Part shown: positions 1-64,000 of the stretch, piece by piece
Layout: every line of letters starts with the position of its first letter
Numbering within the stretch: the first letter of the stretch is position 1
IMG/VR virus record: IMGVR_UViG_3300028809_000011
Coordinates: 2,038-66,037 of that record
Direction: 5' to 3' (one strand)
DNA from: a virus
Length of the DNA stretch: 64,000 bases
Translations under genes and position numbers: made by a program
Notes under the pieces: generated by a model
The model's database searches: none
Told to the model about the DNA's origin: nothing
Seen by the model: only the letters and a program-made list of their open reading frames with translations

Positions 1-369
1 TTTCGGCGCTCAGCGTGGCTCTCAGCGTGTTTTCCCTGGTGGCCGGTATCTGCGTGACGTACCTGCACACGTACCGCAGTGACGAGGGCACCGGTCGGCA
101 CTTCCGGGGCATGGGTCGCGTGCGTCAGCCCGCCGGACGTCACCGGACGACGGCATGACCGACCCGCGCATCGAAGGCTACCGGCAGGCCGTGTCTGACC
201 TGGTGGAAGCGTTTACCTATGAGGACTGCGAGGAATGCGGCCAGGGTATCGACGGCCACGTGATCAGCCCGGACATGTTCGGGCATCCGCACGCATGGTG
301 CACCGGGGGCACCGAGTGACAGCGTCGGCAAGCCGACCGGTGCGCCGGGGGGTCACGCAGTACCGCACG

Positions 370-741
370 ATGACCAGCACCACCCCCCTTGCCCCCACGT
401 CGTTCGTCATCCGTGCCACCCCGCACCCGATTCACGCTGCCTACGTGTACCGGCGGGGGGCATCGGGAACGCCCTGGGTTGTCGAGTTCCACACGATCGA
501 TTTCCCGAGGAAGTACCTGTATGAGGACATGGGACCGGCGTTGAATGCCGCCTCGGAACTGGTGGGCCGTAAGGCGGGCCAGGAGTGGAGGGAGCGGTTC
601 ACCGGCCCGCAGCGGTACGCGATCGGTCAGCAGCAGTGCCCCCGGCTCATGGGGGCCGGAATGGGGGTGTGTGGCCAGAGTCCGGAGGTGGGTTCGATTT
701 GGTGCCGGTGGCACCCGAAAGGAAAGGATATCGAGCAATGA
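370..741 (+). CDS. hypothetical protein
   Basis: ORF in frame of 235..741 taken from internal Met (MTSTTPL...); no recognisable domain. Confidence 0.3.
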   Translation: MTSTTPLAPTSFVIRATPHPIHAAYVYRRGASGTPWVVEFHTIDFPRKYLYEDMGPALNAASELVGRKAGQEWRERFTGPQRYAIGQQQCPRLMGAGMGVCGQSPEVGSIWCRWHPKGKDIEQ

Positions 742-922
742 CCATTCAGATTCCGTGTGAGGTGAGGCACGGGTGCCGGACACCGGCACGTATTCAGGTG
801 GAGGTGTGCGGCGTGAAGGCTCACCAATTCGAGATCACGAACACGTGCCGTAAGCATCTGTCAATCGTGGTCATGTCGGCACTGTCCATCAGCAACGACG
901 TCCGGGTTAGGAGCGCGGTCTA

Positions 923-1333
923 ATGGCATTCACCCTCAAGCGCTGTGACGCCGAGGTGTCCCCGAAATGCCCCGGCCACTCGCCAGTGGGCAAGTTCCCC
1001 GACTGCCTCATTGAGGCGCTCTACGGGGGCAGCTTCGACGAGGAAACTGGGACTGTCGACGGCTTCAACCGTTGGGTCGGCCTGATCATTCAGGCCGAGG
1101 CCGAAACGGTGGACATGGACACGGTCGCTGAGATCCCGGTCACCATCCCCGCCGGTACGTTCCTGATCATCACCGAAAACGATCAGGGGCATATCGGGGT
1201 GGAGACCTACCCGAATGCCGAGGAAGCACAGTCCGCTTTCGACGAATGGGAGCGGCTTTATGGCCTGTGGTGCGAAGCCGAGGAAGCACGAGAGGCAGAG
1301 ATCATGACGTCTAGCGGAAGGATCGGACGGTGA
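923..1333 (+). CDS. hypothetical acidic protein
   Basis: 136-aa ORF; GTGA overlap with the next gene suggests an operon. Confidence 0.4.
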   Translation: MAFTLKRCDAEVSPKCPGHSPVGKFPDCLIEALYGGSFDEETGTVDGFNRWVGLIIQAEAETVDMDTVAEIPVTIPAGTFLIITENDQGHIGVETYPNAEEAQSAFDEWERLYGLWCEAEEAREAEIMTSSGRIGR

Positions 1334-2268
1334 CGATTCGCAATCACAAGGGCCGTTACGTGTCGCTTAAGGCGATGAATGACCGGGTGACGGAACTCAA
1401 GCGGGCCGGGTTCACGGTGTCCTACGCGTGGCGCGAGGACGCTAAGCAGTTCGGCTATCTGTCGTCATCGAACGTCCGGGGTGAGTACGGCATGTTCGGC
1501 CGTAGCCTCACTGTCACCGGGGAAGCCTCGGAGCATTACGGCGAACCGTATGTGTCATTCGATGGCGTGGCTATCGACCGTGACTCATGCGGCCAGGCCG
1601 ACACCGTCGTCCGGTCGAATTACGCGGCCATTCGCCGTGACTACCCGCAATTCCCATGGGTGGACACGTCGTATCTGAACTGCAATGCACTCGGATGTTT
1701 CGTGGCCGACATGGACGATGACACGGCCGGAATGCTTATCGGCCTGGCGGAGTCTTACCCGGTGTACGACGAATCGGCGATGAGTGACCTTGAGCACGAG
1801 GAAATCGACGAATCATGGGCCGGATACATGCGCGGCGAGGTGCGGCATGAGCTTCCCGAGGTGACCTGTACGACGATATGGGATTACCTCGGTGAGGACA
1901 CCGTCACCGAACTGTGGTGGACGTGCGTGTCCGCCAATGTGTTCGGCAACTATCCGGAGCACCGGGGCACCGAGGTCGTGTGGGGTGACGTGGCCGAACG
2001 CGCCCGTGACTTCCGTCCGTACCTGTGTGCGGCCTACTGGGCTAAGCGCACCGGCCAGGACGGCGAGGATAGCGCGCCCATGTACGTGTGGGTTGACCGT
2101 CTGGCACGTCGGCAGCGCGATCGGGCCGAAATCGAGCGCCTTTACCGGGCATGGATGGCGGATGAAACGATCCTCCACCATGACGGCTCATGGCGTGACT
2201 ATCTCAACTCGCGCGGGTGGGTCATCACGGCCACCGGCGCACGACGCAAGGGGGCAGAGGACAAATGA
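1330..2268 (+). CDS. hypothetical protein
   Basis: 312-aa ORF, translationally coupled to its neighbours; no recognisable domain. Confidence 0.5.
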   Translation: MTIRNHKGRYVSLKAMNDRVTELKRAGFTVSYAWREDAKQFGYLSSSNVRGEYGMFGRSLTVTGEASEHYGEPYVSFDGVAIDRDSCGQADTVVRSNYAAIRRDYPQFPWVDTSYLNCNALGCFVADMDDDTAGMLIGLAESYPVYDESAMSDLEHEEIDESWAGYMRGEVRHELPEVTCTTIWDYLGEDTVTELWWTCVSANVFGNYPEHRGTEVVWGDVAERARDFRPYLCAAYWAKRTGQDGEDSAPMYVWVDRLARRQRDRAEIERLYRAWMADETILHHDGSWRDYLNSRGWVITATGARRKGAEDK

Positions 2269-3080
2269 CCAATCCGATGACCATCGATGAGATTCGGAAC
2301 GCGTCCCCGTACGACCTGGCGGATATGGCGGACTGCGATTGCCCCGACAACCGGGAGTCTTCGGGTGCCGCCATGCTGGCCTGTGTCCGTGACTCGGTGG
2401 TGAAGGCTATCCAGGACGGCTCGATCACGCTGGATGACTTCGACGACCGGGGGCAGCTTCACGAAATCGCGGACGGCGCTCCGAGCGTCTACACGCACAC
2501 GATCTGGCGGACGTTCGTGGATCTCGCGGCCTATCAGGAAGAGAACGAGTTCGGCGACGAATGGCCGAATGACCTCACCAAGGCTGCGAGTCTGGCGCTC
2601 TATCAGATCTCCAATCGCCTTGCCCATGCCCTGTGTGAGGCATGGCGCGCGGGGTGGGAGTGCCCTGTGTGCTCGAACCCTCGCGGGGATTACGACTGCT
2701 CGCCGGAGGATTGCCGCGCATGGCAGTGTCCCGAATGCGACGGGTACGACAATACGCACGGGTGCCAGATTGACCAGTGCAAGGCACCTCAGGCGCACGC
2801 TGAGCCGCTACCCGTCCGTACCCCCGGTCTGGCTATGGCCGAGGTGGGCATGCCTGCCAGCGACGTCTACACGGGGCCGGTTGACCTGGCACCGGTGCAC
2901 GATCCGATCCTGTCCCTGATCGATCGGGCCGAGGCCACCGACATGGGTATCCGTGTCGCGCGCCGTGCCAGGATCGCCGACGCGGCAGTCTCCCGGTTCC
3001 GTCGGAAGGTGTGGACGGCGGTTGTCATCCTGGCCGCTGTGTCCGTGCCCCTGGTCTTGTGGGTTGGAGGTGCGTGGTGA
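2265..3080 (+). CDS. hypothetical Cys-rich protein with C-terminal TM helix
   Basis: starts MTNPMTIDEIR; CxxC pairs (CPVCS, CPECDGYDNTHGC); hydrophobic C-terminus. Confidence 0.5.
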   Translation: MTNPMTIDEIRNASPYDLADMADCDCPDNRESSGAAMLACVRDSVVKAIQDGSITLDDFDDRGQLHEIADGAPSVYTHTIWRTFVDLAAYQEENEFGDEWPNDLTKAASLALYQISNRLAHALCEAWRAGWECPVCSNPRGDYDCSPEDCRAWQCPECDGYDNTHGCQIDQCKAPQAHAEPLPVRTPGLAMAEVGMPASDVYTGPVDLAPVHDPILSLIDRAEATDMGIRVARRARIADAAVSRFRRKVWTAVVILAAVSVPLVLWVGGAW

Positions 3081-3172
3081 TTGGTGAGCAGTGGGCCGAG
3101 GTGGTCAAGTTCGCTCTGTTCGTCCTCGGTGGTGTCGCGGTCGTGTGGATCATGTACCGGCGCGACTAGTTC

Positions 3173-3232
3173 CTGATGATCATGCCCCTTAGGTCTGTTG
3201 ATCTAGGGGGCATGATCATGTCCGGGGTCGAT
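3173..3232. promoter_or_regulatory. imperfect palindrome ATGATCATGCCCC...GGGGCATGATCAT in an AT-richer GATC-rich intergenic region
   Basis: inverted arms of about 17 bp read directly; lies in 3100-3870, a non-coding stretch with several GGACAT motifs. Confidence 0.4.
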
Positions 3233-3879
3233 CTTGGAAATTCGGACATTTCGGACTTTTACCTTTTGCCCGATTTATCACGATATATGGCGATATTTAG
3301 TCATAAGTTGGGTAATACTGGACATGTCCGTTTTGTCGGAGTGGGTCAAGATCATCAGAGCCGGGGCCGTCGGCAGGCTTAAGTTACCGGCGGGTATCAA
3401 GATCTTTGGGAAGTGCTTGACATGATCTTGCATGTCCGTTTCGGCCCGGTTTGCGCATGGCCTCTGAGCTGCGGAAACTCCGCTGAGCCATGATCGTCGA
3501 CATCTACATATCCCCGGTACCAAACTTGGAGATCTTGGCTCAGCGTGGCCCTCAGTGCCCTTAAACGGCCTTTCTGACCTGCGTTATGGGGCACATGTTC
3601 ACGGGTGCCGGGCATGATCAACTGAACGGCCGTTAAGGTGCCAGGCGTGGCGGATCAAGACGTGTTGATCATGAGTCGATGCGGAGCTTCCTAGGACGCT
3701 CCGACATTCAGTCAAGATCATCGATATCTGCAACTGTCGGGTTTCATCACCGCCCCTGAACTGGGCATATCCGATTCTTCCGACACGGGATGATCTACCC
3801 TGGTATGGCACATGTGCCCCTAGTGGGGTAGGATTGCCCTGTAAAGGCAACACGGACCGGCTGACAGGAGACAGGGACC

Positions 3880-4056
3880 ATGATCACCGACATGATCGCC
3901 GCGAAGATCGCAAAGCTCATGATCAACGCCAAGACCCGCACACTCGTCGCCAAGATCGTTGAGGCCGCCATCGCCGAGCGGACCCGCGACATCGTGATCA
4001 CACTGGAAGACGACGGCCAGGCTGACGCGGCAGAGCTGATCAAAGCCAACTACTGA
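3880..4056 (+). CDS. small hypothetical protein (58 aa)
   Basis: ATG preceded by GGAGACAGGGACC RBS-like sequence; below the 60-aa ORF track cutoff. Confidence 0.45.
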   Translation: MITDMIAAKIAKLMINAKTRTLVAKIVEAAIAERTRDIVITLEDDGQADAAELIKANY

Positions 4057-4245
4057 GATGCCAGGGGCCGGGAGACCGGCCCCACCCTTTTGCCCCAAAA
4101 ATGGACATATGGCGATATATACGTCACCAGGTGAAATATCCCGATATTTCCGGTCAAACCGGACATTCACACGATCAAGGGCCGTGACCAGGGAAAATGC
4201 TGCATTCCCACTGGTCACGGCCCCAGGTGGCCGGACGGCTAGAGA

Positions 4246-4863
4246 TCAGTCATCGTCGTTGTCGTCGCTCATGTCGTCCTCACAGTTTCGGCACTCATCG
4301 ACGTCCGCCGGGTTGTTGGAGTAGCCGCACGCCGAACACGTGCGCTTGCGGACGGCGGGGATGATGTGCGCGTCCGGGCCGGGGTCGGCCGTCTCCACCT
4401 TCACGTCGGCCGTGGTGATCTCCAGATTCGGGAAGTCACCACCGTCACGGCCGAACCGACGGCGGACGTCGTTGACACTGTCGTACCTGAGGTTTGCGGC
4501 CAGGGACTCAATCTGACGCCACACGGTGGAATCGGACGGCGCACCCGCCTTGCCGCGCGACGACGTCTTGACATCCCACGACGCCACCAGGGACACCGTG
4601 ACGCGGTGCCCGGTCTGGACACGGCGCAAGCCCAGTTCGGCCAGGGCCGAATCGACCACGCCGCAAAGGTTGTGCGCCTCGGCGTACCGGCCCGTGACGG
4701 CCACGACGTCACGCCGGAACGTGTCAAGCTCGGCCCTCAGCGCGTCGTACGCGGCCCGGTCCACCGTGTCTGTACCCGAGGTGTCCCCCTGGCCGTCCGT
4801 CGCCTCTGCGGCGCTCTCAGGGGCCGTGTCGGGCGTGGCCTCGGGGTTGGTGCTCTCAGACAT
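4246..4863 (-). CDS. hypothetical protein with CxxC...CxxC and acidic tail
   Basis: 205-aa ORF; C-terminal CSACGYSN...CRNCEDD zinc-ribbon-like motif then poly-D. Confidence 0.5.
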   Translation of the reverse strand: MSESTNPEATPDTAPESAAEATDGQGDTSGTDTVDRAAYDALRAELDTFRRDVVAVTGRYAEAHNLCGVVDSALAELGLRRVQTGHRVTVSLVASWDVKTSSRGKAGAPSDSTVWRQIESLAANLRYDSVNDVRRRFGRDGGDFPNLEITTADVKVETADPGPDAHIIPAVRKRTCSACGYSNNPADVDECRNCEDDMSDDNDDD

Positions 4864-4970
4864 GCTGTGTCCCCTTCCCAGGGATCATCGTTGCTGGTCA
4901 CACGTCGTTTGATCGTGTGCTTCCGGGCACGGCTAACCAACCGTGGTCATCCGTGCCCGAAAGGTAGGGA

Positions 4971-5294
4971 TCAACCCACGTATTCCGGCACACAATCGGC
5001 GTACTCGGCAGACGGAAGCGCCAACCTCACACACTCAGCCGGATTGCTCGGGACGATGATGAGACGACCGTCCCCGGTCACGATGTGAGTCGCACCCTCG
5101 TGCCTGGTCACCGTGGCCGTGTCCCCCCGGTCATGGTCGCTGGTGACCGTGATCACCGGGGCGGGCGGAACCGGCCGGGTTCCCATGCCGTTGATCGTGG
5201 CCACCAACCCGGCACCGATCATGAGCCCGGACGTGCCGACCAAGGCCAGCATGACCGCAGCGAACTTCCCCGAAACGATGTGACCGGCGTTCAT
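4971..5294 (-). CDS. hypothetical membrane protein
   Basis: 107 aa with N-terminal hydrophobic helix; 4-nt overlap with the upstream gene. Confidence 0.45.
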   Translation of the reverse strand: MNAGHIVSGKFAAVMLALVGTSGLMIGAGLVATINGMGTRPVPPAPVITVTSDHDRGDTATVTRHEGATHIVTGDGRLIIVPSNPAECVRLALPSAEYADCVPEYVG

Positions 5295-5671
5295 CGTCCA
5301 CCCTCCCCACGCGTGATCTTACGGATGTCCTGCCAAATGCCCATGATCCGCTCCGCCTCCTCCACCGTCGCCGACGGGTCCGCAAGCCACGCCGCAACCG
5401 AGGCGTCCATGTCCCGCACGTACTCCGCCAGACGCGCGGCCATGGCCGAATCCCGGTCCGCGTCTGCCTCCCAACCCCGGTCACTACGCGCGGCCAGGGC
5501 CGGGGGGACGATGCCCCCACCCGGCAGACGGACCCAACCGGGGGGAACCTCCCCGCGCATGGCCATGTTGTCGGCCTCGGTCCGTCGGCGCGGCATCGAC
5601 GTGTGCTCCAGACACCCCACGTGCCCCTCGACACACACCACCCGCGCGGGATCGTGCGAACCCGTTTCCAT
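5291..5671 (-). CDS. hypothetical protein
   Basis: frame of 5291..5737 from internal Met METGSHD. Confidence 0.4.
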   Translation of the reverse strand: METGSHDPARVVCVEGHVGCLEHTSMPRRRTEADNMAMRGEVPPGWVRLPGGGIVPPALAARSDRGWEADADRDSAMAARLAEYVRDMDASVAAWLADPSATVEEAERIMGIWQDIRKITRGEGGR

Positions 5672-5765
5672 GTCCTGTCTCCCTTCCTCGCCGTTCCTCG
5701 ACACATGTCGATTCAGCCACACCCGCGACCCGTTCACGTCAACGGGTGTGACAGGACTGACACCG

Positions 5766-6113
5766 TCAGAAATCGATCACCGCACGCGCACCGGTCTCAA
5801 ACCGGTAACCCGCCTTGCCACGGACGCCGGGGATACGCCAACTGAGCACGTAACCCACCAGGTCATGACCGGGGTACGTCGTGGTGACCACGTTCACCGG
5901 CACCGGTGCCATGTCGGTGAGGACGAACACGGCCAGGGTATCCGGCACCTCACCCGAGGCCGATTCGTACGCCTGGTCATAGAACATGCTCATGATCATG
6001 CGCATCTTGCCCGTGACCCACCCGACGTGACTGCCCCCACGGGACACACTCACCAGGTAGTCAGCACCCTCGGTGTCGGGGTCCGAGATCCACGTACGCT
6101 CGTGAGCGCTCAT
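5766..6113 (-). CDS. hypothetical protein
   Basis: frame of 5766..6197 from MSAHERTW; ATGA overlap with the upstream gene. Confidence 0.4.
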   Translation of the reverse strand: MSAHERTWISDPDTEGADYLVSVSRGGSHVGWVTGKMRMIMSMFYDQAYESASGEVPDTLAVFVLTDMAPVPVNVVTTTYPGHDLVGYVLSWRIPGVRGKAGYRFETGARAVIDF

Positions 6114-6388
6114 GATCGGTTGCCCCCGTCCCGTTCGGCGCGAACCTTGGTGATCATGGCTTGTGCGGCCTCGGCCACCTCGGCACGAGTCCGGCACGCC
6201 TGCCCGTGCTCAGCGTTCCAGCCCTTCACCGTCGGCCGGAAGTTGCGCGCGAGCGTCATCCCGGTCTGCCCCCATGTCCGGTACGCCATCAGCCGCGCCA
6301 TGATCGCAACCGCGTGCACACCCCCACCGGTCACCACGGCCACCACGGGCACCGAGGCGCTAGCCATGTCCTCATCGAACGTCGTCAT
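6110..6388 (-). CDS. hypothetical protein
   Basis: frame of 6110..6454 from MTTFDED. Confidence 0.4.
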   Translation of the reverse strand: MTTFDEDMASASVPVVAVVTGGGVHAVAIMARLMAYRTWGQTGMTLARNFRPTVKGWNAEHGQACRTRAEVAEAAQAMITKVRAERDGGNRS

Positions 6389-6398
6389 GATCACTCCC

Positions 6399-7394
6399 TC
6401 AGATCTCGATGTCGGCCGTGATGCGGGCCAGATTGCGACGGACCACGGCCTCACTCACGGCCAGGGTGCCGGGGTGGGTGTCCTCACCGGTTCGGGTGAA
6501 CGTGCTACCGCACCCCAGGCACACCGTGCCCCCGACCGGCAGGCTACGGGCCGAAACGGTCTCGCACCCGTCCGAGCAGTCACCAGGGCGCACAGCGGCA
6601 CGGCGCACGTAGGTGTCAGCCTCGCTCGGATCGGCCGGGAGGAAGGTCACCGGGCACCCCAGGGCAGCCACGATGTCACAGCCCGTGTCGGTCAGCCGGT
6701 AGGCCACCAGGGAGCCGGGCGTACCGTCGTTGTCCCCGGTGACCTCGGCCAGGATGCCGCGTCGGATCAACGCCCTAACGGTCGCCTTGGTGGCCTTGGT
6801 GCTCTCCGGAAGGATCACGTTGTGCATATGCCATGCGTCCACCTGCCCGCGCATGGCGGACACGGCCAGGGCAACCGACACCATCGGGGCCGACATCTTG
6901 TGCGCCTTGACCACGTTGAACGTAGGCACCTCGGCCACCGGCTCAAGGGTGAGCAGGTCGGTCAGGATCTCCACCCCGGACACCTCGGCGGGGACGTCGT
7001 CCACCATGCGACCCGAGGCCGTCCACACCTTTCCGACCATGGCAGCGTCACCCCACCGGGGGGCACGGGTCTTGTCACCCCACGTCTTACCCGCGTCGGC
7101 GAGGATCGCTTCACGCTCGGCGAGCTTTGCGGCCCCCGCCTCTCCCTTCGTCTGGAAGGGCTGTCCGACGGCCTCACGCTCAGCGTCGGTCACGTCGTAA
7201 GGCGAGTGGTAGCCACACAGGGCCGTGCCCTCGACGGCCACGGGGAGCGTGGCGGTCAGGATGTGAACGGCGGGGGTGTCACCGTGGCAGGTGAGTTTGG
7301 TTCCCGTCTCGCCGTAGGCCAGCCAGCCACACGGGGTGCCCTTGGGGGCCGTGATCACCGGTCGGAATTGAGTCTTTTCGCTGCTCATGCCCTG
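6399..7394 (-). CDS. hypothetical protein (first gene of leftward operon)
   Basis: frame of 6399..7481 from MSSEKTQF; the large plus-strand ORF 5085..7403 is its antisense shadow. Confidence 0.5.
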   Translation of the reverse strand, partial: QGMSSEKTQFRPVITAPKGTPCGWLAYGETGTKLTCHGDTPAVHILTATLPVAVEGTALCGYHSPYDVTDAEREAVGQPFQTKGEAGAAKLAEREAILADAGKTWGDKTRAPRWGDAAMVGKVWTASGRMVDDVPAEVSGVEILTDLLTLEPVAEVPTFNVVKAHKMSAPMVSVALAVSAMRGQVDAWHMHNVILPESTKATKATVRALIRRGILAEVTGDNDGTPGSLVAYRLTDTGCDIVAALGCPVTFLPADPSEADTYVRRAAVRPGDCSDGCETVSARSLPVGGTVCLGCGSTFTRTGEDTHPGTLAVSEAVVRRNLARITADIEI

Positions 7395-7481
7395 TCTCCC
7401 TAGCTCCGTAGCCACCTGATGTGGCGCTTGAGACACAAGAGTCCCATGACCAGGGCTTATTGCCAAACTCCGAGAGCACAT

Positions 7482-8173
7482 TTAAGGGAACCGTGACCCA
7501 ACCGTTACCAAAAAACTTTGCCCCCACCAGGCAACACGACATACACGCAGCCCATACGGGGTGAGGACCACAACACCCCCGCTACCCTGGCCACCTACCC
7601 CCGGCGAGGACAGGGCAGCCATCCCCACCCCCCAGGACACCACGGGAAACAGGCTGAGAGCCACGCTGATGGCCTAACGGGGGCAGGTGCCTATCCGTAC
7701 CTAGGTAGGGCAAGGATCTTGGCTCAGACCGGGGACCGGGGACAGGCTAGGGCAGACACCCCACGGCCCCCCATTCAAGGCCAAGGGGCCAATCTGCCCC
7801 CAATACGGACACACCCCCACATATCCCCACCCATGTGGGCAAAACGGACATACCAGGACATAGTAGTACAAAATAGGACACACTATGACATATCGGTACA
7901 AAGTGTACATATGATGCAAATAGGGTATATGCAGATGATCATGAACAAACATGGTCACATCCCCATCCAACCTGCCAAACCGAGCAGGCAAACACAAAAC
8001 GGACATTTCCAGGCAAAAAGGGTATGCAGAGTGCTACCCCCAGTTAGCATGATCATCTAGATCTAGACAACCATTAGGGTCAATGTCTACCTTTCTGGTG
8101 GGATTTAGTTTTCGGACATATAAGGCGACCTTCCGATTCTGTATAAATCTGTGACTAAACGATCCAAAACGTA
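7482..8173. promoter_or_regulatory. about 690-bp AT-richer divergent intergenic region carrying repeated AAACGGACAT-type motifs
   Basis: no convincing ORF; motif copies near 7804, 7843, 7990, 8111; flanked by divergent operons. Confidence 0.5.
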
Positions 8174-8554
8174 GTGCACTACGTAGTACGGGGTCTTTGG
8201 GACACTTGCCCTATGACAGACATGGTTCGGATGAGCCCAGACGACTTCAGCAACCTGTCCCAGCAGATGCGCCTGGCCAACACTCAGCGGCTCAAGGCGG
8301 TCCTGGACAGTTTGGAGCCCTACATCGACGGCAGCCTGGGTGCTGTGTCCCCACCGCATGTGAACGCGTACATCAAGGTGTGCCGGGAGCTTGGCCTGAT
8401 GTGGGACTCCTACGGGCCTCCTAGGGCTGTCGAGGAGGTGAAGGGTGCGGACGAGGAGGCCATGGTGCTCTCGGCCCGTCAGGAGGCTGTGGTGGCCGAG
8501 TTGGGCAAGCTGCGTGAGGTGGGGATGAGGAACCAGGGGCGGCGGGCTTCCTAG
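8174..8554 (+). CDS. hypothetical protein
   Basis: 126-aa ORF starting right after the regulatory region. Confidence 0.4.
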   Translation: MHYVVRGLWDTCPMTDMVRMSPDDFSNLSQQMRLANTQRLKAVLDSLEPYIDGSLGAVSPPHVNAYIKVCRELGLMWDSYGPPRAVEEVKGADEEAMVLSARQEAVVAELGKLREVGMRNQGRRAS

Positions 8555-8993
8555 GAGGCTAGGCGGTATCCGATGAGCCGGTTGACTCCGCTGATCAGTT
8601 CGACTCGGTGGCCTGCGGTGCTGAGCCAGCGGGTGAACCTGTTCTGGGTGGGGATGACTGCGGCGTTGGGCAGGTTGGTTGTGCTCCAGGCGCGGTAGGC
8701 CCAGTAGATCTCGTGGATCTTCACCTGGTCGCTGGGGTTGCCGGTGGGGATGAGGTTGGCCTGTGCCCAGGCTGTTGGGCCGGTGGTGTTGGGGCAGCGG
8801 CATGAGGGGCACTGGTGTTCAAAGAATTGCATGGATTATTTCTATCACAAGATCAACCGGGAAGCGGGAAGTGTGGAGGCGACGGAGCGTGTGTGTGGGG
8901 GGCGTGGGCCTATAAGTACGAACACCTCCATTTGCATTATCTAAGCTCCGCAGGTCTTCCCGTCTTCCCGGTTGATCTTCATCTTTGCTGGTC

Positions 8994-9118
8994 AGGGTGT
9001 GCCGGGAAGTTGCCGGGAAGTGGGGAAAACCCGGTAAGTACTTCCCGGTTGATCTTGAACCCCCTGTTGCACATGTGGCATAGATGGGGTAGTGTGTGGG
9101 AGGAGTTAAGAGTTGGTG
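8994..9118. repeat. left copy of 125-bp inverted repeat with internal CCGGGAAG repeats
   Basis: reverse complement of 63876-64000 matches base for base over 125 nt. Confidence 0.85.
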
Positions 9119-9139
9119 CGCACCCGTCGAGGAGAGCGA

Positions 9140-9350
9140 CATGAGCAAGATCCCGAAGCAGCGGGGCAGTGGGCAGTCGGGCAACACCAACTGGGGCCAT
9201 CGCTCCAACCGGGTCAACTCGTCCCGGCGAGGAGGCAACCCGCATGCCGGAGGAGGCGGCAAGAAGGACTGTGTCGTCGTCATCCTCACCGGCCTGGGCG
9301 GGCTCGCTGGCCTCGGTGCCCTGGCGGCCCACGTCGTTCAGGGGCTGTGA
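9140..9350 (+). CDS. small protein with C-terminal TM anchor
   Basis: MSKIPKQRGSG...; GGAGAG RBS 6 nt upstream; hydrophobic C-terminus. Confidence 0.5.
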
Positions 9351-9565
9351 TGGTCAGGAGTAAGCGAAGGTACTTCATCCGCACCAGAGGTGCGAGCGCC
9401 TGGGAGTCGGTGACCAAGGAGGAGTACGTCCGGCACGAGAGGTCGGCCGGGTTCCACAACACCCTGGGGCAGCCCTTCGAGCCTGCGACCAGCCTCTTCT
9501 CGTCCACGTCGTATGGGTACGAAGGGAGGCTTGAGTACGGTGACCGTGACCCGAACAAGCAGTAG
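9350..9565 (+). CDS. small basic hypothetical protein
   Basis: TGATG overlap with the previous gene. Confidence 0.45.
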   Translation: MVRSKRRYFIRTRGASAWESVTKEEYVRHERSAGFHNTLGQPFEPATSLFSSTSYGYEGRLEYGDRDPNKQ

Positions 9566-9567
9566 GC

Positions 9568-10145
9568 CGGTGCTGCTGCTGGGCATCGACGGCGTGATCA
9601 ACTCGCTGCTGAGGGAGCCGCCTTCGATGGGCTGGCCGAAGGACGCGTGGCTGAAGGCCGAGTACACCTGGGACGGGCCGTCACGTTGGCCGCTGCTGTG
9701 GGCCGTGCCGGTGATCGAGTACCTGAACGGCCTGCACGACCAGGGTCGGGTGGAGGTCCGCTGGCACACGACCTGGCAGGAACTGGCCCCCGAGTTCGCG
9801 AAGATCGTGGGCCTGCCCGAGGACTGGGCCGTGGCTGACGCCCCGGAGTTCAGGGCCGACTGGCCTCTGTCCGCCAAGCAGCAGCTCCTGGAGGCACAGC
9901 CTGCGTGGTGGAAGTACCCGGCCGCTCTGCGTGTCCTCACCGAGGAGAAGCGACCGCTGATCTGGATCGACGACGACCTGTTCGGCAAGGTGAACCGGGT
10001 CCACCGTAACGGCCTGGCGCAGGTCGGCAAGGTGTGCCTGGTCAGTCCGGACGGGCAGACGGGCATCCTGCCGAAGCACATGCGCACGATCGAAGAGTTT
10101 CTGCTGCTGTGGGAGGACCCTCGTGGCGCGCTGTCGGGTTCGTAA
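9568..10145 (+). CDS. hypothetical protein
   Basis: frame of 9513..10145 with GTG start (VLLLGIDGVINS...). Confidence 0.45.
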
Positions 10146-10310
10146 GTGGGGTCGGCTGTGGTTCGTGGAGGAGTTCACCGGCCAGCGCTGGGTGCTGGTG
10201 TACGAGTTCCCCACGTGGTGGCAGGCGATGCTTGAGGTGACCGATGAGCTGCCCTACGGGTCGGAGACGGAGTGGACTCCGGCGTTGCGCCCCATGTGGG
10301 TAAGGCAGGC

Positions 10311-10655
10311 ATGATCAGGTCGGCGGCTGAGATCCTTGCCGAGATCGAAGACGAGGACGTGCACCGGGGGGCCGAACTGTTCAGGCCCCTGGTGCAGCCC
10401 AACCGGCACGGCACCCTGATCCGCACCAACAGGTACCCCAGGCAGCGCAAGTCGACAGCCCGCCCGGCCCGCCGGTGTGAGCTGGTGCCCGGCTGTGTGG
10501 GCCTGCACGTGGCCAAGGGTGGCTGTGCCACGCACTACTACAGGCTGAGAACCTACGGCCACCCGCTGGGCGGTATCCGTCCTGAGCCGGTGAGCCTGGG
10601 CAGGATCGAAGGGTTGGGTGGAGAACGTGACGATCATGAACGAGATCGTGGGTGA
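10311..10655 (+). CDS. putative HNH-type endonuclease
   Basis: CELVPGCVGLHVAKGGCATHYYRLRTYGHP resembles the CxxGC...GLCxxHYxR motif of actinophage HNH nucleases. Confidence 0.5.
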   Translation: MIRSAAEILAEIEDEDVHRGAELFRPLVQPNRHGTLIRTNRYPRQRKSTARPARRCELVPGCVGLHVAKGGCATHYYRLRTYGHPLGGIRPEPVSLGRIEGLGGERDDHERDRG

Positions 10656-10752
10656 GTCCGGCGAGAACACCGGCAAAGGCTGCCTGATGGCCGTGGCTGC
10701 TGTCCTCACCGTCGTGTCGGTGCTGGCATGGGTGTGGCTGGCCCGCTGAGAG

Positions 10753-11304
10753 CTACGCTGCCGAGGCTGTAGGCCCGGCCTGACCTTGGTAGTGCGACGA
10801 CAGCCCCTCAGAGCCGTACGGACGCTCTGAGGGGCTTGTCATTTGGAAGAAGACAAGCTGGCAGATCGGCATCCCCGCCTCTAGCCTGATCGGCGCGGCC
10901 GACAGGTTCTTAAGCTCCAGGGTGATCTGTCCCCTGAAGCCGGGATCGATGAAGCCTGCCGTGGTGTGAACGATCAGACCCTTGCGTGCCAGGGATGACT
11001 TGCCGTTCACCTGGGCGACCAGGTCACGGGGGATGTGGACCTTCTCCACGGTGGAGGCCAGCCAGAACTCCGAGGTGTTCATCGGGTCGTCGTCGACCTT
11101 GCCCTTATCCCAGTCGGCCAGGTCGCATTGCCAGATGCCATAGGCGTTGCGAATGTGGTGCGGCGTCTCCACCAGGACGTCGGCGGCCAGGGTCAGCTCC
11201 AGGGACGCCGGTTGCAGGCGTGCCGGGTCGAACCCTGGGTCCACGATCAGCGGGTCCTCCAGGCGCTGTAGGGCGGCCCGGATGTCCCGGTCGGACAGGA
11301 TCAA
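10753..11304 (-). CDS. dcd: dCTP deaminase
   Basis: ILSDRDIRAAL N-terminus, GFIDPGFRGQITLELKN core and ERPYGS...YQGQAGPTAS C-terminus typical of Dcd; TTG start with GGAGGAAGG RBS. Confidence 0.85.
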   Translation of the reverse strand: MILSDRDIRAALQRLEDPLIVDPGFDPARLQPASLELTLAADVLVETPHHIRNAYGIWQCDLADWDKGKVDDDPMNTSEFWLASTVEKVHIPRDLVAQVNGKSSLARKGLIVHTTAGFIDPGFRGQITLELKNLSAAPIRLEAGMPICQLVFFQMTSPSERPYGSEGLSSHYQGQAGPTASAA

Positions 11305-14108
11305 CTGCCTTCCTCCACCTTCTCCACCCACCACACCATCGCGTTGATGGCGCTGTCCTTGCGCTTACGCAGGATGTACTTGCCGAAGAACCGGTCGGCC
11401 TTGCCGTGGAGCATGTGCCCGAGCTTCTTCGGGGTCGGCGTGAGCCCGTCGTCGTCGGTGATGAAACACCGTGACCACCGGTCCACTGACGTGCCCATGA
11501 CCCAGTCGACCTGCGCGGAGGCGTGGACCTGGCGGGCCATCTGCTCGGACGGGCCGAACACCTCGTACCACTTCGCCAGGAAGATGCCCCACTCTTCCTC
11601 GTCGGTGTCGCGGGCGGCCAGGTCGTCGGCGTTGCCGAGGAACCCGGTCAGGCCGTGGAAGACCAGCAGCCCGCCCATGATCTGTGCCCACTTCGTGAAC
11701 CCGCGCATGGTGTGCGACTCGTCTTTGGCGGCACCGTCCTTGACCCATGCCTGAACGAGGATGAGCAGGTGCCACAGTAGGTTCTCCCGGTTGCCCGGTT
11801 CCCTGATCCAGTCGGAGAACTGGCCCATCTCGAACTGGCGCAGCTCCGGCTTGGCCATCTTCGGGTCCAGGCGCACCATCACCGTCCGGGAGGCCATGTC
11901 CCCGCCGACGGTCAGGCCGTTGCCTGACGCGAGCCACAGCCGGTCGTTCGTGGCTTCGATGTTGCGGGACGCGCCGAGCATCCGGTCGTCCCACTTGTCC
12001 TTGGTGATCAGCGTCGCCAGGATCTCCGAAGAGATCGTCGACCCCTCCTTCAAGTTGTCGAACACGACCACCGGTGAGGAGTTCCCAGCCAGGATCGACG
12101 TGACCTTCTTCTGAAGCTCCTCGGTCCGTCCCGGCAGAACCTGGGACGTCTGCCCGTACAGCAGGCCGATGGCGTCGGTCAGGTTCGTCTTGCCTGAGCC
12201 ACGGGTCGTCGCGGTGACCATGCCGAACGGGGTCGTCGTCTTCACGTACGGGCGCAGCATCGGCGACAGCAGCAGCGCCATGTAGTTGGCGAAGTCGCCA
12301 GCCGACGACCAGCAGAACTCCCCGAACACCTTCGAGAACACGAACTCACGGGACCGGCGGACCTGCTCGTCGCTGATCGTCTCCGGCACCCTGGCCACCG
12401 TCACCGCAGGGCCGTAGAACAGGCCGGTGGCCTGGTCGAACCCGCAGTCCTGGATGAGGGTGCCGTCGGGGCGCAGCGTCGGTGTCCCCACCACGCCGGT
12501 CAGCTCAGGCACCGTCGGCCAGTACGTCTTCGACACCACGGCACGCAGGTGAGTGATTGCCGGGGCGCACGCCTTGCGCACGGGCGGGTTGTCCTTGCCG
12601 CCGCTGACCCACTTGAACGTGCGGGTGTGTTCGGCCAGCAGCATGTTCAGCAGGTCGGCTGTCACCGGCACGACAGTGACCTCGGAGCAGGCCGAGTTAG
12701 TCTTCGGGTGCACGTGGACGAGCTGTCCATCTTTGACGTACAGGTTCGGGATGAGGCCGGTGGCGATGACCCGGCTGATCTCCAGCATGGCTTCCTGTTC
12801 GGAGCCAAGGTCGATCTCAGGGAGGTCATCGTGGGCGGCTGCCACCGCAAGAACCTGCCCGGTCTGGACGGCCAGCGCCGCCTGCTCAGGCTGCTGGTGA
12901 TCCACGGCCTGGTTCAGCACCGGCGTGGCAGGCGCGGCAGGCTTGACCAGGCTGGTCACATCTACCGGACGGTTCAGCTCAGGAAGCTGGCTGCCGAATC
13001 CCTCCGCCGCGAGCTGCTTGGTTGACTGCCGGAACGCCTCGCTGGACAGGCTGCCGAAGTTGATCAGCGTGTAGGCGGCGTGCTTGTTGTACGCCTTGCG
13101 AGCCTGGAAGACGGACTCGGATGACCAGGTGTAGAACCGGTCCTCGTCACGGGCATAGCCGGTGGTTGCGCTATGTTCCGCGCCGCTCTCCGATCCGACG
13201 CGCAGCCAGTAGTCGGTGCCGCCCTTGGTCTTCACATAGGTGAAGTGGCCCGCCAGAATCCAGTTCCAGTCGCCGCGTGCATTGAGGTCGTCGCCGGGCA
13301 GGATGACCTGGGTGCCGTTGGTGTTCAGGGGCCGGGTCGTCTTGGAGAACTCGCGCGGCGCGGGCTTCGGAATCTGGTCGAAGAGGTTCTCGACGATCGA
13401 TTCGATCTCCGCGTAGGCGTAATGCTCGTAACTTGGCGGCTCCATGATGTGGCACGGACGGGCTAGGCCCTGCTTGCGGTTGATGGTGCCGGGGATGCGC
13501 AGGACGCGGGCCATGTCGCCCACTTCGCCGCCGACGTGCCATCCGAGCTGCTCACCGGCGTGGACCAAGATCTTCTGGATCTGCTCGGACACTGTCTTGG
13601 CGCGGGCCAGTGCCTCGGGGGTCCGGATGTCCTGGGGGTCGTCGAGAAGCCACCACGGGTACACCCCGCCACCGGAGTGGACCCAGATGGTCGGTTCGGG
13701 CAGGCCGGAGGTGTCCACGATCGACATGGCCGTGGCGGTGTCGGGGGGCAGGAGCTTGGAGGTCTTGTGGCCGGGGCCTGCGATGTCGAGGTCGGCTGCG
13801 AAGCCGGGCAGCGTGAAGCTGTCACCCTCCTCACCGCGTCCGCGCTTGCCGTCCTTGATGGGTATGCGCGACAGGGTGGTGGTGCGCAGGTAGATGCCCT
13901 GGGGGTTGTCCCGCTCTAGGGTGAGGACGTTGGCTACGGCACCATCGACGTCGCTGCTGGTGAAGCCTTCCCAGTTGCTGGTCGATCCGACCCAGATCAG
14001 CCCAGGCGAGGAGGCGTGGATGGTCAGGAGCCAGCGCCGGACCTCGCTGATGTCGACACCAGATGTGCCAAACTCGCCAGATGAGTTGACGGGGGTGCTG
14101 TCAAGCAC
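11301..14108 (-). CDS. bifunctional primase-polymerase / helicase (P4/D5 family)
   Basis: 935 aa; N-terminal prim-pol-like region; C-terminal Walker A TRGSGKTN; GTG start with AAGGGAG RBS. Confidence 0.85.
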   Translation of the reverse strand: MLDSTPVNSSGEFGTSGVDISEVRRWLLTIHASSPGLIWVGSTSNWEGFTSSDVDGAVANVLTLERDNPQGIYLRTTTLSRIPIKDGKRGRGEEGDSFTLPGFAADLDIAGPGHKTSKLLPPDTATAMSIVDTSGLPEPTIWVHSGGGVYPWWLLDDPQDIRTPEALARAKTVSEQIQKILVHAGEQLGWHVGGEVGDMARVLRIPGTINRKQGLARPCHIMEPPSYEHYAYAEIESIVENLFDQIPKPAPREFSKTTRPLNTNGTQVILPGDDLNARGDWNWILAGHFTYVKTKGGTDYWLRVGSESGAEHSATTGYARDEDRFYTWSSESVFQARKAYNKHAAYTLINFGSLSSEAFRQSTKQLAAEGFGSQLPELNRPVDVTSLVKPAAPATPVLNQAVDHQQPEQAALAVQTGQVLAVAAAHDDLPEIDLGSEQEAMLEISRVIATGLIPNLYVKDGQLVHVHPKTNSACSEVTVVPVTADLLNMLLAEHTRTFKWVSGGKDNPPVRKACAPAITHLRAVVSKTYWPTVPELTGVVGTPTLRPDGTLIQDCGFDQATGLFYGPAVTVARVPETISDEQVRRSREFVFSKVFGEFCWSSAGDFANYMALLLSPMLRPYVKTTTPFGMVTATTRGSGKTNLTDAIGLLYGQTSQVLPGRTEELQKKVTSILAGNSSPVVVFDNLKEGSTISSEILATLITKDKWDDRMLGASRNIEATNDRLWLASGNGLTVGGDMASRTVMVRLDPKMAKPELRQFEMGQFSDWIREPGNRENLLWHLLILVQAWVKDGAAKDESHTMRGFTKWAQIMGGLLVFHGLTGFLGNADDLAARDTDEEEWGIFLAKWYEVFGPSEQMARQVHASAQVDWVMGTSVDRWSRCFITDDDGLTPTPKKLGHMLHGKADRFFGKYILRKRKDSAINAMVWWVEKVEEGS

Positions 14109-14340
14109 GTAATGTCTCCCTTGATACGTAGGGAGTTCGCCGGGTACCTCTCCACCTGGCGGACGCAGGAAGCCTCAGAGTTTGCCGCTCTGGGGCTTTT
14201 CTGTTTTCGTCCGGTGAAGATCTCGACGAACTCCGGTCAGCCTACACACCCTCCCGGTGGAGCACCAGGGGGTCACCTGCGCTCCACCGGGTCCTGCATG
14301 GTCTGGCCTCCCGCGAAGATGAACCAGACCCCACACACTA

Positions 14341-15111
14341 CTAGAAAGCGGGCTCAACCTGTGCAGGATCGGACGAACCGGTCTGCCCCTGACGGATCAG
14401 GTCAAGGGTGGACAGGGACGGCGGACCCGACGTCGGCGCAGGTGGCGCTGAGGCTGGCTTGGCCCAGTCCGGCATGGAGTCCTGCTGGCCGTGGTGAGAG
14501 GGCACGGTCTGCTGGGTCGTCCATCCGGACTGCTGCCAGTTCTGCTGGGCCTGCGGGGCGGGCTGAGGTGGCCGTGGGGGCTGCTGGGCCGGGTAGCCCT
14601 GGTTCGGGTACCCCTGCTGGGCCTGGGCCTGGGCCTGGCTGAAGTGAGCTGGGGGCTGCGCAGCCGGTGGCTGGTAGCGGACCTCGAACAGCTTCGGCTT
14701 CACCCCGGCCAGGGAGGTCATGTCGTCGCCGGTGTACCGGTACCAGACGACCCCGCCGACCTCCAGCCAGTCCGCACCCACAGCCCGGACCGCGTCAGCC
14801 GTGGCCCGTTCCATGTGCTTGCCCTTGAGGTAGATCGTCCGGGTGCCGGAGTCCTGCTGGCTGCGGTCGGGGTTCTTGACGCCCTCCCAGTTGCGGAACT
14901 CGGTCTGGATCTGGAAGATCACCTGCATCTTCGGGTCGCCGGACGGCCAGAACGCTGGCTCCTTCGACTGTGGGTTGCGCGGGTCGTAGACCGTCTGCTG
15001 GACAGCCTTCGGCTCGCTGATGATCTTCCCCGTCACCCCGTCGCCAGGGTAGGTGAAGGCCATCGCGGGGGCTGACGTCCCCATGATCAGATCACGTGCG
15101 TTGTTCGTCAT
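14341..15111 (-). CDS. hypothetical protein with Q/P-rich C-terminal tail
   Basis: 256 aa in the replication block; low-complexity QPPAAQPP...QQGYPNQGYP tail. Confidence 0.5.
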   Translation of the reverse strand: MTNNARDLIMGTSAPAMAFTYPGDGVTGKIISEPKAVQQTVYDPRNPQSKEPAFWPSGDPKMQVIFQIQTEFRNWEGVKNPDRSQQDSGTRTIYLKGKHMERATADAVRAVGADWLEVGGVVWYRYTGDDMTSLAGVKPKLFEVRYQPPAAQPPAHFSQAQAQAQQGYPNQGYPAQQPPRPPQPAPQAQQNWQQSGWTTQQTVPSHHGQQDSMPDWAKPASAPPAPTSGPPSLSTLDLIRQGQTGSSDPAQVEPAF

Positions 15112-15138
15112 GTCGTCACCTCGTTAGGTCGTTGTTAT

Positions 15139-15366
15139 CTAGTCACCGATGGCGGCCCGGACGAAGCAGTCCTTGGCCTCCAGGAGCTTGCGCAGCCCAG
15201 CGGTCAGTTCGGGGCCGTCGGGCAGGTCGATCACCATTTGGCTGGCCAGGATGTAGTTCCACTTGCTCACCAGTGCCAGCTTCTCCGGCAGGTGGTCATA
15301 CTCGAACCACCTCATGATCTGCTGGGTCGCCTGGTGCCTGTGTGCCCATTTGTTCTCAGACATCTT
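15139..15366 (-). CDS. small hypothetical protein
   Basis: frame of 15139..15684 from MSENKWAH; the upstream part of that ORF is out-of-frame shadow. Confidence 0.4.
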   Translation of the reverse strand, partial: KMSENKWAHRHQATQQIMRWFEYDHLPEKLALVSKWNYILASQMVIDLPDGPELTAGLRKLLEAKDCFVRAAIGD

Positions 15367-16177
15367 TGACCAGTCCCTTCCCATACTTCGCTTTTGTCTG
15401 GTCTGTGTTACCAGGACACCCTGACATCGAAGCCCTGTCCGAGCCGCCCTTGTACCAGGGGCAGAACGCGCACTCCCCCGACGGGGCTGCCGGGATCGCC
15501 TCGAATGACAGGTCTTCGCCCATGTCGATGAGCGTCCCGGCGATCTTGTACATCCTGTCCAGGGCAGCCTGGGCACGTTCGGGCCGGTAGTCGTCGACCC
15601 AGATTTGCATGTCCCGCAGCCAGCCCGACCGGGGCACCGCGACCAGGACGACCTTCGCGACTGGGGCACCGGCGTTGACGGCACCCCGCCCGTACAGGTT
15701 GACCTGGTCCTTGTAGTGCTCTGGTGGGCCGTCGGCCTTCCACGCCTTCAGCTTCGTCGGCGAGACGGTCTTCCAGTCGATGACGGCCTGGATCTCCGAG
15801 TCGTAGAGGTCCATGTGGCCGGTCACCATCGGGTCCGGCTGCACCGTCAGCTCGGTCTTCCAGCGCTCCATGAAGTGGACCTCCTGGAACCGGTTGACCG
15901 CCTTCTCCAGCCAGGCGTGCACGGCCGTGCCGACGATGGCCGGGAGTGGGTCGGACCACCAGTTGGCCTCAGGCACCCCGGCCAGCCGGTAGGCGATCTT
16001 CCGGTCGCACAGGCTGCCCAGCTCACTGGGGCCGATCGACTTCTGCATGGACCGCGATGAGTTCGACTCGGTCCACTTGATCACGTCGGTCAGGTCGGAC
16101 AGCAGCGCCGCACCCAGGGCCTCGTTCGGGTCGGTCGGCATGCAGGACGGGTGGTACTCCCCACCGGTGTCCAGCAG
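15356..16177 (-). CDS. PD-(D/E)XK exonuclease, Cas4/RecB-like with 4-Cys cluster
   Basis: N-terminal Cys pair (CRKC), central nuclease-like region, C-terminal CAFCP...C; start uncertain. Confidence 0.7.
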   Translation of the reverse strand: MLDTGGEYHPSCMPTDPNEALGAALLSDLTDVIKWTESNSSRSMQKSIGPSELGSLCDRKIAYRLAGVPEANWWSDPLPAIVGTAVHAWLEKAVNRFQEVHFMERWKTELTVQPDPMVTGHMDLYDSEIQAVIDWKTVSPTKLKAWKADGPPEHYKDQVNLYGRGAVNAGAPVAKVVLVAVPRSGWLRDMQIWVDDYRPERAQAALDRMYKIAGTLIDMGEDLSFEAIPAAPSGECAFCPWYKGGSDRASMSGCPGNTDQTKAKYGKGLVKDV

Positions 16178-16218
16178 CACCTTGTCCAGGATGCGCCCGC
16201 ACTTGCGGCACAGTGGGC

Positions 16219-16455
16219 TCAAGGCGTCATCACGTCCCGGTTGGCCAGGGGAAGCGGGTAGTCCCGGCCCACCCGGACCCACATCTTGCCCTGGGTGCGG
16301 AAGTCCTGGAGCTGCCAGTTCTGCCCGCAGTCGCATTCGACGACGGAGCCCACGCCGACGGCGTTGTTGCCGTCCTTGTCGGCCTGGGTGAGGTGGAATT
16401 CGTGGAGCTTGATCGGGCACGGGCATGGCGGCTCAACCCGCTTGATGAGCTTCAC
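16219..16455 (-). CDS. small Cys-containing hypothetical protein
   Basis: 78 aa with CPCP...CDCGQNW. Confidence 0.35.
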   Translation of the reverse strand: MKLIKRVEPPCPCPIKLHEFHLTQADKDGNNAVGVGSVVECDCGQNWQLQDFRTQGKMWVRVGRDYPLPLANRDVMTP

Positions 16456-16916
16456 GGCTTCTCCTGCCCCTTGTAGATGAATGTTCCGAGCACGCCCAGG
16501 CGCTCGTGTCGGTATTCGCCTCGGTCACAGGCGGCTTCCAGCTCATGCACAGGAATGCCTGATTGCCTGGCAGCCCGGCTGATGGGGATAAGTTCCTGAT
16601 AAGCATCTCCTGGCACTGATTCCAGCGCCCGATCCGCACCCCAGACCCACTCCCCAACCCGGATCGCCGTGTCGATGTTCATGCCCCTTTCCAGGGCCTC
16701 CCACTGACGCAGGCTCTCGCCCTCCACACCGATCAGGCGAGCCTGGGCGTTTCGGGTCATACTCAGCTTCTTGCGCAATTCCGCCAGTTCGCCACCCAGG
16801 ACCGCAGAATAGCCAGCCTTTGCCAGCTCAGACTCGGTCTGGTGGATCACCTTGCTCATGGTACTCCTCTGCAACTCCTGCATGTCAAGCATCAGAAGAG
16901 TACCCCAAACGGACAT
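16452..16916 (-). CDS. HTH DNA-binding protein
   Basis: 154 aa; last gene of the leftward block, divergent from terminase. Confidence 0.5.
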   Translation of the reverse strand: MSVWGTLLMLDMQELQRSTMSKVIHQTESELAKAGYSAVLGGELAELRKKLSMTRNAQARLIGVEGESLRQWEALERGMNIDTAIRVGEWVWGADRALESVPGDAYQELIPISRAARQSGIPVHELEAACDRGEYRHERLGVLGTFIYKGQEKP

Positions 16917-16936
16917 GTGGTGTATATGATCAGATC

Positions 16937-18346
16937 ATGGGACTTTCCCTGGCAGAGCGGTATGCCCTAGAGCTGACTCCCGAAGAGCAGCGTCGATGGG
17001 TCGCTTCGCTGACCCCACAAATGCTCAAAGAGGTCGCGCGTCAGGAATGGTGGTGGACGGCACGACCCGAGCAGATTCCCCCACCCGGAGACTGGAGCCT
17101 TTGCCTCATCCTTGCCGGACGAGGCTTTGGTAAATCAAAGCTGGCCTCCGAATGGATCGTGCAAAGGCTACTCGACCACCCCGTGGACCGGCACGGCTTC
17201 CGCACCGAATGGCTCATCATCGCCGAGACGCTTTCGGACGCCCGGACCATTTCGATCGAGGGTCCGTCGGGTGTCCTGCGCGTGCTGGAGCGCAGGGAGA
17301 TCCCCTACAAATACATCAAGCACCCCAAGCCGCAGATCCTTGTCGGGGACCACAAGTCAGTGATCTTCTTCGAAGGTGCGGACGGTGCCGACGTCGGCCG
17401 TGGCTACAACGCCGCAGGTGCCGTCCTCGACGAGGTGGCTAAGTGGAAGAAGCCGCGTGAGTCCTGGTACGAGGGCATCATGCCGTCCCTGCGCGCCGAC
17501 CTGGTCGGCGATCACCCTCGGACGCTGGTGGCCACGACCCCGAAGCCCATCGACATCCTGCGTGAATGGGTTCAGCGTGACGACGGCTCAGTTCGACTCA
17601 TTCGTGGATCGACATTTGACAATGCCGCCAACCTGAGTTCCTTCACCCTGGATGAGCTTGACCGGCGCTATGCCGGGACGCTGATCGGGCGACAGGAACT
17701 TTACGGAGAGTTGCTGGACGCTCGCGACGGAATGCTGTTCGCCTATCGTGACATTGACAATCACCGACTTGAATCCGTTGACGATGTTGAATTCACTCAC
17801 ATCACTGTGGGTGTCGACCCGACCCTCACCGAGGAAGGCGACCTCATGGGTGTCGTCGTCGTCGGCCGGGACGCCAAGAACCACATGTACATCCTGTCGG
17901 ACGAGTCCGTGCCGCTGACCTCACGCGAGGCAGCCCGCCACATCTGGCGTGTCTTCTGGCGCAACGGTGCCGACACCGTGGTCATCGAGGACAACCTGGC
18001 CAAGCGGTGGATGACCGACGTCCTGCGCGACAGCTACGTGGAGCTGCGCGACCAGGACAACCTGTTCCCGCCTGGCACATCCGCACCGATCAAGACCACC
18101 GACTCCCGGATCGGCAAGAAGCTGCGGGCCGAGCCGGTGGCCCTGAGGTACGAGCAGGGCACCGTCCACCACGTCGGGACGTTCTCCAACTTGGAGAACG
18201 AGATGCTGAACTTCGACCCCACCGACAGTCACAACTCGCCCAACCGCATGGACGCCATGGTCCACGCCGCCCGGCATCTCATGGCAGGCGAGAAGCGCCG
18301 CATTCGCCTCGTCGACCCACAGTCGTTGTGGATTCCCACCCGTTAG
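16937..18346 (+). CDS. terL: terminase large subunit
   Basis: ATP-binding-loop-like motif ILAGRGFGKSKLASEW; C-terminal nuclease-like region; internal ATG start at 16937 just after an AAACGGACAT motif. Confidence 0.85.
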   Translation: MGLSLAERYALELTPEEQRRWVASLTPQMLKEVARQEWWWTARPEQIPPPGDWSLCLILAGRGFGKSKLASEWIVQRLLDHPVDRHGFRTEWLIIAETLSDARTISIEGPSGVLRVLERREIPYKYIKHPKPQILVGDHKSVIFFEGADGADVGRGYNAAGAVLDEVAKWKKPRESWYEGIMPSLRADLVGDHPRTLVATTPKPIDILREWVQRDDGSVRLIRGSTFDNAANLSSFTLDELDRRYAGTLIGRQELYGELLDARDGMLFAYRDIDNHRLESVDDVEFTHITVGVDPTLTEEGDLMGVVVVGRDAKNHMYILSDESVPLTSREAARHIWRVFWRNGADTVVIEDNLAKRWMTDVLRDSYVELRDQDNLFPPGTSAPIKTTDSRIGKKLRAEPVALRYEQGTVHHVGTFSNLENEMLNFDPTDSHNSPNRMDAMVHAARHLMAGEKRRIRLVDPQSLWIPTR

Positions 18347-18382
18347 GCTGCTTAGCGCCCTTATGTCCGATACGCTTGTTTC

Positions 18383-18688
18383 ATGACAGATCCTGTGGTA
18401 CTCGTCCTCCTCTGCCTTGCGGTGGCGGGGATGACCCGTGCCCTGGTGATCGAGAAGCCTTTCGCCTGGTGGCGCACCTGGGTCAAGTCCTGGTCCGGTG
18501 AGGATGGGCTGGCCACCTACCTGGTCCACTGCGTCTTCTGCACCGGCTTCTGGGTCGGCGCGGTCAACACGGGCATCCTCTGGTTCCTGCACCAGCTTCC
18601 GCACTACAACCCGGCACAGTCCACGTGGCTGGCCTTCCTGACCGTCTGGGCGATCTTCGCCGTAGCGCCCCACATCGCGGACCGGTAG
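18383..18688 (+). CDS. membrane protein
   Basis: 101 aa, three predicted TM helices. Confidence 0.5.
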   Translation: MTDPVVLVLLCLAVAGMTRALVIEKPFAWWRTWVKSWSGEDGLATYLVHCVFCTGFWVGAVNTGILWFLHQLPHYNPAQSTWLAFLTVWAIFAVAPHIADR

Positions 18689-18691
18689 CCG

Positions 18692-20578
18692 ATGCCTAAG
18701 CCCATGATCCAGCAGAACTCCACGGGCACCGCCCTGGAGCCGGTCACCTTCGCCGCCGAGCAGCTATCCCCCATCCGGCAGGCAGCCCTACTGGGCAACG
18801 ACTCCACGCTGTGGAACAGCTACCGGTTCACCAGCACCTCATGGCAGCGGGAAGCCTGGCGGTTCTACCACTGCATCCCCGAGCTTCACTTCGCGGCGAA
18901 CTACGTCGGCGCTGCCTGTAGCCGGGTCCGGCTGTTCATCGAAGGTGTGGACAAGTACAACCGGCCCACCGGTGAAGTCGACGATGACGACCAGATCGCC
19001 GCGTTGGGCCAGACCATGTTCGGCACCCAGCACCAGCAGGCCGAAGCCCTCAACGCCATCGGGGTCAACCTGACCGTCGCCGGTGAGTGCTATGTGGTCG
19101 GCCGGTCACCACGCCAGTTCGACCCGGACAAATGGTACGTAGTCTCCACATCCTCGCTGAAGCGACGCAACGGACAGTATGCCGTCAACCTGGGCTACGG
19201 CCCGGAGGAGTTGCTGGCCACCTCGGACCTGCTGGTGCGGCTGTGGAGTCCCGACCGTGAGTACATCGTCCGCCCGGACAGCCCGACACAGGCGTGCCTG
19301 AACGTCCTGGCTGAGCTGGAAGAGCTGATGCTGTTCGAGTTCTCCCAGATCGACTCGCGCCTGGCCGGTGGCGGCATCGTCTGGCTCCCGGCCGAGATGA
19401 GCAACGGCCCGTCGGATGCCAGCACGGCCCCCCAGTCGGCTGACGACGTGTTCAACCAGATGGCCCTGGCCGCGAAGGCTGCCCGGTCCGGCCGTGGCAC
19501 CGCTGCCGGTGTCGTCTCCCAGTTCATCGAGATCCCCGGCGAGTACATCGGCAAGATGCAGGACAAGCCGATGCGGTTCGACTCGGAGCTGTCGGACAAG
19601 CTGAAGGAATACAAGGACGGGGCGCTCAACCGCCTGGCCACCGGCATGAACATGCCCGCCGAGATCCTTCGCGGCATGGGCGACGTCAACCACATCTCGG
19701 TCTGGTCGATCGAGGAATCTTTCGTCAAGATTCACATCGAGCCGATGATGGTCCTCATCGCCGACGGCCTCACCAAGGCATACCTGCGCCCCCTGCTCAA
19801 AGCCATGGGCAAGGACCCGCTGCGCTACCAGGTCAGCTTCGACACCGCCCCACTCACCGTCCGCGCCTCCCGACTCCAGGACACCCTCAACCTGTACGAG
19901 AAGGGCCTGGTCAAGGCCGACACCGTCCTGCTGGCAGGCAACTACAACGTCCTCACCGACACCCCGACCGAGGAAGAGTCGACAGAGCGCTTCGTCCGCG
20001 AGCTGATGCTGCGCGACCCAACCCTGATCGCTGTGCCACCCCTGGTGGAGGCAGCCAACCTCGACATCGACATGCCGGAGCCGGTCCTGGCCGTCCCAGG
20101 CGACCCGAACGCCCCAGGCCCGCCACCACCACCAGCCCCGGCCAGGTCCGTCGACAACCAGCGCCGACCAGTCGACCCGCGTTCCACCGATACCGGCCCG
20201 ACCAGGCCAGCAGCCAACCAGGGCACCCCCATCCTGGCCTCGGCCGTCCTCGACGATTCAGGCGAAGCTGTACTGAGGGTTGCCTACGTCGTGGCCCGCC
20301 GGGCACTGGAGATCGCAGGCGGCAGGCTGCTCACCCGGCAGGTCCGAGGCCAGTTCCCCGAGGTCCCGAAGTTCGAGATCCACACCAGGATCAAGGTGAA
20401 CCCAGGCCAGGCTCGCGAAGCCCTCGCCGGTGCCTTCGACCACCTGGTTCTCGACTTCGCCGGGCTCGGTGTGGACACCGACGACATGATCGACCGACTT
20501 ACCACCTACTGCGTCGACCGGATGGTCAGCGGCAAGCCCCAGGACATGGACAGGCTGGCCATGTATGTCAGCGCGTGA
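18692..20578 (+). CDS. portal protein
   Basis: 628 aa immediately after terminase; Pro-rich C-terminus. Confidence 0.8.
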   Translation: MPKPMIQQNSTGTALEPVTFAAEQLSPIRQAALLGNDSTLWNSYRFTSTSWQREAWRFYHCIPELHFAANYVGAACSRVRLFIEGVDKYNRPTGEVDDDDQIAALGQTMFGTQHQQAEALNAIGVNLTVAGECYVVGRSPRQFDPDKWYVVSTSSLKRRNGQYAVNLGYGPEELLATSDLLVRLWSPDREYIVRPDSPTQACLNVLAELEELMLFEFSQIDSRLAGGGIVWLPAEMSNGPSDASTAPQSADDVFNQMALAAKAARSGRGTAAGVVSQFIEIPGEYIGKMQDKPMRFDSELSDKLKEYKDGALNRLATGMNMPAEILRGMGDVNHISVWSIEESFVKIHIEPMMVLIADGLTKAYLRPLLKAMGKDPLRYQVSFDTAPLTVRASRLQDTLNLYEKGLVKADTVLLAGNYNVLTDTPTEEESTERFVRELMLRDPTLIAVPPLVEAANLDIDMPEPVLAVPGDPNAPGPPPPPAPARSVDNQRRPVDPRSTDTGPTRPAANQGTPILASAVLDDSGEAVLRVAYVVARRALEIAGGRLLTRQVRGQFPEVPKFEIHTRIKVNPGQAREALAGAFDHLVLDFAGLGVDTDDMIDRLTTYCVDRMVSGKPQDMDRLAMYVSA

Positions 20579-21272
20579 GGAAGAGCCCGGCATCCTGACC
20601 AAGGTGCTCCAGGCCATCCGCGCCTGGGTGCCTGTGCTGCGCCGTGCCGTCATGGCGTCCGGCCAGATCGACCCGACAGGTGTGGAAGACGCCCAGCCCG
20701 CCTGGGCCGACGAACTCGACAGGGTGATCATGCCCGCCCTGGAGACCGTCGTCGACCACGCCTGGCGCTGGCAGTCAGGTGAGCCGTTCATCTCGACGAA
20801 CAGCTTCGCCCAGGCCCAGCTCGCCATGACCCGCAACCTGCTGGTCCGGATGCCTGACGACGTCTACAACGCCATCTTCGCCGAGATCTCCACCGGCATG
20901 GCCAACGGGGAATCGAACGATGTCATCGCCGACCGGATCGAAGCCAAGATCCTGACATCAGGGAGCGAATGGTGGGAGAATCGGGCAAAGGTGATAGCCC
21001 GGACAGAGACGAACCGGGCCTGGAACGCAGGCGTGCTAGCGGCGGCCCAGTACTACCAGCCCCCGGCGGGACGTGGCTGGGTGAAGGTGTGGGACACGGA
21101 TGTGGATGGCCACGAACGCCCAGCTCACAGGCGGGCCGAAGGGCAGACCAGGTCACTGTCCGACACGTTCCAGGTCGGCGGGGAGGATCTTCGGTTCCCT
21201 GGGGACCCAGCCGGGCGTGCCGACAACGTCGTAGCTTGCAGGTGTTCGATGACGATCAAGAAGGAGGTGTGA
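20565..21272 (+). CDS. head morphogenesis protein (MuF / SPP1 gp7-like)
   Basis: 235 aa after portal; WENRAKVIARTETNRAWNAGV...VWDTDVDGHERPAHR pattern. Confidence 0.65.
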   Translation: MSAREEEPGILTKVLQAIRAWVPVLRRAVMASGQIDPTGVEDAQPAWADELDRVIMPALETVVDHAWRWQSGEPFISTNSFAQAQLAMTRNLLVRMPDDVYNAIFAEISTGMANGESNDVIADRIEAKILTSGSEWWENRAKVIARTETNRAWNAGVLAAAQYYQPPAGRGWVKVWDTDVDGHERPAHRRAEGQTRSLSDTFQVGGEDLRFPGDPAGRADNVVACRCSMTIKKEV

Positions 21273-21273
21273 C

Positions 21274-23160
21274 ATGACGATCCGCTGGTACGGCCTCGTG
21301 GCCCCCGAGGAGGCTCCCACCGGGGACCGCCGGATGCTTGAGCGGGACATGCTCACCTACCGACGCTTCCCCCTGTACGCGGCCTGGCAGGAAGTCTCCG
21401 GCGGGGGCCACTCAGGCTCCGTCGTCGTCGGCTCCTGGGACCAGCAGTACCAGGGCATCGGGGGCGTATGGGCCAGCGGAGAATTCCTCGACCCAACGAT
21501 CATCCCCCAGGTCACCCGTGCCGTATACCTCCTGGAAAAGAAGCTGATCGGGCCGAGCATCGACCTCGATCCAGACTTCGCATATGAAGTCGTCCCCCAC
21601 CCTGACCGGCCCGACGAGTTCGCCATGAAGGTCACCAGGGGCAATATCCATGGCGTCACCTTCGTCATGGGTCCAGCGTTCCCCCAGGTCCACATCACCG
21701 TCGACACACCAGAAGAGATGACCGTCCTCGCCTCGGCGGGGATCACCACGGCCGTCTTCGCAAGCTCGGGTGTCAACGCTGCCGCCTGGCGCAAGTTCCC
21801 CCTGGCCCCTGACCGGGCCACGACGTTCGACCACGACTCGGCCGTGGACCGCATCGCTGCTTGGTCCGGTGGGGACGCGGGCAAGTTCGGGTCGGCCTTC
21901 CTGTGGAAGGACCCTGAAGGCAACGCGCTGAACAGGGAGACGTACCGACTCCCCGTGATCGACATCCTTGATGGCAAGCCCTACCTGATTCCTCGTGCCG
22001 TGTTCTCCGCCGGGGTCATCATGTCCGGCGGGCACGGCGGCTTGTACGACACCCTGAACGAGGCCGACCGGCTCAAGGTGCAGGAAGTGATCACCGACAT
22101 CTACGACTACCTGCGCGACCAGTACGCCGACCCGAGGGTTATCGCACCCTGGCAGCGCGGGGGACGTCAGGGTGCCCGCAACGAAGCCGACCAGCCGACC
22201 CGAGTCGCATCCCTGGCCGACGTCATGGGGACCTACGACTGCCGGATTACCTCGATCGAGGTGGAGGACATGATCTCTGAAGAGCTAGACGCCTACCTGG
22301 CCAGCCGCGTGGCCTCACTCCTCCTCGAACGGGACGTACAGGTCCCTGGCGCAGGTTCGACAGTCGGGGCTGTGCCGGTAGACAGGCCGGTTGCGGATGA
22401 CGATCTCGGTGGCGACAACATCGTGGCCTCCGGTGTCCTCAAGCCGCCCGGTCACATGTTCGCCAACCCGCAGCTTGGTAAGCCGACCCCGCTCGTCGTC
22501 CAGGATGATGGCCGTGTCTACGGGCACCTGGCCACCTGGAAGCAGTGCCACATGGGCGTCGGCAATCGGTGCGTCATGGCCCCCCACAGCCGGACCAACT
22601 ATGGCCACTTCAAGACCGGCTCTGTCCTCACCGCCGAGGGCAAGACCGTGCGCGTTGGCAAGTTGACGCTGGGTACCGGTCACGCGGACAAGTCCTACGG
22701 CGTCGTCCCAGCCGTCGAACACTACGATCACACAGGGCTTGGTGTGGCAGTGGTCAACGCAGGTGAGGACAGCTTCGGCGTGTGGGTAGCGGGCGCACTC
22801 GTCCAAGGGGTTACCGAGGCACAGGCAGCCGAGCTTCGGCGTTCGCCACTGTCCGGGGACTGGCGTCGCGTGGACGGCAACCTGGAACTGGTCGCTGCTC
22901 TCGCGGTCAACAGCCCAGGTTTCCCCGTCCTGCACGAGGATGTCGACGGGTCGTACTCGCTTACGGCCGCCGGAGTCCTTGACCAGGACGGCGGCGCTGA
23001 TCAGCCAGGACTCCCCGTCCTGGAAGGGGGTCCAGCGACCGTTGGGCTTGACGCTGTCGACTCGTTCCTCACCGACATGGCCAGGGCTGACAGGGCTGAG
23101 GCCGTCGGTCGGGCTTTCCATGATCTTCTACCTCCACAGGAAGGGTGCGGGTGCAACTGA
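21274..23160 (+). CDS. putative capsid maturation protease / scaffold protein
   Basis: 628 aa between the MuF-like and capsid genes; assigned by position. Confidence 0.5.
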   Translation: MTIRWYGLVAPEEAPTGDRRMLERDMLTYRRFPLYAAWQEVSGGGHSGSVVVGSWDQQYQGIGGVWASGEFLDPTIIPQVTRAVYLLEKKLIGPSIDLDPDFAYEVVPHPDRPDEFAMKVTRGNIHGVTFVMGPAFPQVHITVDTPEEMTVLASAGITTAVFASSGVNAAAWRKFPLAPDRATTFDHDSAVDRIAAWSGGDAGKFGSAFLWKDPEGNALNRETYRLPVIDILDGKPYLIPRAVFSAGVIMSGGHGGLYDTLNEADRLKVQEVITDIYDYLRDQYADPRVIAPWQRGGRQGARNEADQPTRVASLADVMGTYDCRITSIEVEDMISEELDAYLASRVASLLLERDVQVPGAGSTVGAVPVDRPVADDDLGGDNIVASGVLKPPGHMFANPQLGKPTPLVVQDDGRVYGHLATWKQCHMGVGNRCVMAPHSRTNYGHFKTGSVLTAEGKTVRVGKLTLGTGHADKSYGVVPAVEHYDHTGLGVAVVNAGEDSFGVWVAGALVQGVTEAQAAELRRSPLSGDWRRVDGNLELVAALAVNSPGFPVLHEDVDGSYSLTAAGVLDQDGGADQPGLPVLEGGPATVGLDAVDSFLTDMARADRAEAVGRAFHDLLPPQEGCGCN

Positions 23161-23162
23161 CA

Positions 23163-23305
23163 TGTGCGGATGCAACAAAGGCAAGGACGGCAAGCCAGCC
23201 CAGTTCACCGTGACCACGGCGAAAGGCGAGACGAAGACGGTCGCCAGCGAGCAGGAGGCCCGAGCCATCGTCAGGGTCTCCGGCGGGGCCTACAAGAAGG
23301 CGTGA
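23163..23305 (+). CDS. small hypothetical protein (MCGCNKGKDG...)
   Basis: 47 aa after the protease gene; sub-threshold ORF. Confidence 0.3.
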
Positions 23306-23360
23306 GCCCGTGCTAGGGTGAAGGCAGAGTAGATGGCCCCGACACGGTCTTCTTCTTCCC

Positions 23361-23401
23361 TTCCCAGGAAGCGCCCCCAGGTACCTGTTCCCTGGGGGCG
23401 C
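23361..23401. terminator. bidirectional hairpin between convergent genes
   Basis: GCGCCCCCAGG-9nt-CCTGGGGGCGC perfect 11-bp stem. Confidence 0.5.
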
Positions 23402-23409
23402 TGCCGTGT

Positions 23410-23661
23410 CTACCGGGCCTGGGTGGTGACAACCTTGTTCTGGTCATCGACGATCTTCTGGAGCCCGGCCTTGGCCTCGGCCCACTTGGATTCGAAGTCG
23501 TTGAAGGTTGCCTTGAGCAGGGCCGGGTCACCTTCCAGTGCGAAGATCTTGAGCTTGTTCGGACCCAGCACCAGGGCGAAGTCCAGCCGGACGGCCAGTT
23601 CATCCGTGCCGTGGGCCAGGACGTAGTCCAGCATGGCTTCGACGTGCTTCTCGTTGAGCAA
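23410..23661 (-). CDS. hypothetical protein
   Basis: 83 aa, first gene of the minus-strand island. Confidence 0.45.
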   Translation of the reverse strand: MLNEKHVEAMLDYVLAHGTDELAVRLDFALVLGPNKLKIFALEGDPALLKATFNDFESKWAEAKAGLQKIVDDQNKVVTTQAR

Positions 23662-23810
23662 CCTGTTCTCCTTGATCTAGCTAGATGCTGGACTGGAACG
23701 CGGCCACGGTCAGGACGGGCTCGTCGTCTTCGCCGGTGATCCGGGCGACTGCCGCCGCGCTGGCGGCCTGGATCTGGGGGTCGCGCACGCGGCCCAGGCT
23801 GGGCTTGCGG

Positions 23811-24005
23811 CTAGTCCCAAAGGGCCGTGTGGCGGTGCTGGTAGTTGGGGAAGTCTCCATTGTCGAGTTCTCCTGTCGCGTTGTACTCCTTGACCATCCT
23901 GTCAAGGTCATCGCGTTCGCGCACCCGCTCCATGTTGGTCCACAGGTGGTGGATCAGCCAGCGGGCGGCCCTGGGCTTGAAGACGTGGCCGTCGGTACGG
24001 CTCAT
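23811..24005 (-). CDS. hypothetical protein
   Basis: 64 aa. Confidence 0.4.
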   Translation of the reverse strand: MSRTDGHVFKPRAARWLIHHLWTNMERVRERDDLDRMVKEYNATGELDNGDFPNYQHRHTALWD

Positions 24006-24029
24006 TGGAATCTCCTAGGTATTGGCTAC

Positions 24030-24278
24030 CTAGGACTCCGGCTTGAACAGCATCCCCACCCCCACAACCCTCTCGAACCCGTGCCGGTCACGGATCACGC
24101 ACACCTTGCCCCGCTTGGTCTCCACGAGGCCGAAAGTCCAGTAGGTCGACGGGTACCCGGCGGCCCAGATCGTCTCCTCCCACCACACCTTGTCACCTAG
24201 GGCGACCCTGGTGGCCGGGACCAGGCTGGCGAACCGGTCAAGACCCCGCTTACTCCACGGTACCTTCGGCACGGGCAT
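24030..24278 (-). CDS. hypothetical protein
   Basis: frame of 24030..24341 from MPVPKVPW. Confidence 0.35.
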   Translation of the reverse strand: MPVPKVPWSKRGLDRFASLVPATRVALGDKVWWEETIWAAGYPSTYWTFGLVETKRGKVCVIRDRHGFERVVGVGMLFKPES

Positions 24279-24537
24279 CCTTTCCCAGGAGCTTGAACAC
24301 CGCCTCCTCGACTTCCTTCTGGCGCAGCGAGGGACGGCCACCCTTTTTCTTGACCCGAGTGGCCTTCCAGTGCTCGATCTCGGGTGCGAGCCACAGCGGC
24401 GTAGCCCGCACCCGAGTCACCGGCTCAGGAAACGTCGGGTCCTCCTTGATCAACTGACAGACCCTGCCATCGGACAAGCCAAGGATCTGGCATACCTCAG
24501 CCGTCCCGACCAGCAGCTCAACGTTGACCCGGCGCAT
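24250..24537 (-). CDS. HTH DNA-binding protein (excisionase/MerR-like)
   Basis: ICQLIKEDPTFPEPV motif; paralogue of the next gene. Confidence 0.55.
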   Translation of the reverse strand: MRRVNVELLVGTAEVCQILGLSDGRVCQLIKEDPTFPEPVTRVRATPLWLAPEIEHWKATRVKKKGGRPSLRQKEVEEAVFKLLGKDARAEGTVE

Positions 24538-24538
24538 G

Positions 24539-24862
24539 TCAGCCCCTCAGTAGCGCATCAAGCCTCGCGGCCCGCTCAGCTTCCGGTACCTGGACAACCA
24601 GTGTTGGCTTCGGACCAGTCCTGTTGCGTTCCGACTTCGGCTCGTCCGGCCCGGCCATACCGTAGCCGGTGGCCTGCATCCACGCCTTCACCTCGTTCGC
24701 GTCCCAGATCCGGCCCAGCCTCAGTGACCACACCGGTTGGGGGAAGGTTGGGTCTTCCAGCAGAAGCTGGCCCACCCGCCCCTTCGACCTGTCGATGATC
24801 TCCGACACCTCGGCGATACCGCACAGGTCACGCAGGGCAATCAGAGTGTCCGGGTCCTTCAT
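24539..24862 (-). CDS. HTH DNA-binding protein (excisionase/MerR-like), paralogue
   Basis: VGQLLLEDPTFPQPV motif; ATGA overlap with the Ro60 stop codon. Confidence 0.55.
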   Translation of the reverse strand: MKDPDTLIALRDLCGIAEVSEIIDRSKGRVGQLLLEDPTFPQPVWSLRLGRIWDANEVKAWMQATGYGMAGPDEPKSERNRTGPKPTLVVQVPEAERAARLDALLRG

Positions 24863-26490
24863 GCCACAACCTCCCACGGCCACCGGCCAGCGGTGCCCTC
24901 CTCGATCATCGACATCAGCGGAAAGCACGCGTCGGTCAGTCCACCGAAGCTGTGCCGGAACTTGCCCGTCGGCGCGTGCCCCTGCCGGTAGCCCGCCAGG
25001 TTGAACGTGTAGAAGTGCTTGTCAGCCGGAACGGGGGCATCCACACCCCGGAAGCCGGAGTAGTCGGCCTGCTCGTCGGTGAGGATGACGACCCGGTCGT
25101 GACCCTTGTAGGTGGCCTGGACAGCCCGAGCCGTCGGGGTGCCACCACCGATGTTGTAGCCCAGGCGCTGCCAGGAAGCCATCTCGGCCAGCACATCCGC
25201 ACCCTTCGTGGTCTTGAACTCCATCAGCCACTTGCCGTAGCCCGAGGCGTAGGAGTACAGGTCCACCTGGTTGCCCGCCTTCGCCAGGGCGATGCCGAAC
25301 AGGGCAGCCGCGTCCCGGCGCTTCATCTCCGAGTGCTCGGAGAACGCGTGACCCATGGAGCCCGACGTGTCGACCAGGACCAGGGTCCGGCCCGGCAGAG
25401 TCGGGATGTTCTTCAGAGACATGTCCAGGGCCATGGACAGCGGGCCACCCCAGCGGGAGTGCGGGGCGTTGCGGTGCGCGGCCAGAAACCGGAACGGGAA
25501 GATCTTCGACTTCGCCACGGCCTGCTCGTCGCACAGGCGGCCCATGACGTATGCGGCCGTCTTCGCGTCGATGCCTGCCTGGTCGAAGTTGCGCAGGTTG
25601 CGCAGCAGCGCGAAGTAGCCCATGTTCGGGATGATCGCCTGCCACGCCTGCGCGTCCATTGGACCCTGGAGCCAGCCCGCCAGGGCCTCCCAGGTCATGC
25701 CCGCAGACTTGAGCGCATCCGAAGCCTCGTGCTCACCGAGGAAGCTACGACGCTCAGCAACGGGCCAGCCCATCATGATCTGACGGACACGCAGCATCTT
25801 CAGCGACTCGGGGATCTCCACCTCACCGTACTTGCGGGCCACCAGGTAGCCGAACAGGTCCGACTGCCACGGTGCCTTCGCCTGCGGGTGCAGCAGGTTC
25901 AGCAGCCGGTCAGGGGTGAACTCCTTCTTGTCCGAGTTGCCGTACTTCATCGCCGTGTACTCGTTGAACAGCTCGGTCATCGCGTCGGCCCAGCCACGCT
26001 TCAGCGGCTTCGGGATCTGCGTGTTCGGGTACTTGGAGAAGTAGTAGGCCACGGCCTCACCGACCTCATCCGCACGACCCAGGCCAGCCTTGGCCAGCTT
26101 GCGCGACCAGCCCTGGTCACCGGCGGCAACCTGCACCAAGGGCACGTTCTTCAGGACCAGGGCAGCCTCGACTGAGGCGACCACGGCAGCGGTGCGCATG
26201 TTGCCCGTGTTGCGCAGCCAGCCGATGAAGCCGAACATCCACTCCGGGTCGGCCTTGGCGACCTCACGGACCAGCTTCACGAACCGGTCGTCGGCCTGCT
26301 TCGCGGACTCGTAGAACTTGTCCTGGCCGAACATCGAGTTCGTCGCGAGCAGGAACAGGGCCGACTTGTTCTCGTAGCTGAAACCGGCCGCACCGTTGCT
26401 GGTGGTCGTGTCCGGGATCGGCATGGATACCAGGGGGCCAGCGGTCACCCGTGGGATCTTCCGGTTGTCCTTCGTGTTGAACGGAGTCAT
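24859..26490 (-). CDS. rsr: Ro60 orthologue (TROVE domain + C-terminal vWA)
   Basis: 543 aa; N-terminal GFSYENKSALFLLATNSMFGQDKFYES TROVE-like; C-terminal vWA motif LVLVDTSGSM. Confidence 0.8.
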   Translation of the reverse strand: MTPFNTKDNRKIPRVTAGPLVSMPIPDTTTSNGAAGFSYENKSALFLLATNSMFGQDKFYESAKQADDRFVKLVREVAKADPEWMFGFIGWLRNTGNMRTAAVVASVEAALVLKNVPLVQVAAGDQGWSRKLAKAGLGRADEVGEAVAYYFSKYPNTQIPKPLKRGWADAMTELFNEYTAMKYGNSDKKEFTPDRLLNLLHPQAKAPWQSDLFGYLVARKYGEVEIPESLKMLRVRQIMMGWPVAERRSFLGEHEASDALKSAGMTWEALAGWLQGPMDAQAWQAIIPNMGYFALLRNLRNFDQAGIDAKTAAYVMGRLCDEQAVAKSKIFPFRFLAAHRNAPHSRWGGPLSMALDMSLKNIPTLPGRTLVLVDTSGSMGHAFSEHSEMKRRDAAALFGIALAKAGNQVDLYSYASGYGKWLMEFKTTKGADVLAEMASWQRLGYNIGGGTPTARAVQATYKGHDRVVILTDEQADYSGFRGVDAPVPADKHFYTFNLAGYRQGHAPTGKFRHSFGGLTDACFPLMSMIEEGTAGRWPWEVVA

Positions 26491-26705
26491 GCCAGAACCC
26501 TTCCTGAAGCGATGAAACGGATGTGACCACGACCCCAGTCGGTGTCGTCAGAAGGGTCGTAGGTCCAGCCCTTCTTGGCTGCCTCACGCCTGGCCGCGCC
26601 GATCTCGTCGTAGGTGGACGTAAACGGCGGACAGTCGCAGTCGGGGCCGTCGCACGAGAGCACGATGTACAGCGCTCCACTCATCCCAAACCTCCTAAAA
26701 ACCAA
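26487..26705 (-). CDS. small Cys-containing protein co-transcribed upstream of rsr
   Basis: 72 aa; CDGPDCDCPP motif; 4-nt overlap with the rsr start. Confidence 0.5.
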   Translation of the reverse strand: MVFRRFGMSGALYIVLSCDGPDCDCPPFTSTYDEIGAARREAAKKGWTYDPSDDTDWGRGHIRFIASGRVLA

Positions 26706-26745
26706 TACCCCGCTAGTCTCGGAAGACAGCGGGGATCAATGGTGA

Positions 26746-26835
26746 GTGCCCGAGGAAATCAGTCGGCTACGGGTGTGGGTCGCGAGACCTTTTGCGAAAA
26801 GATAGCGAAGTACCCGTCGCCTGGGCACCGGGCAC
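26746..26835 (-). ncRNA. candidate small structured RNA (unit A) bounded by GUGCCCG...CGGGCAC terminal stem
   Basis: the same 7-bp terminal pairing recurs at units B and C; internal CUUUUCGCAAAAG hairpin; no tRNA-like module. Confidence 0.3.
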
Positions 26836-26859
26836 CCAAACGTTAGATCCCCAGAGTTT

Positions 26860-26990
26860 AAAGCGATCTCGGATTCCCGATTATGAGTCGGGGTGAGCGC
26901 CATGCTCACTCTGCCATGAGTGGCAGAGACAAGAATCGAACTTGTGAAGTAACCGAGGTCATTGGCACCTGGGAATATATGAAGTTGTGT
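26860..26990 (-). ncRNA. tRNA-like element: T-arm, closed acceptor hairpin, D-arm-like, CAU anticodon-like hairpin
   Basis: minus strand reads ACAAG-TTCGATT-CTTGT, then CTCTGCC-ACTCAT-GGCAGAG, then GAGC-ATGGC-GCTC, then CCCGA-CTCATAA-TCGGG. Confidence 0.35.
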
Positions 26991-26994
26991 GTTG

Positions 26995-27066
26995 CGCCCC
27001 CTACAGGATTCGAACCTGTATCCCCGGCTCCGGAAGCCGGTCCTCTATCCGTTGAGGTAAAAGGGC
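26995..27066 (-). tRNA. tRNA-Arg(CCG)
   Basis: cloverleaf by hand; acceptor pairs with 2 G-U; loop TTCCGGA; T-loop TTCGAAT. Confidence 0.65.
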
Positions 27067-27070
27067 TTTG

Positions 27071-27143
27071 CGTCCCCACCAGGAGTCGAACCTGGGCCTG
27101 TGGTTCCGTAGACCACCGTCTTGTCCTCTGGACCATGGAGACG
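27071..27143 (-). tRNA. tRNA-Arg(ACG)
   Basis: anticodon stem GTGGT/ACCAC, loop CTACGGA; T-arm CCAGG-TTCGACT-CCTGG; unusual D-arm. Confidence 0.6.
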
Positions 27144-27146
27144 TGT

Positions 27147-27297
27147 GGATGCCCGAGTATAAGTCGACTAACCTGCGGCTTTCGCCAGCGCTCTGCCAAC
27201 TGAGCTACAGCAGTGTTTCCACCACCGAAGGGACTCGAACCCCTGACCTCTTCATTAACAGTGAAGTAAGGCTCGTCTTTGGCACCGGGCATCCGTT
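27147..27297 (-). ncRNA. candidate Y-RNA-like permuted tRNA mimic (unit B, tRNA-Asn-derived)
   Basis: order on minus strand: 9-bp terminal stem GGAUGCCCG/CGGGCAUCC; Asn-type anticodon arm; T-arm; acceptor 3' strand CGGTGGT, loop GGAAAC, acceptor 5' strand ACTGCTG; canonical D-arm. Confidence 0.45.
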
Positions 27298-27310
27298 TTT
27301 AAGTTTTCAA

Positions 27311-27466
27311 GTTGTAGCGTGCCCGAGGAAAAGTCGGTCCGGCTTCGTAGGCGCGTCTTCCATTTCCGCCACTTCGGCTAGGCCGAAGGCAGGATTTGAA
27401 CCTGCACTCCCTTTCGGGACCCTCCTGTATAGAGAAGAACTCCGTACCTGGGCACCGGGCACTGCA
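27311..27466 (-). ncRNA. candidate Y-RNA-like permuted tRNA mimic (unit C, class-II tRNA-like)
   Basis: terminal stem GUGCCCG/CGGGCAC; GAAA-capped variable-arm-like hairpin; T-arm GCAGG-TTCAAAT-CCTGC; closed acceptor CTTCGGC-CTA-GCCGAAG; D-arm-like GCG-GAAATGGAAGA-CGC. Confidence 0.4.
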
Positions 27467-27472
27467 TTCAGT

Positions 27473-27547
27473 TGGAACGGTTGACCGGACTCGAACCGGC
27501 GTCATCTGCTTGGAAGGCAGAGGTTCTGGCCATTGAACTACAACCGC
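27473..27547 (-). tRNA. tRNA-Gly(TCC), CCA encoded
   Basis: acceptor GCGGTTG/CAACCGT (G1-U72); loop CTTCCAA; T-arm GCCGG-TTCGAGT-CCGGT. Confidence 0.65.
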
Positions 27548-27625
27548 GCAGGTCCCCGAGGAGTCGAACCCCGGTCTTTCCCAGCTTTGGAGGCCAGGTC
27601 CGTCCCACTTGACCCAAGTGCAAGG
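27548..27625 (-). pseudogene. tRNA-Trp(CCA)-like element lacking an acceptor 5' partner
   Basis: T-arm CGGGG-TTCGACT-CCTCG and loop CTCCAAA present, but the 5' region is a CACTTG-GGT-CAAGTG hairpin. Confidence 0.35.
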
Positions 27626-27922
27626 CGAGGAGTAGTCGCGGTGAGGGGGGCTTGTAGATCGCCAAATGATTTGAAGTACCCCTCGGTGCTTGGCACCGCC
27701 TTGCAGGACCCACTCTACTCACATATCTGCCAGACCTGCAAGCCCAATCCTGGGTCTTTTTATCCGACCTTCCGTGCATAAGTTGCAAAAGCGGACATAG
27801 AGGGTAACATCGGGAATGCAAGCTGATCATCGCTGGCTGCGGGCCGGGTGAACAGGGAGCGCTGCACCACCTACGCGCGTAACACCCGTCCACCTGCCCA
27901 TCCCCACGGAGGGATATCAGCG

Positions 27923-29653
27923 ATGTTCGTCATCCCCACCGACCTGAGCGTCTTCAGCGTCGCGGGCCTCAAGGACCTTCTGCGTGTCGCCACAGCCGAA
28001 CTGGCTGACCTGCGCTCCGGGCTGACCGACTACGCCTCAGCCACCGACGAGCAGGCCCAGCGCATCGGCGACCTGCACAGCTTCGGTGTCGCCGCCAAGG
28101 CGGAGATCGAGAAGCAGGAGGCCAAGGCCGCGCAGATCGCCGCAGCCGACCCGAGTGCTTTCGAGGCCGCGTTCAAGGTCGCCCAGGCCGTCGTCACCGA
28201 GACCCCGGCCGAGCCGGTCGTCGAGACACCTGAGCCCGTCGTCGAGGCCGTCACCGCTTCAGCCCCGGCCACCGAGACCGCCCGCCCGAACGTGGCAGCC
28301 GTCGCCGCAGCCCAGGACGTCAACCCGGTCCTGTCCGGGGACATCGTGCCATCCAACCCTGGTGGCTGGATGGGCTCGCAGCACACCCTGGTCGCCGCGA
28401 ACAACCTACCCGGCGTCACCGACGGTTCGGAGCTGGCGAGCTGGGCCGAGTTCTCGGCCGCCTTCGCCAACCGCACCCGCAACTTCCCCGACCCAGGCCG
28501 TAGCACGAACGTGCTCCAGTACCCGATCGCGGAGATCCGCCGCGACTACGGTCCGGAGTTCTCGATCTACGACCACCAGATGGACTCGGGCCTGAACCAG
28601 GCTGTCCTGGAGCGCGTCACCGACGAGTCCCGCCTTGAGGGCGGCTCCCTGGTCGCGGCCAACGGCTGGTGCTCGCCTTCGGAGACCCTGTACGGCACGT
28701 GTCTTCAGATCAGCACGGACGGCCTGCTGTCCCTGCCTGAGGTCATCGCCCGTCGCGGTGGTATCCGGCACAACCAGGGCATCGAGTTCGACACGATCTT
28801 CGGTACCGGCACCGGCTTCAACATCCTCACTGAGGCGCAGGTCATCGCGGATGTCACAAAGACATGTGTCGAAATCCCCTGCCCCCCATTCGTGGACGAT
28901 CGTCTCGATGTGTCCGTTCTGTGCCTCACCGGTGCGATCCTCCAGAACCGGGCCTACCCGGAGTTCGTGGAGACCTTCGTCCGGGGTGCCCTGGCGACCT
29001 TCGCCCACTTCATCAACCGTTCCGTGATCGCCCAGATCGTCGCCGGTTCCGTCGCGGTCAACCCGACCACAGTCGACCCGTGGGCCACCGACAACTCGGC
29101 GATCAGCTCCCTGCTGGGCGTCGTGGAGATGGCCATCGAGGACATCCGCTACCGCCTGCGCCTGCCGATGTCGGCCACCGTCGAGATCGTCCTGCCGCAC
29201 TGGGTCATGCCGCTGTTCCGTCAGGACTTCAGCCGCCGGACCGGCTTCGACGGCGTGGGCCTGACGGATGGCACCATCCAGTCATGGTTCTCGATCCGTG
29301 GTGCCCGTGTCCAGTTCGTCTACGATTGGCAGGATTCGTTCTCCGGCGTGGTCACCGGCCCTGGTGCGGACACCCCGATCACCACGCTTCCGGCGCTCGT
29401 TACGCCGAAGCAGGTCCAGTTCCTCGCCTACCCGGCGGGCACATGGGTCCTGGCCAGGCTCGACGTCATCCGCCTTGAGGCCATTTACGACAGCGTGAAC
29501 CTGCCTCAGAACCTCGTGACGCAGCTCTTCATGGAGGACGGCTTCAAGCCGATGCGCATGTGCCCTCTGTCGCGTGTGTACACGGCCAACATCTGCCCAT
29601 CGGGTGCGACCTCGGCCCTCCAGACCGTGGCCTGCACGGACATCACTCCGTAA
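27923..29653 (+). CDS. major capsid protein with N-terminal scaffold (delta) domain
   Basis: starts MFVIPTDLSVF; Ala/Glu-rich N-terminal part then a long C-terminal region consistent with an HK97-type capsid; follows an AAACGGACAT motif. Confidence 0.8.
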   Translation: MFVIPTDLSVFSVAGLKDLLRVATAELADLRSGLTDYASATDEQAQRIGDLHSFGVAAKAEIEKQEAKAAQIAAADPSAFEAAFKVAQAVVTETPAEPVVETPEPVVEAVTASAPATETARPNVAAVAAAQDVNPVLSGDIVPSNPGGWMGSQHTLVAANNLPGVTDGSELASWAEFSAAFANRTRNFPDPGRSTNVLQYPIAEIRRDYGPEFSIYDHQMDSGLNQAVLERVTDESRLEGGSLVAANGWCSPSETLYGTCLQISTDGLLSLPEVIARRGGIRHNQGIEFDTIFGTGTGFNILTEAQVIADVTKTCVEIPCPPFVDDRLDVSVLCLTGAILQNRAYPEFVETFVRGALATFAHFINRSVIAQIVAGSVAVNPTTVDPWATDNSAISSLLGVVEMAIEDIRYRLRLPMSATVEIVLPHWVMPLFRQDFSRRTGFDGVGLTDGTIQSWFSIRGARVQFVYDWQDSFSGVVTGPGADTPITTLPALVTPKQVQFLAYPAGTWVLARLDVIRLEAIYDSVNLPQNLVTQLFMEDGFKPMRMCPLSRVYTANICPSGATSALQTVACTDITP

Positions 29654-29668
29654 CCCTCCCAACGGCGA

Positions 29669-29707
29669 AGGGGCCTGGGCCTACCTGGGCTCAGGCCCCT
29701 TCTTCTA
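29669..29707 (+). terminator. rho-independent terminator after capsid gene
   Basis: GGGGCCTGGGC-loop-GCTCAGGCCCC followed by TTCTTCT. Confidence 0.6.
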
Positions 29708-29734
29708 TCGAAGACCTTGAAGGAGGTGTAACGA

Positions 29735-30589
29735 GTGGCTGTTCTGCCCAACATGCGTGAGTACGTCCGGCGTCCCGGCAGCCTCACCCCCAGCTACGGC
29801 CTGTTCAAGGTCGTCACAGCGATGGGGTCGATGGTTGAGGGCGGGGTAATGCCTGCCCACGCTGGTCAGGGCGGTGTCCTTTACGAGACACACGTCTGCG
29901 GGCTGCCGTACTGCTTCGAAACCAACTGCATCGACACGCTCGGCACCAAGACCATCGACGACGAGTTCGTGGTGGTCACCGGCGACCCGTTCGTCATCGT
30001 CACCGACCTGACCTGCGGAATGGTCGGCCTCACCGAAGAGCGGACCCGCAACTTCCTGCGGGAGAAGGCCGTAGCCGGTGAGCAGGCCGCCGTGGAGCTT
30101 GCGTTCTCCAACGGCGACTGCGGGCTCAACCCGAGCCTGGCGAACTCGACCCCGCTGGCCACGGCCCTGGCTGCCAGTGCCAACCCGGTGGCTGCCATCG
30201 CCCTGCTGGAAGAGGCCCTGTACTCGACCTACGGCCTGGTCGGCGTCCTTCACGTCCCGTACTTCGCGGGTCCGTGGCTGGCCGCCAACCACCTGATCGA
30301 GAAGGACGCCGCCGGTATCTGGCGAACCCCTGCCGGGACAGCCGTGTCGATCGGCAACTACTCGGGGACCTCACCTGCCGGTGTCGCCCCAGGTGCCGGT
30401 GCGGCCTGGATCTACATCACCGGCCAGGTGTCCATCTTCCGGACCGCCGAGTCGGACGTCTTCTACTCACCTTTCGCCGAGTCACTGAATCGTTCGACGA
30501 ACCAGTGGAACGGCTACCGGGAGCGCGAGTACATCGTCACCTACGAGTGCGGCGCATTCGCTACCGAAACAACTCTGGTGGTGGCCTGA
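29735..30589 (+). CDS. head-tail connector / hypothetical
   Basis: 284 aa after capsid; assigned by position. Confidence 0.45.
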   Translation: MAVLPNMREYVRRPGSLTPSYGLFKVVTAMGSMVEGGVMPAHAGQGGVLYETHVCGLPYCFETNCIDTLGTKTIDDEFVVVTGDPFVIVTDLTCGMVGLTEERTRNFLREKAVAGEQAAVELAFSNGDCGLNPSLANSTPLATALAASANPVAAIALLEEALYSTYGLVGVLHVPYFAGPWLAANHLIEKDAAGIWRTPAGTAVSIGNYSGTSPAGVAPGAGAAWIYITGQVSIFRTAESDVFYSPFAESLNRSTNQWNGYREREYIVTYECGAFATETTLVVA

Positions 30590-30590
30590 C

Positions 30591-30848
30591 ATGGCGGTGA
30601 TCTTCCCAAGGAACGGTGAGGAGGGTTCGGTTGCCCGGACCCTACTCGCCATGGCCGATGACGTTCAGGACGTGAGGACGAATACCGACAACGGCCTGAC
30701 GTTCGTCGTCCCGGACTACCTGTATGAGCGCTACATCAATGGCGGAATCGGTGAGGAAGAGGGGGCTGAGCCTGCCGTTTCCGAGGAGGTTCAGCGCCGT
30801 CGCCCAGGCCGCCCACGCAAGTCTGTCCCACCGAAGGAAGGTGACTAA
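30591..30848 (+). CDS. small structural-module protein
   Basis: 85 aa, translationally coupled. Confidence 0.4.
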   Translation: MAVIFPRNGEEGSVARTLLAMADDVQDVRTNTDNGLTFVVPDYLYERYINGGIGEEEGAEPAVSEEVQRRRPGRPRKSVPPKEGD

Positions 30849-31768
30849 TGGCAACCATCTGCGCCACCCCATTCAAGGTGCCTCGCCTTCGGGCCACACG
30901 GCTTGATGAGTGCGGCGTTCCCGTCGAGGGTGATTGCTCCACTGTCGTGACCGACGGCACCATCACCGTCGAGATCGCCAGGGAGTACGAGGACCGCGAG
31001 GACTTCTTCAAGAAAAACGGCGACGGTGTCTTCTGCGTCAAGGAGACCGACCCGCCGATCCTCAAGTGGATCAACCTCACGATGACGATGTGCGACGTTG
31101 ATCCCCACCTGGTCAACCTCGTTGCCGGTGAGGAAGTCCTGGAAGATGACGCGACTGAGCCGAACGTCATCGGCTTCCGGGTCACCGAGGGCTCAGCGGC
31201 CCTGGTCAACGTCGCCATCGAGGTGTGGACACGGACGACAGGCGGTGCCTGCGGGCCTAACGAGACCCGCTACGGCTACCTGCTGTTCCCGTGGGTCATC
31301 GAGGGCACCATCGGGGACCTGACCCTGGAGAACGGTGCTGCGGACTTCATCCTGACCGCCCGGACCCGATCTGGTTCACCGTGGGGCGTCGGCCCGTACA
31401 CGGTGCAGGAGTCGGCTCTCGCCGCGACCCTGGGCGACCCGCTGCCGTTCTACCAGATCGTCGGGGACCTGGATCACGAGGAGTGGATCTGGACGACGCT
31501 CGCGCCGCCGGTCGCCTCGTGTGGCTGCATCGCCCTGCCTCTGGTCCTGGCAGCCGTCGACTCGGGTGTCCTGACCGTCACGGCAACCCTGCCGTCGGGT
31601 GTGACGTTCCCCGTGTTCCTCGACTGGGGCGACGCGACACCGCTGGAGGAGTTCACCGTCGGCCCGATCACCCACGTGTACGGCATCGCCGGGTCCTACG
31701 ACATCGACCTGTACCCAGGCGGCATCTCCTCGGCCGCGTACCACATCGAGGATCTTGTCGTCGCTTAA
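30848..31768 (+). CDS. hypothetical structural protein
   Basis: 306 aa; ATGA overlap with the previous gene. Confidence 0.5.
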   Translation: MATICATPFKVPRLRATRLDECGVPVEGDCSTVVTDGTITVEIAREYEDREDFFKKNGDGVFCVKETDPPILKWINLTMTMCDVDPHLVNLVAGEEVLEDDATEPNVIGFRVTEGSAALVNVAIEVWTRTTGGACGPNETRYGYLLFPWVIEGTIGDLTLENGAADFILTARTRSGSPWGVGPYTVQESALAATLGDPLPFYQIVGDLDHEEWIWTTLAPPVASCGCIALPLVLAAVDSGVLTVTATLPSGVTFPVFLDWGDATPLEEFTVGPITHVYGIAGSYDIDLYPGGISSAAYHIEDLVVA

Positions 31769-31818
31769 CCGCAACGGCCCCAGGGCAACCTGGGGCCAAC
31801 CCAACATGAGGAGCAGAA

Positions 31819-32370
31819 ATGGCTGGTGGAAGTCTCACCATCTCCGTTTCGACCTACCCGCAGCTCCAGCAGGTCGCCCAGAGCGTCCTGTGCTGGGTGT
31901 CTGCGGTTAACCGATTCGGCGTCCGCACCATCTCAACGACCCCGAACCTGTCGATCCGTGTCCCGGAGGAGCTGTTCGGGGCCGGTTCCCTGGTCCTGCG
32001 CCGTGGTGGCACGGACCTGGTCGCCGGGTATGTCGCCGGTACCCACATCACCTACAACGTCGGCAACTCGAACGTCGCGGTGGGTCAGGATGCGAACACG
32101 TGTCCGGCCCGGACCAACCAGCCGACGATCAACTCGATGGCCACCAACGTCGGTGCCAACCCGCTGGCTGTGACCCTCAACTACGCCAACGTCGCCGCTG
32201 CTGGCACCGTGAACGTGTTCTGGGGCGACGGCACCAGCACCCTGGGTGCGGCTGAGAGCAACGCAGCCCTGGCTCACACCTACCCGAACGCGGGCAACAT
32301 CCCATACACGGTGACGGTGGTCGACGCATCCGATGCGACCCAGTTCGCCACTTCGGTCTTCGTCGTATAG
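31819..32370 (+). CDS. putative major tail subunit
   Basis: 183 aa; good RBS GAGGAGCAGAAATGG; followed by a terminator. Confidence 0.45.
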   Translation: MAGGSLTISVSTYPQLQQVAQSVLCWVSAVNRFGVRTISTTPNLSIRVPEELFGAGSLVLRRGGTDLVAGYVAGTHITYNVGNSNVAVGQDANTCPARTNQPTINSMATNVGANPLAVTLNYANVAAAGTVNVFWGDGTSTLGAAESNAALAHTYPNAGNIPYTVTVVDASDATQFATSVFVV

Positions 32371-32384
32371 TTCCCAGGCAAGAA

Positions 32385-32415
32385 CGGACCCCAGGTGGCG
32401 GCCTGGGGTCCTTTG
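32385..32415. terminator. bidirectional terminator
   Basis: GACCCCAGG-TGGCGG-CCTGGGGTC hairpin between convergent genes. Confidence 0.5.
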
Positions 32416-32428
32416 CACAGTATGGGGC

Positions 32429-32692
32429 TTAGGCGACCCTGATGCGGATGTGACCAACCTGATCGACGGCATCAGCCCTGGCCTCCAAGGTGGGGCTGGT
32501 GCCTGGGATCGCCTCCCAGCCCATGGTGGGGATGGTCAGGCCATCCTCCTGTTCTCCGGCGGCTCGGATACGCACGGTTCCCAGTGGGTCGTCACCGCTT
32601 CCTTTGACCAGCTCTAGGTCCTGTTCGGCGTAGTTGACGTTGGTGACGTCGAGGAAGCCGTTCCAGTGAATGTGGCCTTCATTGCTTGGCAT
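32429..32692 (-). CDS. small protein downstream of the fibre-like gene
   Basis: 87 aa. Confidence 0.4.
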   Translation of the reverse strand: MPSNEGHIHWNGFLDVTNVNYAEQDLELVKGSGDDPLGTVRIRAAGEQEDGLTIPTMGWEAIPGTSPTLEARADAVDQVGHIRIRVA

Positions 32693-32701
32693 CGATTCTC
32701 C

Positions 32702-34144
32702 TTACGGGGCCGCGAACCGACCGGCGTGGATGAACACGGCCTGGGCCGGGTTGGATAGGTCGACTGCCGTCCGGGTGGCGATGATATAGCCGGTCAGGGC
32801 ACCTGTGAACAGGGGGTTCACGGTGAAGATTCCTCGGCCGATGGCGTCGATGGCGGCTGAGATGCTGGCGTATGTGAACTGTCCGTACTGGATGATGATC
32901 TGTTCGTTGACTGCTGGGGCACCGGCGACATACACCCGGTGAATGGTGGTTGTGTTGGCTCCGCCACCGATGGGTGTGACGACTCCGAGCCCGTTCGGGT
33001 CGTAGTTGGCGACGTCCACGTTGTTGACGAATGGGGGGATCAGGGCTGTTGCTGTGGCGTACCTGAATGTTGCTGGGGTCTGTGCGGCCAGGGTGGTGAT
33101 GTGCGGGTTGAGGTAGGTGCCGAAGTTGACGCCGTAGGACCGGATGAACAGATCCCCACCATTGGTGTTGATCATCCTGTTGACGCCGTTCGGGTTGATC
33201 GAATTGGCCGTGGACGTCACGTTGAAAGCGCCCAGGGATGTCATCAGGTCGACGAGCTGCGCACCGGGCTGGGACTGCACCATCGGCAGGTTGCGGAAGG
33301 CGACGACGATCCCGCCGAATGCGACGGTGGCACCGAGAAAAATGTTCTGCCGGGTCTGTGGCCTGGTCGGCGGGGTCGCCTGGTTGATGATCGTCCCAGC
33401 CGGGCTGATCAGCCAGTACGTGACCTGGCCCGGTAGGGGCGCGATACCGGTCTGCCCTGGGTAGGTGACGTAGGTGATCGTCGGGTTGGCCGGGCCGAGT
33501 GTGCCGGTTGAGTTGTAGTCGACGACCCAGCCGGTTGCGGCGGAGATGTCGACCAGGGCCGGGTTGGCGTTGATGGTGATCTGACCACCGGAGGTCAGGC
33601 CGGTGGACACGGCCGTGGACAGCAGGCGCATGACGTCGCCGTTGAGGCCCTGGTATTCAGCGGTCAGGCTGCCATCGACGTTCGCGTCCCCACTGACCTG
33701 AAGATTGGCGTTGATGATCAGGTTGCCGGTCATGGTGTCCCCGGCTTTGAGCACGTACAGGTTCGGATTGTCGGGGGGCTCCGGCGTACCTGCCGTGGTC
33801 TGGGCGCACGGGTCGTAGTCCAGACGCTCCAGGTCCGCGAACTCGGTCACGCCGGGGGCGAAGGGGAGCTGGAAGTAGATCGTCTCCCGCCAGGTCGCCG
33901 TCGACACGAATGCCTGATACACCCAGTTCAGTGGTGTGATGTCCGGGTTGTCGGTTGCTGGGAGCACGATGGTGAACTCGCCGTTGACGTCCAAGGTCGC
34001 CACGAACGTGCTCGGCGCGTAGGTGACGTTGTCCACGATGTCGTTCAGCTCGACCAGCGTCTTGAAGGTCACCGTCCCCACGGCCGGGGTCAGGCCGTCG
34101 AGTTCGAGGATCTGGCCGTGCAGGGTCACGGTCGTCAGGGCCAT
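32702..34144 (-). CDS. tail fibre / receptor-binding-like protein on the opposite strand
   Basis: 480 aa, Thr/Gly/Asn/Val-rich and likely beta-rich; internal Met MALTTVTL chosen as start. Confidence 0.55.
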   Translation of the reverse strand: MALTTVTLHGQILELDGLTPAVGTVTFKTLVELNDIVDNVTYAPSTFVATLDVNGEFTIVLPATDNPDITPLNWVYQAFVSTATWRETIYFQLPFAPGVTEFADLERLDYDPCAQTTAGTPEPPDNPNLYVLKAGDTMTGNLIINANLQVSGDANVDGSLTAEYQGLNGDVMRLLSTAVSTGLTSGGQITINANPALVDISAATGWVVDYNSTGTLGPANPTITYVTYPGQTGIAPLPGQVTYWLISPAGTIINQATPPTRPQTRQNIFLGATVAFGGIVVAFRNLPMVQSQPGAQLVDLMTSLGAFNVTSTANSINPNGVNRMINTNGGDLFIRSYGVNFGTYLNPHITTLAAQTPATFRYATATALIPPFVNNVDVANYDPNGLGVVTPIGGGANTTTIHRVYVAGAPAVNEQIIIQYGQFTYASISAAIDAIGRGIFTVNPLFTGALTGYIIATRTAVDLSNPAQAVFIHAGRFAAP

Positions 34145-34202
34145 TTGGGACCTCCTTTGCCATATCATGGTAAATCAGACAAAGCCGCAAAGGAGGTGAG
34201 TC

Positions 34203-35018
34203 GTGGCAACTGGTCCATGTTCCTGGGACATTGTCTTCAACGACTGCTGCGAATGCTGGGACACCCTGGACCCGGCAGCCCAGCAGCGCGCATTGAACTT
34301 CGCCACTACTGTCCTCTGGGCTGCCACGGGTAAGCAGTTCGGCGACTGTCCCCAGACGGTCAGGCCCTGCGGTCGCTACTGCAACAGCTCCACCCTGGGC
34401 TACTTCTGGAACGACGGCCTGTTCAGCCCCTGGCTGCCCTACATCTTCAACGGCCAGTGGCGCAACTGCTGGTGCGGATGCGGTTCAGGCTCGGGGCCTG
34501 GCTGCTGCTCGTGTGAGCCGTCCCAGCAGATCTACCTGCCCGGCCCTGTCGCCTCGGTCACTTCGGTCATCCAGGACGGCTTCCTGGTCGACCCGTCGGC
34601 CTACCGGGTCGATGACGCGAAGTGGCTGGTCCGGACCGATGGGCTGGCGTGGCCTGAGTGCCAGAACTACGACGTCGATGCTGGTCTGGGCCTGTTCAAC
34701 GACAACACCCTGGTCGTCACGTACACCCGTGGTGAGCCCGTCCCTGCTGCGCTGCTGGACGCCGCCGCGACCCTGGCCTGCGAGTTTGCCAAGGCGTGCG
34801 CGGGTCAGTCGTGTCGCCTGCCGGGCAGGCTGTCGACGGTGGCCAGGCAGGGTGTGCAGTTGACCTTCCAGAACATCGATGAGCTGATCAACAACATGTT
34901 CACCGGCATCCCCGAGGTGGACATGATCATCAAGGCGTACAACCCGTACGGCCTGGCCAGGCCCATGCGCGTCTGGTCCCCCGACCTCCCGACGGTGCGA
35001 CAGGTGACCACCCCGTGA
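34203..35018 (+). CDS. hypothetical Cys/Trp-rich structural protein
   Basis: 271 aa. Confidence 0.5.
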   Translation: MATGPCSWDIVFNDCCECWDTLDPAAQQRALNFATTVLWAATGKQFGDCPQTVRPCGRYCNSSTLGYFWNDGLFSPWLPYIFNGQWRNCWCGCGSGSGPGCCSCEPSQQIYLPGPVASVTSVIQDGFLVDPSAYRVDDAKWLVRTDGLAWPECQNYDVDAGLGLFNDNTLVVTYTRGEPVPAALLDAAATLACEFAKACAGQSCRLPGRLSTVARQGVQLTFQNIDELINNMFTGIPEVDMIIKAYNPYGLARPMRVWSPDLPTVRQVTTP

Positions 35019-35566
35019 CCGACACCATGATCCAGCCGGTGGCCCAGGAGCTGCTGGACTGCTTCTGCGCCGCCTTGATCACCGAGCACGGCCTGCCCAC
35101 CATGCTCGAAGGGGGCACCCGGCCGTCGGAGTGCTGCTTCCGCGTCGGGGAGCTGGCCTCCATGGACGCCTCCGAGTTCCAGGACCTGTGCTGCTCCGGC
35201 CTGGCCTGGCTGCGGGTCGTCGACATCTTCAGCTCCACGTCCGACTTCCCCACCCCCGACACCTTGACCGTGTGGAACGGGTGCGGACCGATGGGCTGGG
35301 GTGTCGTGTTCGAGCTGGGTGTCATGCGCTGCGCGCCGACCGGGGACATCTCCACCATCCCCACCTGTGAGGAGTGGACCGCGCTCCAGGGCCTGGTCAT
35401 GCGGGACGCGAAGGCGATGCGTCAGGCGTTCTGCTGCCTGTTCGCCCAGTACGACCCAGGTAGCATCGCGCTCGGCTCGTGGGCACCCCTGCCGACCACG
35501 GGCGGCTGTGCCGGGGGAACCTGGCAGGTCACGGTGCAGATCGTCAACTCGGAGTGCTGCCAGTGA
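35015..35566 (+). CDS. hypothetical Cys-rich protein
   Basis: 183 aa; GTGA overlap. Confidence 0.5.
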   Translation: MTDTMIQPVAQELLDCFCAALITEHGLPTMLEGGTRPSECCFRVGELASMDASEFQDLCCSGLAWLRVVDIFSSTSDFPTPDTLTVWNGCGPMGWGVVFELGVMRCAPTGDISTIPTCEEWTALQGLVMRDAKAMRQAFCCLFAQYDPGSIALGSWAPLPTTGGCAGGTWQVTVQIVNSECCQ

Positions 35567-35781
35567 TTCCAGTATTCGGCTACTTCCACATCGAGGCGTC
35601 CAATCCGATCGTGGGCCTCTGGTGTGACGATTGCAGCCTGCCGTCCCTTTGCGAGTTCCCCCTGTATTCGGTCAACCGTGACGGGGTGGGACAGGTGGGG
35701 ACGGTGAAGTGCTGCGTCAACTGCAATGGCGATGAGGAGGGCGAAGATGAAGATCCCGAAGGCGACCTGGTACGCGGTTAA
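35563..35781 (+). CDS. small Cys-rich acidic protein
   Basis: GTG start overlapping the previous stop; CDDCS...CCVNCNGDEEGEDED. Confidence 0.35.
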   Translation: MIPVFGYFHIEASNPIVGLWCDDCSLPSLCEFPLYSVNRDGVGQVGTVKCCVNCNGDEEGEDEDPEGDLVRG

Positions 35782-35969
35782 GACGGCGGGCAAGTTCCGG
35801 CAGGGTCGGTACTACCGGACTGAGGAGCTTGGCGTGCTGGGCAGGATGGCACGCAAGGCCGGGTTCCTGGTACTGGCTGACCCGCCTACAGCCAGGCTCG
35901 CCGCCAAGCCTGCTAAGAAGGCCGTGAGGCGGCGAAAGGGCGCTGCCCCTATCCCGGTGGAGGCTGGCA

Positions 35970-36392
35970 ATGGCGAGGCTTCAGTTTAAGCCTGGGGCCG
36001 TTCAGGCGTTCGCGACGACGCAGGCCCGCAAGGAGGTCAGGTCGTGCACGGCTGCGGTCAACCGCAGGGCACGGCGCAACGCCCCTGGCGGCTCCTACTC
36101 CACCGGACGGCTCAAGGCGTCCATCAACTGGTCAATGAGGACCGTAGGCTGGTCGGTCGTCGGGGAGTCCGGCTCCGAGCTGATCTACGCACGCAGCGTC
36201 CACGAAGGCCAGCCAGCCCGTGTCATCACCCCTAAACGTGCCCCGTACCTGGACTTCTACTGGCGCAAGGTCGGCAGGAGGGTTCAGTTGGGCCGGGTGA
36301 ACCATCCGGGCACCGCACCCCAGCCGTACCTGGCTCAGGCACTTCTTACCGAAGCGCCCAAGTATGGCTTCAAAGTAATCATTTACCGCTAA
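35970..36392 (+). CDS. tail completion-like protein
   Basis: 140 aa before the chaperone pair; assigned by position. Confidence 0.45.
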   Translation: MARLQFKPGAVQAFATTQARKEVRSCTAAVNRRARRNAPGGSYSTGRLKASINWSMRTVGWSVVGESGSELIYARSVHEGQPARVITPKRAPYLDFYWRKVGRRVQLGRVNHPGTAPQPYLAQALLTEAPKYGFKVIIYR

Positions 36393-36393
36393 C

Positions 36394-36768
36394 ATGTCCC
36401 ATATGAGTGACACCGTCGAGACCGACAACACGATCATCCTGGCTGGCCGGGTGATCCAGTTCATCCCGCCGACCCAGGGCCAGGTCGAGCAGATGGTGCG
36501 GATCGCCCGGTCCACCCAGCGCGGCGCGGACGACGCACCCAGCGACTTCTGGGTCAAGCAGATCGGCCGCATCGGTGACCTGCTTGAGCAGATGATCGTC
36601 GAAGGTGACCGCGAGGCTGTCGAGGATCTGTACGTCGAGGGCAAACTGGACCACACCGCCCTGGTCACAGCCATCCTGACCAAGGTCCGCGAGAACGCGG
36701 AGAAGTCCGAGGACAAGGCAATCGCCAAGGCCAAGAAGGTCACCGGCGCACGTGTCCAGCGTAAGTGA
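36394..36768 (+). CDS. tail assembly chaperone
   Basis: 124 aa immediately upstream of tape measure. Confidence 0.5.
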   Translation: MSHMSDTVETDNTIILAGRVIQFIPPTQGQVEQMVRIARSTQRGADDAPSDFWVKQIGRIGDLLEQMIVEGDREAVEDLYVEGKLDHTALVTAILTKVRENAEKSEDKAIAKAKKVTGARVQRK

Positions 36769-37279
36769 CATCCTCGCCCACCTGCGCCCATGCCCCATCC
36801 AGGTCGACTTCCTCGGCCGGACCTACACCATCCCGGCCATGGACGCGGTCGAATGGGTCGCGCTGATCGACGGCCCACGTCCTGACCTGTATGAGATCTT
36901 CCCGGCATTGGCCGGTCCTGAGGCCGTCGAAGCTGTCGAAGATGCCCTGTGGGAGGGACTGGTCAGCGATGACGAGGTCGGCATGGTGGGGATGGAAGCC
37001 CTGGGCGCGGCCGGGGACCGGGACTGGTGGGTGGTCCTGAACGTGATTCGGTCGGCGGCCACGGCCTGGTCGATCGTGCATGTGAACCATGCTGCGGGCA
37101 TGTCGCTGGCCGGGTGGCTTGACGAGGTGTGGAGCAAGATCATGGACCACATCGATCCGAAGAAGCGGGCGAGCTGGATCTCCGAGGTCGAACGTCCACC
37201 GAAGGGCCTCAAGAGGGAGATCGACTTCGACGAGGAGGAGGCCGCATTCCTGGCTGCGATGAATGCGGTCATGAAGTAG
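36752..37279 (+). CDS. tail assembly chaperone, second ORF (possible frameshift product)
   Basis: overlaps the previous ORF by 17 nt in the +1 frame; GTG start. Confidence 0.45.
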   Translation: MSSVSDILAHLRPCPIQVDFLGRTYTIPAMDAVEWVALIDGPRPDLYEIFPALAGPEAVEAVEDALWEGLVSDDEVGMVGMEALGAAGDRDWWVVLNVIRSAATAWSIVHVNHAAGMSLAGWLDEVWSKIMDHIDPKKRASWISEVERPPKGLKREIDFDEEEAAFLAAMNAVMK

Positions 37280-37310
37280 GAAAACCGGACATAGCCTCTA
37301 AGATGAGGAC

Positions 37311-39077
37311 ATGGCGCTCGGTAAGGCTTTCATCGAAGTTCACGCGGACACCAAGCCGTTCGCGCGTGAGCTGGCCTCCGAGCTGGACAAGATCATCTCC
37401 GCGTCGGAGAAGGCCGTCAAGGTCGGAGCCCAGCGCACCGGCGAGACCCTGGTCAAAGAGACAGCAAAGGGTGTCGACAAGGAGAAGGGCACCCTCAAGA
37501 AGTCCGTCGATAAAGCCTTCGGCGACGCCCTGTCCGGCAACATCTTCTTCGACCTCGCCAAGGGGCTCGTAGACACCATCGACGACGGCCTGTCCGGACT
37601 GCCAGCCGAACTCAAGGTAATCCTGGGCGGGGTCCTGGTCGCCGCGCTGCCCGTCGCCGTCGCCCTGGGTTCGGCCATCGCCGCAGCCATCACGGCGGGC
37701 CTGTCGCTGGCCGGAGGTCTCGGCATCGGTGCCCTGCTGGCCGCCCAGTTCGTCGAAGTCCAGGATGCGGCCCTGGCCACATTCGACCGTATTCGCAACA
37801 ACCTCCTGGACAATGCCGAAGTCCTCATCCGGCCGTTCATCAACGCCCTCGGCATGCTTGAGGCGCGACTAGATCTTCTGGGACCGAAGTTCGGGGGGAT
37901 CTTCGACAAGGTCGCGGACACGATCATCCCGATCACCGATGCGCTGCTCGGGTTCGTTGAGGAGTTCATCCCCCAGTTCGCGGGCGGCTTCGCCAACATC
38001 GACAGGTTCCTCGCCCCACTCCAGGTCGGACTGCGCCTGATCGGTGAGGCCGCAGGCGACTTCTTCGATGTCATCCTGTCGATGGAAGGGGCACCAGAGG
38101 CCCTATACGACCTGCTTCTTTTCGTCAGGGACCTGATCATCGTCTTCGAGGGTCTGGTCACTGTCGGCCTGGCTTTCTATGGCGTCTTCCGCGACATCCT
38201 TGAGCTGCTCGGCCTGATCGAACCCTACGGTGAGGAGATCAACGACTTCGCCAACGAGTTCGGCATCGCCACCGAGGAGGCGGGCAAGTTCGGCGGGGCC
38301 ATCGACGGCACCATCGTGCCCCTGGAAGGCCAGGCCAAGGCCATCGAAGAGACCAACCGCCTCCTGGCCGAACTCACCAGCCTGCTGTTCCAGACCGAAC
38401 AGAACGAGATCGACTTCGAACGCGCCCTCGACGGCCTGACCGAGTCGGTGCTCAAGAACGGCCGAAGCCTCGACATCACCGGCGAGGCCGGGCGTAAGAA
38501 CTCCGAGCAGCTCCTGAAGCTGGCCCAGATCGCCATCACCACCCGCCAGACCCAGATCGACCTGACCGGCGACGTCGACTCGGCCCAGGCCGCATTCGAG
38601 AAGCAGCGCGAGTCGATCTACAACCTGGCCAAGCAGATGGGCCTGTCCGAGTCGAAGACCGAAGAGCTGATCGGGGCGATGCTGCGCATCCCGCCACCGA
38701 AGCCCTCCGGTGTCACCCAGGGCACCATCCAGGGCCTTCTGCAGGCCATCGCCCTGGCATCCACACTCGCGAACAAGCTGGGCAGTGTCGCTGTCCAGGG
38801 GGCCGCAGCAGGTGTCAAGGCGTACGCCAAAGGCGACATCGTCACCAGCCCCACCCTGGGCCTGGTCGGCGAGGCCGGACCCGAGGCGATCATCCCCCTG
38901 AACAACCCGGCCCGCGCCCAGCAGCTCATGGCCGAATCGGGTCTGGACAGGATGGCCAGCACCAGCGTCAACGTGTACATCGGCAACGACCAGATCGACA
39001 CCTACATCGACGACCGGGTTGACCAGCGCATGGTCCTCACGGCACGCAGCCTCGCCCACGGCGGCAGGGAGATCTGA
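37311..39077 (+). CDS. tape measure protein
   Basis: 588 aa, Ala/Leu/Gly-rich and likely helical (LGGVLVAALPVAVALGSAIAAAITAGLSLAGGLGIGALLAA); preceded by an AAACGGACAT motif. Confidence 0.8.
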   Translation: MALGKAFIEVHADTKPFARELASELDKIISASEKAVKVGAQRTGETLVKETAKGVDKEKGTLKKSVDKAFGDALSGNIFFDLAKGLVDTIDDGLSGLPAELKVILGGVLVAALPVAVALGSAIAAAITAGLSLAGGLGIGALLAAQFVEVQDAALATFDRIRNNLLDNAEVLIRPFINALGMLEARLDLLGPKFGGIFDKVADTIIPITDALLGFVEEFIPQFAGGFANIDRFLAPLQVGLRLIGEAAGDFFDVILSMEGAPEALYDLLLFVRDLIIVFEGLVTVGLAFYGVFRDILELLGLIEPYGEEINDFANEFGIATEEAGKFGGAIDGTIVPLEGQAKAIEETNRLLAELTSLLFQTEQNEIDFERALDGLTESVLKNGRSLDITGEAGRKNSEQLLKLAQIAITTRQTQIDLTGDVDSAQAAFEKQRESIYNLAKQMGLSESKTEELIGAMLRIPPPKPSGVTQGTIQGLLQAIALASTLANKLGSVAVQGAAAGVKAYAKGDIVTSPTLGLVGEAGPEAIIPLNNPARAQQLMAESGLDRMASTSVNVYIGNDQIDTYIDDRVDQRMVLTARSLAHGGREI

Positions 39078-40090
39078 TGCCCACCATCACCGTATTCCCT
39101 GACGTGCCACGGGCCTACAACCGTGTCGAGATCAACTGGGCCGACACCCCAGCCGCAACCCACGCCAGGGTCCTGCGGGTCGACGTCGAGACAGGCGAAT
39201 GCACACCCCTGCGTCCCTACATCTGCTTCGACGGCGACCAGATCCTGCTGTCCTGCGGACATGCGATCTTCTGGGACACCGAAGTCCCACTGGACCGGTC
39301 GGTGTACTACATCACCGAATCGGACACCGCACCCTGCATTCCCGATCCTGACCCCTGCGCGCCCTGCGCGCCGGTCACCGCCGAAACCGAAGCGTCCACC
39401 ATGCCATCCAACGGCGCGTTCCGGCTCAAAGACCCCATGCGCCCCTGCCACGACATCTACATGCCACTGTGCTTCGACCAGTCGACACTGGCCTCCCACC
39501 GGACCACAGGCCAGTACTGCGCCCCAGGCACCGGCGTGTTCTTCGCCAGCATGGACACCGAGACCTACAACTCGAACGCGCTGACCGTCAACCCGACCAA
39601 CGCCAGGCGGCCCATCGCCCTGACCCGGCAGCGCCGCGACGTCGCCTCGAACCTGACCGTCGTCGCCCGGACGTTCACCGACCGGGACAACCTGCTCCGG
39701 CTCACCGAGCCCGGCTCACCGATCCTGCTCCAGGGTCCACCCCAGTACGGCATCCCCGACAGGTACATGGACATCGGGACGGTGGGGATCGACAGGGGGC
39801 TGACCGACCACAAGTTCCAGGTCCGGATCGCCCAGATGCCCCACGTCGCCGTGGACCGGCCAGCCGGACCGCAGTCAGGCGTGTGCGGCAGCCAGGTCGA
39901 CGACCTGTGCGACTTCACCTTCGACGAGCTGGCCGCAGACGGCAACACCTGGGAAGACCTGATCCGTGGACGCCCGACTGGTGGCGTGTCCGGCTACCGG
40001 ACCTGGGACGACGTCGAAGCTGAGTTCGCCGACTGGAACGCGGTCGACGACGGCACCCGCACCTGGTACGACCTGGAAGTGGGTGACTGA
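39077..40090 (+). CDS. minor tail protein
   Basis: 337 aa; ATGA overlap with TMP. Confidence 0.55.
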   Translation: MPTITVFPDVPRAYNRVEINWADTPAATHARVLRVDVETGECTPLRPYICFDGDQILLSCGHAIFWDTEVPLDRSVYYITESDTAPCIPDPDPCAPCAPVTAETEASTMPSNGAFRLKDPMRPCHDIYMPLCFDQSTLASHRTTGQYCAPGTGVFFASMDTETYNSNALTVNPTNARRPIALTRQRRDVASNLTVVARTFTDRDNLLRLTEPGSPILLQGPPQYGIPDRYMDIGTVGIDRGLTDHKFQVRIAQMPHVAVDRPAGPQSGVCGSQVDDLCDFTFDELAADGNTWEDLIRGRPTGGVSGYRTWDDVEAEFADWNAVDDGTRTWYDLEVGD

Positions 40091-41202
40091 TGCTGGCAGG
40101 CGGACTCGACCCGATGTACCGCTCCGGGCTCACCTCGTCCCACCGGCCGTACTTCCTGGTGGAGGTGTTGGACGGCCAGCAGCAGATCATCGAGTCGGAC
40201 CTGGTGTACCTGGCCGGGTCGGTGAGCGCGACCTTGACGTCACGGGTGGCCCGGACGTGCCGGTTGACGTTCACCGAGGACAGGTACCCGTATGTCGAGA
40301 CGGACCTGCTGGCCCCGTACGGCAACATGATCCGTGCCTGGCGGGGCATCGAGTTCGCCGACGGGCACAGGTTCCGGTGGGTCGTGTTCGTCGGCAGGAT
40401 TCAGGAAGCAGCGCTGGGCACCGACGGGACCTGCACGATCTACGCGGCCGACTTCGCTGCCGACGTCGTGGAGAACAGGTTCCGCAACCCGCAGAACTCG
40501 CAGGCCGGGACGATGGTCACATCCGAGGTCCGCAGGCTCATCTCCGACGGTTTCCCCCAGGCGACGTTCGACACCTTCGACATCGAAGACATCCTGGTCC
40601 GGCCGCTGACGTGGCAGCTCGACCGTGGCCAGGCCCTGGACGAGCTGGCCACTTCCGTGTCCGCGTTCTGGTACCCGCTGGCCAGCGGGGTATTCACGCT
40701 GCGCCAGTACCCGTGGACTGTCGCCTCCCCACCGGTGGTCACCTACGCCGACGGCGACGGGGGGTCCGTGATCACCTCATCGGCCAGCCGTAGTCGTGAG
40801 GATGTGTACAACGTCCTCACCGTCACCGGCGAAAGGCTCAACGGCGACGAGCCGGTCTATGCCACGGCCGTGAACGCGAACCCGGCGTCGATCACCTACG
40901 TCGGCGGCAACTTCGGCATCCGGTCCCAGCTCCTTCGCCTCCAGACCCCGGCGATCCAGGGATCGGCCCAGGCCGCCGCGAACAGCTACCTGCGTCGCAT
41001 GACGGCCCTGTTCGACGCGTGGGACTGGGACATGGTGCCCGACGCGGCCCTGGAGCTTGGCGACGTTGTCAGCCTGAACGTACGCGGAAAGTCCGATATC
41101 ATCCAGGTTGTGGCCAGTTACCAGATTCCTCTCGACATGTCGGGGATGATGCGCGTCCGGGGCCGGTCACTGGTTCCCGACCCGATCCGGGGGGCACTGT
41201 AG
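40090..41202 (+). CDS. minor tail protein
   Basis: 370 aa, coupled. Confidence 0.55.
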   Translation: MLAGGLDPMYRSGLTSSHRPYFLVEVLDGQQQIIESDLVYLAGSVSATLTSRVARTCRLTFTEDRYPYVETDLLAPYGNMIRAWRGIEFADGHRFRWVVFVGRIQEAALGTDGTCTIYAADFAADVVENRFRNPQNSQAGTMVTSEVRRLISDGFPQATFDTFDIEDILVRPLTWQLDRGQALDELATSVSAFWYPLASGVFTLRQYPWTVASPPVVTYADGDGGSVITSSASRSREDVYNVLTVTGERLNGDEPVYATAVNANPASITYVGGNFGIRSQLLRLQTPAIQGSAQAAANSYLRRMTALFDAWDWDMVPDAALELGDVVSLNVRGKSDIIQVVASYQIPLDMSGMMRVRGRSLVPDPIRGAL

Positions 41203-41787
41203 ATGGTCGCCTATTCCGCCACGTACTGCCTGCCCTGCCTGGAGGGCACGGACAGCCCATGCCTGAACACGGGCACGACCTGCGATCCATCGACGGTGTG
41301 GTGCGACCTGGTGGACCTGGTGGAAGCCCAGCTCGTTCAGGTTGATTCGTTGCTGTCGCGCACGTTCACGGCCATTCCACTGGCTTCGGTCACGGGTACC
41401 GCGAACAACGAGGCGTTCCCTAACCAGGTCGTCTGGGACACGGTCGAATTCGACACCGACGGAATGGTGAACCTGGACATCTCACCGCTGACGGTGACAC
41501 CTCGGCGCAGTGGCGTGTACATGACGTTCGGATACATCAGTTCCATCAATCCGGCTGTGCCGACCGAAGGGTTCGAGCACAAGACTTTCATCCAGAACGG
41601 TACGGACACGTACACCCATGCGACACCGGAGATCTCGGCCGTATCGGGTGAGCCGATCTATTCGACGGCGCAGCAGATCTACCCGTGGACGCTGGGCGTC
41701 AGTGCACCGTTCTCGCTGGCCTTCGAAGTGGCGGAGGTCCCCCTGCACGCAGCCCGAATGACCGTCTACTGGGTGTGTGATCTCTGA
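41203..41787 (+). CDS. minor tail protein, paralogue family (ends VCDL)
   Basis: N-terminus xxYxATYCLPCLEGTD; C-terminus YWVCDL. Confidence 0.5.
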   Translation: MVAYSATYCLPCLEGTDSPCLNTGTTCDPSTVWCDLVDLVEAQLVQVDSLLSRTFTAIPLASVTGTANNEAFPNQVVWDTVEFDTDGMVNLDISPLTVTPRRSGVYMTFGYISSINPAVPTEGFEHKTFIQNGTDTYTHATPEISAVSGEPIYSTAQQIYPWTLGVSAPFSLAFEVAEVPLHAARMTVYWVCDL

Positions 41788-42449
41788 TGGAATTCACTCC
41801 GGTGTACAACCTGCCGTGCCTTTCCGGTACGGACTACGCCGCCTACGCGCTGTACCTTCAGTGCCTCGCGGAGCAGCTTGACGCGACCCTGTTCGAGAAG
41901 CAGATGGAGCTTGACTCGTTCCGCAACCGCTACGCCGGGGTTTGGCGCAACACGGTGGCCATGGTCAGCGCAAGCGGTTCGTGGAACACAACCGTCCCGA
42001 CCGTGACGAACCTGTTCTGGAATGATCCGGTCAACCCCCCGTCGACTGGGACCGCCGGTTCGCTGATCGACCCGTTCCGGTTCAACTTTCCCGGCGCGGT
42101 CGCGGGTGGCCTGTATGCCGTCGGGGGCACAGTCGCCATGAACCAGGGTGCCACGAATGGCACGTACCGGTGGCTGTCCATCGACCCGGTCCTGTTCGGC
42201 AGCTCAGGGTATGTCGAAGCCCTCGGTGCGCAGGACTTCTCAGAGGAGACCCTGTCCGGTGGGGAGAACCTTCAGACGGGTTTCCATGTGCCTTTGACCC
42301 TCACGACTTTCACGGGTCTGGAAGGGGTGCCGGTCGGCTTCGACGTGAGCATCTTCGAGGACGACGCGGGCAACATCACCATCCCCATCGGCGGCCTCAC
42401 TTTCTGGGCCGTGTACATCGGCGACAACACGATCATCGGTGGTGCCTGA
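41787..42449 (+). CDS. minor tail protein, paralogue
   Basis: N-terminus TPVYNLPCLSGTD. Confidence 0.5.
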   Translation: MEFTPVYNLPCLSGTDYAAYALYLQCLAEQLDATLFEKQMELDSFRNRYAGVWRNTVAMVSASGSWNTTVPTVTNLFWNDPVNPPSTGTAGSLIDPFRFNFPGAVAGGLYAVGGTVAMNQGATNGTYRWLSIDPVLFGSSGYVEALGAQDFSEETLSGGENLQTGFHVPLTLTTFTGLEGVPVGFDVSIFEDDAGNITIPIGGLTFWAVYIGDNTIIGGA

Positions 42450-43015
42450 TGCCCGGTGTGACTCCGAACTTCTCCCTGCCTTACCCGTGTGCTGGGGAGA
42501 CGATCGACCCGGCGATCTTCTGCGAGTTCAGTGACGCGTTGGACGCGGCCCTGGTGACGGTGAACGCGAATGCAGACTTCGTTGCCAATAGGCCCAATGC
42601 GCGCATTGACCGTGGGTCAGGACTGAACACGTTCGCTGTCGGCGTCGCCACCAATGTCCAGTTCAGCACCGAGGTGTTCGACAACGACACGATGGTCGAT
42701 CTCGGTGCCGACAATGCCGCTATCACCGTGGTGACTCCTGGCGTTTACTGGGCACAGTTCATGGTCGGCACGATCACCACGTTCACGACCTGGACCCGGT
42801 ACAGGATGACCATCACCCAGAACGGCACCGCGAACATCGGGCGCAAATTCATCTACAGCACAGCCGACGCGTTCTTCACCGCCAACAGCATCTACGGGGT
42901 GCTGGTGTGCCAGGCCGGTGACGTCATCCGTGGCCAGTACCTGTGGAACGGCACCGGTGGACCGCAGGTCATGAACTCCGGCTCGCTGTCAATGTCCTTC
43001 ATCTGTGACCTCTAG
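42449..43015 (+). CDS. minor tail protein, paralogue (ends ICDL)
   Basis: N-terminus TPNFSLPYPCAGETID; C-terminus SFICDL. Confidence 0.5.
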   Translation: MPGVTPNFSLPYPCAGETIDPAIFCEFSDALDAALVTVNANADFVANRPNARIDRGSGLNTFAVGVATNVQFSTEVFDNDTMVDLGADNAAITVVTPGVYWAQFMVGTITTFTTWTRYRMTITQNGTANIGRKFIYSTADAFFTANSIYGVLVCQAGDVIRGQYLWNGTGGPQVMNSGSLSMSFICDL

Positions 43016-43023
43016 GAGAAGAC

Positions 43024-43731
43024 GTGTCTGCTAACACTCCTGACCAGCAGATCACTTACCCGGTGGGTACGGATCTGGCCGACAACCCGACAGCGTTCCT
43101 GGACATGCTGGCCGATGTCGAGACGCGCCTGGTGCTCAAGTACACCAACGTCGCCGACAGGACCGCCCGGCACACCGCGCCCGTTGAGGGCGACCTGACG
43201 GGCCTGGCGACCGAGAACCGGTACGACGTGTACAACGGGTCCGCGTACGTGTCCCTAGCGGCCCGGATCGACCACTTCATGGTCCGGCGCACCGCAGACG
43301 GCACACCCGGCTCGGGTGCGGTCAACAACAACGTGGCTCTACAGAACGAGCCTGTCCTGTTCGGGGCTATCGACACTGGTGCCACGTACATGTGGGAGGC
43401 CGGGATCTTCTACGACTCGTCATCTACAGCCGACATCAAGTTCGCTTTCACCACCCCGACGTTCTCGGCGATGCGCTGGTCCCTGGTCGGCCTGGCCACA
43501 TCAGCCACCACCGCCGAAGGCGACATGCGCAATGCGACGGTGAACGCCTCGGGCACGTCGACACAGTTGGGCGGCATTGGTGTCGGCACGATCATCTTCG
43601 CCAAGATCGAGGGCTACATCGTGACGACGGCGGCTGGGAACCTCCAGCTCCAGTTCGCCCAGCAGAACCTCGACGCCACCCAGACGACCATCCGCAACGG
43701 CTCCTACCTGCGGGCCTGGCGGGTCGCCTGA
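43024..43731 (+). CDS. minor tail protein, paralogue
   Basis: N-terminus QQITYPVGTD. Confidence 0.5.
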   Translation: MSANTPDQQITYPVGTDLADNPTAFLDMLADVETRLVLKYTNVADRTARHTAPVEGDLTGLATENRYDVYNGSAYVSLAARIDHFMVRRTADGTPGSGAVNNNVALQNEPVLFGAIDTGATYMWEAGIFYDSSSTADIKFAFTTPTFSAMRWSLVGLATSATTAEGDMRNATVNASGTSTQLGGIGVGTIIFAKIEGYIVTTAAGNLQLQFAQQNLDATQTTIRNGSYLRAWRVA

Positions 43732-44243
43732 TGGCTTCCCTGACCCAGCAGATCGCCGCAGCGCCGGGTCAGCCCGCAACGGTGCGGATCGGGCGGATCG
43801 CCTCGGTGAACCCGGTGACCGTGTCGGTGCAGGGAGTCGTGTTCGATGACGTCGGCTACGTGCAGGGTCACACGTACGCCCTGGGCGACACCGTGGCACT
43901 GGTGGGCCAGTCGAACGCGTCGGGGTCGGACCCTGCGTCGTGGCTGGTACTACCCACCTCGGGTACCTCGCCGATGGGCTACCAGGCTGGTCAGCTCTCA
44001 GTGTCGTTCACGACCCTGACCAGCTTCACCGTCGTGGTCAACTTCGCCCAGCCCTACCCTGCGGGAACGAACCTGTCAGTCCATACCAACATCAACTCCG
44101 GTGTCGGCGCGACGGCGAACTGGCAGTCCAGGGCGATCAACATCATGCCAGCATCATTCACGCTGTTCGTGTTCACCGCTGGTGCCGCTTCGACGTGGAC
44201 GAATGTCGGCGTGGTCTGGTCAGCCTTCCCGCACACTTCGTAG
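43731..44243 (+). CDS. hypothetical tail protein
   Basis: TGATG coupling; 170 aa. Confidence 0.45.
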   Translation: MASLTQQIAAAPGQPATVRIGRIASVNPVTVSVQGVVFDDVGYVQGHTYALGDTVALVGQSNASGSDPASWLVLPTSGTSPMGYQAGQLSVSFTTLTSFTVVVNFAQPYPAGTNLSVHTNINSGVGATANWQSRAINIMPASFTLFVFTAGAASTWTNVGVVWSAFPHTS

Positions 44244-44370
44244 CCCGTGAGACGTTTCGGTCGTAAGATGACATACATGACCGAAACGGACACGTTCGAG
44301 GGTGAGATCACCCGTTGGCCGGAGGACGACGACCCCGAGACCCTGATCGGTGGGGACATGGGGGGCGACG

Positions 44371-44976
44371 ATGTCTAGCCCGTACCTGGCCCCTTCACTG
44401 GCCCGCCTCCGCACCTCGATCAACACGCGCTGGCCGGGCCGGGACAAGTCATCTGATGGCTGGATCGGGGACTCTGCCCACCAGTCCCGCACGTCGGATC
44501 ACAACCCTGCCGCCTCAGGTGTCGTGCGCGCCCTGGACATCGACAAGGACGGCGTCCACGTCCCGACGGTGCTGGCCGCTGCCCTGCTTCACCCATCGGT
44601 CCGGTATGTGATCCACAACCGGAAGATCTACCATGTGGACCGGCGGATGAAGCCTGCCAGCTACACCGGGTCGAACCCGCACACCGGCCACATCCACACC
44701 TCGATCCAGCACACGAAGGCCGCCGAGGCCGACAAGACCGACTGGCGTCCGGTCAGCTCCGCGTTCACGTGGCCGCTGCTGAAGGCCGGTATGGAGGGCA
44801 CGAACGTCCGCCAGCTCCAGGCATACCTGAACGGGCACGGCTATTCGCTGTCCCTGGATGGTGAATTCGGGCCTGCAACAGATTCGGCGGTTCGTCTATT
44901 CCAGTCCCGCTTCACACCTGATGATATTGACGGTGTGGTGGGGCCGAAGACGGCCCTGGCTCTGCGGACAAGGTAG
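44371..44976 (+). CDS. endolysin-like protein with C-terminal peptidoglycan-binding domain
   Basis: C-terminal LQAYLNGHGYSLSLDGEFGPATDSAVRLFQ matches PG_binding_1; GGGGGG RBS. Confidence 0.6.
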   Translation: MSSPYLAPSLARLRTSINTRWPGRDKSSDGWIGDSAHQSRTSDHNPAASGVVRALDIDKDGVHVPTVLAAALLHPSVRYVIHNRKIYHVDRRMKPASYTGSNPHTGHIHTSIQHTKAAEADKTDWRPVSSAFTWPLLKAGMEGTNVRQLQAYLNGHGYSLSLDGEFGPATDSAVRLFQSRFTPDDIDGVVGPKTALALRTR

Positions 44977-44979
44977 GGA

Positions 44980-45327
44980 GTGGTCATGGCCAGGGTCGAG
45001 GTTCCCGTCAAGCGCGTGTCGCGTCTGTCGGCCTCATCGTTTACGGCAGCTCAGGCTGTCAACGGCGACGTCGCCAACGGTATGCGGATGTTCAACGACG
45101 GGGCCACGGTCCTGGTCGTGTCGTCTTCGTCGGGGGCATCGCAGGCGATCGAGACGATCATCGTCGAGTCCATCGACTTCTCGGTGCCCCCGCCGATTGT
45201 GATCACCATCGCCGCCAATGCTGCCTTCGCTGTCGTCGGACCCTTCCCGACCAGCCTTTACGGCAACGTACTAGAGTTTGATGTTTCGTCCGCATTGATG
45301 GACTTTGGTGGCTTTTCGTTGCTTTAG
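44980..45327 (+). CDS. hypothetical protein (lysis cassette)
   Basis: 115 aa. Confidence 0.4.
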   Translation: MVMARVEVPVKRVSRLSASSFTAAQAVNGDVANGMRMFNDGATVLVVSSSSGASQAIETIIVESIDFSVPPPIVITIAANAAFAVVGPFPTSLYGNVLEFDVSSALMDFGGFSLL

Positions 45328-45354
45328 TTAACTTTACGTCAGATCATTGGTGGC

Positions 45355-45660
45355 ATGACGATGGCTCCTTACGAAGATGATGATGTGCCCACGCTGCGAG
45401 AGGTGAGCAGGACTTTGCGCGACTTCCGTGACGAGTTCCGTCTACAGATGAGCGCCATGGTTCGTAAGGATGTGCACGTGGTGGAGCACCAGAACTTGGA
45501 TGCCAGGCACACCGTGGTCGAAGGCCGCGTCGCCCGGCTTGAGGTCGACAGGGACAACGACCGTAAGGACAAGACCACGGTCCGCAACCAGTTCTACTTC
45601 TCCGTCGTCGCGGCTGCCCTGTCCCTCATCGTCGGCATCATCGTCGCAGTGGTGAAGTAG
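45355..45660 (+). CDS. membrane-anchored protein (holin/antiholin-like)
   Basis: C-terminal TM helix FYFSVVAAALSLIVGIIVAVV. Confidence 0.4.
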   Translation: MTMAPYEDDDVPTLREVSRTLRDFRDEFRLQMSAMVRKDVHVVEHQNLDARHTVVEGRVARLEVDRDNDRKDKTTVRNQFYFSVVAAALSLIVGIIVAVVK

Positions 45661-45662
45661 CC

Positions 45663-45860
45663 ATGAGGCTGTGGACCTCCATCCTCGCCGGGCTCCAGGT
45701 CATCTCCGGCGGCACCGTCCTGCTTGAGCTGTGGGACAGCCGGTACGTGGGCCTGTTCGTCCTGGTCGTGGCCGGTCTTCAGGCTGGGACTGTCATGTAC
45801 GCCAAAGACATCCGACCACCCCACCAGGCAAAACACGCTGTAGTCAACGAGGAGCCATGA
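45663..45860 (+). CDS. holin-like 2-TM protein
   Basis: 65 aa, two hydrophobic helices. Confidence 0.45.
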   Translation: MRLWTSILAGLQVISGGTVLLELWDSRYVGLFVLVVAGLQAGTVMYAKDIRPPHQAKHAVVNEEP

Positions 45861-45864
45861 TCTG

Positions 45865-46248
45865 ATGCCGGGGGTTACTCGGGTATACGTCTACCGGTTC
45901 ACGCCGCCCGGTGACATGCTCAGCCTGGCCGTCGCCATGTCTGAAGCAGCCAAGAGGGTAGTCGCCCACAACAAGCACGTCCTGAAGGTCGACACCCTGG
46001 CCGACGGTGAGGACATGCTGATGCGGATGACTGTCACCGGACACGACCAGTGGAAGATCAAGAAAGAAGTCGTCTACCCTGTCGCTGGCATCCTGACCAA
46101 GTGCGGGATCAAGGTGAAGGACGTGAAGCTCATTGCGGTCGAGAAGCCGCCCGACACCCGTTCGACCAGGCCACGCGCGTCCGATGGGCGCTCTAGGCCC
46201 CTGGACCCGGACCAGATGATCGACCACAGCGACATGAAGCAGGCATGA
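45865..46248 (+). CDS. hypothetical protein
   Basis: 127 aa. Confidence 0.4.
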   Translation: MPGVTRVYVYRFTPPGDMLSLAVAMSEAAKRVVAHNKHVLKVDTLADGEDMLMRMTVTGHDQWKIKKEVVYPVAGILTKCGIKVKDVKLIAVEKPPDTRSTRPRASDGRSRPLDPDQMIDHSDMKQA

Positions 46249-46280
46249 CGAAGGCCCCCTAGGTGATCCCAGGGGGCCTC
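46249..46280. terminator. bidirectional terminator
   Basis: AGGCCCCCTAGG-TGATC-CCAGGGGGCCT. Confidence 0.5.
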
Positions 46281-46288
46281 GTCGTCGG

Positions 46289-46717
46289 TCAGGACTGCGG
46301 GGTAGCCTCGGCGGCCAGCGCCTCGTCAGCCACGATCTGAGCTTCCTCGGCCTGCTCAGCCAGGGTCTCGGCCAGCTCGCGGGCAACCTTCGCCCGGTGC
46401 GCCAGGGCCTCAGCCCTCAGGCCCTCGATGCGCCGCTGACCCTTCTTCGTCTGCGGGGGCCGGACCACGACCTCCAGCTCCATCGCCAGGATGGCGTCGA
46501 AGAACGAGTCGGCCCGGATGTGCTTCTGGCTGCCCCGGATGAACGCGCTGAACAGGTTGCGCCCGGCCATCTTCGCCGCCAGGTGCTGCATGATCAGCCC
46601 CCGGTACTTCATCATCTTCGGCAGCGCGCCCCGGAAGTCGTCCTCACTGGTCAGGACCCACTCGGTGGGCGGGGGGACCGGCTTGGCCTTCTCGGTCTCG
46701 GTGGTGTCGGTGCTCAT
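46289..46717 (-). CDS. hypothetical protein
   Basis: 142 aa; ATGA overlap with the ParB-like gene. Confidence 0.45.
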   Translation of the reverse strand: MSTDTTETEKAKPVPPPTEWVLTSEDDFRGALPKMMKYRGLIMQHLAAKMAGRNLFSAFIRGSQKHIRADSFFDAILAMELEVVVRPPQTKKGQRRIEGLRAEALAHRAKVARELAETLAEQAEEAQIVADEALAAEATPQS

Positions 46718-47622
46718 GCGGCGGGAACCTCCAGCTCGTTGTAGCCCTCCGGCAGCTCCAGCTTGTCGAAGCGGACCGGGCGCGGCGGGGTCAGGGTCGT
46801 CAGCTCCTTGCCTGCCACCCAGAAGTTGTAGGTCGTGAACAGCGCGTCGAGCTGGTCGACGGGGCTGAACTCCTCACGGGGGCGCAGCCGCTGGAGCCGG
46901 TTGGTCAGGGCCGTGATGGGGTAGCCGGACTTCGGCGACTCGGACTCGATCAGCAGCTCGTGGAAGAACTGCTCACGCAGGTCCTTGTCAACGCCGGACA
47001 GGATGACCCAGGCCAGGCCGTAGGTGCCGGTGGAGATGCCCCGGCGCAGGCCGTAGGCCCGGTTCGCGAACGTGGCCGCCTGGGCGATCTTGATCTCGTA
47101 CGCGTCCTCGACCTTCGTCATCCAGAAGTCCTTCTGGGCGTTGGACGGTGTGGACGACAGGTACTTCGGGTCTCCGACGCGGGCGACGCCTCGGGTGCCG
47201 TAGTTGCCGTGGAACCAGTACCAGATGCGGGCGTTGATGGCCGCGACGGCGGTGTGGTTGGCGAAGCCCCGGATCTTGAGACTGTCGGCGTAGGACCGCT
47301 TACGTCCGGCGTCGATGGTCGTCATGGCCTTGGGGTCGATGCCCCGGACGATGAGGACGACCTGGCTTTCGCCGGACTCGATGATTGCCGACAGGCGGTG
47401 CTGGCCGTCGAGCAGTTCGTTGGTGTTGGAGATCAGGATGGCGGCACCGTTGAACAGCCAGTCCATGGTGACCATGTCGGTGGCGTAGCGCTCAACGGCG
47501 TCGTGGCTGATGGTCCGCTGGCCCTTGGTGTTGAGGGCGAGGAGTTCTGCCGCCACTTCGGGCGTGATCTCCAGCAGGTAGACCTCGATACCGGGCAGCT
47601 TGCTGTGGGTTGCCATGGGCAT
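46714..47622 (-). CDS. ParB/Srx-like nuclease domain protein
   Basis: NELLDGQHRLSAI motif; start at MPMATHSK with GGGAAGGGGAA RBS. Confidence 0.65.
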   Translation of the reverse strand: MPMATHSKLPGIEVYLLEITPEVAAELLALNTKGQRTISHDAVERYATDMVTMDWLFNGAAILISNTNELLDGQHRLSAIIESGESQVVLIVRGIDPKAMTTIDAGRKRSYADSLKIRGFANHTAVAAINARIWYWFHGNYGTRGVARVGDPKYLSSTPSNAQKDFWMTKVEDAYEIKIAQAATFANRAYGLRRGISTGTYGLAWVILSGVDKDLREQFFHELLIESESPKSGYPITALTNRLQRLRPREEFSPVDQLDALFTTYNFWVAGKELTTLTPPRPVRFDKLELPEGYNELEVPAA

Positions 47623-47712
47623 GTCTTCAGTTCCCCTTCCCAAGGGATCTTGTAGTTCTACGTCTTGGAGTTCTCCTCGACGTGTCCAACATATACCGCA
47701 GGAGCTACAGTG

Positions 47713-47991
47713 TCAACGTCGAGCCGCATAATCGATCGGCTTCAACTCGAAACCGATCTCACGCAGGGCAGTGATGGTCTCGGCCAGGCAGCCCGGCCCG
47801 AACCCTCGCAGGTCGGTCAGGTCATTAGGCTCGTTCAGGATCAGGTCCGCGACGGTCTGGATGCCGTACTTGCGGAACACGTTGAGTGCCCGGTTGCCGA
47901 TCGAGATCTCGCTGATCATGATGTTGGCCGGGTTGCGCCCTAGAGGAAACAAAGCAGCCTCCATGACTGCGGACTGTTCTGGTGTTGTCAC
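47713..47991 (-). CDS. RNA polymerase alpha-subunit C-terminal-domain-like protein
   Basis: NVFRKYGIQTVADLILNEPNDLTDLRGFG resembles the RpoA C-terminal domain. Confidence 0.5.
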   Translation of the reverse strand: MTTPEQSAVMEAALFPLGRNPANIMISEISIGNRALNVFRKYGIQTVADLILNEPNDLTDLRGFGPGCLAETITALREIGFELKPIDYAARR

Positions 47992-47992
47992 G

Positions 47993-48065
47993 CTCTCCCA
48001 CCTGGGCTCGAACCAGGGACCTGCGCATTAACAGTGCGCCGCTACTACCGCTGAGCTATAGGAGA
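47993..48065 (-). tRNA. tRNA-Asn(GTT)
   Basis: acceptor TCTCCTA/TGGGAGA; loop CTGTTAA; T-arm CCTGG-TTCGAGC-CCAGG. Confidence 0.7.
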
Positions 48066-48196
48066 AAGATGCAGGGCGCTGATCTCACAGTCGTTTAAGT
48101 GCCGCTGTTCCGGGCGACACCCCTGCTGGCACGTCAGGCCCCCGGCGTACCCCGGTGAGACTTCCCCGTGGAGGCGGGGACCGGCCTGTCGTGATA

Positions 48197-49159
48197 CTAC
48201 TTCATGATGAGGGAGCCGTCAGCCCCCACCACGATCGTGCACTCCTTGGCGACCTTGCACGCCTCCACCAGCGCGTTGGCCCTGGTGATCTCAATCTGGA
48301 GCTGTACCCATGCCGGGGTCGCGTACAGCCGGGCCAGCTCGGCAGCCGCGTTGGCCTTGCCCTTGGCCTCAGCCTCCAGCTTGGCCGCCTCGCCCTGAGC
48401 CTGGGCCAGGACCGCAGCGGCCTGCTCCACGGCCTTCTGCTTGGCGTTGCGGGCCTCCTGGATGCCAGGGTCGGCGTAGTCGATGTCCAGGATCGCGAAC
48501 TCGACGGCGGGGCAGTCGGCCTTGGCCCGGCTGAAGCTCGGACCGCAGAAGTAGTTTCCTCCCGCGAGCCGGTTCAGTTCGGATGCGAACGACGTGGCGA
48601 TGGCCTGCTGAGCCTGCGTCTGCACCGCGTCCACGTTGCCGACCAGGTGGTCAGCCTCATAGGTGCGGATGACGTCCCTGGTGACCTTCTGGAGGGCCGG
48701 GACGAGCAGGTCGTTGAGCATCCGGGTCCAGCCGTCAGGTGTGTCCGCGCCGTAGCGGCGGCCGACCTTCTCCCAGAACTCCTTGACCACGCCGCCGTCG
48801 TCATCACAGAAGGTGTTCAGGTAGAACTTGGTCTGGCTCCAGACCTTCACCGGCACACCGGAGGGCTGGTCCTTCTGCGGCTTCGTGGAGACCTGGATCG
48901 CGTCCTTGCTGTCCGAGCCGTCCACGTTGTTGATCGTCCACGTCCGCAGGGAGGTGGGGAGGTAGATGATCTGGTTGTTCCACTCGTAGTCGTCGGTCTG
49001 GCCGGGCTTGGTGCAGTGCCCGAACTGGTTGCCGTCCGAGCTGCCCTGCATGTAGTACAGGCCGACCTGGTCCGGGTCAGTGGTGCTGGTGCATCCGGTC
49101 AGGGCCACCAGGCCGACACAGGCTGCAAGGGCAACCTGGGCTGTGCGCGAGCGGTTCAC
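48197..49159 (-). CDS. SPFH/band-7-like lipoprotein
   Basis: lipobox LTGC signal peptide; prohibitin-like central region; Ala/Glu/Lys-rich C-terminus. Confidence 0.6.
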   Translation of the reverse strand: MNRSRTAQVALAACVGLVALTGCTSTTDPDQVGLYYMQGSSDGNQFGHCTKPGQTDDYEWNNQIIYLPTSLRTWTINNVDGSDSKDAIQVSTKPQKDQPSGVPVKVWSQTKFYLNTFCDDDGGVVKEFWEKVGRRYGADTPDGWTRMLNDLLVPALQKVTRDVIRTYEADHLVGNVDAVQTQAQQAIATSFASELNRLAGGNYFCGPSFSRAKADCPAVEFAILDIDYADPGIQEARNAKQKAVEQAAAVLAQAQGEAAKLEAEAKGKANAAAELARLYATPAWVQLQIEITRANALVEACKVAKECTIVVGADGSLIMK

Positions 49160-49361
49160 GTGTCTCCTTCTTCTTCTTCCGTCCCAGGAACATGACCAGG
49201 AGCAGCTTGAGGGCCACTCCGAAGCCGACGAGGAGCCCGATCGTGATCAGGCCCATCACGGCGTAGATGATCGCTTTACCCATCGAACCTCTTCGGGTAG
49301 ATCTGCTACTGGAGATAACCCTAGCAGTGCCGCGCTACATGCGCAACTCGAAGATGGAGAA

Positions 49362-50462
49362 CTACTTGAAGATCAGGACGCGGGAGCCGATGGGCAGGTG
49401 CCGGTTCACCGACGTCGACTGGATGAACACGTCGTAGTCCCCACCCTTGACCGGCTGCGGGCGCACGCGGGTGCTGGTGGACCCGAGGCCCAGCAGCTTC
49501 TTGCACTGCTCGCCCTTGTAGACCTGCTTGGTCTGCCGGTGGATCAGGACGACCTCCTTGTGCGGGTCGAACTTCTCCGACTTGACCAGCTCGTAGAAGG
49601 TGGACCCGGCGACGTAGCGGCGGCCCGTCTCCTCGATGAACGGCATGATCTCGACGTGCTTGATGCCGTTCGGGTTCTTCTTCGTGATCGACTTGTTCGG
49701 GATCACCACCGGCAGTGTGGATGTGGACGCCAGGGCCACCGGCACGATCATGAAGTTCGCCGGGTCGACGGGAGCCAGGCCCGACGAGGCCACCTGGGCA
49801 GCGCTGACGTTCTGGGCGAACAAGGTGTTGGTTCCCCGGACACCGGCGGCACGGCCCGTGAAGTAGGACGACGTCGCGGCCTTGATCTCCTCACCGACCT
49901 CAGCGACACCGGCCGCGCTCGTATTCCACACGGCGATGTTGCCAGGCTCGAACCCGAAGCCCTGCACCCTGATCTTGGACTGGAAGTTCGGGACCAGCAC
50001 GCCGACGGTCCACTCTGCTCCCAGGGTGGCAAGCAGGATGCGCATCAGGTTCGGATTGGTCGCCGGGGTAGCCCGGTGCGAAGTGTTCTCCTCGCCATCG
50101 GTCAACGCGAACACCAGGAAGGCGTGGTCGCCGTACATGGTCGCGGTCTTCCTCAGGTCCCCGATGGCCTGGGTGATGCCCGACAGCAGCGGTGTTCCGC
50201 CGCTGGGCCGGTAGTGGCCTCGCAGGCTGGGCAGGCGCAGGACGTCGGTGTCGAAGGCCACGCAGGTGACCGTGGTCTCGTGGAAGATGTAGATCGACAC
50301 GCGGGTCTCGTCGCCGGTGTCCTTGGAGAGCTGCGCCAGCCATGCCACCTGGCCGTCAAGGACGTCCATGATCGGCCCGGTGAGCCCGTAGTCCCTGATG
50401 GAGCTGGACCCGTCCACGACCAGGGCGACGTGGTTGATCCTCTTCTTTTCCAGCAGCGTCAT
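49362..50462 (-). CDS. vWA domain protein
   Basis: vWA metal-binding motif VALVVDGSSS...TDGEENTS; internal start MTLLEKK. Confidence 0.65.
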   Translation of the reverse strand: MTLLEKKRINHVALVVDGSSSIRDYGLTGPIMDVLDGQVAWLAQLSKDTGDETRVSIYIFHETTVTCVAFDTDVLRLPSLRGHYRPSGGTPLLSGITQAIGDLRKTATMYGDHAFLVFALTDGEENTSHRATPATNPNLMRILLATLGAEWTVGVLVPNFQSKIRVQGFGFEPGNIAVWNTSAAGVAEVGEEIKAATSSYFTGRAAGVRGTNTLFAQNVSAAQVASSGLAPVDPANFMIVPVALASTSTLPVVIPNKSITKKNPNGIKHVEIMPFIEETGRRYVAGSTFYELVKSEKFDPHKEVVLIHRQTKQVYKGEQCKKLLGLGSTSTRVRPQPVKGGDYDVFIQSTSVNRHLPIGSRVLIFK

Positions 50463-50498
50463 GTTTCGTACCTTCCCATGCACGTATGACACGTTCCG

Positions 50499-50572
50499 AG
50501 CCTCGTGCAGGAATCGAACCCGCAACCGTCCGCTTACAAGGCGGATGCTCTACCAGATTGAGCTAACGAGGC
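50499..50572 (-). tRNA. tRNA-Thr(TGT)
   Basis: acceptor GCCTCGT/ACGAGGC; loop CTTGTAA; T-arm GCGGG-TTCGATT-CCTGC. Confidence 0.7.
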
Positions 50573-50623
50573 GATCAGGCCGGGTTCCAGCCGGGCTGGG
50601 TCTGGAGCTGAAGGCTCCGGGAG

Positions 50624-50695
50624 TGTCCCCACCGGGAATCGAACCCGGATCACCGCCTTAGGAGTGCGGTGCTCTGTCCCTTGAGCTATGAAGAC
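50624..50695 (-). tRNA. tRNA-Arg(CCT)
   Basis: acceptor GTCTTCA/TGGGGAC; loop CTCCTAA. Confidence 0.65.
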
Positions 50696-50850
50696 GTGCA
50701 CTCTGCGTAGCAGGTGCGGTTGTGCTCGGCACAGTAACCGCCGTACACCCAGCCTCTCCAGCAGTTTCGGTAGCCGAACCGGTGGTGCTTGTGGTTGCAC
50801 CTACCCATGATCTTGTACCTGAAGTACCACCACTTCTGTCCAATTGTCAC
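50696..50850 (-). CDS. possible micro-ORF encoding a Cys/His/aromatic-rich cationic peptide (40-54 aa)
   Basis: read by hand on minus strand: (VTIGQKWWYFRYKI)MGRCNHKHHRFGYRNCWRGWVYGGYCAEHNRTCYAECTSS; fills a 155-nt spacer between two tRNAs. Confidence 0.25.
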
Positions 50851-50851
50851 G

Positions 50852-50924
50852 TGTCCCCCCTCGGGCTCGAACCGAGGACCACCGACTTAAAAGGACGGCG
50901 CTCTACCATCTGAGCTAGGGGGAC
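50852..50924 (-). tRNA. tRNA-Lys(TTT)
   Basis: acceptor GTCCCCC/GGGGGAC; loop CTTTTAA; T-arm CTCGG-TTCGAGC-CCGAG. Confidence 0.65.
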
Positions 50925-50930
50925 GTTGCG

Positions 50931-51002
50931 TGTCTACACCAGGGGTCGAACCTGGGCGCACCGGGTTTCAGCCGGTAGCTCTACCTACTGAGCTATGCAG
51001 AC
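50931..51002 (-). tRNA. tRNA-Phe(GAA)
   Basis: acceptor GTCTGCA/TGTAGAC; loop CTGAAAC; canonical D-arm. Confidence 0.7.
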
Positions 51003-51071
51003 GGGGTGGGCTTTTCTGCCGATTTGAACGGCCAGGTGCCCACTTGAACCTGTCGGTCTGCGCATGACCCC

Positions 51072-51144
51072 GTCCTCACCCCAGGAGTCGAACCTGGTGC
51101 CCCTGAGTTATCAGCTCAGTGCTCTGACCGGTGAGCTAGGCGAG
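51072..51144 (-). tRNA. tRNA-Ile(GAT)
   Basis: acceptor CCTCGCC/GGTGAGG; loop CTGATAA. Confidence 0.65.
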
Positions 51145-51280
51145 GTTGGTGCGGGCGGTGCATTCGGTGTCGTGGAGCACTCGTTTGGTCCACCTGGTAA
51201 GCCAGCCAGGAGGCCCGCGACCCCTAGTGGTACCCCAGGGGTAGACCGGCACGGACACCAACCCGTGAACGCCGGTGGAG

Positions 51281-51353
51281 TAGGCCCTGAGGGATTCGAA
51301 CCCCCAACCACCGGTATGTGACACCGGTGCTCTACCAGTTGAGCTAAAGGCCC
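51281..51353 (-). tRNA. tRNA, anticodon probably CAC (Val)
   Basis: canonical D- and T-arms; anticodon stem ACCGGT / loop GTCACAT is atypical. Confidence 0.5.
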
Positions 51354-51445
51354 TGGTGCATGACACTCCCACCCGTGGCTGACGGGCTTCCCGATTAAGC
51401 TCGGGCCAGGCTGCGAAGCCATCGTGCCTCCATTCGTGCCATGCG

Positions 51446-51517
51446 TGGACAGGGAAGGTGTCGAACCTTCTGCCTCCCGCGTGTCGGGCGGGCGCTCTAC
51501 CGATGAGCTACATGTCC
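51446..51517 (-). tRNA. tRNA-Val(GAC)
   Basis: loop CCGACAC (C33); acceptor has one mismatch. Confidence 0.55.
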
Positions 51518-51531
51518 TTTTACATGAACCG

Positions 51532-51604
51532 TGGACCCGGAGGGACTTGAACCCCCATCCTCCACCATGCCGAGGTGGCGCTCTACCGTTAGAGCTACAG
51601 GCCC
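51532..51604 (-). tRNA. tRNA-Ala(GGC)
   Basis: loop TCGGCAT; T-arm GGGGG-TTCAAGT-CCCTC. Confidence 0.55.
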
Positions 51605-51741
51605 TCGACCGCCCCCAGCCATATGAACTGAACGCGGTCTAGTCAGGTTCCGGGCTCGCCCACCTGACAGGGGACATTGCGGGCTCACTATCTCTTTGTT
51701 GCCCGCGTTGACAGTCCAGGGATAGCTGTGGACTGCGCCTC

Positions 51742-51820
51742 GTGGGACGGGTGTGGATCGAACACACCATGCCGGAGCGAGGTGGTTACAGCACCCCTGG
51801 AACACCAGTTCCTTCCGTCC
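51742..51820 (-). tRNA. tRNA-Tyr(GTA), class II
   Basis: acceptor GGGACGG/CCGTCCC perfect; loop CTGTAAC; long variable arm. Confidence 0.65.
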
Positions 51821-51891
51821 CATACCTGGCCAGTTCCCGCTGACCAGGGCCTTGCATCCTTCTGCACCAACCAATCGTCGCAATGATCGCG

Positions 51892-51974
51892 AGGAAGATG
51901 AAGGATTCGAACCTCCGAGGCTTTCGCCCCCCGGTTTAGCAAACCGGTCCTATCGACCACTCAGGCAATCTTCC
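51892..51974 (-). tRNA. tRNA-Ser(GCT), class II
   Basis: acceptor GGAAGAT/ATCTTCC; loop TTGCTAA; GAAA-capped variable arm. Confidence 0.7.
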
Positions 51975-51975
51975 G

Positions 51976-52062
51976 AGGAGGGTAGAGGAATCGAACCCCT
52001 AGGGACTCTCGCCCGCTAGCACAGTTTTCAAGACTGCTTGCCCACCTTGGGCGCTACCCTCC
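51976..52062 (-). tRNA. tRNA-Ser(TGA), class II
   Basis: acceptor GGAGGGT/ACCCTCC; loop CTTGAAA; long variable arm. Confidence 0.7.
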
Positions 52063-52068
52063 GTACGC

Positions 52069-52410
52069 TCAGACCTGCTCGTAGCCTCCGTCTACCATCA
52101 CCGAGGCCGCGATGGGGTAGTGCTCTCCCCTGGCCCCACGGGCGATGTAGTCGCCGATGTTGAGGGGAATCCACGCCTTGTGCAGGTAGTCGTAGACCTC
52201 GCCGTCGTGCGGACGGTCAGGGGTGAGGGCGATGAGATCGATGCCCTCGGAGTCGGTGATGATCTCACCGTTCCACTGGGCAATGTCGGTCAGGGCCGTC
52301 TTGCGGTACTTGTTGAACTCCATGATCTTCCTCCCCTTGATCGCGTAGTTCTCGTAGGTGTCTACGGGGGAACGATCCCCGTTCTCCAGATCCACGTTCT
52401 GGCGCATCAC
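52069..52410 (-). CDS. hypothetical protein embedded in the tRNA array
   Basis: 113-aa ORF with Lys/Tyr/Asn-rich composition unlike surrounding genes. Confidence 0.45.
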   Translation of the reverse strand: MMRQNVDLENGDRSPVDTYENYAIKGRKIMEFNKYRKTALTDIAQWNGEIITDSEGIDLIALTPDRPHDGEVYDYLHKAWIPLNIGDYIARGARGEHYPIAASVMVDGGYEQV

Positions 52411-52429
52411 CTTAATGCTTTAGACACAG

Positions 52430-52501
52430 CTCCCAGGTGAGGATTCGAACCTCAATTACGGTGTCCAGAGCACCGCGTCCTACCAGTTAGACGACCTCGG
52501 A
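52430..52501 (-). tRNA. tRNA-Gln(CTG)
   Basis: U1-A72; loop CTCTGGA; one G-G acceptor mismatch. Confidence 0.6.
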
Positions 52502-52553
52502 ATGGAGGGACAGGGGGCCGGGTTGCTCGCCCGAGAGCTTCCCCCTGTCACCG

Positions 52554-52625
52554 CGACCCAGACGGGATTCGAACCCGCATTCCCCACCTTGACAAAGTGG
52601 TGCTCTACCGTTGAGCTACCAGGCC
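52554..52625 (-). tRNA. tRNA-Asp(GTC)
   Basis: loop TTGTCAA; canonical D-arm; wobble-rich acceptor. Confidence 0.6.
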
Positions 52626-52691
52626 ATTCGGCAGACGTGGACCATGGGGCCTGCCAGCCCATGACGCCCCATCCCAGCGGATAAGTGCCCG

Positions 52692-52765
52692 TGTCTCGAA
52701 CAGGATTCGAACCTGCAACAGCCAGCACCTCAAGCTGACGCCTCTGCCATTTGGGCCACCGAGAC
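52692..52765 (-). tRNA. tRNA with Leu anticodon GAG on a short-variable-arm scaffold
   Basis: acceptor GTCTCGG/TCGAGAC; A73; Leu-like D region GCCCAAATGGCAGAGGCG; 5-nt variable region. Confidence 0.5.
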
Positions 52766-52774
52766 CTGCGAAAG

Positions 52775-52880
52775 CGGTGGTGGGATTCGAACCCTGCCGA
52801 CGTCGACATACCGGCCGGACACCGGATTCGGGCATTTACCCTGTATGCAGGTTCATTAGCCCTAGGCCAGCGTGAGTCGC
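52775..52880 (-). pseudogene. degenerate tRNA-like element
   Basis: GGTTCGAATCC T-loop present on minus strand but no consistent acceptor or anticodon arm. Confidence 0.3.
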
Positions 52881-52903
52881 CAAACTCCTGTACACCGCTT
52901 CCG

Positions 52904-52977
52904 TACTCCGCGAGGGATTCGAACCCCCAACCTTCGCCATCTGAGGGCGACGCCTCTGCCAATTGGGCTACCGGAGC
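52904..52977 (-). tRNA. tRNA with Leu anticodon CAG on a short-variable-arm scaffold
   Basis: loop CTCAGAT; A73; D region GCCCAATTGGCAGAGGCG; acceptor has G1-U72 and a G7-G66 mismatch. Confidence 0.45.
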
Positions 52978-53062
52978 ATTGCATGGTGTCCCCACGGGGG
53001 TAAGGACTTCGCGGCCGTAGACCGCAGTAGGCTGCCATGCCAGCCGTGACCTGGGGAGGTCG

Positions 53063-53134
53063 TGATTCCGCTTGGGTTCGAACCAAGGACCGGTCGATTA
53101 AGAGTCGACAGCTCTACCGCTGAGCTACGGAACC
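53063..53134 (-). tRNA. tRNA-Lys(CTT)
   Basis: acceptor GGTTCCG/CGGAATC; loop CTCTTAA; T-arm CTTGG-TTCGAAC-CCAAG. Confidence 0.7.
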
Positions 53135-53159
53135 GGGCGGCCCTGGAGGGCCGGTGGTG

Positions 53160-53531
53160 CTAGGCGACTTCGTCGAAGCCGTCGTTGATCCGGTCGGCGT
53201 CGTAGAACATGAGGACCATCTTGGCCTCGTCCTCGCCGTGGTCCTTGACGCCCTTGCGCAGGACCGCGTAGCCACCGATGTCACAGGACCACTGGGCGTA
53301 GATCTCGTCGCCGAGGATGGTCAGGCGCTTGCGCAGGCCGCTGTACTCGGCCTTGTCCGCGTCGGACCACTCGGCCATCTCTTCCAGTCGCTGGGCGTGG
53401 CTCTTGTCGCTCTCGACCTGGATCTTCCAGGTGTAGCCGTTGTCGGTCAGCCACTGGGTGACCTCATCCTCACCGCCGGTCCACTCGCCGACGACCTTGA
53501 TCTCCTGCTTCTTGCTGACGTACGTCTTCAC
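53160..53531 (-). CDS. hypothetical protein
   Basis: GTG start with GAAGGAG RBS 6 nt upstream; 123 aa. Confidence 0.45.
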   Translation of the reverse strand: MKTYVSKKQEIKVVGEWTGGEDEVTQWLTDNGYTWKIQVESDKSHAQRLEEMAEWSDADKAEYSGLRKRLTILGDEIYAQWSCDIGGYAVLRKGVKDHGEDEAKMVLMFYDADRINDGFDEVA

Positions 53532-53946
53532 CGAGTTCTCCTTCTTCGTCTTCCCGGACGTTTGGCGGCCCGATGGGAGTCCTACCTCCCTGCTCGCGGC
53601 ACCTGTGGGGATGGAATCCACGGGTTCGCTCGCTTTAACAGACCTCGACTGCTCGGGCCAAGACAGCCGGGCGCGCAACCAGCTCCCCAGCATTAGGACT
53701 GGCGCGCTGCAATGCTTTCGGGGCAGGGACCGCAGAGACGGCTACTTCCTCGAATGCCTCATGCGTACATCGAGGCGATCAAGACCGTTCTTCGGCCGGA
53801 GACAGGACACCACAGGGTCGTGTGTTGAACCGTGAACGTTCCCTGCCCGAGTTCAGTTGTCAACAAACGGTGCTGCTTGAGGGCAAGACGGCGTGCGTCC
53901 CACAGCCACCGAGGAGTTGCCTCTTCGATTGCCGCCTTGCCTTTGC

Positions 53947-54014
53947 GCAGATTGAAGGACTCGAACCTTCCCCTGGGTCTTGGTAGACCCCGTGCCGCCC
54001 TACACCTATCCGCT
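53947..54014 (-). pseudogene. short tRNA-like element (CCA-type anticodon loop, reduced D region)
   Basis: T-arm GAAGG-TTCGAGT-CCTTC and 6/7 acceptor pairing but only about 68 nt. Confidence 0.3.
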
Positions 54015-54134
54015 ACCGTCGGGAGCTACCCTCCGGCCAGCCTCGGGATGATCAGTCCCTCGGTCTTCGTTCCCCGGCTTCGCTTCGCCAATCCCTAAGT
54101 CGGGCAGAGGCACTTGGCCTATCCGGTTCCTGCG

Positions 54135-54206
54135 TGGCGGGCAAGGGATTCGAACCCTTACCACCTGGGTTATGAGCCCAGTGCTCTGCCCTTAAGCTAG
54201 CCCGCG
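54135..54206 (-). tRNA. tRNA-Met(CAT), initiator-like
   Basis: C1 unpaired with 72; three G-C pairs at 29-31:39-41; loop CTCATAA. Confidence 0.6.
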
Positions 54207-54222
54207 CCGTTGTTGCTTTGCG

Positions 54223-54294
54223 TCGGGTGATCGAGAATCGAACTCGACACTGCCTGGTCCCAAACCAGGAGTCCCACCTTGAGACATCCACCCG
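54223..54294 (-). tRNA. tRNA-Pro(TGG)
   Basis: C1-G72; loop TTTGGGA; T-arm TCGAG-TTCGATT-CTCGA. Confidence 0.6.
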
Positions 54295-54397
54295 AGTGTC
54301 AGGCCAGGTGGCTCGTGAGCGCCACCCCTCAGACCGCTTTCCGTGCTCCCCGGCCTGACAAGAAGAACCCTACCTCTTGGGGTACATGTCTGTCAAC

Positions 54398-54598
54398 TCA
54401 TTCCCCACCAGCAACATCACCGTGTAGCGCGACCAGGCGCATCACCTCAAGACGAGGGATGCGGATGCCGCCGGAGGGGGTTCGGATGACATTGACCCGG
54501 CCCTTGTTGATCCATCCGTACAGGGTCTTGGTGTTCAGGCGCAGCAGTTCTGCCACCTCACGGGCCTTGTAAAGCTCATGCTCCAGGTGGATCATCAC
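54398..54598 (-). CDS. HTH excisionase/MerR-like DNA-binding protein
   Basis: AELLRLNTKTLYGWINKGRV helix-turn-helix. Confidence 0.5.
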   Translation of the reverse strand: MMIHLEHELYKAREVAELLRLNTKTLYGWINKGRVNVIRTPSGGIRIPRLEVMRLVALHGDVAGGE

Positions 54599-55169
54599 GC
54601 CTCCCGTACCCTGCGTCTACGAGCAGACCGGACATCTGCCCCAAAGTGGTTACCACGTAGTACATGCTAGGGTCCTTCACCCCCTTTGGGGTGATAAGTA
54701 CGCATGAATGATATGTGCCAGCTTCTGCGGCGTGGGCCTGGGCGAGCTTGAGTTCCCGGCCGATCACGGTGGAGATCGAACTCCCCGACATGTCTTTCTT
54801 CCAGACCGGGATGTCCTTCTTCGAGTTCTTCGACGCCTGTGACACCAGGGCCAGGTAGTCGAACGCGTACATCAGCGCGTACCACTGCCCCGTCTTCGTC
54901 GTCCCCACCAGCCTCGGCTTGGCCACCACCAGACCGAAGTCGGCACCGGCGTTGTCCCGCTCCACCCTGGCCTCGGTCAGCCACTGGTTGAACGCGTACT
55001 CCTGGACAGCCTTCACCTCGATGACCACACCGGGGATGCCGGTGATATCTCCACGATCTTTACCGCCCTGGAGGGCCAGGCGCTCGGCATACCTAAACCC
55101 GTTCTCGTTCAGGTACTTGACCACGGCACTCTCGGCGGCCGTTCCTCGGGCCTTGGGCTTGTTAACCAC
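54576..55169 (-). CDS. PD-(D/E)XK nuclease, Hjc/resolvase-like
   Basis: ESAVVKYL...GGKDRGDITGIPGVVIEVK pattern. Confidence 0.5.
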   Translation of the reverse strand: MVNKPKARGTAAESAVVKYLNENGFRYAERLALQGGKDRGDITGIPGVVIEVKAVQEYAFNQWLTEARVERDNAGADFGLVVAKPRLVGTTKTGQWYALMYAFDYLALVSQASKNSKKDIPVWKKDMSGSSISTVIGRELKLAQAHAAEAGTYHSCVLITPKGVKDPSMYYVVTTLGQMSGLLVDAGYGRRDDPPGA

Positions 55170-55680
55170 GCTTCCTCCACACCGATCGGCAAAGTTGAGT
55201 CACGTACTGGGGGGTGATGCCGAACTCTTTGGCCAGTTCGGTACTAGATCCACCCGACTTGCGGGCAGGGTGGATGCCCTTGATGTGCCTCTCCCTGATC
55301 CGCTCCACCTCGTCTGGCGTTAGGCGGGCATTACGGTTCGCCATTCCCTCGACGCCTCGGCCCCTCCCCTTGGCGGCCATGTCCCTGGCGTTGTCCGCTG
55401 GTGTCCCGAGAAACAGGTGGTCAACGTTGACGCAGGGCGGGTTGTCGCAGGCGTGGCAGACAAAGAGGCCATCGGGGATAGGTCCCCGCTCCAGCTCCCA
55501 GGCAACTCGATGAGTCTCGCGTGTCTTGCCGGTTGAGATGCCGATACTTCCGTACCCACGGGTCCTGTGGGTAGACCCGGTGAATTCCCAGCACCCCGAT
55601 TCAGTGGTTCTTATACGCGAGAACAGCCGATCCCTCAGGCTGAGAGATCGGCTGCCCTTCTGCTTCGGCTTGTTGACCAT
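55162..55680 (-). CDS. HNH endonuclease with AP2-like domain
   Basis: CWEFTGS...GYG...HRVAWEL then CHACDNPPCVNVDHLFLGT. Confidence 0.7.
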   Translation of the reverse strand: MVNKPKQKGSRSLSLRDRLFSRIRTTESGCWEFTGSTHRTRGYGSIGISTGKTRETHRVAWELERGPIPDGLFVCHACDNPPCVNVDHLFLGTPADNARDMAAKGRGRGVEGMANRNARLTPDEVERIRERHIKGIHPARKSGGSSTELAKEFGITPQYVTQLCRSVWRKRG

Positions 55681-56110
55681 ACCGCCCATCCTAGGACGGA
55701 CGTGATCTTTTGTCTCTAGAGTGATCCCACATAGCACGCGGCCTTCGGCCCGAGCATCACCAGGAACGCCAGGGACATCAGGGCGATCATGGAGGCCGCG
55801 CCGCCCATGGCAACCTCAAATCCATCACGCCCACGGATGCCACGCCAGACCATGCGAGCCCCGACAGCCAGGCCACCCACACCGATGATCGCCATGACCA
55901 CCGACATGACACCGCTGAATGCTGCCAGGCCCACCAGTTCACTGTGCTCCCAGAACCTGGTCTTGCACACTACGAATGATTCACCCATGTCCACCTACCA
56001 GTTGATGAGGACGAGCCCGAACACGCACGCCAGGACCACGATCGCCGCGCCCACCCACAGGAACAGGATGCTGGCCCACCACAGGGCCTTGAGCCAGCCC
56101 GGCTCGTCGT

Positions 56111-56380
56111 CTACCGGACCCACTCGGGGCACTCCTCCAGTGGGATCATCACCAGGGCATACCGGTGCGCCCCGAGGATCTGGAGCAGCTTCCACGTCGT
56201 GGGGACGGTGTGGTTGCGCTCGTAGGAGCCCATGTGTGTCGAGTCCATGCGCGCCGCCGAAGCCACGTCGAGCTGGGTCAGGTCCTGGCTGGTGCGGATC
56301 TGGCGCAGGCCCGGCCCGATGTCGGCCTTCTTCGTCAGGTAGATCGTGGGCCTGCTCGTCGCGGCCTTGGCCTTGGTCAT
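56111..56380 (-). CDS. HTH transcriptional regulator (XRE/Cro-like)
   Basis: LRQIRTSQDLTQLDVASAARMDSTHMGSYER. Confidence 0.45.
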   Translation of the reverse strand: MTKAKAATSRPTIYLTKKADIGPGLRQIRTSQDLTQLDVASAARMDSTHMGSYERNHTVPTTWKLLQILGAHRYALVMIPLEECPEWVR

Positions 56381-56626
56381 CTAGTTCTCCTCGGGCAGCT
56401 TGTAGATCCCAGCCGGGACGGGGATGACGACCTCGTACCTGATTAGCACACCCACCTTGTCGGGCCAGTAGTTCGTGTCGCTCGGCAGCCCGGCCGGGTC
56501 TGCGAAGTTGACCACGCCCCAGTTGGCGGGGTTGTCCAGCAGGTCAGCCAGATTCGCTTCGTTCAGCCAGGAGATGGGCTCGCCATCTTCACTGCCGTGG
56601 ATGAGCATCCATCTCTTGTCGGCCAT
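56381..56626 (-). CDS. hypothetical protein
   Basis: frame of 56381..56773 from MADKRWML. Confidence 0.35.
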   Translation of the reverse strand: MADKRWMLIHGSEDGEPISWLNEANLADLLDNPANWGVVNFADPAGLPSDTNYWPDKVGVLIRYEVVIPVPAGIYKLPEEN

Positions 56627-56979
56627 CACTTCACCAGGAACTGGCGGGTCTGGAACGCGGCCAGCAGCCCACCGTGGTCGCGCAGGAGGGCTTCCTTGTC
56701 CAGGACCTCCACCTCCTGCTTGATCTTGTACTGGTCCGCGATGGCGCTGTTCTCCGTCGCGAACTCGGCCCACCGGTACGAGCCGGTCTTGGCGTAGGTG
56801 AACACCTCCACCCCGTCGATCTCGGCCGACTCCGCCTCCCCCACGGCCTTCTTCAGCCGCTTCTCCAGGGAGGCGATGTACGCCTCGATCTGCCTCTTAT
56901 CCGCACGCGCCTGTCGCAGGTTATTCATGTCCTCGGCGTACCGGGACAGGTTCGCGACCTTGCGCTTAGGAGTGCCCAT
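56626..56979 (-). CDS. hypothetical protein (Ala/Glu/Lys-rich N-terminus)
   Basis: 117 aa. Confidence 0.4.
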   Translation of the reverse strand: MGTPKRKVANLSRYAEDMNNLRQARADKRQIEAYIASLEKRLKKAVGEAESAEIDGVEVFTYAKTGSYRWAEFATENSAIADQYKIKQEVEVLDKEALLRDHGGLLAAFQTRQFLVK

Positions 56980-56989
56980 TGTTAGCTCC

Positions 56990-57193
56990 TTAGAAGAGTG
57001 TCTGTTCGCCTTCGATTACTACAGGCCCGGTCTGACGCTTCTCATTGCCCGCGTGCCGGGGGCACAGTGCCGTGCCCTGCCAGATGTGCCAGCCTTTGGC
57101 CCTGGCGTAGTCGTCTGACTCACGCCTCGGGGTGGTCTCGGGGCACCCGCCGACGGAGCACCTGATGTCCGTTGGCTCCGGTGTGCGCATCAA
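56990..57193 (-). CDS. small zinc-ribbon-like protein
   Basis: CSVGGCPE...CPRH. Confidence 0.4.
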   Translation of the reverse strand: MMRTPEPTDIRCSVGGCPETTPRRESDDYARAKGWHIWQGTALCPRHAGNEKRQTGPVVIEGEQTLF

Positions 57194-57503
57194 CGGCCTC
57201 CGTGTACCGGTAGAGCTGCGACAGGCTGTACTGCAACCGTCCCAACTCTCCCGTGACGTGGTCGTTGAGCTTGTTCAGGTCGCTACGCATAGCGTAGTCG
57301 TGCTTCTCGCGGTACAGAAGGGTCAACATCAACCCGAATGTCGCAAGGCTGAGGACAAGGCTAAGGATCGCCAAGGCCAGCTCAGTGCGCACGGGACACC
57401 CGAAGCATCTCCACCCAGTCGGATGTGGACATGCCCAGGCTGCGGTGCCTGCCCCTGATCCCGAAGTAGTGCCGGATCTCGTTAATCATCCTCGCCAGCT
57501 TGA

Positions 57504-58049
57504 TCACAGCTCGATGTCCCTAGGTCCGATGAACGAGTTCGGCAGCAGGCCCTCGAACTGGTACTCGTGCCTCATCGTCGGCGTGGGGCGCTCTGGCTTC
57601 GCGCGCAGCTCCAAGGCCAGGGTCTCCTCGGTCACCGGGGCCACGTTGTCCTTGGCCACGACCATGACCACGTCGTCGGTGCGGATCGAGAACACGGACC
57701 TGACCTTGTCGTGCTTGACCCACTGCCACCGGTGGACCTCGGTTGCCCTGAACGGGTCACGTGAGCCATCGGTGTACTTGGTCTCGACATGCCTGCGGAC
57801 GTCAGTCCAGATCTCGCTGTCCTTGACATAGAAGTGCGTCCACTTGCCCGACCGGGGCTTGTCGCAGTTGGCCTCGGTGCCGAAGTCGTGGAAGTGGGCC
57901 TGCACCATGATCGACGGGAGGCTGTGGCGCAGCAGGATCTGAAACGTGATCAGCGGCGCGTCGTTGGGCAGGTCGCAGGGCTTCGGCCCCAGCTCCTCCT
58001 CCTTCGACAGCGTCACGATCTTCGGTAGTTCGATCTTCTTCCTAAACAT
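57504..58049 (-). CDS. hypothetical protein
   Basis: 181 aa. Confidence 0.4.
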   Translation of the reverse strand: MFRKKIELPKIVTLSKEEELGPKPCDLPNDAPLITFQILLRHSLPSIMVQAHFHDFGTEANCDKPRSGKWTHFYVKDSEIWTDVRRHVETKYTDGSRDPFRATEVHRWQWVKHDKVRSVFSIRTDDVVMVVAKDNVAPVTEETLALELRAKPERPTPTMRHEYQFEGLLPNSFIGPRDIEL

Positions 58050-58734
58050 TTTCCTCTTCCTTCCCCTGGATCTTGCCCAGCAGCACCGCCAGGGCCTCGT
58101 CAGCCCTGACAGCAGGAACCTTGGCCTGCTCCGGGGCGGCGGGGATGAAGTGGTTCACGCCCCTGCTCCGAACGGCCCGCATCGCTTCCGACCTGGCCCG
58201 CCCCGTCTTGCGGTCATACTCCGACTCCCAGATGATCATGTCACCGAGCCGGTACAGGGTTGCTGATCCGGACATCTTCGGCTTCGGCGTGATCTCCGGG
58301 TAGACCTGCCGTGACCTGGCCAGCTTCATCCGGTAGGCCCCGGCCGAACTCGACCGGGTTACACCCGAACGCCACACCTCGATCACAGACATCATCTTGT
58401 CCAGGTCCCTGCCGTCGACCACCTTCACCGGCACCGACGGGACAACGGCGACCGTGGCCCCGTCGAACCCCGGCTCAGGCAGCTCGTACTGGTCAGGCAG
58501 CCCGTACCTGTCGGCCAGGTGCGGATACATAGCCCGCAGCCTGTTGTTCTCGACGGCGTAGGCCAGCCTGTCGACGCCACGGAACAGCAGCACCTCGTGT
58601 TCCACCGTGCCGGGAAACTTGGTGGGCTGGTAGTGCCCGGTGGCAGGGTCGATCCGAGCCAGCACGTAGCCCCGGCGTACCAAGTACTCGAAGAACTCGT
58701 AGATGGCCATGTTGCCGTCCGAGTTGTCGACCAT
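58042..58734 (-). CDS. hypothetical protein
   Basis: frame of 58042..59229 from internal Met MVDNSDG; the upstream 165 codons are out-of-frame shadow of the lipoprotein gene. Confidence 0.4.
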   Translation of the reverse strand: MVDNSDGNMAIYEFFEYLVRRGYVLARIDPATGHYQPTKFPGTVEHEVLLFRGVDRLAYAVENNRLRAMYPHLADRYGLPDQYELPEPGFDGATVAVVPSVPVKVVDGRDLDKMMSVIEVWRSGVTRSSSAGAYRMKLARSRQVYPEITPKPKMSGSATLYRLGDMIIWESEYDRKTGRARSEAMRAVRSRGVNHFIPAAPEQAKVPAVRADEALAVLLGKIQGKEEENV

Positions 58735-58796
58735 CTTCTTCGATTCGGGGAACTCGGACTGTGCCGGAAACAGGGCGCTCGGCTTGACCCGGTTGC

Positions 58797-59177
58797 TCAC
58801 CCGCCCACGCTCACCTTCGTCGACCCGAACCCGCCGGTGGCCGGAGGCCTGGCGATGGTGCCGGAACTGGGCCGCACGAACGAGCCGCCGATCGGCACCT
58901 GCTGCCCCACGGCCGGTGGGGTGCCGTACACCCGACCCAGGTAGTACCAGTACCAGAAGCCCGTATCGAAGTGGGCGTGGTGCTCGTCCTCGTCGGGACA
59001 CTTGGCGTCGTGGTCGCGGATCAGGTCCCCGTTGTCCTGAACCTGCACGCACATCTGCTGGTGGTCGGCCTCGGTGTCCATGAACTCCTGATCGGGTTCG
59101 GATGCGCAGGCCGTGCCGGTGAACGCGATGCCCGCCAGCAGGACGGTGCCGACGAGCACGTTCTTGGATATCTTCAT
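58797..59177 (-). CDS. putative lipoprotein
   Basis: signal peptide ending FTGTAC; starts directly downstream of tRNA-Cys. Confidence 0.5.
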   Translation of the reverse strand: MKISKNVLVGTVLLAGIAFTGTACASEPDQEFMDTEADHQQMCVQVQDNGDLIRDHDAKCPDEDEHHAHFDTGFWYWYYLGRVYGTPPAVGQQVPIGGSFVRPSSGTIARPPATGGFGSTKVSVGG

Positions 59178-59198
59178 GATCTTCCCTCTCCCAGGTTG

Positions 59199-59269
59199 AG
59201 CCCCCGGCCGGATTCGAACCGGCGTGCACGGCTTTGCAGGCCGCTGCCTATCCTCTCGGCCACGGGGGC
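59199..59269 (-). tRNA. tRNA-Cys(GCA)
   Basis: acceptor GCCCCCG/CGGGGGC perfect; loop CTGCAAA; T-arm GCCGG-TTCGAAT-CCGGC. Confidence 0.7.
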
Positions 59270-59485
59270 TGGCCTTACTCCAGCGTGGGCATCATCTGTG
59301 TCGGGGTCTTCAGGGCCACCTGGCGCTTCAGCTCCTGCACCTGGACACCGATGGACGGCTCAGGCAGGTGCACGTCAGGGACCTTCATGTCCAGGCCCTG
59401 CCGGGAAGCCCAGCCCATCGTCTCCCAGAACAGGGGCGTGTGCGGGTCGTCCTGGTCTTCGAAGAGCTGGAAGAACCAGTTGAAC

Positions 59486-59818
59486 TCAGGCACGGCGCGG
59501 GTCCTCCTGTACGGCGGCGGCCACGGTCTGCATGGCGCGGATCATCTGTTCCTTGGTGCGGCCGTCGGTGTCGTTGTACGCGGTGATGTCCTCACCGAAG
59601 AACCGGTAGAAGGCTCGGGCCGCATTCGAGACCCGGTCACGGGTCTGCGTGGAGCAGATGATCAGGTCGTCCCCTACGGCCTTGCGGATGGCACCGAAGG
59701 CGCACATGCCGCCTTTGCCGTCGAAGTCGTAGCCCTGAATCCAGGTGCCCATGGCGAGGATGTCAGCAGCTTTGCGCAGGTCAGCGATGGTCTGCGCAGG
59801 GTTCAGGAACGGTTCCAT
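59486..59818 (-). CDS. hypothetical protein
   Basis: 110 aa. Confidence 0.4.
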   Translation of the reverse strand: MEPFLNPAQTIADLRKAADILAMGTWIQGYDFDGKGGMCAFGAIRKAVGDDLIICSTQTRDRVSNAARAFYRFFGEDITAYNDTDGRTKEQMIRAMQTVAAAVQEDPRRA

Positions 59819-59933
59819 CTTGTGCTCCCCAGGTAGGTGTTACCCCCAAGAGCTGAGGGAATCGGTTTCTCCGCAGCTCCCAGGGGGTTACGTTTAACTT
59901 TAGCCACACAAGGACGCTGTGTCAATGTCCAGT

Positions 59934-60185
59934 TCAGCGACGCCGTGTCCTGTTGCGCTCACGCTCACTCAAGCCGCCCCACACACCAAACCGTTCATCG
60001 TTTCGCAGGGCATAAGCCAGGCACTCATCCCTGACCGGGCACGGCGGGCTGCCCTTGAAGCCGTTACAGATCCTCTTGGCCGGTGCGGACGAGCCCGACT
60101 TCGGCGGGAACCAAAGCTCAGGATCGATGGAGGCACAGACCGCCGAGATCATCCAGTCTTCCAAGATCTGCGGCCTCAAGAGCAT
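59934..60185 (-). CDS. whiB: WhiB-family transcriptional regulator
   Basis: 4 Cys in WhiB spacing (C...CNGF...C...C) and an Arg-rich C-terminal tail. Confidence 0.75.
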   Translation of the reverse strand: MLLRPQILEDWMISAVCASIDPELWFPPKSGSSAPAKRICNGFKGSPPCPVRDECLAYALRNDERFGVWGGLSERERNRTRRR

Positions 60186-60385
60186 CCCCGACTACCCCTC
60201 CGAAAGATCGTTTGCGCCAGCCTGCACCGAAGCGTGCTGTTTCGTCAACTCCCGCTCCAGCCGCACCAGCCTGCGGGCAGCGTCGTTCAACTTGGCCTCC
60301 ATCGACCGAAGCTGCTCGCCCAGACTCATCAGCTCACTTCGCTGGTAGTCCCGGCGACGCTGCTCCTCGCGCTCCTGACCATGGA

Positions 60386-60559
60386 TCACTTCGTCCTCGC
60401 CTCCCTCAGATACCTGTCGAACTCGGACCTGCTCACGCGGTAGGAGCGACCGACCTTCACCGCCTCCAACTTGCCCGCACTGATCAGGCGGTACACGGTC
60501 ATCGCGTGCAGCTTCAGCTCTTGACTGATCTCGGCGACGGTCAACCACTCCTGCCCCAT
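60386..60559 (-). CDS. HTH DNA-binding protein (excisionase-like)
   Basis: internal Met MGQEWLTVAEISQELKLHAMTVYRLI; the N-terminal extension of the track ORF is low-complexity shadow. Confidence 0.45.
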   Translation of the reverse strand: MGQEWLTVAEISQELKLHAMTVYRLISAGKLEAVKVGRSYRVSRSEFDRYLREARTK

Positions 60560-60561
60560 GA

Positions 60562-60870
60562 CTACCGGCGCTTCGTGGGCTTCGGCGCGGGCTGCTTGGC
60601 CGTCTGCATCGGCCGGGGTGTCTTGACCGCCCCCGGCGACGGCAGCAGGTGCGGGTACTTGGCCATGTCGTCCAGGTCGAACGGGTCGTCGTCGCACACC
60701 TCCCCGTCGAACTCGATGCACAGGCCGTCGTCACCGGGGTACGTGGGGTGCGCGTCGATCCACACCTGCTGCGGGCTCCGGTTCGGCGTGACCGACTCCG
60801 CGCACGCGGCCAAGCCCAGGATCAGGCCGAAGGCCAGGGCACCGGACATCAGGTTCTTGTTCAGCTTCAC
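60562..60870 (-). CDS. putative lipoprotein
   Basis: signal peptide with LAAC lipobox. Confidence 0.5.
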   Translation of the reverse strand: MKLNKNLMSGALAFGLILGLAACAESVTPNRSPQQVWIDAHPTYPGDDGLCIEFDGEVCDDDPFDLDDMAKYPHLLPSPGAVKTPRPMQTAKQPAPKPTKRR

Positions 60871-61578
60871 GATCTTCCCTTCCAGAAGTCGTCTGCGTAT
60901 TCGATCCCCACGAGGGTGAGGAACATGATGATGGACATGGCCCCAGGCACGCCAGGACCATGCCCCAGCGGTTCTCGCGCCCGAGGGCGATTGCCATTCC
61001 GACCAGCGAGGCCACCGAGCAGATGATGCCGATGACCCCGCTGAGGACGAACCATTTGCTCGCTAGGCGTGGACCTCCAGGTCCTCGATGTTCTCCTCGT
61101 CGGTGGTCTCCCACGTCAGCGGCTTCTCGTCGAGCCAGCGGGCGATGGCGTCGTAGTGCTCGACTTCCAGCTCTCCGTCCTCGACGAGGGTGACGAACTT
61201 CTTGTTGCGCAGCTCCAGCTCCTTGGCCAGGGCCTTGATGTCGTTGTCGTCGAGGCTGACCGAGTAGTGGACCGTGCGGCTGAACGTGATCTCCATGGGA
61301 ACCTCTCCTATTCCTTGGAATTGCTGATGATGTAACTCTAGACGATGGAGTTCTCGATCGTCAAGTCCTAGACGGACCCTCTTCGTAGGTCTCCGGCGCG
61401 AACCAGGCCAGCAGAGACAGGACCAGGAACAGCGCCGACAGAACCACGGCCAGCCAGAAGCTCCAGTCACCGTTGCCCCACTCGTCGATCACGTCGAACA
61501 CGTTGATCGCCAGGAAGCCCGTGTTGAACACCCGGTAGAACCACTTGCTGCTGCCCATGCGGCGGAAGAACCTGACGA

Positions 61579-62109
61579 TCATGCCGCCACCGGCTCACGC
61601 AGCTCGTTCAGCCTCACCATCAGCACCCGAACGTCGGGGTGCTCGGTCAGCCGACGCTCGATGATCACCCGAGTCCACTCGTCCAGCAGCTCCACATACT
61701 CGGCCTTGCCCTCGTCCTCCATGAGGCTGTCGATGGAGGCCACGAACCCGTGCCACTGGCCGTCCTCAGGCAGCTCGTGGAAGTCGGACAGGATGTGGTA
61801 GCCGCCCACGGTCCCCGACAGCACCTGCATCCGGTAGTCGTCGGCCCACTCGTCGGCGTTAGGCCAGCCCTGAGTCACCGACAGGATCGCCTGGGCCAGC
61901 ACCTGACCCTGCTCGGCCGCCGGGATGACCCCGGTGTACACCTGACCCAGGACGCACTGGGTGCAGTCACCCAGGTCCAGGATCGACAGGTCGATCTTGC
62001 CGAACCACTGCGGGTACTTCTCGTCCAGCCAGGCAGCCCCACGGGCCACACGGGCAGCGATGTCACTCACTGAACTTCTCCCTACTCTGACCCTGCTGGT
62101 GCAGGGCAT
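61579..62109 (-). CDS. hypothetical protein
   Basis: 176-aa ORF, start uncertain. Confidence 0.4.
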   Translation of the reverse strand: MPCTSRVRVGRSSVSDIAARVARGAAWLDEKYPQWFGKIDLSILDLGDCTQCVLGQVYTGVIPAAEQGQVLAQAILSVTQGWPNADEWADDYRMQVLSGTVGGYHILSDFHELPEDGQWHGFVASIDSLMEDEGKAEYVELLDEWTRVIIERRLTEHPDVRVLMVRLNELREPVAA

Positions 62110-62430
62110 CGTCGTGGTTGGGACACCACCCGAGCTTCATCCACTCCTCGATGACGTCCCAGTTGACAGCGCCGTTCTCAAGCTGCCAGTCGTAGCCGTG
62201 ACCCGGCCGGTGAGACTTCGGCAGCGCCATCGCATAGGCGTCAGCCTCAGCCCGACCCCGGCCCGTGTTGAAGTATTCGGCCAGCGCAGCACACGGACCA
62301 CAGCACCTGGGACAGTAGGCCGTGGCCTCATCCAGGCCATACTCCAGGACATATCCGGCATCCAGCCAGCCCAGCAGGTGATCGTTGATCAGCCCCGCGA
62401 TCAGGAACCCGTGCGCCTTCGCGCTGTTCA
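62063..62430 (-). CDS. hypothetical Cys-containing protein
   Basis: frame of 62063..62758 from MNSAKAHG. Confidence 0.35.
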
Positions 62431-62609
62431 TGATGACCTCCGCGAGGCAACCAGGGTCGTGATGCTCGCCGCGAGGATCAGGGACAACATCGCCATGATT
62501 GCGTCGTACTTGTAGTCGCCCTGGCCCGTGATGATCGACATCACCATCAGGACAAAGAACCCCAGCCCGACCACAACCACGGGTGCGGCCAGGAGCACAG
62601 GAAGCCACC

Positions 62610-63104
62610 TCATGTCTGCTTCGCCTCCGGGGTGTACCAGGACCGGGACTGGTCCCACTTCCACACGCCCCTGTCCAGAACCATTCGGCACTGGCACCAA
62701 AAGCACGGCAGCTTGTCCCCATCGACAGCGTCGGCCAGGTTGCCCGCCTTGGCCTCATTGGTGAGGGTCTGGATGCAGCAGCGCATCAGGCCGCCCGTGG
62801 AGTACCGGAACGTGTCCGCCGTCGGGTTGACCTGGGCCTTGGCCGGGTCGGTGCAGCAGCCGTCACAGCCGTGTCCGTACCCGCCGGACCTGGTCTCCTC
62901 CGGTGCCGGGTGGCCGATGCCGTGGGGACAGACGACCTCCATGAAGCCGCCCCAGTCGGAGCGCCAGTGGGTCGGCCAGTCCTTCATGTGGGTCTCAAGC
63001 CTGGCGTGGACGACACAGCCGTGCTGGTAGCCCCGGACTCCGGCGCAGTCGTCGATGCTGTGCACCCGCAGGTGCTGGCCCGTCCCGGTCGTGTAGTTCT
63101 CCAT
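62610..63104 (-). CDS. Cys-rich hypothetical protein
   Basis: 164 aa; multiple CxxC/CC motifs (GHGCDGCC, CFWCQC). Confidence 0.45.
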   Translation of the reverse strand: MENYTTGTGQHLRVHSIDDCAGVRGYQHGCVVHARLETHMKDWPTHWRSDWGGFMEVVCPHGIGHPAPEETRSGGYGHGCDGCCTDPAKAQVNPTADTFRYSTGGLMRCCIQTLTNEAKAGNLADAVDGDKLPCFWCQCRMVLDRGVWKWDQSRSWYTPEAKQT

Positions 63105-63116
63105 GATCTTGCCTCC

Positions 63117-63401
63117 CTACTTCTGGGTTGGGCCTACCCACGGCCCCCGGTCTACCTCGGCCCCGTGCCACAGGATGGCGTGGACCTCAGCGATGGCGTA
63201 CGCCTGCTCCGCCCGGCACCAGTCCCCACCCTTACGCGGGCAGGTGCATCTCCACCTGAACCAGGCACCACTGTGGGTCTTCGACTTCTCCACGGTGACG
63301 ACCCTGAAGTCAGCCCCCACCAGGGTCAGCATGATCTTGAACTGCTTGCCCTGGCCGCCGCCAAGCCTCACGGCCCCGTCGAAGGCATCAACTCGACGCA
63401 C
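63117..63401 (-). CDS. SWIM-type zinc-finger protein
   Basis: WFRWRCTCPRKGGDWCRAEQAYAIAEVH fits CxCx(n)CxH. Confidence 0.5.
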   Translation of the reverse strand: MRRVDAFDGAVRLGGGQGKQFKIMLTLVGADFRVVTVEKSKTHSGAWFRWRCTCPRKGGDWCRAEQAYAIAEVHAILWHGAEVDRGPWVGPTQK

Positions 63402-63536
63402 TCGACCAGGCCCTGAGTCTGGCGACCATTGGCCTCACAGCCATCCCGACCACCCTTGATCGTGAAGAGCACGAAGACCACCGCGATGATCCCGATGATC
63501 CACAAGATCACCGTGCCGCCCCGGCCCTTCTGCACA

Positions 63537-63881
63537 TCAGCCACGGGTCACCCTCGGCACCGGGTACGGACGCACCGAGATCAGCGCGTCGAAGTCGACC
63601 AGCCCGTCCCCGCCGTGGAAGTGCTTCTCGTGCAGGACCCCGGTCAGCCAGATCATGTCGTGCTCCTCCGGCGTGCTGCCGTCCGACCGGGCGAACTCAC
63701 CCGTGTTCGGACAGTCGGGGCTCCCGCAGATCACCAGCCACTGACCGGCCTTCTCGTCGAAGTCGATCAGCGTGATGATCTTGCCCAGTTCTGGCATCAG
63801 TCCCTCTCCCTTCCCTGAAGTTGAGCCTGTCGGACTCAAGGTTGGGCCCGGCACCAGTCTCATGGCTGCCGACTCCACCAA
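63537..63881 (-). CDS. hypothetical protein
   Basis: 114 aa; its start abuts the right inverted repeat. Confidence 0.4.
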   Translation of the reverse strand: MVESAAMRLVPGPTLSPTGSTSGKGEGLMPELGKIITLIDFDEKAGQWLVICGSPDCPNTGEFARSDGSTPEEHDMIWLTGVLHEKHFHGGDGLVDFDALISVRPYPVPRVTRG

Positions 63882-64000
63882 CTCTTAACTCCTCCCACAC
63901 ACTACCCCATCTATGCCACATGTGCAACAGGGGGTTCAAGATCAACCGGGAAGTACTTACCGGGTTTTCCCCACTTCCCGGCAACTTCCCGGCACACCCT
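63876..64000. repeat. right copy of 125-bp inverted repeat (truncated by window end)
   Basis: exact reverse complement of 8994-9118. Confidence 0.85.

Follow-up and report, generated by a model that had tools for sequence, protein, structure and literature searches.

The middle promoters of phage T4 (MotA/AsiA) carry a phage-specific box that replaces the -35 element upstream of an ordinary sigma70-type -10 and thereby sets the timing of a gene class, the MotA box being centred at -30 and having a fixed orientation. The small helix-turn-helix (HTH) proteins of the lambda cI (PR/PRM) and restriction-modification C-protein type bind dyads of 14-20 bp, and dual regulators of the Cro/C1 class activate transcription when abutting the -35 and repress it when overlapping the core promoter. 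Among actinophages, the Cluster A stoperators (L5 gp71) are asymmetric 12-13-bp sites repeated in the intergenic DNA of a temperate phage (20-30 or more, on both arms, in one orientation with respect to transcription, one of them overlapping a promoter), while the Cluster K SAS/ESAS are short conserved words found just upstream of several gene starts, where the SAS keeps a constant distance of a few bases to the start codon and contains the ribosome-binding site. In Gram-positive siphophages, the late activators RinA, ArpU and LtrC are encoded beside the terminase genes, and their site lies in the promoter from which the packaging and structural genes are started. Direct-repeat arrays with a spacing of ~10 bp are cooperatively bound by small winged-HTH proteins in the Xis filaments (lambda Xis, L5 gp36). 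In the Cluster O mycobacteriophages, lastly, palindromic repeats of 17 bp occur together with SigA promoters that are predicted to be leaderless (PMC4351075).

The sequence word described here (AAAAC-GGACAT, i.e. a half-site cGGACAT with a 5' A-tract; hereafter the box) has likenesses to all of them. As in T4, it may stand in for the -35 upstream of a sigma70-type -10 and time a gene class; its centres, however, lie at about -18 to -24 or at ~-41, one copy is reversed, the host is actinobacterial and three of the four promoters appear leaderless, and the phage proteins gave no Pfam or PHROG match to MotA or AsiA. The candidate binder is, like cI and the C-proteins, a small HTH protein with a Cro/C1 fold, but it has a second, winged-HTH domain, and its putative sites are mostly single asymmetric A-tract half-sites, 10-bp palindromes and phased tandems rather than long dyads. 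Unlike the stoperators, the sites of the unique region are few (4-5), all at promoters and mixed in orientation, palindromes occur, and no lysogeny genes were found in the protein scans given below. The distance to gene starts is variable and most copies do not precede genes, in contrast to the SAS. The resemblance to RinA, ArpU and LtrC resides in the candidate regulator gene beside the terminase; here the protein family is another, the gene is divergent instead of co-directional and several late promoters, not a single one, carry the site. With the Xis systems are shared the spaced arrays and a protein type (the C-terminal domain of the candidate binder and two other phage proteins are of the HTH_17/MerR-like type, as in Xis), but neither integrase nor attP was found in the phage, and its arrays are located in regions of transcription control. 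Cluster O also combines a repeated intergenic motif with SigA-like promoters predicted to be leaderless (PMC4351075), its repeat (TGTTCGGNNNCCGAACA, >30 copies) being fully palindromic and not tied to late promoters, and hence different from the box.

The analysed window (64,000 nucleotides, positions 2,038 to 66,037 of IMG/VR record IMGVR_UViG_3300028809_000011, to which all coordinates below refer) is a high-GC (~64%) tailed-phage genome whose source is an uncultured soil actinophage. It encodes 24 tRNAs, and an Rfam scan of the window recovered tRNAs only. No DNA match to the window was found in the deposited phage collection by megablast and blastn, and the capsid protein shares only 37-48% identity with its counterparts in phages of Gordonia, Microbacterium and Actinoplanes; metagenomic relatives (labelled here with L numbers) are plentiful. 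Pfam/PHROG scans of the non-structural proteins, which left some small genes outside, yielded no integrase, immunity repressor or partition ATPase. A 360-aa open reading frame (ORF) had no relatives in viral contigs. The main landmarks are:

7375-9118: inverted repeat S, 1,744 bp; the second, inverted copy begins at 63876 and runs past the window end
11301-14108, minus strand: primase/polymerase
16937-18346: large terminase gene terL, T4-type
27924-29653: major capsid protein gene (ATG at 27924)
37311-39077: tape-measure-like protein

The surroundings of S were resolved from two MEGAHIT contigs of one sample. The first (L086, 55,039 bp) corresponds to window 8978 to 64016, and the second (L092, 11,177 bp) comprises the reverse complement of window 9118-7375, followed by 1,940 bp absent from the window and by window 1-7493; the genome map is therefore circular, with ~67.6 kb. 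Within the window itself, 8994-9118 is the exact reverse complement of 63876-64000. The two inverted S copies separate a 54.8-kb unique region (9119-63875) from a 9.3-kb early segment, and the stretch flagged in the preliminary description (7482-8173), which falls inside S, is thus present twice per ~67.6-kb genome. In a relative (L106, an independent 107-kb NCBI metagenome contig) the right arm, S' and the early segment are found on one molecule, with the early segment oppositely oriented. Homologues of the S-encoded gene occur almost only on contigs of 1-2.5 kb, and those of a 205-aa early-segment protein mostly on contigs of 1-10 kb (several of 8-10 kb), as expected if the conserved repeat breaks short-read assemblies. 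The N-terminal part of an early-segment protein matches OCR-like antirestriction proteins of Streptomyces phages.

All motif copies listed in the preliminary description are present in the sequence (some coordinates were off by 1 or 2). The bare heptamer CGGACAT is weakly enriched, with 22 occurrences against 11.9 +/- 3.5 expected (1 of 100 shuffles reaches 22), and many of its coding copies are simply GAC-ATG or GAC-ATC codons (in-frame Asp-Met or Asp-Ile). Both facts would suit the reading that the motif is a chance or compositional artefact made of such codons or of start codons (ATG-TCC). What decides against it is the extended box AAAACGGACATA, for which (at <=2 mismatches) 11 matches were found, 10 of them non-coding, against 1.25 +/- 1.14 expected and with none of 100 shuffles having as many; moreover, GGACATA is absent from coding DNA and has eight copies in the ~10.3 kb of non-coding DNA, where 0.84 would be expected, and the positions are conserved in many relatives. 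We hold an artefact to be extremely improbable, and the motif exceeds its compositional frequency, strongly for the extended box and weakly for the heptamer. A weight matrix built from the box copies themselves gave 30 matches at score >=9 (10.5 +/- 3.4 in shuffles), and all 11 matches with score >=18 were non-coding. Within the 55-kb unique region, this higher threshold was reached only upstream of terL, capsid and tape measure (three sites), and altogether just 4-5 box sites are found there, every one at a promoter; the remainder cluster in two control regions, which are indeed AT-richer, as had been described (GC 0.56-0.61 vs ~0.64 overall). A literature search with the motif string returned primers only.

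The late promoters that carry the box are composed as follows (positions relative to the predicted transcription start in brackets):

16903-16916, plus strand: terL box CCCCAAACGGACAT, with the GGACAT core at 16911-16916 (about -26 to -21)
16925-16930, plus strand: terL -10 TATGAT, 8 nt after GGACAT and 6 nt from the ATG at 16937
18363-18369: reversed box ATGTCCG of the post-terL gene, 1 nt before the -10 (about -20 to -15)
18371-18376, plus strand: -10 TACGCT of the post-terL gene, 6 nt from the ATG at 18383
27772-27810, plus strand: capsid promoter, with the -35 TTGCAA at 27783-27788 and the -10 TAACAT at 27805-27810
27793-27798, plus strand: capsid box GGACAT, inside the 16-nt -35/-10 spacer and 6 nt before the -10
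27772-27781, plus strand: decayed upstream copy CCGTGCATAA of the capsid promoter
37279 onward, plus strand: tape-measure box GGAAAACCGGACAT, with GGACAT at 37287-37292, 6 nt before the -10
37299-37304, plus strand: tape-measure -10 TAAGAT, 6 nt from the ATG at 37311

In the terL, capsid and tape-measure promoters the box lies at about -31 to -19 in one orientation; the reverse copy reported near 18360 was found at 18363-18369 and marks the start of the gene at 18383, a small gene preceding the portal gene. In three of the four promoters (terL, 18383, 37311) the -10 is separated from the start codon by exactly 6 nt with no Shine-Dalgarno sequence in between, a spacing of the leaderless type. 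The layout TANNNT, 6-7 nt and start codon is conserved at the terL, post-terL and tape-measure genes in most of the clade members examined, including those that lack GGACAT. As a TANNNT would be met at a given offset by chance with a frequency of ~0.006, this conservation leads us to regard these hexamers as the real -10 of leaderless-type sigmaA promoters. A strict sigma70 consensus scan gave 1 match, itself irrelevant, against 3.2 expected; such a scan is blind to promoters with a -10 only.

The comparison with related phages, proposed in the preliminary description, bears this out promoter by promoter, the motif positions being conserved at the late promoters, in S and in the central early region. 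The terL box is kept in L081, L082, L083, L003, L004, L110 and L111, TANNNT, 6-7 nt and ATG are preserved in most of the relatives compared (in L003 an in-frame TAA is read upstream of the ATG), and the post-terL layout is the same in L081, L083, L003 and L004. At the tape-measure gene, AAAAACGGAC and TAAGAT are retained in L001 and L002, while many box-less relatives retain TANNNT, 6 nt and ATG. The capsid promoter has a leader of roughly 105 nt that holds a conserved block (CTGGCTGCGGGCC), and its box is variably placed: the spacer position is found in the window, L001 and L002 (the window retaining the decayed upstream copy), and in L003-L006, L110 and L111 the good copy immediately precedes the -35 position, which in L110 and L111 (box at about -43 to -38) is occupied by no -35. 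Within the box subclade the same promoters keep the box at 45-90% protein identity. Since box-less relatives keep the promoter layout, the box is an added element and not the core promoter, an addition specific to one subclade.

The preliminary description placed the motif 25-60 nt upstream of late-operon starts and offered two explanations, a start-associated sequence or a phage-specific promoter or activator site. The association with late-gene promoters holds, and the placement fails for the capsid gene, where the box is ~126 nt upstream of the ATG. A start-associated sequence is contradicted by the distances (19-26 nt, ~126 nt, and one copy reversed) and by the location of the box upstream of the predicted transcription start, where it would be outside the mRNA. 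Of the second explanation, the part that holds best is an activator or regulator site; the box is not a promoter in itself, as box-less relatives have the -10 and the 6-nt spacing, and most copies (those of the inverted repeat and of the central early region) have no -10 at a matching spacing.

The related possibility that RNA polymerase itself reads the box as a core element (a -35 substitute for a phage sigma or a modified sigmaA) could draw on the fixed orientation and the distance of 6-8 nt from the -10 in three promoters, as well as on the terL and tape-measure promoters being devoid of a recognisable -35. A -35-like contact 6-8 nt from the -10 nevertheless misfits the geometry of the sigma70 family; the 18363 copy is reversed and nearer to the -10, the capsid copy lies 17-19 bp further upstream in relatives, more than ten conserved copies have no -10, and neither a sigma factor nor an RNA polymerase gene was detected in the Pfam or PHROG scans. 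We thus deem a core element very unlikely.

Further elements were compared with the sequence and rejected. The ORFs that the motif would open if read as a start codon with following codons (ATG-TCC-GTT) run for only 7-12 codons at 27798 and 37292, and in L004 an in-frame stop interrupts the reading. The TGTGGA part of the actinobacterial DnaA box (TGTGGACAA) is missing. A sigma54 -24/-12 promoter lacks its GC element (the host phylum is not known to have sigma54). Neither an ECF-type -35 (GGAAC, 16-17 nt, CGT) nor a -35 hexamer with a normal 17-nt spacer fits.

Outside the unique region, the copies are found in S and in the central non-coding region of the early segment (3081-3879 and 4057-4245):

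7799-7812, plus strand, inside S: variant copy CCCAATACGGACAC
7838-7910, plus strand, inside S: best-consensus copy AAAACGGACATA, heading a phased array
7987-8006, plus strand: copy within the near-invariant block GGCAAACACAAAACGGACAT (invariant columns across five relatives)
8106-8119, plus strand: T-tract variant TAGTTTTCGGACAT, ~100 nt upstream of a 113-aa gene (ATG at 8213)
3218-3257: central site A, with ATGTCCG on the minus strand (3218-3224) and then TTCGGACATTTCGGAC, with GGACAT at 3244-3249
3320-3334: palindrome GGACATGTCC with a one-sided A-tract (AAAACGGACATGTCC on the minus strand), conserved in L106 and L107
3431-3442, minus strand: copy GAAACGGACATG, 8 nt from a conserved TGTCAAG (TTGACA on the plus strand)
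4098-4109 and 4156-4167, plus strand: copies AAAATGGACATA and AAACCGGACATT, between two terminator-like hairpins

These copies take three forms (A-tract half-sites, the palindrome GGACATGTCC and 9-bp tandems), to which S adds the array. None of them, whether in S or in the central region, has a TANNNT at the matching spacing. Independent relatives in which the flanks diverge and the neighbouring proteins are 60-81% identical nevertheless keep the copies in place and, for the most part, in the same orientation. Thus, the T-tract variant is positionally conserved in relatives as TTTTGGGACA, the block-GGCAAACACAAAACGGACAT site is present but inverted in L100, central site A is represented in L107 and L108 by two to three tandem copies with 9-bp spacing, GAAACGGACATG is conserved in L106, L107 and L108, and AAAATGGACATA and AAACCGGACATT keep their positions in L106 and L108. 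The S array consists of seven GGACA-like hexamers (at 7846, 7856, 7866, 7876, 7886, 7896 and 7905) phased at 10 bp, where 0.2 per 75 nt would be expected by chance; a comparable phased array exists in L104 and weaker ones in L098, and as an exact string the array is absent from IMG/VR.

Such a phased array, conserved in L104 and lying in mildly AT-richer DNA, would also befit the iterons of an origin or the site of a small terminase (pac), with the promoter copies being secondary or coupling replication or packaging to late expression. The array is directly upstream of the 113-aa gene, the product of which is a three-helix protein whose top Foldseek matches are T4-type small terminases, and no terS gene lies beside terL. 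These matches are, however, non-significant (E 0.08-0.5), the 113-aa protein shows no evident DNA-binding domain, and no initiator gene is adjacent, the neighbours being without an initiator signature; moreover, neither role would lead one to expect sites at the capsid and tape-measure promoters with a conserved spacing to the -10. An iteron or pac function for the arrays is in our view improbable.

The variable distance and orientation of the box with respect to the -10, the conserved copies without a promoter, and the palindromic and phased arrangements point instead to a separate DNA-binding protein, and not to a sigma contact or to an RNA or translation signal. The flips of orientation (at 18363, and in L100) together with the variable spacing argue for such a protein over a sigma contact in particular, and palindromes, tandems 9-10 bp apart and phased arrays are arrangements typical of protein sites. 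With the enrichment, the placement, the positional conservation and the -10/leaderless architecture as the observations at hand, we infer that a protein binds the box, which we interpret as a putative recognition site of a phage-encoded, sequence-specific regulator (probability of roughly 0.6).

In this mechanism, single sites inside the four host-sigmaA-type late promoters of the unique region, at about -26 to -19 for terL, capsid and tape measure and reversed at about -20 to -15 for the post-terL gene, would allow the regulator to set the timing of the virion and packaging genes, presumably by activating promoters that are weak through having a -10 alone. The early control regions (both S copies and the 0.8 kb of non-coding DNA in the middle of the early segment) would offer the same protein multiple sites and cooperative arrays, at which it may switch early transcription off or autoregulate it, or at which it may be buffered.

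Activation is the sign towards which we lean. The capsid site of L110 and L111, at ~-41 and without a -35, looks like class-II activation, for which about -43 to -38 is the usual activator position. The sites at -26 to -15, on the other hand, look like occlusion, and a spacer site at about -24 is a classical repressor position; a box that differs in position between promoters (-24 vs -41) is unusual for a single activation geometry, and dual regulators are well known in the XRE protein class. The strongest competing explanation is that of a repressor which blocks the late promoters and has to be titrated or inactivated before they can fire; it would either belong to an operator/stoperator-like immunity system, in a temperate phage without integrase, or be a temporal repressor. 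The location of the sites within the -35/-10 spacer of four promoters, from -26 to -15, would serve such a protein well; the capsid hexamers TTGCAA and TAACAT are already good ones, from which firing unaided is expected; XRE-type proteins are mostly repressors; and the lysis-cassette promoter has one weak box copy, at about +4 to +17. Against a repressor speak the capsid site at about -41 in most relatives, which is an activator position (with L110 and L111 lacking a -35), the few and mixed-orientation sites of the unique region, unlike stoperators, and the fact that integrase, partition ATPase and a recognisable immunity repressor were not found among the proteins scanned. We judge a repressor possible, at odds of about one in four, and not the favoured reading.

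The most likely binder of the box, by adjacency and co-occurrence, is the product of a gene divergent from terL:

16452-16859, minus strand: 135-aa protein with an XRE-type HTH and a C-terminal winged HTH

Its promoter (TTGACA at 16888-16883, 19 nt, TACCAT at 16863-16858) is conserved as TTGAC(A/T), 19 nt, TANNNT, 7 nt and start codon, and the terL box sits between the two divergent promoters. The protein has 73 homologues, named XRE-family regulators by JGI, and the synteny of its gene with terL is kept in L109-L111. Its match to Pfam HTH_31 has an E of only 0.023, which falls short of the cut-off. The AF2 model (pLDDT 89, pTM 0.80) consists of an N-terminal Cro/C1-type HTH and a C-terminal beta-alpha-alpha-beta-beta winged HTH, and retrieved NatR, HigA2, Aca2 and P22 c2 by Foldseek at probabilities of 0.9-1.0 (best E 0.0095). 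Like the sign of regulation, the identity of the binder is putative: L109 possesses a homologue (41% identity) and no box, and when XRE homologues from box-bearing and box-less relatives were compared, their recognition helices showed no clean co-variation with the box. Further candidates among the phage proteins are two HTH_17 proteins, a WhiB, a second XRE-like protein and an alpha-CTD-like protein.

A bolder extension, which we put forward as doubtful, is that one cGGACAT-reading protein both replaces the missing -35 contact at the leaderless late promoters, much as in sigma appropriation though in an actinobacterial host, and polymerises on the 10-bp phased arrays in both S copies, beside the small-terminase-like gene. 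If this were true, the arrays would serve as a sink or a timer, or late transcription would be tied through them to the copy number of the genome or to the state of packaging.

The mechanism proposed for the box is a familiar one (repeated operator/activator sites of a phage regulator), and what is new is the site in an uncultured clade. This clade is widespread yet uncultured, and for none of its members do the deposited phage records contain a DNA match or a closely related protein; the value of the finding lies in annotation and in a concrete candidate regulator. The comparative data make, in addition, an unusually clear in-silico case for late promoters of the leaderless type in actinobacterial phages. 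Through the genes that it precedes (terL, the portal operon, capsid and tape measure), the motif outlines a small late regulon, and it is probably the early/late switch of the clade.

A leaderless-type promoter layout (TANNNT, followed after 6-7 nt by ATG or GTG) is kept across the wider clade and, in the window, was found at the following starts:

16925-16939, terL, TANNNT layout
18371-18385, portal operon, TANNNT layout
37299-37313, tape measure, TANNNT layout
44264-44279, lysis cassette, TANNNT layout
16848-16863, minus strand, XRE gene (candidate binder of the GGACAT boxes, divergent from terL), TANNNT layout

The capsid gene has a 5' leader of about 105 nt, within which the block CTGGCTGCGGGCC (27843-27855) is kept in all seven of the aligned relatives (no match to this block was found in Rfam). 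The tRNA genes number 24, located in the regions 26700-27700 and 50498-54294. In the gaps between the three tRNAs that precede the capsid gene we also observed several tRNA-like stretches of the GGTTCGAA type that ARAGORN left uncalled, and a single weak Rfam tRNA match falls at 27220-27283.

Two further repeat families were noted. The second motif, (A/T)(A/T)GATC(A/T)(A/T), is the top enriched word of non-coding DNA (20 observed versus 1.8 expected for the form CATGATCA; 26 versus 4 for ATGATC in non-coding DNA), and its density peaks in the middle of the early segment, a non-coding stretch of 0.8 kb. The third family, consisting of CAAGATCAACCGGGAAG and the tandem TGCCGGGAAGT, lies directly upstream of a sigmaA-like promoter, which in each copy of the inverted repeat points outward, into the unique region. 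The positions are:

3177-3925, 7936, 8048 and elsewhere in the window, second motif
8848-8864, third repeat family
8964-8980, minus strand, third repeat family
9041-9057, minus strand, third repeat family
9000-9021, third repeat family
9067 (TTGCAC), 17 nt, 9090 (TAGTGT), sigmaA-like promoter

In the central region, CGATAT(A/T)T repeats, among them the shared 12-mer ATATGGCGATAT, occur alongside the GGACAT copies (3280-3300 and 4106-4150), and two terminator-like hairpins (4065-4085 and 4180-4225) enclose about 95 nt of non-coding DNA containing two boxes.

A perfect 16-bp palindrome, ACGTAGTGCACTACGT (8169-8184), precedes a 113-aa gene encoded in the inverted repeat (8213-8554) and is near-invariant across five relatives (the sole substitution is one in the relative L102), and is probably the operator of another dimeric protein. 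The 113-aa product was modelled as three helices (AF2 pLDDT 84), and the best Foldseek matches of this predicted structure were T4-type small terminases, at non-significant scores; no terS gene adjoins terL.

Elsewhere, a stand-alone 92-aa protein (47713-47991, minus strand) matches the C-terminal domain of RNA polymerase alpha subunits (32 bits for RNA_pol_A_CTD in Pfam, where the cut-off is 23.8; E 3e-5 against PDB alpha subunits). Such a protein could disturb host transcription that depends on UP elements or on activators.

The inverted repeat is perfect over 1,744 bp (7375-9118 and 63876-64000, the second copy running past the window end). As read from the window together with two same-sample contigs (L092 and L086) and the independent contig L106, it flanks a 9.3-kb early segment, and the genome maps as a circle of about 67.6 kb. 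Relatives keep this architecture, the repeat being found on 1-2.5-kb contigs and an early-segment gene mostly on 1-10-kb ones (several of 8-10 kb). In L106 the early segment is reversed relative to the window map, reflecting either flip-flop isomers or arbitrary assembly. A 43-nt imperfect inverted repeat (84%) was additionally noticed between the window start (2-44) and 7635-7677, within the flagged region. The N-terminal part of a 271-aa early protein (2265-3080) shares 39-48% identity with the 'OCR-like antirestriction protein' of Streptomyces phages, a resemblance that gives a hint of the host group and suggests that the segment flanked by the inverted repeats may have an anti-defence role.

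What the first reader, a model, noticed from the sequence alone, without database searches (positions are those of the whole stretch)
24859..26705. Ro60 (TROVE+vWA) orthologue in a minus-strand island between phage head genes, co-transcribed with a small Cys protein and two paralogous HTH genes
The 543-aa protein has an N-terminal TROVE-like region and a C-terminal vWA motif DTSGSM, as in Rsr/Ro60. It sits in an opposite-strand island (23.4-27.8 kb) inserted between the protease/scaffold and capsid genes. Its stop overlaps (ATGA) the start of an HTH gene at 24539-24862, which is duplicated at 24250-24537. Upstream are a 72-aa CDGPDCDCPP protein, tRNA-like RNAs and tRNAs.
Ro60 with its RNA partner is known as an RNA quality-control and PNPase-tethering system in bacteria. 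Here it travels with a tRNA-rich phage, which suggests a role in tRNA or rRNA surveillance, or in counter-defence during infection. No rtcB/rtcA is seen nearby, so the operon context differs from the Salmonella rsr-yrlBA-rtcBA arrangement.
Basis: partly seen in the sequence, partly recalled or inferred. Interest (0 to 1): 0.75.

Follow-up and report, generated by a model that had tools for sequence, protein, structure and literature searches.

The report
Phage Ro60 gene with Y-RNA array
An uncultured high-GC phage of actinobacteria carries a Ro60-type ring-shaped RNA-binding protein and, just upstream, five small "Y RNA" partner genes interleaved with tRNA genes; this kind of system is already known in bacteria and phages, so it is a well-resolved new example rather than a new kind of thing.

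Summary
ORF 24859-26490(-) encodes a 543-aa Ro60-family protein. It matches Pfam TROVE and vWA and has a complete MIDAS motif. Its AlphaFold model matches only Ro60 structures over the full length.

They are packed together with tRNA-Gly, two tRNA-Arg genes and one tRNA-like element that lacks a D arm. Each Y module has a terminal 5'/3' stem, a 5' GGUGCC motif, a UACUUC motif and a 3' ..CUC strand. Module B has the YrlA-type permuted tRNA-like core.

A promoter-like site precedes the array, and a terminator-like hairpin follows it, abutting the ribosome-binding site of a 65-aa Cys-rich ORF. After that ORF come Ro, two paralogous HTH genes and three small ORFs.

The island lies between the protease/scaffold gene and the capsid gene in six other metagenomic contigs (Ro 51-92% identical). 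Similar modules lie upstream of Ro in 69 of 80 IMG/VR loci and in a Streptomyces locus.

Phage Ro60 proteins and their Y RNAs are already published (Chen 2014; phiLo 2025), so this is a new member of a known kind. The unusual points are the number of Y RNAs and the replacement of the canonical CGAA motif by CCAA/CCCA in all five. Interest is about 0.33.

The parts
27712..27741 (-). Promoter-like site TTGCAG-N18-TAGAGT, directly upstream of the first Y module and divergent from the capsid gene
   Evidence: Located. The TTGC and TAG.GT positions are invariant in 7 related loci (alignment A3). The generic sigma-70 scan did not call it. TAGAGT fits the Streptomyces-type -10 consensus TAGRRT, which I cite from my own knowledge.
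27619..27705 (-). Y-RNA-like module E: a simple stem-bulge-stem hairpin of the YrlB type
   Evidence: Folds with an 8-bp terminal stem. RNAalifold on 7 orthologues gives 7 of 19 pairs with compensatory changes. Carries GGUGCC..UACUUC.
27548..27618 (-). tRNA-like element without a D arm (anticodon-like loop CUCCAAA, T arm GGUUCGACU)
   Evidence: Called by neither ARAGORN nor the Rfam tRNA model. Conserved in 6 relatives, with compensatory changes in the anticodon-like stem; L014 has a more complete, tRNA-like sequence with a D arm at the same place, which ARAGORN calls only as an undetermined tRNA.
27473..27547 (-). tRNA-Gly(UCC)
   Evidence: ARAGORN; Rfam tRNA 67.7 bits.
27319..27462 (-). Y-RNA-like module A, with a T arm, a closed 7-bp acceptor-like stem and a D-like hairpin
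   Evidence: Fold, boundaries, motif. Orthologues are present in L004, L007, L008 and L013.
27147..27294 (-). Y-RNA-like module B, YrlA type: terminal stem, YUAY plus V hairpin (loop CUGUUAA), T arm, closed 8-bp acceptor-like stem, D arm
   Evidence: Rfam YrlA RF02553 gives a local hit of 25.7 bits (gathering score 69) on model positions 24-84, E=0.0017. In the 10-sequence alignment A2, which includes two Streptomyces copies, 16 of 33 pairs are compensatory. The Rfam 'tRNA' hit at 27220-27283 (29.4 bits) is part of this module.
27070..27142 (-). tRNA-Arg(ACG), conserved directly after module B in the relatives
   Evidence: ARAGORN. Found at the same position in L004, L007, L008, L011, L012, L013 and L015.
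26994..27066 (-). tRNA-Arg(CCG)
   Evidence: ARAGORN; Rfam 62 bits.
26847..26976 (-). Y-RNA-like module C: a circularly permuted tRNA-like domain (T arm, closed 8-bp acceptor-like stem, D-like hairpin, anticodon-like arm with loop CUCAUAA) on a Y stem
   Evidence: RNAalifold on 7 orthologues gives 18 of 41 pairs compensatory. Fold.
26743..26838 (-). Y-RNA-like module D: a simple hairpin of the YrlB type
   Evidence: 9-bp terminal stem. RNAalifold on 7 sequences, including one Streptomyces copy, gives 4 of 15 pairs compensatory.
26697..26734 (-). Terminator-like bulged hairpin (CCCCGCU GUCU UCCG AGAC U AGCGGGG) plus a U-rich tract, abutting the ribosome-binding site of the next ORF
   Evidence: Folds at -18.6 kcal/mol. 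Partly picked up by the terminator scan, which on its own is not above chance. Compensatory changes keep the stem in L007, L008, L011, L012 and L013.
26487..26684 (-). Small Cys-rich ORF (65 aa, ..SCDGPDCDCPP..), whose stop overlaps the Ro start
   Evidence: No family hit in Pfam, PHROGs, PADLOC or NCBIfam. tblastn finds homologues only in L004 and L011, with a 64-aa ORF at the same place in L013. L007, L008, L012 and L014 have no small ORF between the hairpin and Ro.
24859..26490 (-). Ro60-family protein (HEAT-repeat/TROVE ring plus a vWA domain with MIDAS)
   Evidence: Pfam; PHROG 850 'RNA-binding protein' 3.6e-44; phiLo Ro60 9KOP/9L5Y E=1.2e-19. AF2 pLDDT 83.4. The top 13 Foldseek PDB hits are all Ro60.
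24539..24862 (-). HTH1, an AlpA/excisionase-like small DNA-binding protein (107 aa) whose start overlaps the Ro stop
   Evidence: Weak PADLOC PDC-M06B hit on the HTH region only. Present only in the closest relatives L004, L013 and L007.
24250..24537 (-). HTH2, a paralogue of HTH1 (95 aa)
   Evidence: Pfam Phage_AlpA E=3.7e-4, just below its cut-off; PHROG 597 DNA-binding protein; paralogy E=3e-15.
24030..24278 (-). Conserved 82-aa ORF of unknown function
   Evidence: tblastn gives 52-89% identity downstream of Ro in L004, L007, L008, L011, L013, L014 and L055. No family hit.
23811..24005 (-). Conserved 64-aa ORF of unknown function
   Evidence: tblastn gives 54-100% identity in the same clade, and 38% in L012. 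No family hit.
23410..23661 (-). Last ORF of the island (83 aa, TTG start after AAGGAG)
   Evidence: No family hit and no tblastn hit in the related loci.

Best explanation
This is a phage-borne Ro60/Y-RNA ribonucleoprotein module.

Shown here:
- The protein has the Ro60 ring-plus-vWA fold.
- Five structured RNAs lie immediately upstream on the same strand. They share a conserved terminal-stem scaffold and belong to the same RNA family found upstream of Ro genes in a Streptomyces locus and in most viral Ro loci.
- The whole island is conserved in position in a clade of related phages.

Inferred mechanism:
1. Host RNA polymerase starts at the conserved TTGCAG-N18-TAGAGT site and makes one precursor, E - tRNA-like - tRNA-Gly - A - B - tRNA-Arg - tRNA-Arg - C - D.
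2. Host RNase P and 3'-end processing enzymes cut out the tRNAs and so release the Y RNAs. This matches the Yrn2-tRNA(Asp)-Yrn1 precursor of Deinococcus radiodurans.
3. The bulged hairpin with its U tract stops most transcripts. The fraction that reads through becomes the mRNA for the small ORF, Ro, the HTH genes and the small ORFs, so the RNAs outnumber the protein.
4. Ro binds the 5' GGUGCC strand and terminal stem of each Y RNA.
5. The variable distal domains (tRNA-like in A, B and C; plain hairpins in D and E) connect the ring to host partners. The most likely partner is PNPase or another 3'-5' exoribonuclease, as in RYPER complexes and in phage phiLo, so that host RNA decay is redirected or dampened during infection.
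For: Protein identity:
- Pfam TROVE and vWA matches.
- An invariant MIDAS motif in 35 homologues.
- An AF2 model with pLDDT 83.4 and pTM 0.78.
- The top 13 Foldseek PDB hits are all Ro60 (phiLo, Xenopus, human, Deinococcus Rsr) at probability 1.00 and TM 0.58-0.74. The next hit has E=0.045.
- The basic pair K141/K142 of phiLo Ro60, which contacts Yrl2, aligns with K164 (invariant) and R165 (conserved in at least 90% of sequences).

RNAs:
- The signature occurs 5 times against 0.17 expected, all in the array.
- All five modules fold with a terminal stem.
- Compensatory pairs: module B 16/33, C 18/41, E 7/19, D 4/15.
- With both ends anchored on conserved motifs, the terminal stem has at least 6 contiguous pairs in 65% of 228 family members, against 11% for permuted partners. 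It takes 56 different sequences.
- Module B matches the tRNA-like core of Rfam YrlA and aligns with Streptomyces copies that score 42.9 and 29.1 bits on the same core.

Association with Ro:
- There are 198 same-strand signature hits in 69 of 80 IMG/VR Ro loci, nearly all within 1.2 kb upstream of Ro, against 14 hits on the other strand.
- Similar modules fill the gaps between tRNAs next to Ro in phages GiJojo and Atuin.

Synteny:
- The island lies between the capsid and protease/scaffold genes in L004, L007, L008, L011, L012 and L013.

Transcription signals:
- The promoter-like site and the hairpin are conserved, the hairpin with compensatory changes.

Precedents in the literature:
- Y RNAs lie within 4 kb of Ro60 on the same strand in 254 bacteria and 22 phages.
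- A polycistronic Yrn2-tRNA-Yrn1 precursor is known.
- phiLo Ro60 binds two upstream Y-like RNAs and host PNPase, and attenuates PNPase.
Against: - No expression, processing or binding data exist for this phage. Every mechanistic step is inferred.
- All five modules lack the CGAA motif that contributes to binding by phiLo Ro60; single changes in it raise KD three- to four-fold. It is also part of the YrlA definition. Here it reads CCAA or CCCA.
- Rfam's YrlA model reaches only 25.7 bits against a gathering score of 69.
- The NCBIfam Rsr equivalog model is far below its cut-off.
- No PNPase, RtcB or RtcA domain was found in the 30 large ORFs tested, so any nuclease partner would have to come from an unknown host.
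- The generic promoter scan found no sigma-70 site, and the terminator scan alone is not above chance (5 found against 2.7 expected).
Confidence: 0.6

Rival explanations
1. RNA quality control for the phage's own translation apparatus. Ro threads misfolded phage tRNAs or host rRNA precursors through its central hole and hands them to nucleases. The Y RNAs act mainly as gates that regulate access to the ring, not as tethers to PNPase.
For: The phage carries 24 tRNA genes in this window. In relatives such as GiJojo and Atuin, Ro sits inside large tRNA arrays. Ro60 is known to bind misfolded non-coding RNAs (introduction of the phiLo paper).
Against: No direct evidence exists. Some phages with few tRNAs also carry Ro, for example the 43-kb Xanthomonas phages. 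This reading overlaps with the best explanation rather than excluding it.
Confidence: 0.2
2. Anti-defence decoys. The tRNA-like domains of modules A, B and C and the tRNA-like element that lacks a D arm mimic tRNAs. They soak up or mislead host tRNA-targeting nucleases, or other tRNA-binding defence or stress factors, and Ro stabilises them.
For: Three modules carry T arms, closed acceptor-like stems and anticodon-like 7-nt loops (CUGUUAA, CUCAUAA). The jumbo-phage survey places phage ROT/TROVE proteins among RNA-repair and conflict systems.
Against: The same tRNA-like architecture, including the CUGUUAA loop, is found in one of the two aligned Streptomyces copies, so it is not a phage-specific adaptation. 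No RNA ligase or repair enzyme was detected nearby.
Confidence: 0.12
3. The repeated RNA modules are not Ro partners. They are degenerate tRNA genes, processing signals or attenuators of a tRNA operon that happens to lie next to Ro.
For: ARAGORN and the Rfam tRNA model partly call some of them as tRNAs (L008 and L011). They are interleaved with true tRNAs.
Against: Modules D and E have no tRNA features, yet they share the same 5' motif and terminal stem. The signature tracks the Ro gene and its strand in 69 of 80 loci, including loci with only two modules. The signature is absent from the second tRNA cluster of this window at 48-59 kb. The 5' motif resembles GGUCCGA, the motif contacted by Xenopus Ro60.
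Confidence: 0.05

Closest known systems
Actinobacterial Rsr with YrlA/YrlB Y RNAs (Mycobacterium smegmatis; Chen et al. 2014, PMC4201824)
   Same: Several Y RNAs are encoded just upstream of Ro on the same strand. One type has a permuted tRNA-like domain (V, T, acceptor-like stem, D). Another is a plain hairpin. A 7-8-bp acceptor-like stem is the feature that allows RNase P cleavage in M. smegmatis. A Streptomyces locus (L010) carries three modules with the same scaffold.
   Different: This locus has five modules instead of two or three, punctuated by three tRNAs. It is carried by a phage inside the head-gene block. The 5' motif is GGUGCC(A/C)A rather than GGUGCGAAGG, so CGAA is lost. The protein is only about 47% identical to Streptomyces TROVE proteins.
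Thermus phage phiLo Ro60 with Yrl1/Yrl2 (NAR 2025, PMC12135203; PDB 9KOP, 9L5Y)
   Same: It is a phage-encoded Ro60 with Y-like RNAs directly upstream. It is the best solved relative by sequence (E=1.2e-19) and by fold (E=1.2e-16). The basic pair that contacts the RNA is conserved.
   Different: Identity is about 22%. phiLo has two simple CGAA-containing Yrl RNAs and no tRNA-like domain or interleaved tRNAs is described. Its host and genome type differ. PNPase binding was shown there and is only inferred here.
Actinophage 'Ro-like RNA binding protein' genes (Streptomyces phages GiJojo and BRock, Arthrobacter phage Atuin, Gordonia phage Neville)
   Same: These are 39-45% identical full-length homologues. 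In GiJojo and Atuin the gene is embedded among tRNA genes, and unannotated Y-like modules (GAUGCG/GAAGCG..UACUUC..UUUCU) fill the gaps.
   Different: In those phages Ro lies in large tRNA arrays or among non-structural genes, not between the protease/scaffold and capsid genes. Their 5' motif variant is different. There is no DNA similarity to the window.
Deinococcus radiodurans Rsr-Yrn1/Yrn2 and the RYPER complex with PNPase
   Same: The ring-plus-vWA fold matches (2NVO). Y RNAs are made as a polycistronic precursor with a tRNA. One Y RNA has tRNA-like features.
   Different: No sequence-level match at E<0.01. The Y RNA lineage differs, and the T and D arms are oriented differently. It is a cellular, stress-induced system.
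Salmonella rsr-yrlBA-rtcBA operon
   Same: Ro sits with YrlA-type and YrlB-type RNAs.
   Different: No RtcB, RtcA or RtcR was found here. The likely promoter is of the housekeeping type, not sigma-54.

Membership tests
Ro60 / Rsr (TROVE) protein family | N-terminal HEAT-repeat (TROVE) ring domain | tested here: met
   Pfam TROVE E=1.6e-15. The AF2 model is helical over residues 41-361. It gives full-length Foldseek matches to Ro60 structures only: 13 hits with E<=3.8e-10, the next at 0.045.
Ro60 / Rsr (TROVE) protein family | C-terminal vWA domain with a MIDAS motif (DxSxS...T...D) | tested here: met
   VWA_2 E=5.8e-6, 27.3 bits against a cut-off of 27. D374, S376, S378, T451 and D472 are invariant in 35 homologues.
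Ro60 / Rsr (TROVE) protein family | Basic surface that binds the Y RNA stem | tested here: inconclusive
   phiLo K141/K142 align with K164/R165 of the window protein. The other phiLo contact residues (R137, R163, R178, K193) have a nearby rather than aligned basic residue. No structure of a complex was available for mapping.
Ro60 / Rsr (TROVE) protein family | Strict equivalence to bacterial Rsr (NCBIfam NF041674 equivalog) | tested here: not met
   17.3 bits against a cut-off of 900. It is a family member by fold and Pfam domain, not an Rsr equivalog.
Ro60 / Rsr (TROVE) protein family | Physical binding of Y RNAs or misfolded RNAs | not testable with these tools
   Needs gel-shift assays, immunoprecipitation or CLIP.
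Bacterial Y RNA, YrlA type (Rfam RF02553; Chen 2014) | Encoded within about 4 kb of Ro60 on the same strand | tested here: met
   All five modules lie 250-1,215 nt upstream of the Ro start on the minus strand.
Bacterial Y RNA, YrlA type (Rfam RF02553; Chen 2014) | Stem formed by pairing of the 5' and 3' ends | tested here: met
   Each of the five modules has 6-9 contiguous pairs, anchored between GGUGCC and CUC. The stem covaries across orthologues.
Bacterial Y RNA, YrlA type (Rfam RF02553; Chen 2014) | GNCGAAN0-1G motif near the 5' end (proposed Rsr contact; related to GGUCCGA) | tested here: not met
   The 5' motif is GGUGCCAA in E, B and C and GGUGCCCA in A and D, with no CGAA. Sister loci L010, L011 and L012 have GGUGCGAAGG-type motifs. 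The window motif matches GGUCCGA at 5 of 7 positions. Module B has a GGCGAAAG, but it lies in a distal hairpin, not at the 5' end.
Bacterial Y RNA, YrlA type (Rfam RF02553; Chen 2014) | tRNA-like domain: YUAY plus V hairpin, T arm, acceptor-like stem-loop, D arm | tested here: met
   Module B has all of these. Modules A and C have a T arm, a closed acceptor-like stem and D-like hairpins. Modules D and E lack them and resemble YrlB-type hairpins.
Bacterial Y RNA, YrlA type (Rfam RF02553; Chen 2014) | Score at or above the Rfam gathering threshold | tested here: not met
   25.7 bits against 69 for module B. There are no YrlA hits at gathering in the window or in L001-L003, L008 or L010. Streptomyces copies also reach only 42.9 and 29.1 bits, so the model under-detects this actinobacterial lineage.
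Bacterial Y RNA, YrlA type (Rfam RF02553; Chen 2014) | [quoted passage not shown] | not testable with these tools
   Only the sequence prerequisites are seen: GGUUCGA T loops, a GUAGCUCA..GG..AGAGC D arm in module B, and 7-8-bp acceptor-like stems.
RYPER (Ro60 - Y RNA - PNPase) machine | Y RNA-mediated tethering of Ro60 to PNPase | not testable with these tools
   No PNPase domain was found in the 30 window ORFs tested. Any partner would be the host enzyme.
rsr-yrlBA-rtcBA RNA repair operon (Salmonella type) | RtcB ligase and RtcA cyclase adjacent to rsr | tested here: not met
   The genes downstream of Ro are two HTH genes and three small ORFs without family hits. No RtcB or RtcA was found among the tested ORFs.

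The most novel reading that the evidence does not exclude
The window clade may have re-coded Ro/Y-RNA recognition. All five to seven Y RNAs of each locus carry GGUGCC where the Streptomyces locus examined and most of the 80 viral loci carry GGUGCG, so CGAA becomes CCAA. The Ro proteins of the same clade share substitutions, 6 of 11 of them (Q158, F175, G184, T192, P193, R195) within the stretch that aligns with the Y-RNA-contacting helices of phiLo Ro60.

This could make the phage RNP orthogonal to a host Rsr/Y system. The phage ring would load only phage Y RNAs, and the expanded set of five distal domains would connect it to several different host partners at once.
Probability: 0.12. Interest if true: 0.6.

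Novelty: new member of a known kind. Interest (0 to 1): 0.33.

Why it matters
This locus extends the phage Ro60/Y-RNA association to a clade of uncultured siphovirus-like phages of high-GC actinobacteria. In that clade the module is fixed in the middle of the head-gene block.

It also gives a compact, alignable set of Y RNAs. The set comprises five paralogues per genome, orthologues in seven or more genomes, and a host-type outgroup. Current tools miss or mislabel them: Rfam YrlA scores below threshold, and ARAGORN or the Rfam tRNA model call parts of them as tRNAs.

The set could be used to build a better covariance model for actinobacterial and phage Y RNAs. It could also be used to test which nucleotides Ro reads. 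The natural CGAA-to-CCAA switch is a ready-made experiment for that.

Biologically it adds weight to the idea that phages import Ro RNPs to manipulate host RNA decay. It does not reveal a new kind of system.

Tried and rejected
- Megablast of 23300-27900 against 50,697 phage records found no match. The phage is new at the DNA level, so no annotated near-relative could be used.
- Rfam at gathering thresholds found only tRNAs in the window and in five related loci. YrlA appears only as sub-threshold local hits.
- The generic sigma-70 scan found no promoters, and the terminator scan was not above chance. The promoter and terminator assignments therefore rest on conservation.
- I tried to fetch the experimentally validated M. 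smegmatis YrlA locus, using the reverse complement of the published probe as a pattern in genome contigs. There were 0 hits.
- The supplement of Chen 2014 is not held. Two reviews, PMC10870794 and PMC6047535, are not held either. The link to M. smegmatis YrlA/YrlB therefore goes through the Streptomyces locus L010 and the Rfam core, not through a direct alignment.
- PADLOC gave no hit for Ro. It gave only weak HTH-only hits for the two HTH genes, so I rejected the reading of the island as a known defence or anti-defence system.
- Pfam scans of 30 large ORFs elsewhere in the window found no RtcB, RtcA, PNPase or RNA ligase. The scan was not exhaustive for small ORFs.
- I considered that the repeats might be generic intergenic phage repeats. 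I rejected this because they covary as RNA stems, are strand-specific, and follow the Ro gene across unrelated phages.
- I did not run homologue searches for the small Cys protein against the large databases. Local tblastn against 93 loci already showed that it is an optional, clade-restricted accessory.

Full report
**1. Observation**

The ORF at 24859..26490 on the minus strand encodes 543 aa. Pfam finds three domains:
- TROVE, E=1.6e-15, aligned only over residues 279-339.
- VWA_2, E=5.8e-6.
- vWA_Ro60, weakly, at E=0.012.

PHROG 850 ('RNA-binding protein') matches at 3.6e-44. The DTSGSM motif is the first element of a complete MIDAS site. D374, S376, S378, T451 and D472 are invariant in an alignment of 35 homologues that are 46-93% identical to the query.

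- The Ro stop overlaps the start of a 107-aa HTH gene (ATGA).
- That gene is followed after 1 nt by a 95-aa paralogue, 51% identical over 49 aa, E=3e-15.
- The stop of a small Cys-rich ORF overlaps the Ro start.

That small ORF most likely begins at the ATG at 26684, behind AGGAGG, which makes it 65 aa rather than 72.

The flanking plus-strand genes are a MuF-like protein, a 628-aa protease/scaffold-like protein, and the major head protein.

**2. The protein**

By sequence, the only solved relative is the Ro60 of Thermus phage phiLo (9KOP/9L5Y, E=1.2e-19, aligned nearly end to end).

An AlphaFold2 model built on the 35-sequence alignment has mean pLDDT 83.4 and pTM 0.78. It shows about twenty helices followed by an alpha/beta domain. 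Foldseek against the PDB returns thirteen significant hits. All are Ro60 proteins (phiLo, Xenopus, human, Deinococcus Rsr), full length, at probability 1.00 and TM 0.58-0.74. The next hit is at E=0.045.

The phiLo residues K141/K142, which contact Yrl2 RNA, align with K164 and R165; K164 is invariant and R165 is conserved in at least 90% of the sequences.

The NCBIfam Rsr equivalog model scores only 17 bits against a cut-off of 900. The protein is therefore a Ro60-family member, not a close orthologue of characterised Rsr.

Homologues are abundant:
- 4,099 proteins at E<=1e-20. Metagenomic relatives reach 92% identity, and Streptomyces chromosomal TROVE proteins are about 47% identical.
- 96 isolated phage genomes, where the gene is annotated 'Ro-like RNA binding protein'.
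- More than 580 IMG/VR contigs.

**3. The RNAs**

The 1.2 kb between the capsid gene and the small ORF is fully occupied on the minus strand. In order:

| Coordinates (-) | Feature |
|---|---|
| 27741-27712 | promoter-like site |
| 27705-27619 | module E |
| 27618-27548 | tRNA-like element without a D arm |
| 27547-27473 | tRNA-Gly(UCC) |
| 27462-27319 | module A |
| 27294-27147 | module B |
| 27142-27070 | tRNA-Arg(ACG) |
| 27066-26994 | tRNA-Arg(CCG) |
| 26976-26847 | module C |
| 26838-26743 | module D |
| 26734-26697 | hairpin plus U tract |

The five modules share one scaffold:
- a 5' strand of a terminal stem, then GGUGCC(A/C)A;
- a second helix, then (U)UACUUC;
- a variable domain;
- the return strand of the second helix, then CGACU (in A, B, D and E), a few nucleotides and CUC;
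- the 3' strand of the terminal stem.

The signature GGTGCS-N8-17-TWCTTC occurs five times in the window, only here, against 0.17 expected.

The terminal stem differs between modules but stays complementary: GCCCG/CGGGC, CCCAG/CUGGG and GCAAGGC/GCCUUGC.

The distal domains differ between modules:
- Module B has the order V hairpin, T arm, closed acceptor-like stem, D arm. This is the circularly permuted tRNA-like domain that defines YrlA. Rfam's YrlA model aligns to exactly that core, at 25.7 bits, E=0.0017, below the gathering score of 69.
- Modules A and C have T arms, closed 7-8-bp acceptor-like stems and D-like hairpins. C also has an anticodon-like arm.
- Modules D and E are plain hairpins, like YrlB.

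**4. Comparative support**

Six metagenomic contigs (L004, L007, L008, L011, L012, L013) encode Ro proteins 51-92% identical to the query. All have the same arrangement: capsid gene, then RNA array, Ro and small genes on the opposite strand, then the protease/scaffold gene, MuF and portal. A seventh relative, IMG/VR locus L014 (63% identical), has the same RNA array directly upstream of Ro. Across these seven loci the arrays hold four to seven modules and one to three tRNAs.

RNAalifold on orthologous modules recovers the proposed helices, with compensatory changes in:
- 16 of 33 pairs for B;
- 18 of 41 pairs for C;
- 7 of 19 pairs for E;
- 4 of 15 pairs for D.

A Streptomyces locus (L010) has three modules with the same scaffold upstream of its TROVE gene. 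Two of them hit the YrlA core at 42.9 and 29.1 bits.

In 80 IMG/VR loci the signature occurs 198 times on the Ro strand, in 69 loci, and almost always within 1.2 kb upstream of Ro. It occurs 14 times on the other strand. Two modules per locus is the commonest number, and 14 loci have five or more.

When both ends are anchored on the conserved motifs, the terminal stem has at least 6 contiguous pairs in 65% of 228 modules. The figure is 11% when the 5' strands are permuted among modules. The stem takes 56 different inner sequences.

Phages GiJojo and Atuin have unannotated modules of the same kind (GAUGCG/GAAGCG...UACUUC...UUUCU) in the gaps between tRNAs next to Ro.

**5. Transcription signals**

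TTGCAG-N18-TAGAGT lies just upstream of module E, and its key positions are invariant in seven loci. The generic scan did not call it. Its -10 hexamer fits the Streptomyces-type consensus, which I cite from my own knowledge.

After module D there is a bulged 11-bp hairpin followed by a U-rich tract. Compensatory changes keep it in five relatives. It directly abuts the ribosome-binding site of the next ORF, which is the small ORF, or Ro itself in loci that lack the small ORF. No room is left for a separate promoter. I therefore infer one transcription unit, with partial termination in front of the protein genes.

**6. Mechanism**

Shown: a Ro60-fold protein; adjacent, conserved, covarying Y-RNA-like genes; conserved position of the island.

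Inferred:
- A polycistronic precursor is cut by the tRNA-processing enzymes, as for the Yrn2-tRNA(Asp)-Yrn1 precursor of D. radiodurans.
- Ro binds the 5' motif and stem. GGUGCCA shares 5 of 7 positions with GGUCCGA, which Xenopus Ro60 contacts.
- The distal domains recruit host partners, most plausibly PNPase. This is as in RYPER complexes and in phiLo, where the phage RNP binds host PNPase and attenuates it.

No PNPase, RtcB or RtcA domain was detected in the 30 larger ORFs of the window that were tested.

The rivals are RNA quality control of phage tRNAs, tRNA-mimic decoys against host nucleases, and tRNA-derived elements unrelated to Ro. They are weighed in the rival-explanations section. 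The last one is poorly compatible.

**7. What is unusual**

- All five modules have C where Streptomyces and most viral loci have G (GGUGCC against GGUGCG). The CGAA motif is therefore absent. That motif is part of the YrlA definition, and it is shown to contribute to binding in phiLo.
- The variant is uniform within loci: 60 of 68 loci with two or more hits are uniform. The C variant is shared by W, L004, L007, L008, L013 and L014, but not by L011 or L012.
- Ro proteins of the C-variant loci share 11 residues that are absent from a G-variant comparison group (L010, L011 and L012 plus seven actinobacterial chromosomal homologues whose motif was assumed, not checked). Six of them lie at 158-195, within the region that aligns with the RNA-contacting helices of phiLo Ro60. 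This hints at co-evolution, but shared ancestry confounds it.
- The island sits inside the head-gene block and is transcribed against it.
- The accessory genes are clade-restricted. The two HTH genes occur only in the closest relatives. The 65-aa Cys protein is optional. The 82-aa and 64-aa ORFs are the most constant companions.

**8. Comparison and verdict**

Phage Ro60 genes with adjacent Y-like RNAs were reported in 22 phages in 2014. One was studied structurally in 2025. 'Ro-like RNA binding protein' is a routine actinophage annotation. Jumbo-phage surveys note ROT/TROVE proteins with a tRNA-like partner.

The window phage is new at the DNA level. Its capsid protein is at most 48% identical to that of an isolated phage (Actinoplanes phage phiAsp2), and about 37% identical to those of Gordonia phages. 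The system itself is a new member of a known kind.

The interest is moderate to low, about 0.33. It rests mainly on the expanded, tRNA-punctuated Y-RNA array and on the coordinated loss of the CGAA motif.

Noticed in passing
window 27548-27618 (-): A conserved tRNA-like element without a D arm lies between module E and tRNA-Gly. It has an anticodon-like loop CUCCAAA (CCA, as in tRNA-Trp) and a T arm. Neither ARAGORN nor Rfam calls it. Its anticodon-like stem covaries in six relatives, and L014 has a more complete, tRNA-like sequence with a D arm at the same place, which ARAGORN calls only as an undetermined tRNA. In GiJojo and Atuin a true tRNA-Trp(CCA) lies near Ro.
   Followed up: partly
window 26697-26734 (-), and the homologous sites in L004, L007, L008, L011, L012, L013: A bulged hairpin plus U-rich tract lies between the last Y module and the ribosome-binding site of the next ORF. 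Compensatory changes keep it. It may be a partial terminator that sets the RNA-to-protein ratio, or a stabilising 3' or 5' structure.
   Followed up: partly
window 26743-27705 (-); loci L004-L093: The Ro-binding-type 5' motif comes in four variants: GGUGCG, GAUGCG, GGUGCC and GAUGCC. It is almost always uniform within a locus (60 of 68 loci). This suggests concerted evolution of all Y RNAs of a genome, possibly together with their Ro protein.
   Followed up: partly
window 27220-27283 (-); L008 5098-5184 and 5627-5715; L011 5408-5479; L012 5840-5911; L014 1872-1943, 2205-2289 and 2587-2664: tRNA finders mislabel parts of Y modules as tRNAs. Examples are the Rfam tRNA hit of 29.4 bits in the window and ARAGORN calls of 'tRNA-Val', 'tRNA-Ala', 'tRNA-Gly' or 'tRNA-???' in relatives. 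This is an annotation pitfall for tRNA counts in actinophages that carry Ro.
   Followed up: yes
window about 27295-27318 and 26977-26993 (-); the same spacers in L004, L007, L008 and L010: A conserved AU-richer spacer, ACAACUU(C/G)A(U/A)A, precedes many modules, including those of the Streptomyces locus. It may be a processing site. It was not analysed further.
   Followed up: no
window 27253-27263 (-) and alignment A2: The 7-nt loop CUGUUAA of the V hairpin of the YrlA-type module is nearly invariant from phages to Streptomyces (9 of the 10 sequences have CUGUUAA or CUAUUAA), more conserved than the stems around it. It resembles an anticodon loop (GUU).
   Followed up: no
L013 3961-4386: An HNH endonuclease gene (Pfam HNH_3) is inserted inside the Y-RNA/tRNA array of one relative, between the tRNA-Arg pair and module C. 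This points to a mobile-element insertion into the array.
   Followed up: no
window 47992-59269 (-): A second, larger tRNA cluster of 21 tRNAs lies on the minus strand. It is interrupted by ORFs that include an SPFH/Band 7 protein (48197-49159) and an HNH endonuclease (55162-55737). It contains no Y-module signature.
   Followed up: partly
window 24030-24278 and 23811-24005 (-): The 82-aa and 64-aa ORFs downstream of the HTH genes are the most constant protein companions of Ro in this phage clade (52-100% identity in seven or more loci). They hit no family in any library. In L007 and L008 the 64-aa homologue is part of a protein of about 137 aa.
   Followed up: partly
window 15356-16426 (-) and 44350-44976 (+): A PD-(D/E)XK nuclease-family protein and a protein with a peptidoglycan-binding domain (a likely lysin component) were seen while surveying the window for RNA-repair genes.
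   Followed up: no

What the first reader, a model, noticed from the sequence alone, without database searches (positions are those of the whole stretch)
26746..27466. Tandem circularly permuted tRNA-like RNAs with closed acceptor stems next to rsr (Ro60): candidate Y-RNA (YrlA-type) mimics
Three minus-strand elements carry genuine T-arms and D-arms on the same strand as rsr. In each, the acceptor 3' strand pairs with a sequence directly downstream through a short loop, so the acceptor stem is closed and the 5'/3' ends lie elsewhere.
- 26860-26990: CTCTGCC-ACTCAT-GGCAGAG.
- 27147-27297: CGGTGGT-GGAAAC-ACTGCTG.
- 27311-27466: CTTCGGC-CTA-GCCGAAG.
Units 26746-26835, 27147-27297 and 27319-27465 are each bounded by the same terminal pairing GUGCCCG / CGGGCAC; unit B extends it to 9 bp (GGAUGCCCG/CGGGCAUCC). 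On the plus strand this appears as direct repeats GTGCCCGAG... and ...GGCACCGGGCA, three times.
This is the architecture described for bacterial YrlA RNAs: a tRNA-like T-arm, D-arm and closed acceptor, with the RNA ends paired into the Ro60-binding stem. Unit B looks derived from tRNA-Asn (CTGTTAATG anticodon arm nearly identical to the real tRNA-Asn at 47993-48065). Unit C looks class-II-like with a GAAA-capped variable arm. A bulged helix CGGU(G)CC/GGACCG can be drawn inside unit C's terminal stem. A GGUCCG string occurs on the opposite strand, so strand and Ro-binding-site assignment remain open.
Basis: partly seen in the sequence, partly recalled or inferred. Interest (0 to 1): 0.9.

Follow-up and report, generated by a model that had tools for sequence, protein, structure and literature searches.

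The report
Five phage Y RNAs beside Ro60
Just upstream of its Ro60 gene, this actinobacteriophage encodes five tandem Y RNAs, three of them with a circularly permuted tRNA-like head; they are real and conserved, but they belong to an already described class of Ro60 partner RNAs.

Summary
The minus strand between 27705 and 26743 carries five Y-RNA-like units, not three. C, B and A are YrlA-type: T arm, closed 7-8 bp acceptor, D arm. E and D are short, YrlB-like. They are interleaved with tRNA-Gly, two tRNA-Arg and a tRNA-Trp-like element. They lie between a promoter-like site and a terminator hairpin, directly upstream of a small ORF and rsr (Ro60).

All five share one scaffold: covarying terminal stem P1, GGUGCC(A/C)A loop, stem P2, (U)UACUUC, variable head, P2', CGACU-N-CU, P1'. 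A covariance model built without window sequences finds B, C, D and A as the four best hits in 64 kb (124 to 50 bits). It finds 325 further matches in metagenomic, viral and named actinobacterial rsr loci, all on the rsr strand. In the model-fitted alignment of the best 150 matches, 28 of 32 pairs show changes on both sides.

Such RNAs next to rsr are published for 254 bacteria and 22 phages (Chen 2014) and for Thermus phage phiLo (2025). These are therefore new members of a known kind. Local twists are anticodon-arm-like hairpins and a lineage-wide G-to-C switch in the presumed Ro60-binding motif.

The parts
27712..27741 (-). Promoter-like site: TTGCAG, 18-nt spacer, TAGAGT. It ends about 7 nt before unit E.
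   Evidence: Read, coordinates. The same TTGCA(C/G)-N18-TAGAGT arrangement is seen in relatives L002, L170 and L171. It was not called by the sigma-70 consensus scan. Inference only.
27619..27705 (-). Y RNA unit E, short (YrlB-like). P1 is UGCAAGGCG/CGCCUUGCA, with GGUGCCAAG loop, P2 and GUACUUC. It has no tRNA-like head.
   Evidence: Signature finder. Model R1: 27.3 bits, E = 7e-6. Fold z = -3.6. P1 covaries with orthologs.
27548..27618 (-). tRNA-Trp(CCA)-like element without a canonical D arm. It is part of the same transcription unit but is not a Y RNA.
   Evidence: Anticodon-like arm and T arm in the fold. Not called in the window. The ortholog in L171 is called tRNA-Trp. The sequence is conserved in L002-L007 and L170-L172.
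27473..27547 (-). tRNA-Gly(UCC), interleaved with the Y RNAs.
   Evidence: ARAGORN. Rfam tRNA, 67.7 bits.
27319..27462 (-). Y RNA unit C (YrlA-type). P1 is GUGCCCG/CGGGCAC. Degenerate anticodon-like hairpin 27437-27421. GAAA-capped extra arm 27420-27408. T arm 27405-27389. Closed acceptor 27388-27372. Class-II-like D arm 27370-27350.
   Evidence: R1: 63.9 bits, E = 2e-12. Compensatory acceptor changes in L002 (UCCCGGC/GCCGGGA) and others. Coordinates.
27147..27294 (-). Y RNA unit B (YrlA-type). P1 is GGAUGCCCG/CGGGCAUCC. Asn-like anticodon hairpin CUUCA-CUGUUAA-UGAAG 27266-27250. Variable loop AGGUC. T arm 27244-27228. Closed acceptor 27227-27208. D arm 27205-27190. GAAA hairpin 27188-27173.
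   Evidence: R1: 124 bits, E = 1e-25. Rfam YrlA core hit of 25.7 bits and tRNA hit of 29.4 bits. 22 of 34 pairs are compensatory among orthologs and paralogs.
26994..27142 (-). tRNA-Arg(ACG) 27142-27070 and tRNA-Arg(CCG) 27066-26994, lying between units B and A.
   Evidence: ARAGORN. Rfam tRNA, 54.2 and 62 bits.
26847..26976 (-). Y RNA unit A (YrlA-type). P1 is AUUCCCAG/CUGGGGAU. T arm 26945-26929. Closed acceptor with ACUCAU loop 26928-26909. D arm 26907-26895. Extra hairpin with CUCAUAA (CAU anticodon-like) loop 26892-26876.
   Evidence: R1: 49.6 bits, E = 3e-9. Fold z = -4.7. Six of 8 acceptor pairs are compensatory among 10 orthologs.
26743..26838 (-). Y RNA unit D, short (YrlB-like). P1 is UGGGUGCCCG/CGGGCACUCA. 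It has no tRNA-like head.
   Evidence: R1: 50.4 bits, E = 2e-9. Fold z = -2.4. P1 covaries.
26697..26734 (-). Intrinsic-terminator-like hairpin CCCCGCUGUCU-UCCG-AGACUAGCGGGG followed by UAUUGGUUUUU. It closes the tRNA/Y RNA array.
   Evidence: Terminator scan hit. Fold -22.1 kcal/mol, z = -4.4. Conserved in L002, L007, L167, L168 and L170.
26487..26684 (-). Small Cys-rich ORF (65 aa) with an AGGAGG ribosome-binding site. Its stop overlaps the rsr start.
   Evidence: ORF list and sequence. Homologous small genes are called directly upstream of rsr in relatives. No Pfam or PHROG match.
24859..26490 (-). rsr, the Ro60 ortholog (543 aa, TROVE plus vWA domains with an intact DxSxS metal-binding motif (MIDAS)). 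It is the presumed protein partner of the five RNAs.
   Evidence: Pfam TROVE 1.6e-15 and VWA_2. PHROG RNA-binding protein 3.6e-44. PDB match to Thermus phage phiLo Ro60, 9KOP/9L5Y, 1.2e-19. Invariant D374/S376/S378.

Best explanation
The region is a phage operon of non-coding RNAs. It holds five Y RNAs (E, C, B, A, D), three tRNAs and one tRNA-Trp-like RNA.

Inferred: the operon is transcribed from a promoter near 27741-27712 and ends at a terminator near 26734-26697, just upstream of a small ORF and the phage Ro60 gene.

Shown: each Y RNA has the same scaffold. The 5' and 3' ends pair into stem P1. An internal loop carries GGUGCC(A/C)A on the 5' strand and CGACU..CU on the 3' strand. A second stem, P2, follows, then a (U)UACUUC motif. 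In C, B and A the scaffold carries a tRNA-like head whose order is circularly permuted: anticodon-like or variable hairpin, T arm, acceptor stem closed by a short loop, D arm. E and D carry only a small hairpin or loop.

Inferred, by analogy with M. smegmatis YrlA/YrlB and phiLo Yrl1/Yrl2:
- The precursor is cut out by the tRNA-processing machinery.
- Phage Ro60 binds the P1/internal-loop module.
- The tRNA-like heads present an L-shaped tRNA elbow to a tRNA-binding or RNA-degrading partner, most plausibly host PNPase.
- Ro60 is thereby tethered or gated during infection.
- The 7-8 bp closed acceptors make RNase P cleavage possible, as in M. smegmatis.
For: Sequence and folds:
- T arms and closed acceptors form in each tRNA-like unit, and D arms in B and A; the fold draws C's D arm differently.

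Independent model:
- R1, built from 22 non-window sequences, ranks B, C, D and A as the top four hits in 64 kb and finds E with filters off.

Association with rsr:
- 290 signature hits on the rsr strand versus 1 on the other in 172 loci.
- 170 R1 matches in metagenome and viral loci (174 including four in the window) and 151 in 80 named actinobacterial genomes. All are on the rsr strand. In the genome loci nearly all lie just upstream of rsr.

Covariation:
- 95.2% of cells are paired versus 67% in shuffles.
- The covariation score is 0.632, versus 0.163 in shuffles and at most 0.113 when partners are slid.
- 28 of 32 pairs change on both sides.
- All 7 closed-acceptor pairs covary.
- Ortholog-level compensatory changes appear.

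Common reader of the loop motif:
- The sixth base of GGUGCN is uniform within 88 of 89 multi-unit loci. No locus mixes G and C. The window's clade is all-C, although the same unit types exist in all-G relatives.

Protein partner:
- A TROVE plus vWA protein lies next door.

Literature:
- Phage Ro60 binds two upstream Y-like RNAs and host PNPase (PMC12135203).
Against: - There are no expression, end-mapping or binding data for this phage.
- The Rfam YrlA model reaches only 25.7 bits against a gathering score of 69, and only on the T-acceptor-D core of B.
- The published 5' motif (GNCGAAN0-1G, or 'CGAA') is not present as such in the window. Here it reads GCCAA or GCCCA.
- The promoter is my reading and was not called by the consensus scan.
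- The covariation alignment (A5) was fitted to the model's structure, which favours that structure.
- I did not run the model on an experimentally validated YrlA (M. smegmatis or mycobacteriophage ET08). The link to that family therefore rests on shared architecture, taxonomy and genomic context.
- No PNPase, RtcB or CCA-adding enzyme was found among the 32 window ORFs scanned. Any such partner would have to be host-encoded.
Confidence: 0.88

Rival explanations
1. The units are permuted (or split) tRNA genes. Their transcripts would be matured by RNase P cleavage in the acceptor loop plus CCA addition, or through a circular intermediate. The products would be decoding or chargeable tRNAs: Asn-like from B, Met/Ile-like from A.
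For: - Re-ordered, B is a complete cloverleaf with a canonical CUGUUAA loop, an AGGUC variable loop and 7-8 bp acceptor pairing.
- A carries a CUCAUAA loop on a covarying stem in win, L005, L006 and L170.
- M. smegmatis YrlA is cleaved by RNase P and receives CCA in vivo.
Against: - The same scaffold carries no tRNA part in E and D.
- The anticodon-like loop is not conserved in C orthologs: CUAUACA, CUUACAA, CUUCCAA, CUCACAC.
- Two B orthologs have AUU instead of GUU.
- A's extra hairpin is absent or different in L007, L087, L167-169 and L171.
- Acceptor loops across the family are mostly stable tetraloops such as UUCG, not CCA-like.
- The phage already has ordinary tRNA-Asn and tRNA-Met genes.
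- The elements track rsr, not tRNA clusters.
Confidence: 0.04
2. The elements are tRNA pseudogene debris, or a detection artefact. In the artefact, the T arm of one tRNA and the D arm of the next are read as one unit.
For: - The units sit among genuine tRNAs.
- The model does give weak hits (31 bits or less) on adjacent tRNA pairs elsewhere in the window.
- Chen 2014 warned about exactly this artefact.
Against: - No annotated tRNA overlaps the units.
- The acceptor strands flanking each short loop are complementary to each other and covary, 7 of 7 pairs.
- P1 and P2 enclose each unit and covary.
- Units are conserved in order and sequence at Ro60 identities from 92% down to about 50%.
- The window units score 50-124 bits, against 31 bits or less for true tRNA pairs.
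Confidence: 0.02
3. The structured region is a cis-acting leader that regulates rsr (attenuator or processing platform), rather than a set of stable trans-acting RNAs.
For: - The array is directly upstream of rsr on the same strand.
- A terminator-like hairpin lies between the array and the small ORF, so read-through could control rsr expression.
Against: - In Arthrobacter phage Atuin the matching units lie downstream of rsr. In several loci they are more than 1 kb away.
- Each unit is a self-contained stem-closed module, repeated 2-8 times.
- Homologous RNAs are stable, Ro60-bound species in M. smegmatis and bind Ro60 in phiLo.
Confidence: 0.04

Closest known systems
YrlA RNAs (S. Typhimurium YrlA, PDB 6CU1; M. 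smegmatis YrlA; Rfam RF02553)
   Same: - Encoded next to rsr on the same strand.
- The ends pair into a long stem with a conserved 5'-strand motif.
- A YUAY motif (UUAC here) precedes the head.
- The head is a circularly permuted tRNA mimic: T arm, closed acceptor, D arm, with a UA/UG linker and a G15:C48 or A15:U48 option.
- The 7-bp acceptor matches M. smegmatis.
- It is co-encoded with a shorter Y RNA.
   Different: - The Rfam model scores only 25.7 bits against a gathering score of 69.
- The 5' motif reads GGUGCC(A/C)A instead of GNCGAAN0-1G.
- B and C keep a full anticodon-arm-like hairpin plus variable loop. A keeps one after the D arm. S. Typhimurium YrlA 'lacks the anticodon loop'.
- Three YrlA-type paralogs are interleaved with tRNAs in one array.
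YrlB (S. Typhimurium, M. smegmatis)
   Same: Short Ro60-associated RNAs encoded beside YrlA and processed from the same precursor. They share the Ro-binding motif but lack the full tRNA-like head. Units E and D fit this description.
   Different: There is no detectable sequence homology to test. YrlB orthologs were only found within S. enterica by BLAST. M. smegmatis YrlB has a possible T arm, whereas E and D have none.
Thermus phage phiLo Yrl1/Yrl2 with phage Ro60 (PMC12135203; PDB 9KOP, 9L5Y)
   Same: A phage-encoded Ro60 with tandem Y-like RNAs directly upstream. The RNAs have stem, internal bulge and stem with a conserved motif. The window's Ro60 matches the phiLo protein (E = 1.2e-19).
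   Different: - phiLo has two RNAs with a CGAA motif, and no tRNA-like head is mentioned.
- Here there are five RNAs, three with tRNA-like heads, and the motif base is C rather than G.
- Binding and a PNPase complex were shown for phiLo and are only inferred here.
D. radiodurans Yrn1 and metazoan Y RNAs
   Same: Terminal stem plus a conserved helix or loop that Ro60 reads. GGUCCGA in metazoa resembles GGUGC(G/C)A here, and UUGACU resembles CGACU. Both act as a tether or gate for Ro60.
   Different: - In Yrn1 the T and D arms have the opposite orientation relative to the RNA 5' end. That unpermuted D-anticodon-T order occurs in some relatives (e.g. L007 2789-2927) but not in the window.
- Metazoan Y RNAs have no tRNA-like module.
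Circularly permuted tRNA genes (Cyanidioschyzon merolae) and two-piece tmRNA
   Same: The 3' half (T arm, acceptor 3' strand) is encoded upstream of the 5' half (acceptor 5' strand, D arm). (Recalled from my own knowledge, not tested here.)
   Different: Those genes yield functional tRNA or tmRNA after processing, and their anticodon or tag functions are conserved. Here the anticodon-like loops are variable or absent, and the elements are tied to rsr.

Membership tests
YrlA-type bacterial/phage Y RNA (Chen et al. 2014) | Encoded within about 4 kb of a Ro60 (TROVE) gene, on the same strand | tested here: met
   The units lie 253-1215 nt upstream of rsr (24859-26490, minus strand) on the minus strand.
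YrlA-type bacterial/phage Y RNA (Chen et al. 2014) | Central tRNA-like module in the order (V) - T arm - closed acceptor stem-loop - D arm | tested here: met
   Present in C, B and A. The Rfam YrlA core alignment on B shows the same order. Helices are supported by covariation. E and D lack the module.
YrlA-type bacterial/phage Y RNA (Chen et al. 2014) | Conserved tRNA tertiary-interaction nucleotides: T loop UUCRANY, D loop GG, U8-like linker, 15:48 Levitt pair | tested here: met
   By inspection. B has UA linker, G15, G18G19, C48 and GUUCGAGUC. C has UG linker, A15, U48 and GUUCAAAUC. A has UG linker, GG and GUUCGAUUC, but its 15:48 pair is unclear.
YrlA-type bacterial/phage Y RNA (Chen et al. 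2014) | 5'-proximal GNCGAAN0-1G ('CGAA') motif thought to contact Ro60 | tested here: not met
   The window units read GGUGCCAAG, GGUGCCCAGG, GGUGCCAAAG and GGUGCCAAUG. Relatives at 50-59% Ro60 identity and the bacterial loci read GGUGCGAAG or GGUGCGCAGG. The window carries a one-base variant, shared by all its paralogs.
YrlA-type bacterial/phage Y RNA (Chen et al. 2014) | Conserved YUAY preceding the V region | tested here: met
   UUAC in B and A, GUAC in D and E, GUUC in C. Each is followed by UUC.
YrlA-type bacterial/phage Y RNA (Chen et al. 2014) | 5' and 3' ends paired into a long stem | tested here: met
   P1 is 7-10 bp in all five units. Seven of 9 P1 pairs change on both sides across 145 sequences.
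YrlA-type bacterial/phage Y RNA (Chen et al. 2014) | Stable RNA bound by Ro60 in vivo | not testable with these tools
   Needs Northern blot or RNA-seq, plus Ro60 co-immunoprecipitation.
Rfam RF02553 (YrlA covariance model) | Score at or above the gathering threshold of 69 bits | tested here: not met
   The best hit is 25.7 bits on B, model positions 24-84 only. There were no hits at gathering score in 17 related loci. The model appears blind to the whole actinobacterial group.
Actinobacterial rsr-linked Y RNA group (model R1, built here) | Match to a covariance model trained on non-window rsr-linked units | tested here: met
   B 124, C 63.9, D 50.4, A 49.6 and E 27.3 bits. The same model hits Streptomyces, Nocardia, Amycolatopsis, Micromonospora, Streptosporangium and Rhodococcus rsr loci, and the cultured phages GiJojo, Neville and Atuin.
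Functional (permuted) tRNA gene | Conserved anticodon loop and identity across orthologs; detection as tRNA | tested here: not met
   ARAGORN calls none of the window units. Rfam tRNA gives only a borderline 29.4-bit D-armless alignment on B. Anticodon-like loops vary or are missing among orthologs of C and A.

The most novel reading that the evidence does not exclude
The tRNA-like heads may be identity-specific mimics rather than generic tRNA elbows. Candidates are an Asn-type anticodon arm kept nearly unchanged in B orthologs, a class-II Leu/Ser-type body in C, and a CAU-loop arm in A.

A phage would then load one Ro60 with a panel of different tRNA look-alikes. Two uses are conceivable. The panel could act as decoys or sensors for host tRNA-targeting defences or tRNA-modifying enzymes. 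[quoted passage not shown]

The lineage-wide G-to-C switch in all paralogs would mark co-evolution of this RNA panel with its own Ro60.
Probability: 0.12. Interest if true: 0.7.

Novelty: new member of a known kind. Interest (0 to 1): 0.35.

Why it matters
Practical value:
- These RNAs are invisible to standard annotation. Rfam's YrlA model misses them.
- In cultured actinophages the matching sequences overlap annotated features. In Streptomyces phage GiJojo it is a tRNA gene. In Gordonia phage Neville they are small 'hypothetical protein' ORFs.
- A model such as R1 would recover hundreds of Y RNAs in Actinobacteria and their phages.

Biological value:
- What the tRNA-like module of bacterial Y RNAs does is still an open question.
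- A phage array of five paralogs offers a compact natural comparison set. The paralogs share one Ro60-binding scaffold, have different heads or none, and carry a clade-specific change in the presumed binding motif.
- This set could be used to test Ro60 recognition and the partners of the heads.

It does not change what kind of system this is.

Tried and rejected
- Rfam scans at gathering and at E-value thresholds gave only tRNAs plus a sub-threshold YrlA core hit.
- Megablast and blastn of the region against 50,697 phage records found no homolog beyond the tRNA-Gly gene. Relatives had to be reached through the Ro60 protein.
- Protein-coding explanation for the overlapping mechanical ORFs (26906-27292, 27299-27505, 27068-27484): rejected. 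They run through tRNA genes. Orthologous units differ by non-triplet indels (B is 136-161 nt; one tRNA-Arg is absent in L002). Substitutions are pairwise compensatory.
- The sigma-70 scan found no promoter. The promoter I give is a conserved actinobacterial-type reading, not a tool call.
- An alternative metazoan-like helix, GGU(G)C(G)/(C)GACU, can be drawn in all units. It competes with the last two P1 pairs, and the bases involved are invariant, so covariation cannot decide.
- I looked for phage-encoded partners (PNPase, RtcB, CCA-adding enzyme) among 32 ORFs with Pfam or PHROGs. Only structural proteins, terminase, a PD-(D/E)XK nuclease and an HNH protein were identified. About half of the 62 ORFs of at least 110 aa picked were not scanned.
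- The supplementary alignments of Chen 2014 are not held. I could not test model R1 on the validated M. smegmatis or ET08 sequences.
Full report
WHAT IS THERE

The window comes from a tailed phage. Terminase, portal, a MuF-like region, major head and major tail proteins were identified. It carries 24 tRNA genes, all on the minus strand.

ORF 24859-26490 (minus strand) is a Ro60/Rsr ortholog:
- Pfam TROVE plus vWA domains.
- PHROG 'RNA-binding protein'.
- It matches the solved Ro60 of Thermus phage phiLo.
- Its best cultured relatives are 'Ro-like RNA binding proteins' of Streptomyces, Arthrobacter and Gordonia phages, at 39-45% identity.

Reading the minus strand upstream of rsr gives this order:
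- a promoter-like TTGCAG-N18-TAGAGT (27741-27712)
- unit E (27705-27619)
- a tRNA-Trp-like element (27618-27548)
- tRNA-Gly (27547-27473)
- unit C (27462-27319)
- unit B (27294-27147)
- tRNA-Arg(ACG) and tRNA-Arg(CCG) (27142-26994)
- unit A (26976-26847)
- unit D (26838-26743)
- a terminator-like hairpin with a U tract (26734-26697)
- a 65-aa Cys-rich ORF with a strong ribosome-binding site (26684-26487)
- rsr

The whole cassette is inserted, in reverse orientation, between the portal/MuF genes and the major head gene.

CHECK OF THE OBSERVATION

The T arms and closed acceptors of A, B and C, and the D arms of A and B, form in unconstrained folds. Three points needed correction.
- Unit A has its own terminal stem (AUUCCCAG/CUGGGGAU). 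Its 5' part is homologous to B's (repeat D6).
- A fifth unit, E, lies upstream of tRNA-Gly.
- B's terminal stem is AUGCCCG-based, so it is a relative of GUGCCCG rather than a copy.

All five units share one scaffold:
- stem P1
- GGUGCC(A/C)A(G) on the 5' strand
- stem P2
- (U)UACUUC
- a variable insert
- P2'
- CGACU, then 3-5 nt, then CU on the 3' strand
- P1'

A simple signature for this scaffold hits five times on the minus strand here and nowhere else in 64 kb on either strand.

RELATIVES AND STATISTICS

The DNA has no close match among 50,697 phage records. I therefore reached relatives through Ro60.

The sources were:
- Metagenome proteins at 92-48% identity and their contigs.
- 80 JGI metagenome loci.
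- 80 IMG/VR loci.
- 80 named genomes.

The close relatives keep the same synteny: major head gene, about 1.3-1.6 kb of non-coding DNA, a small ORF, then rsr. They carry 4-8 units each.

Across 172 loci the signature occurs 290 times on the rsr strand and once on the opposite strand.

I built covariance model R1 from 22 units, none from the window. Its results:
- In the window it ranks B (124 bits), C (63.9), D (50.4) and A (49.6) as the top four hits. The next hits, at 31 bits or less, are adjacent-tRNA artefacts.
- E scores 27.3 bits with filters off.
- It finds 170 matches in metagenome and viral loci at E of 1e-5 or better (174, four of them in the window).
- It finds 151 matches in the rsr loci of Streptomyces, Nocardia, Amycolatopsis, Micromonospora, Streptosporangium, Rhodococcus and others.
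- Every one of these is on the rsr strand. In the genome loci nearly all lie immediately upstream of rsr.

On the alignment of the best 150 matches:
- 95.2% of cells pair, against 67% in column shuffles and 35-46% when partners are slid.
- The covariation score is 0.632, against 0.163 in shuffles and at most 0.113 when slid.
- 28 of 32 pairs change on both sides.
- All seven pairs of the closed acceptor covary.

That alignment is fitted to the model, which favours the structure. MAFFT-based ortholog alignments do not have that bias, and they show the same thing:
- 22 of 34 pairs are compensatory for B-type units.
- 6 of 8 acceptor pairs are compensatory for A-type units.
- 7 of 10 P1 pairs are compensatory for D/E-type units.

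One concrete example involves two phages whose Ro60 proteins are 92% identical. B's acceptor is CGGUGGU/ACUGCUG in the window and CGCCCCC/GGGGGUG in L002.

WHAT THE UNITS ARE

C, B and A have the architecture published for YrlA RNAs:
- They are encoded next to rsr on the same strand.
- Their ends pair into a stem.
- A YUAY motif comes before the head.
- The head is a tRNA-like module in the order V, T arm, closed acceptor, D arm (PMC4201824).
- The crystal-structure paper describes this module as a circularly permuted tRNA with a closed acceptor (bioRxiv 10.1101/312249).

The 7-bp acceptors match M. smegmatis YrlA. That RNA is 147 nt, lies upstream of rsr, is co-transcribed with a shorter YrlB, and is cleaved by RNase P and CCA-tailed in vivo.

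E and D fit the YrlB role. They have the same Ro-module and no tRNA head.

Phage examples are also published. Chen 2014 lists 22 phages. Thermus phage phiLo has two Y-like RNAs directly upstream of its Ro60. Those RNAs bind Ro60 and assemble with host PNPase (PMC12135203).

The group found here is evidently the actinobacterial branch of this class. It is present in named Actinobacteria. It is also present in cultured actinophages, where it is unannotated or overlaps other annotations.

HOW IT MOST LIKELY WORKS

Shown by sequence and comparison:
- The five units are independent stem-closed modules with a shared, conserved internal loop and variable heads.
- They are packed 4-24 nt from each other and from tRNAs.
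- A terminator-like hairpin follows the last unit.

Inferred:
- One precursor is made from the conserved promoter-like site.
- It is processed by RNase P, RNase Z and other nucleases, as in M. smegmatis.
- Phage Ro60 binds the P1/loop module.
- The tRNA-like heads recruit a tRNA-binding or RNA-degrading partner, with host PNPase as the precedent.

An internal argument supports a single protein reader of the loop. The sixth base of GGUGCN is uniform within 88 of 89 multi-unit loci, and no locus mixes G and C. The window's clade is all-C. Relatives at 50-59% Ro60 identity (L009, L170-L172) are all-G, yet L170-L172 contain recognisable orthologs of units B, A, D and E. The change therefore happened in all paralogs of one lineage.

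WHERE IT DEPARTS FROM THE TEXTBOOK CASE

1. The published 'CGAA' motif is CCAA or CCCA here.
2. Rfam's YrlA model does not reach threshold on any locus I tried.
3. Re-ordered, B is a complete cloverleaf. Its hairpin CUUCA-CUGUUAA-UGAAG plus AGGUC equals the loop and variable loop of the phage's own tRNA-Asn. The hairpin is nearly invariant in ten orthologs, while the T and acceptor stems drift.
4. C has a class-II-like D arm and extra arm.
5. A has an additional hairpin with a CUCAUAA loop after the D arm. It is kept, with a covarying stem, in a subset of orthologs.
6. Family-wide, 7 nt is the modal loop size of the hairpin before the T arm. Of those 48 loops, 33 fit the anticodon-loop pattern YU-NNN-R-N.

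These leftovers fit the proposal that YrlA arose from dimeric tRNA transcripts. They also leave open an identity-specific function. They are variable among orthologs of C and A, so I do not read the units as decoding tRNAs.

VERDICT

The finding is genuine, and its interpretation as Y RNA / YrlA-type mimics is supported. The class is already known, including in phages, so it is a new member (in fact five) of a known kind.

The main added value has three parts:
- a corrected map of the locus
- a working covariance model for a large, currently unannotated actinobacterial and actinophage group
- the concerted motif switch as a handle on Ro60 recognition

Noticed in passing
window 27548-27618 (minus strand): A conserved tRNA-Trp(CCA)-like element lies between unit E and tRNA-Gly. 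It has an anticodon arm and a T arm but no canonical D arm. ARAGORN and Rfam do not call it in the window, but its ortholog in L171 (2150-2227) is called tRNA-Trp. The window has no other tRNA-Trp. The sequence is almost unchanged even in relatives with 50-58% Ro60 identity.
   Followed up: partly
window 26487-26684 (minus strand): A 65-aa Cys-rich ORF (C..C.C ... GWTYD ... DW..GH) has a strong AGGAGG site, and its stop overlaps the rsr start. A small gene occupies the same position in most close relatives (37-65 aa). It has no Pfam or PHROG match and could be a small zinc-binding partner of Ro60.
   Followed up: partly
L253 (Streptomyces phage GiJojo) 1873-2372; L254 (Gordonia phage Neville) 1928-2299; L255 (Arthrobacter phage Atuin) 4399-4831: Cultured actinophages carry arrays of 3-5 matches to the Y RNA model next to rsr, and none is annotated as such. 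One GiJojo match overlaps the gene annotated tRNA-Arg(cct). The Neville matches lie under three 'hypothetical protein' ORFs (gp88-90). In Atuin the array is downstream of rsr.
   Followed up: partly
window 26978-26988 (minus strand); many related loci: A leader motif ACAACUUCAUA (core AACUUCA) lies shortly before Y units. In 172 loci the core occurs 128 times on the rsr strand and 38 on the other, and 60 copies sit 2-17 nt (mostly 7-13 nt) upstream of a unit's terminal stem. It could be a processing site or an internal promoter element.
   Followed up: partly
L007 2789-2927, L087 3044-3190, L167 2915-3066, L168 3079-3227, L169 3078-3219, L170 2865-3002, L171 2847-2993, L172 3166-3309: Relatives have an extra unit type, absent from the window. 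In it the same Ro-binding scaffold carries a tRNA-like head in the normal, unpermuted order (D arm, anticodon-like arm with non-canonical loops, T arm). ARAGORN calls several of these as tRNAs with odd anticodons. So permuted and unpermuted heads coexist in one array.
   Followed up: partly
all multi-unit rsr loci: The sixth base of the GGUGCN motif is uniform within loci: 78 all-G, 9 all-C, 1 all-A and 1 mixed A/C. No locus mixes G and C. This indicates concerted change of all Y RNA paralogs within a lineage.
   Followed up: yes
window 27220-27283 (minus strand): Rfam's tRNA model just reaches its gathering score (29.4 versus 29 bits) on part of unit B. It pairs the Ro-motif bases GCCAAAG with the acceptor 3' strand. 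This is a false tRNA call that automated pipelines could propagate.
   Followed up: yes
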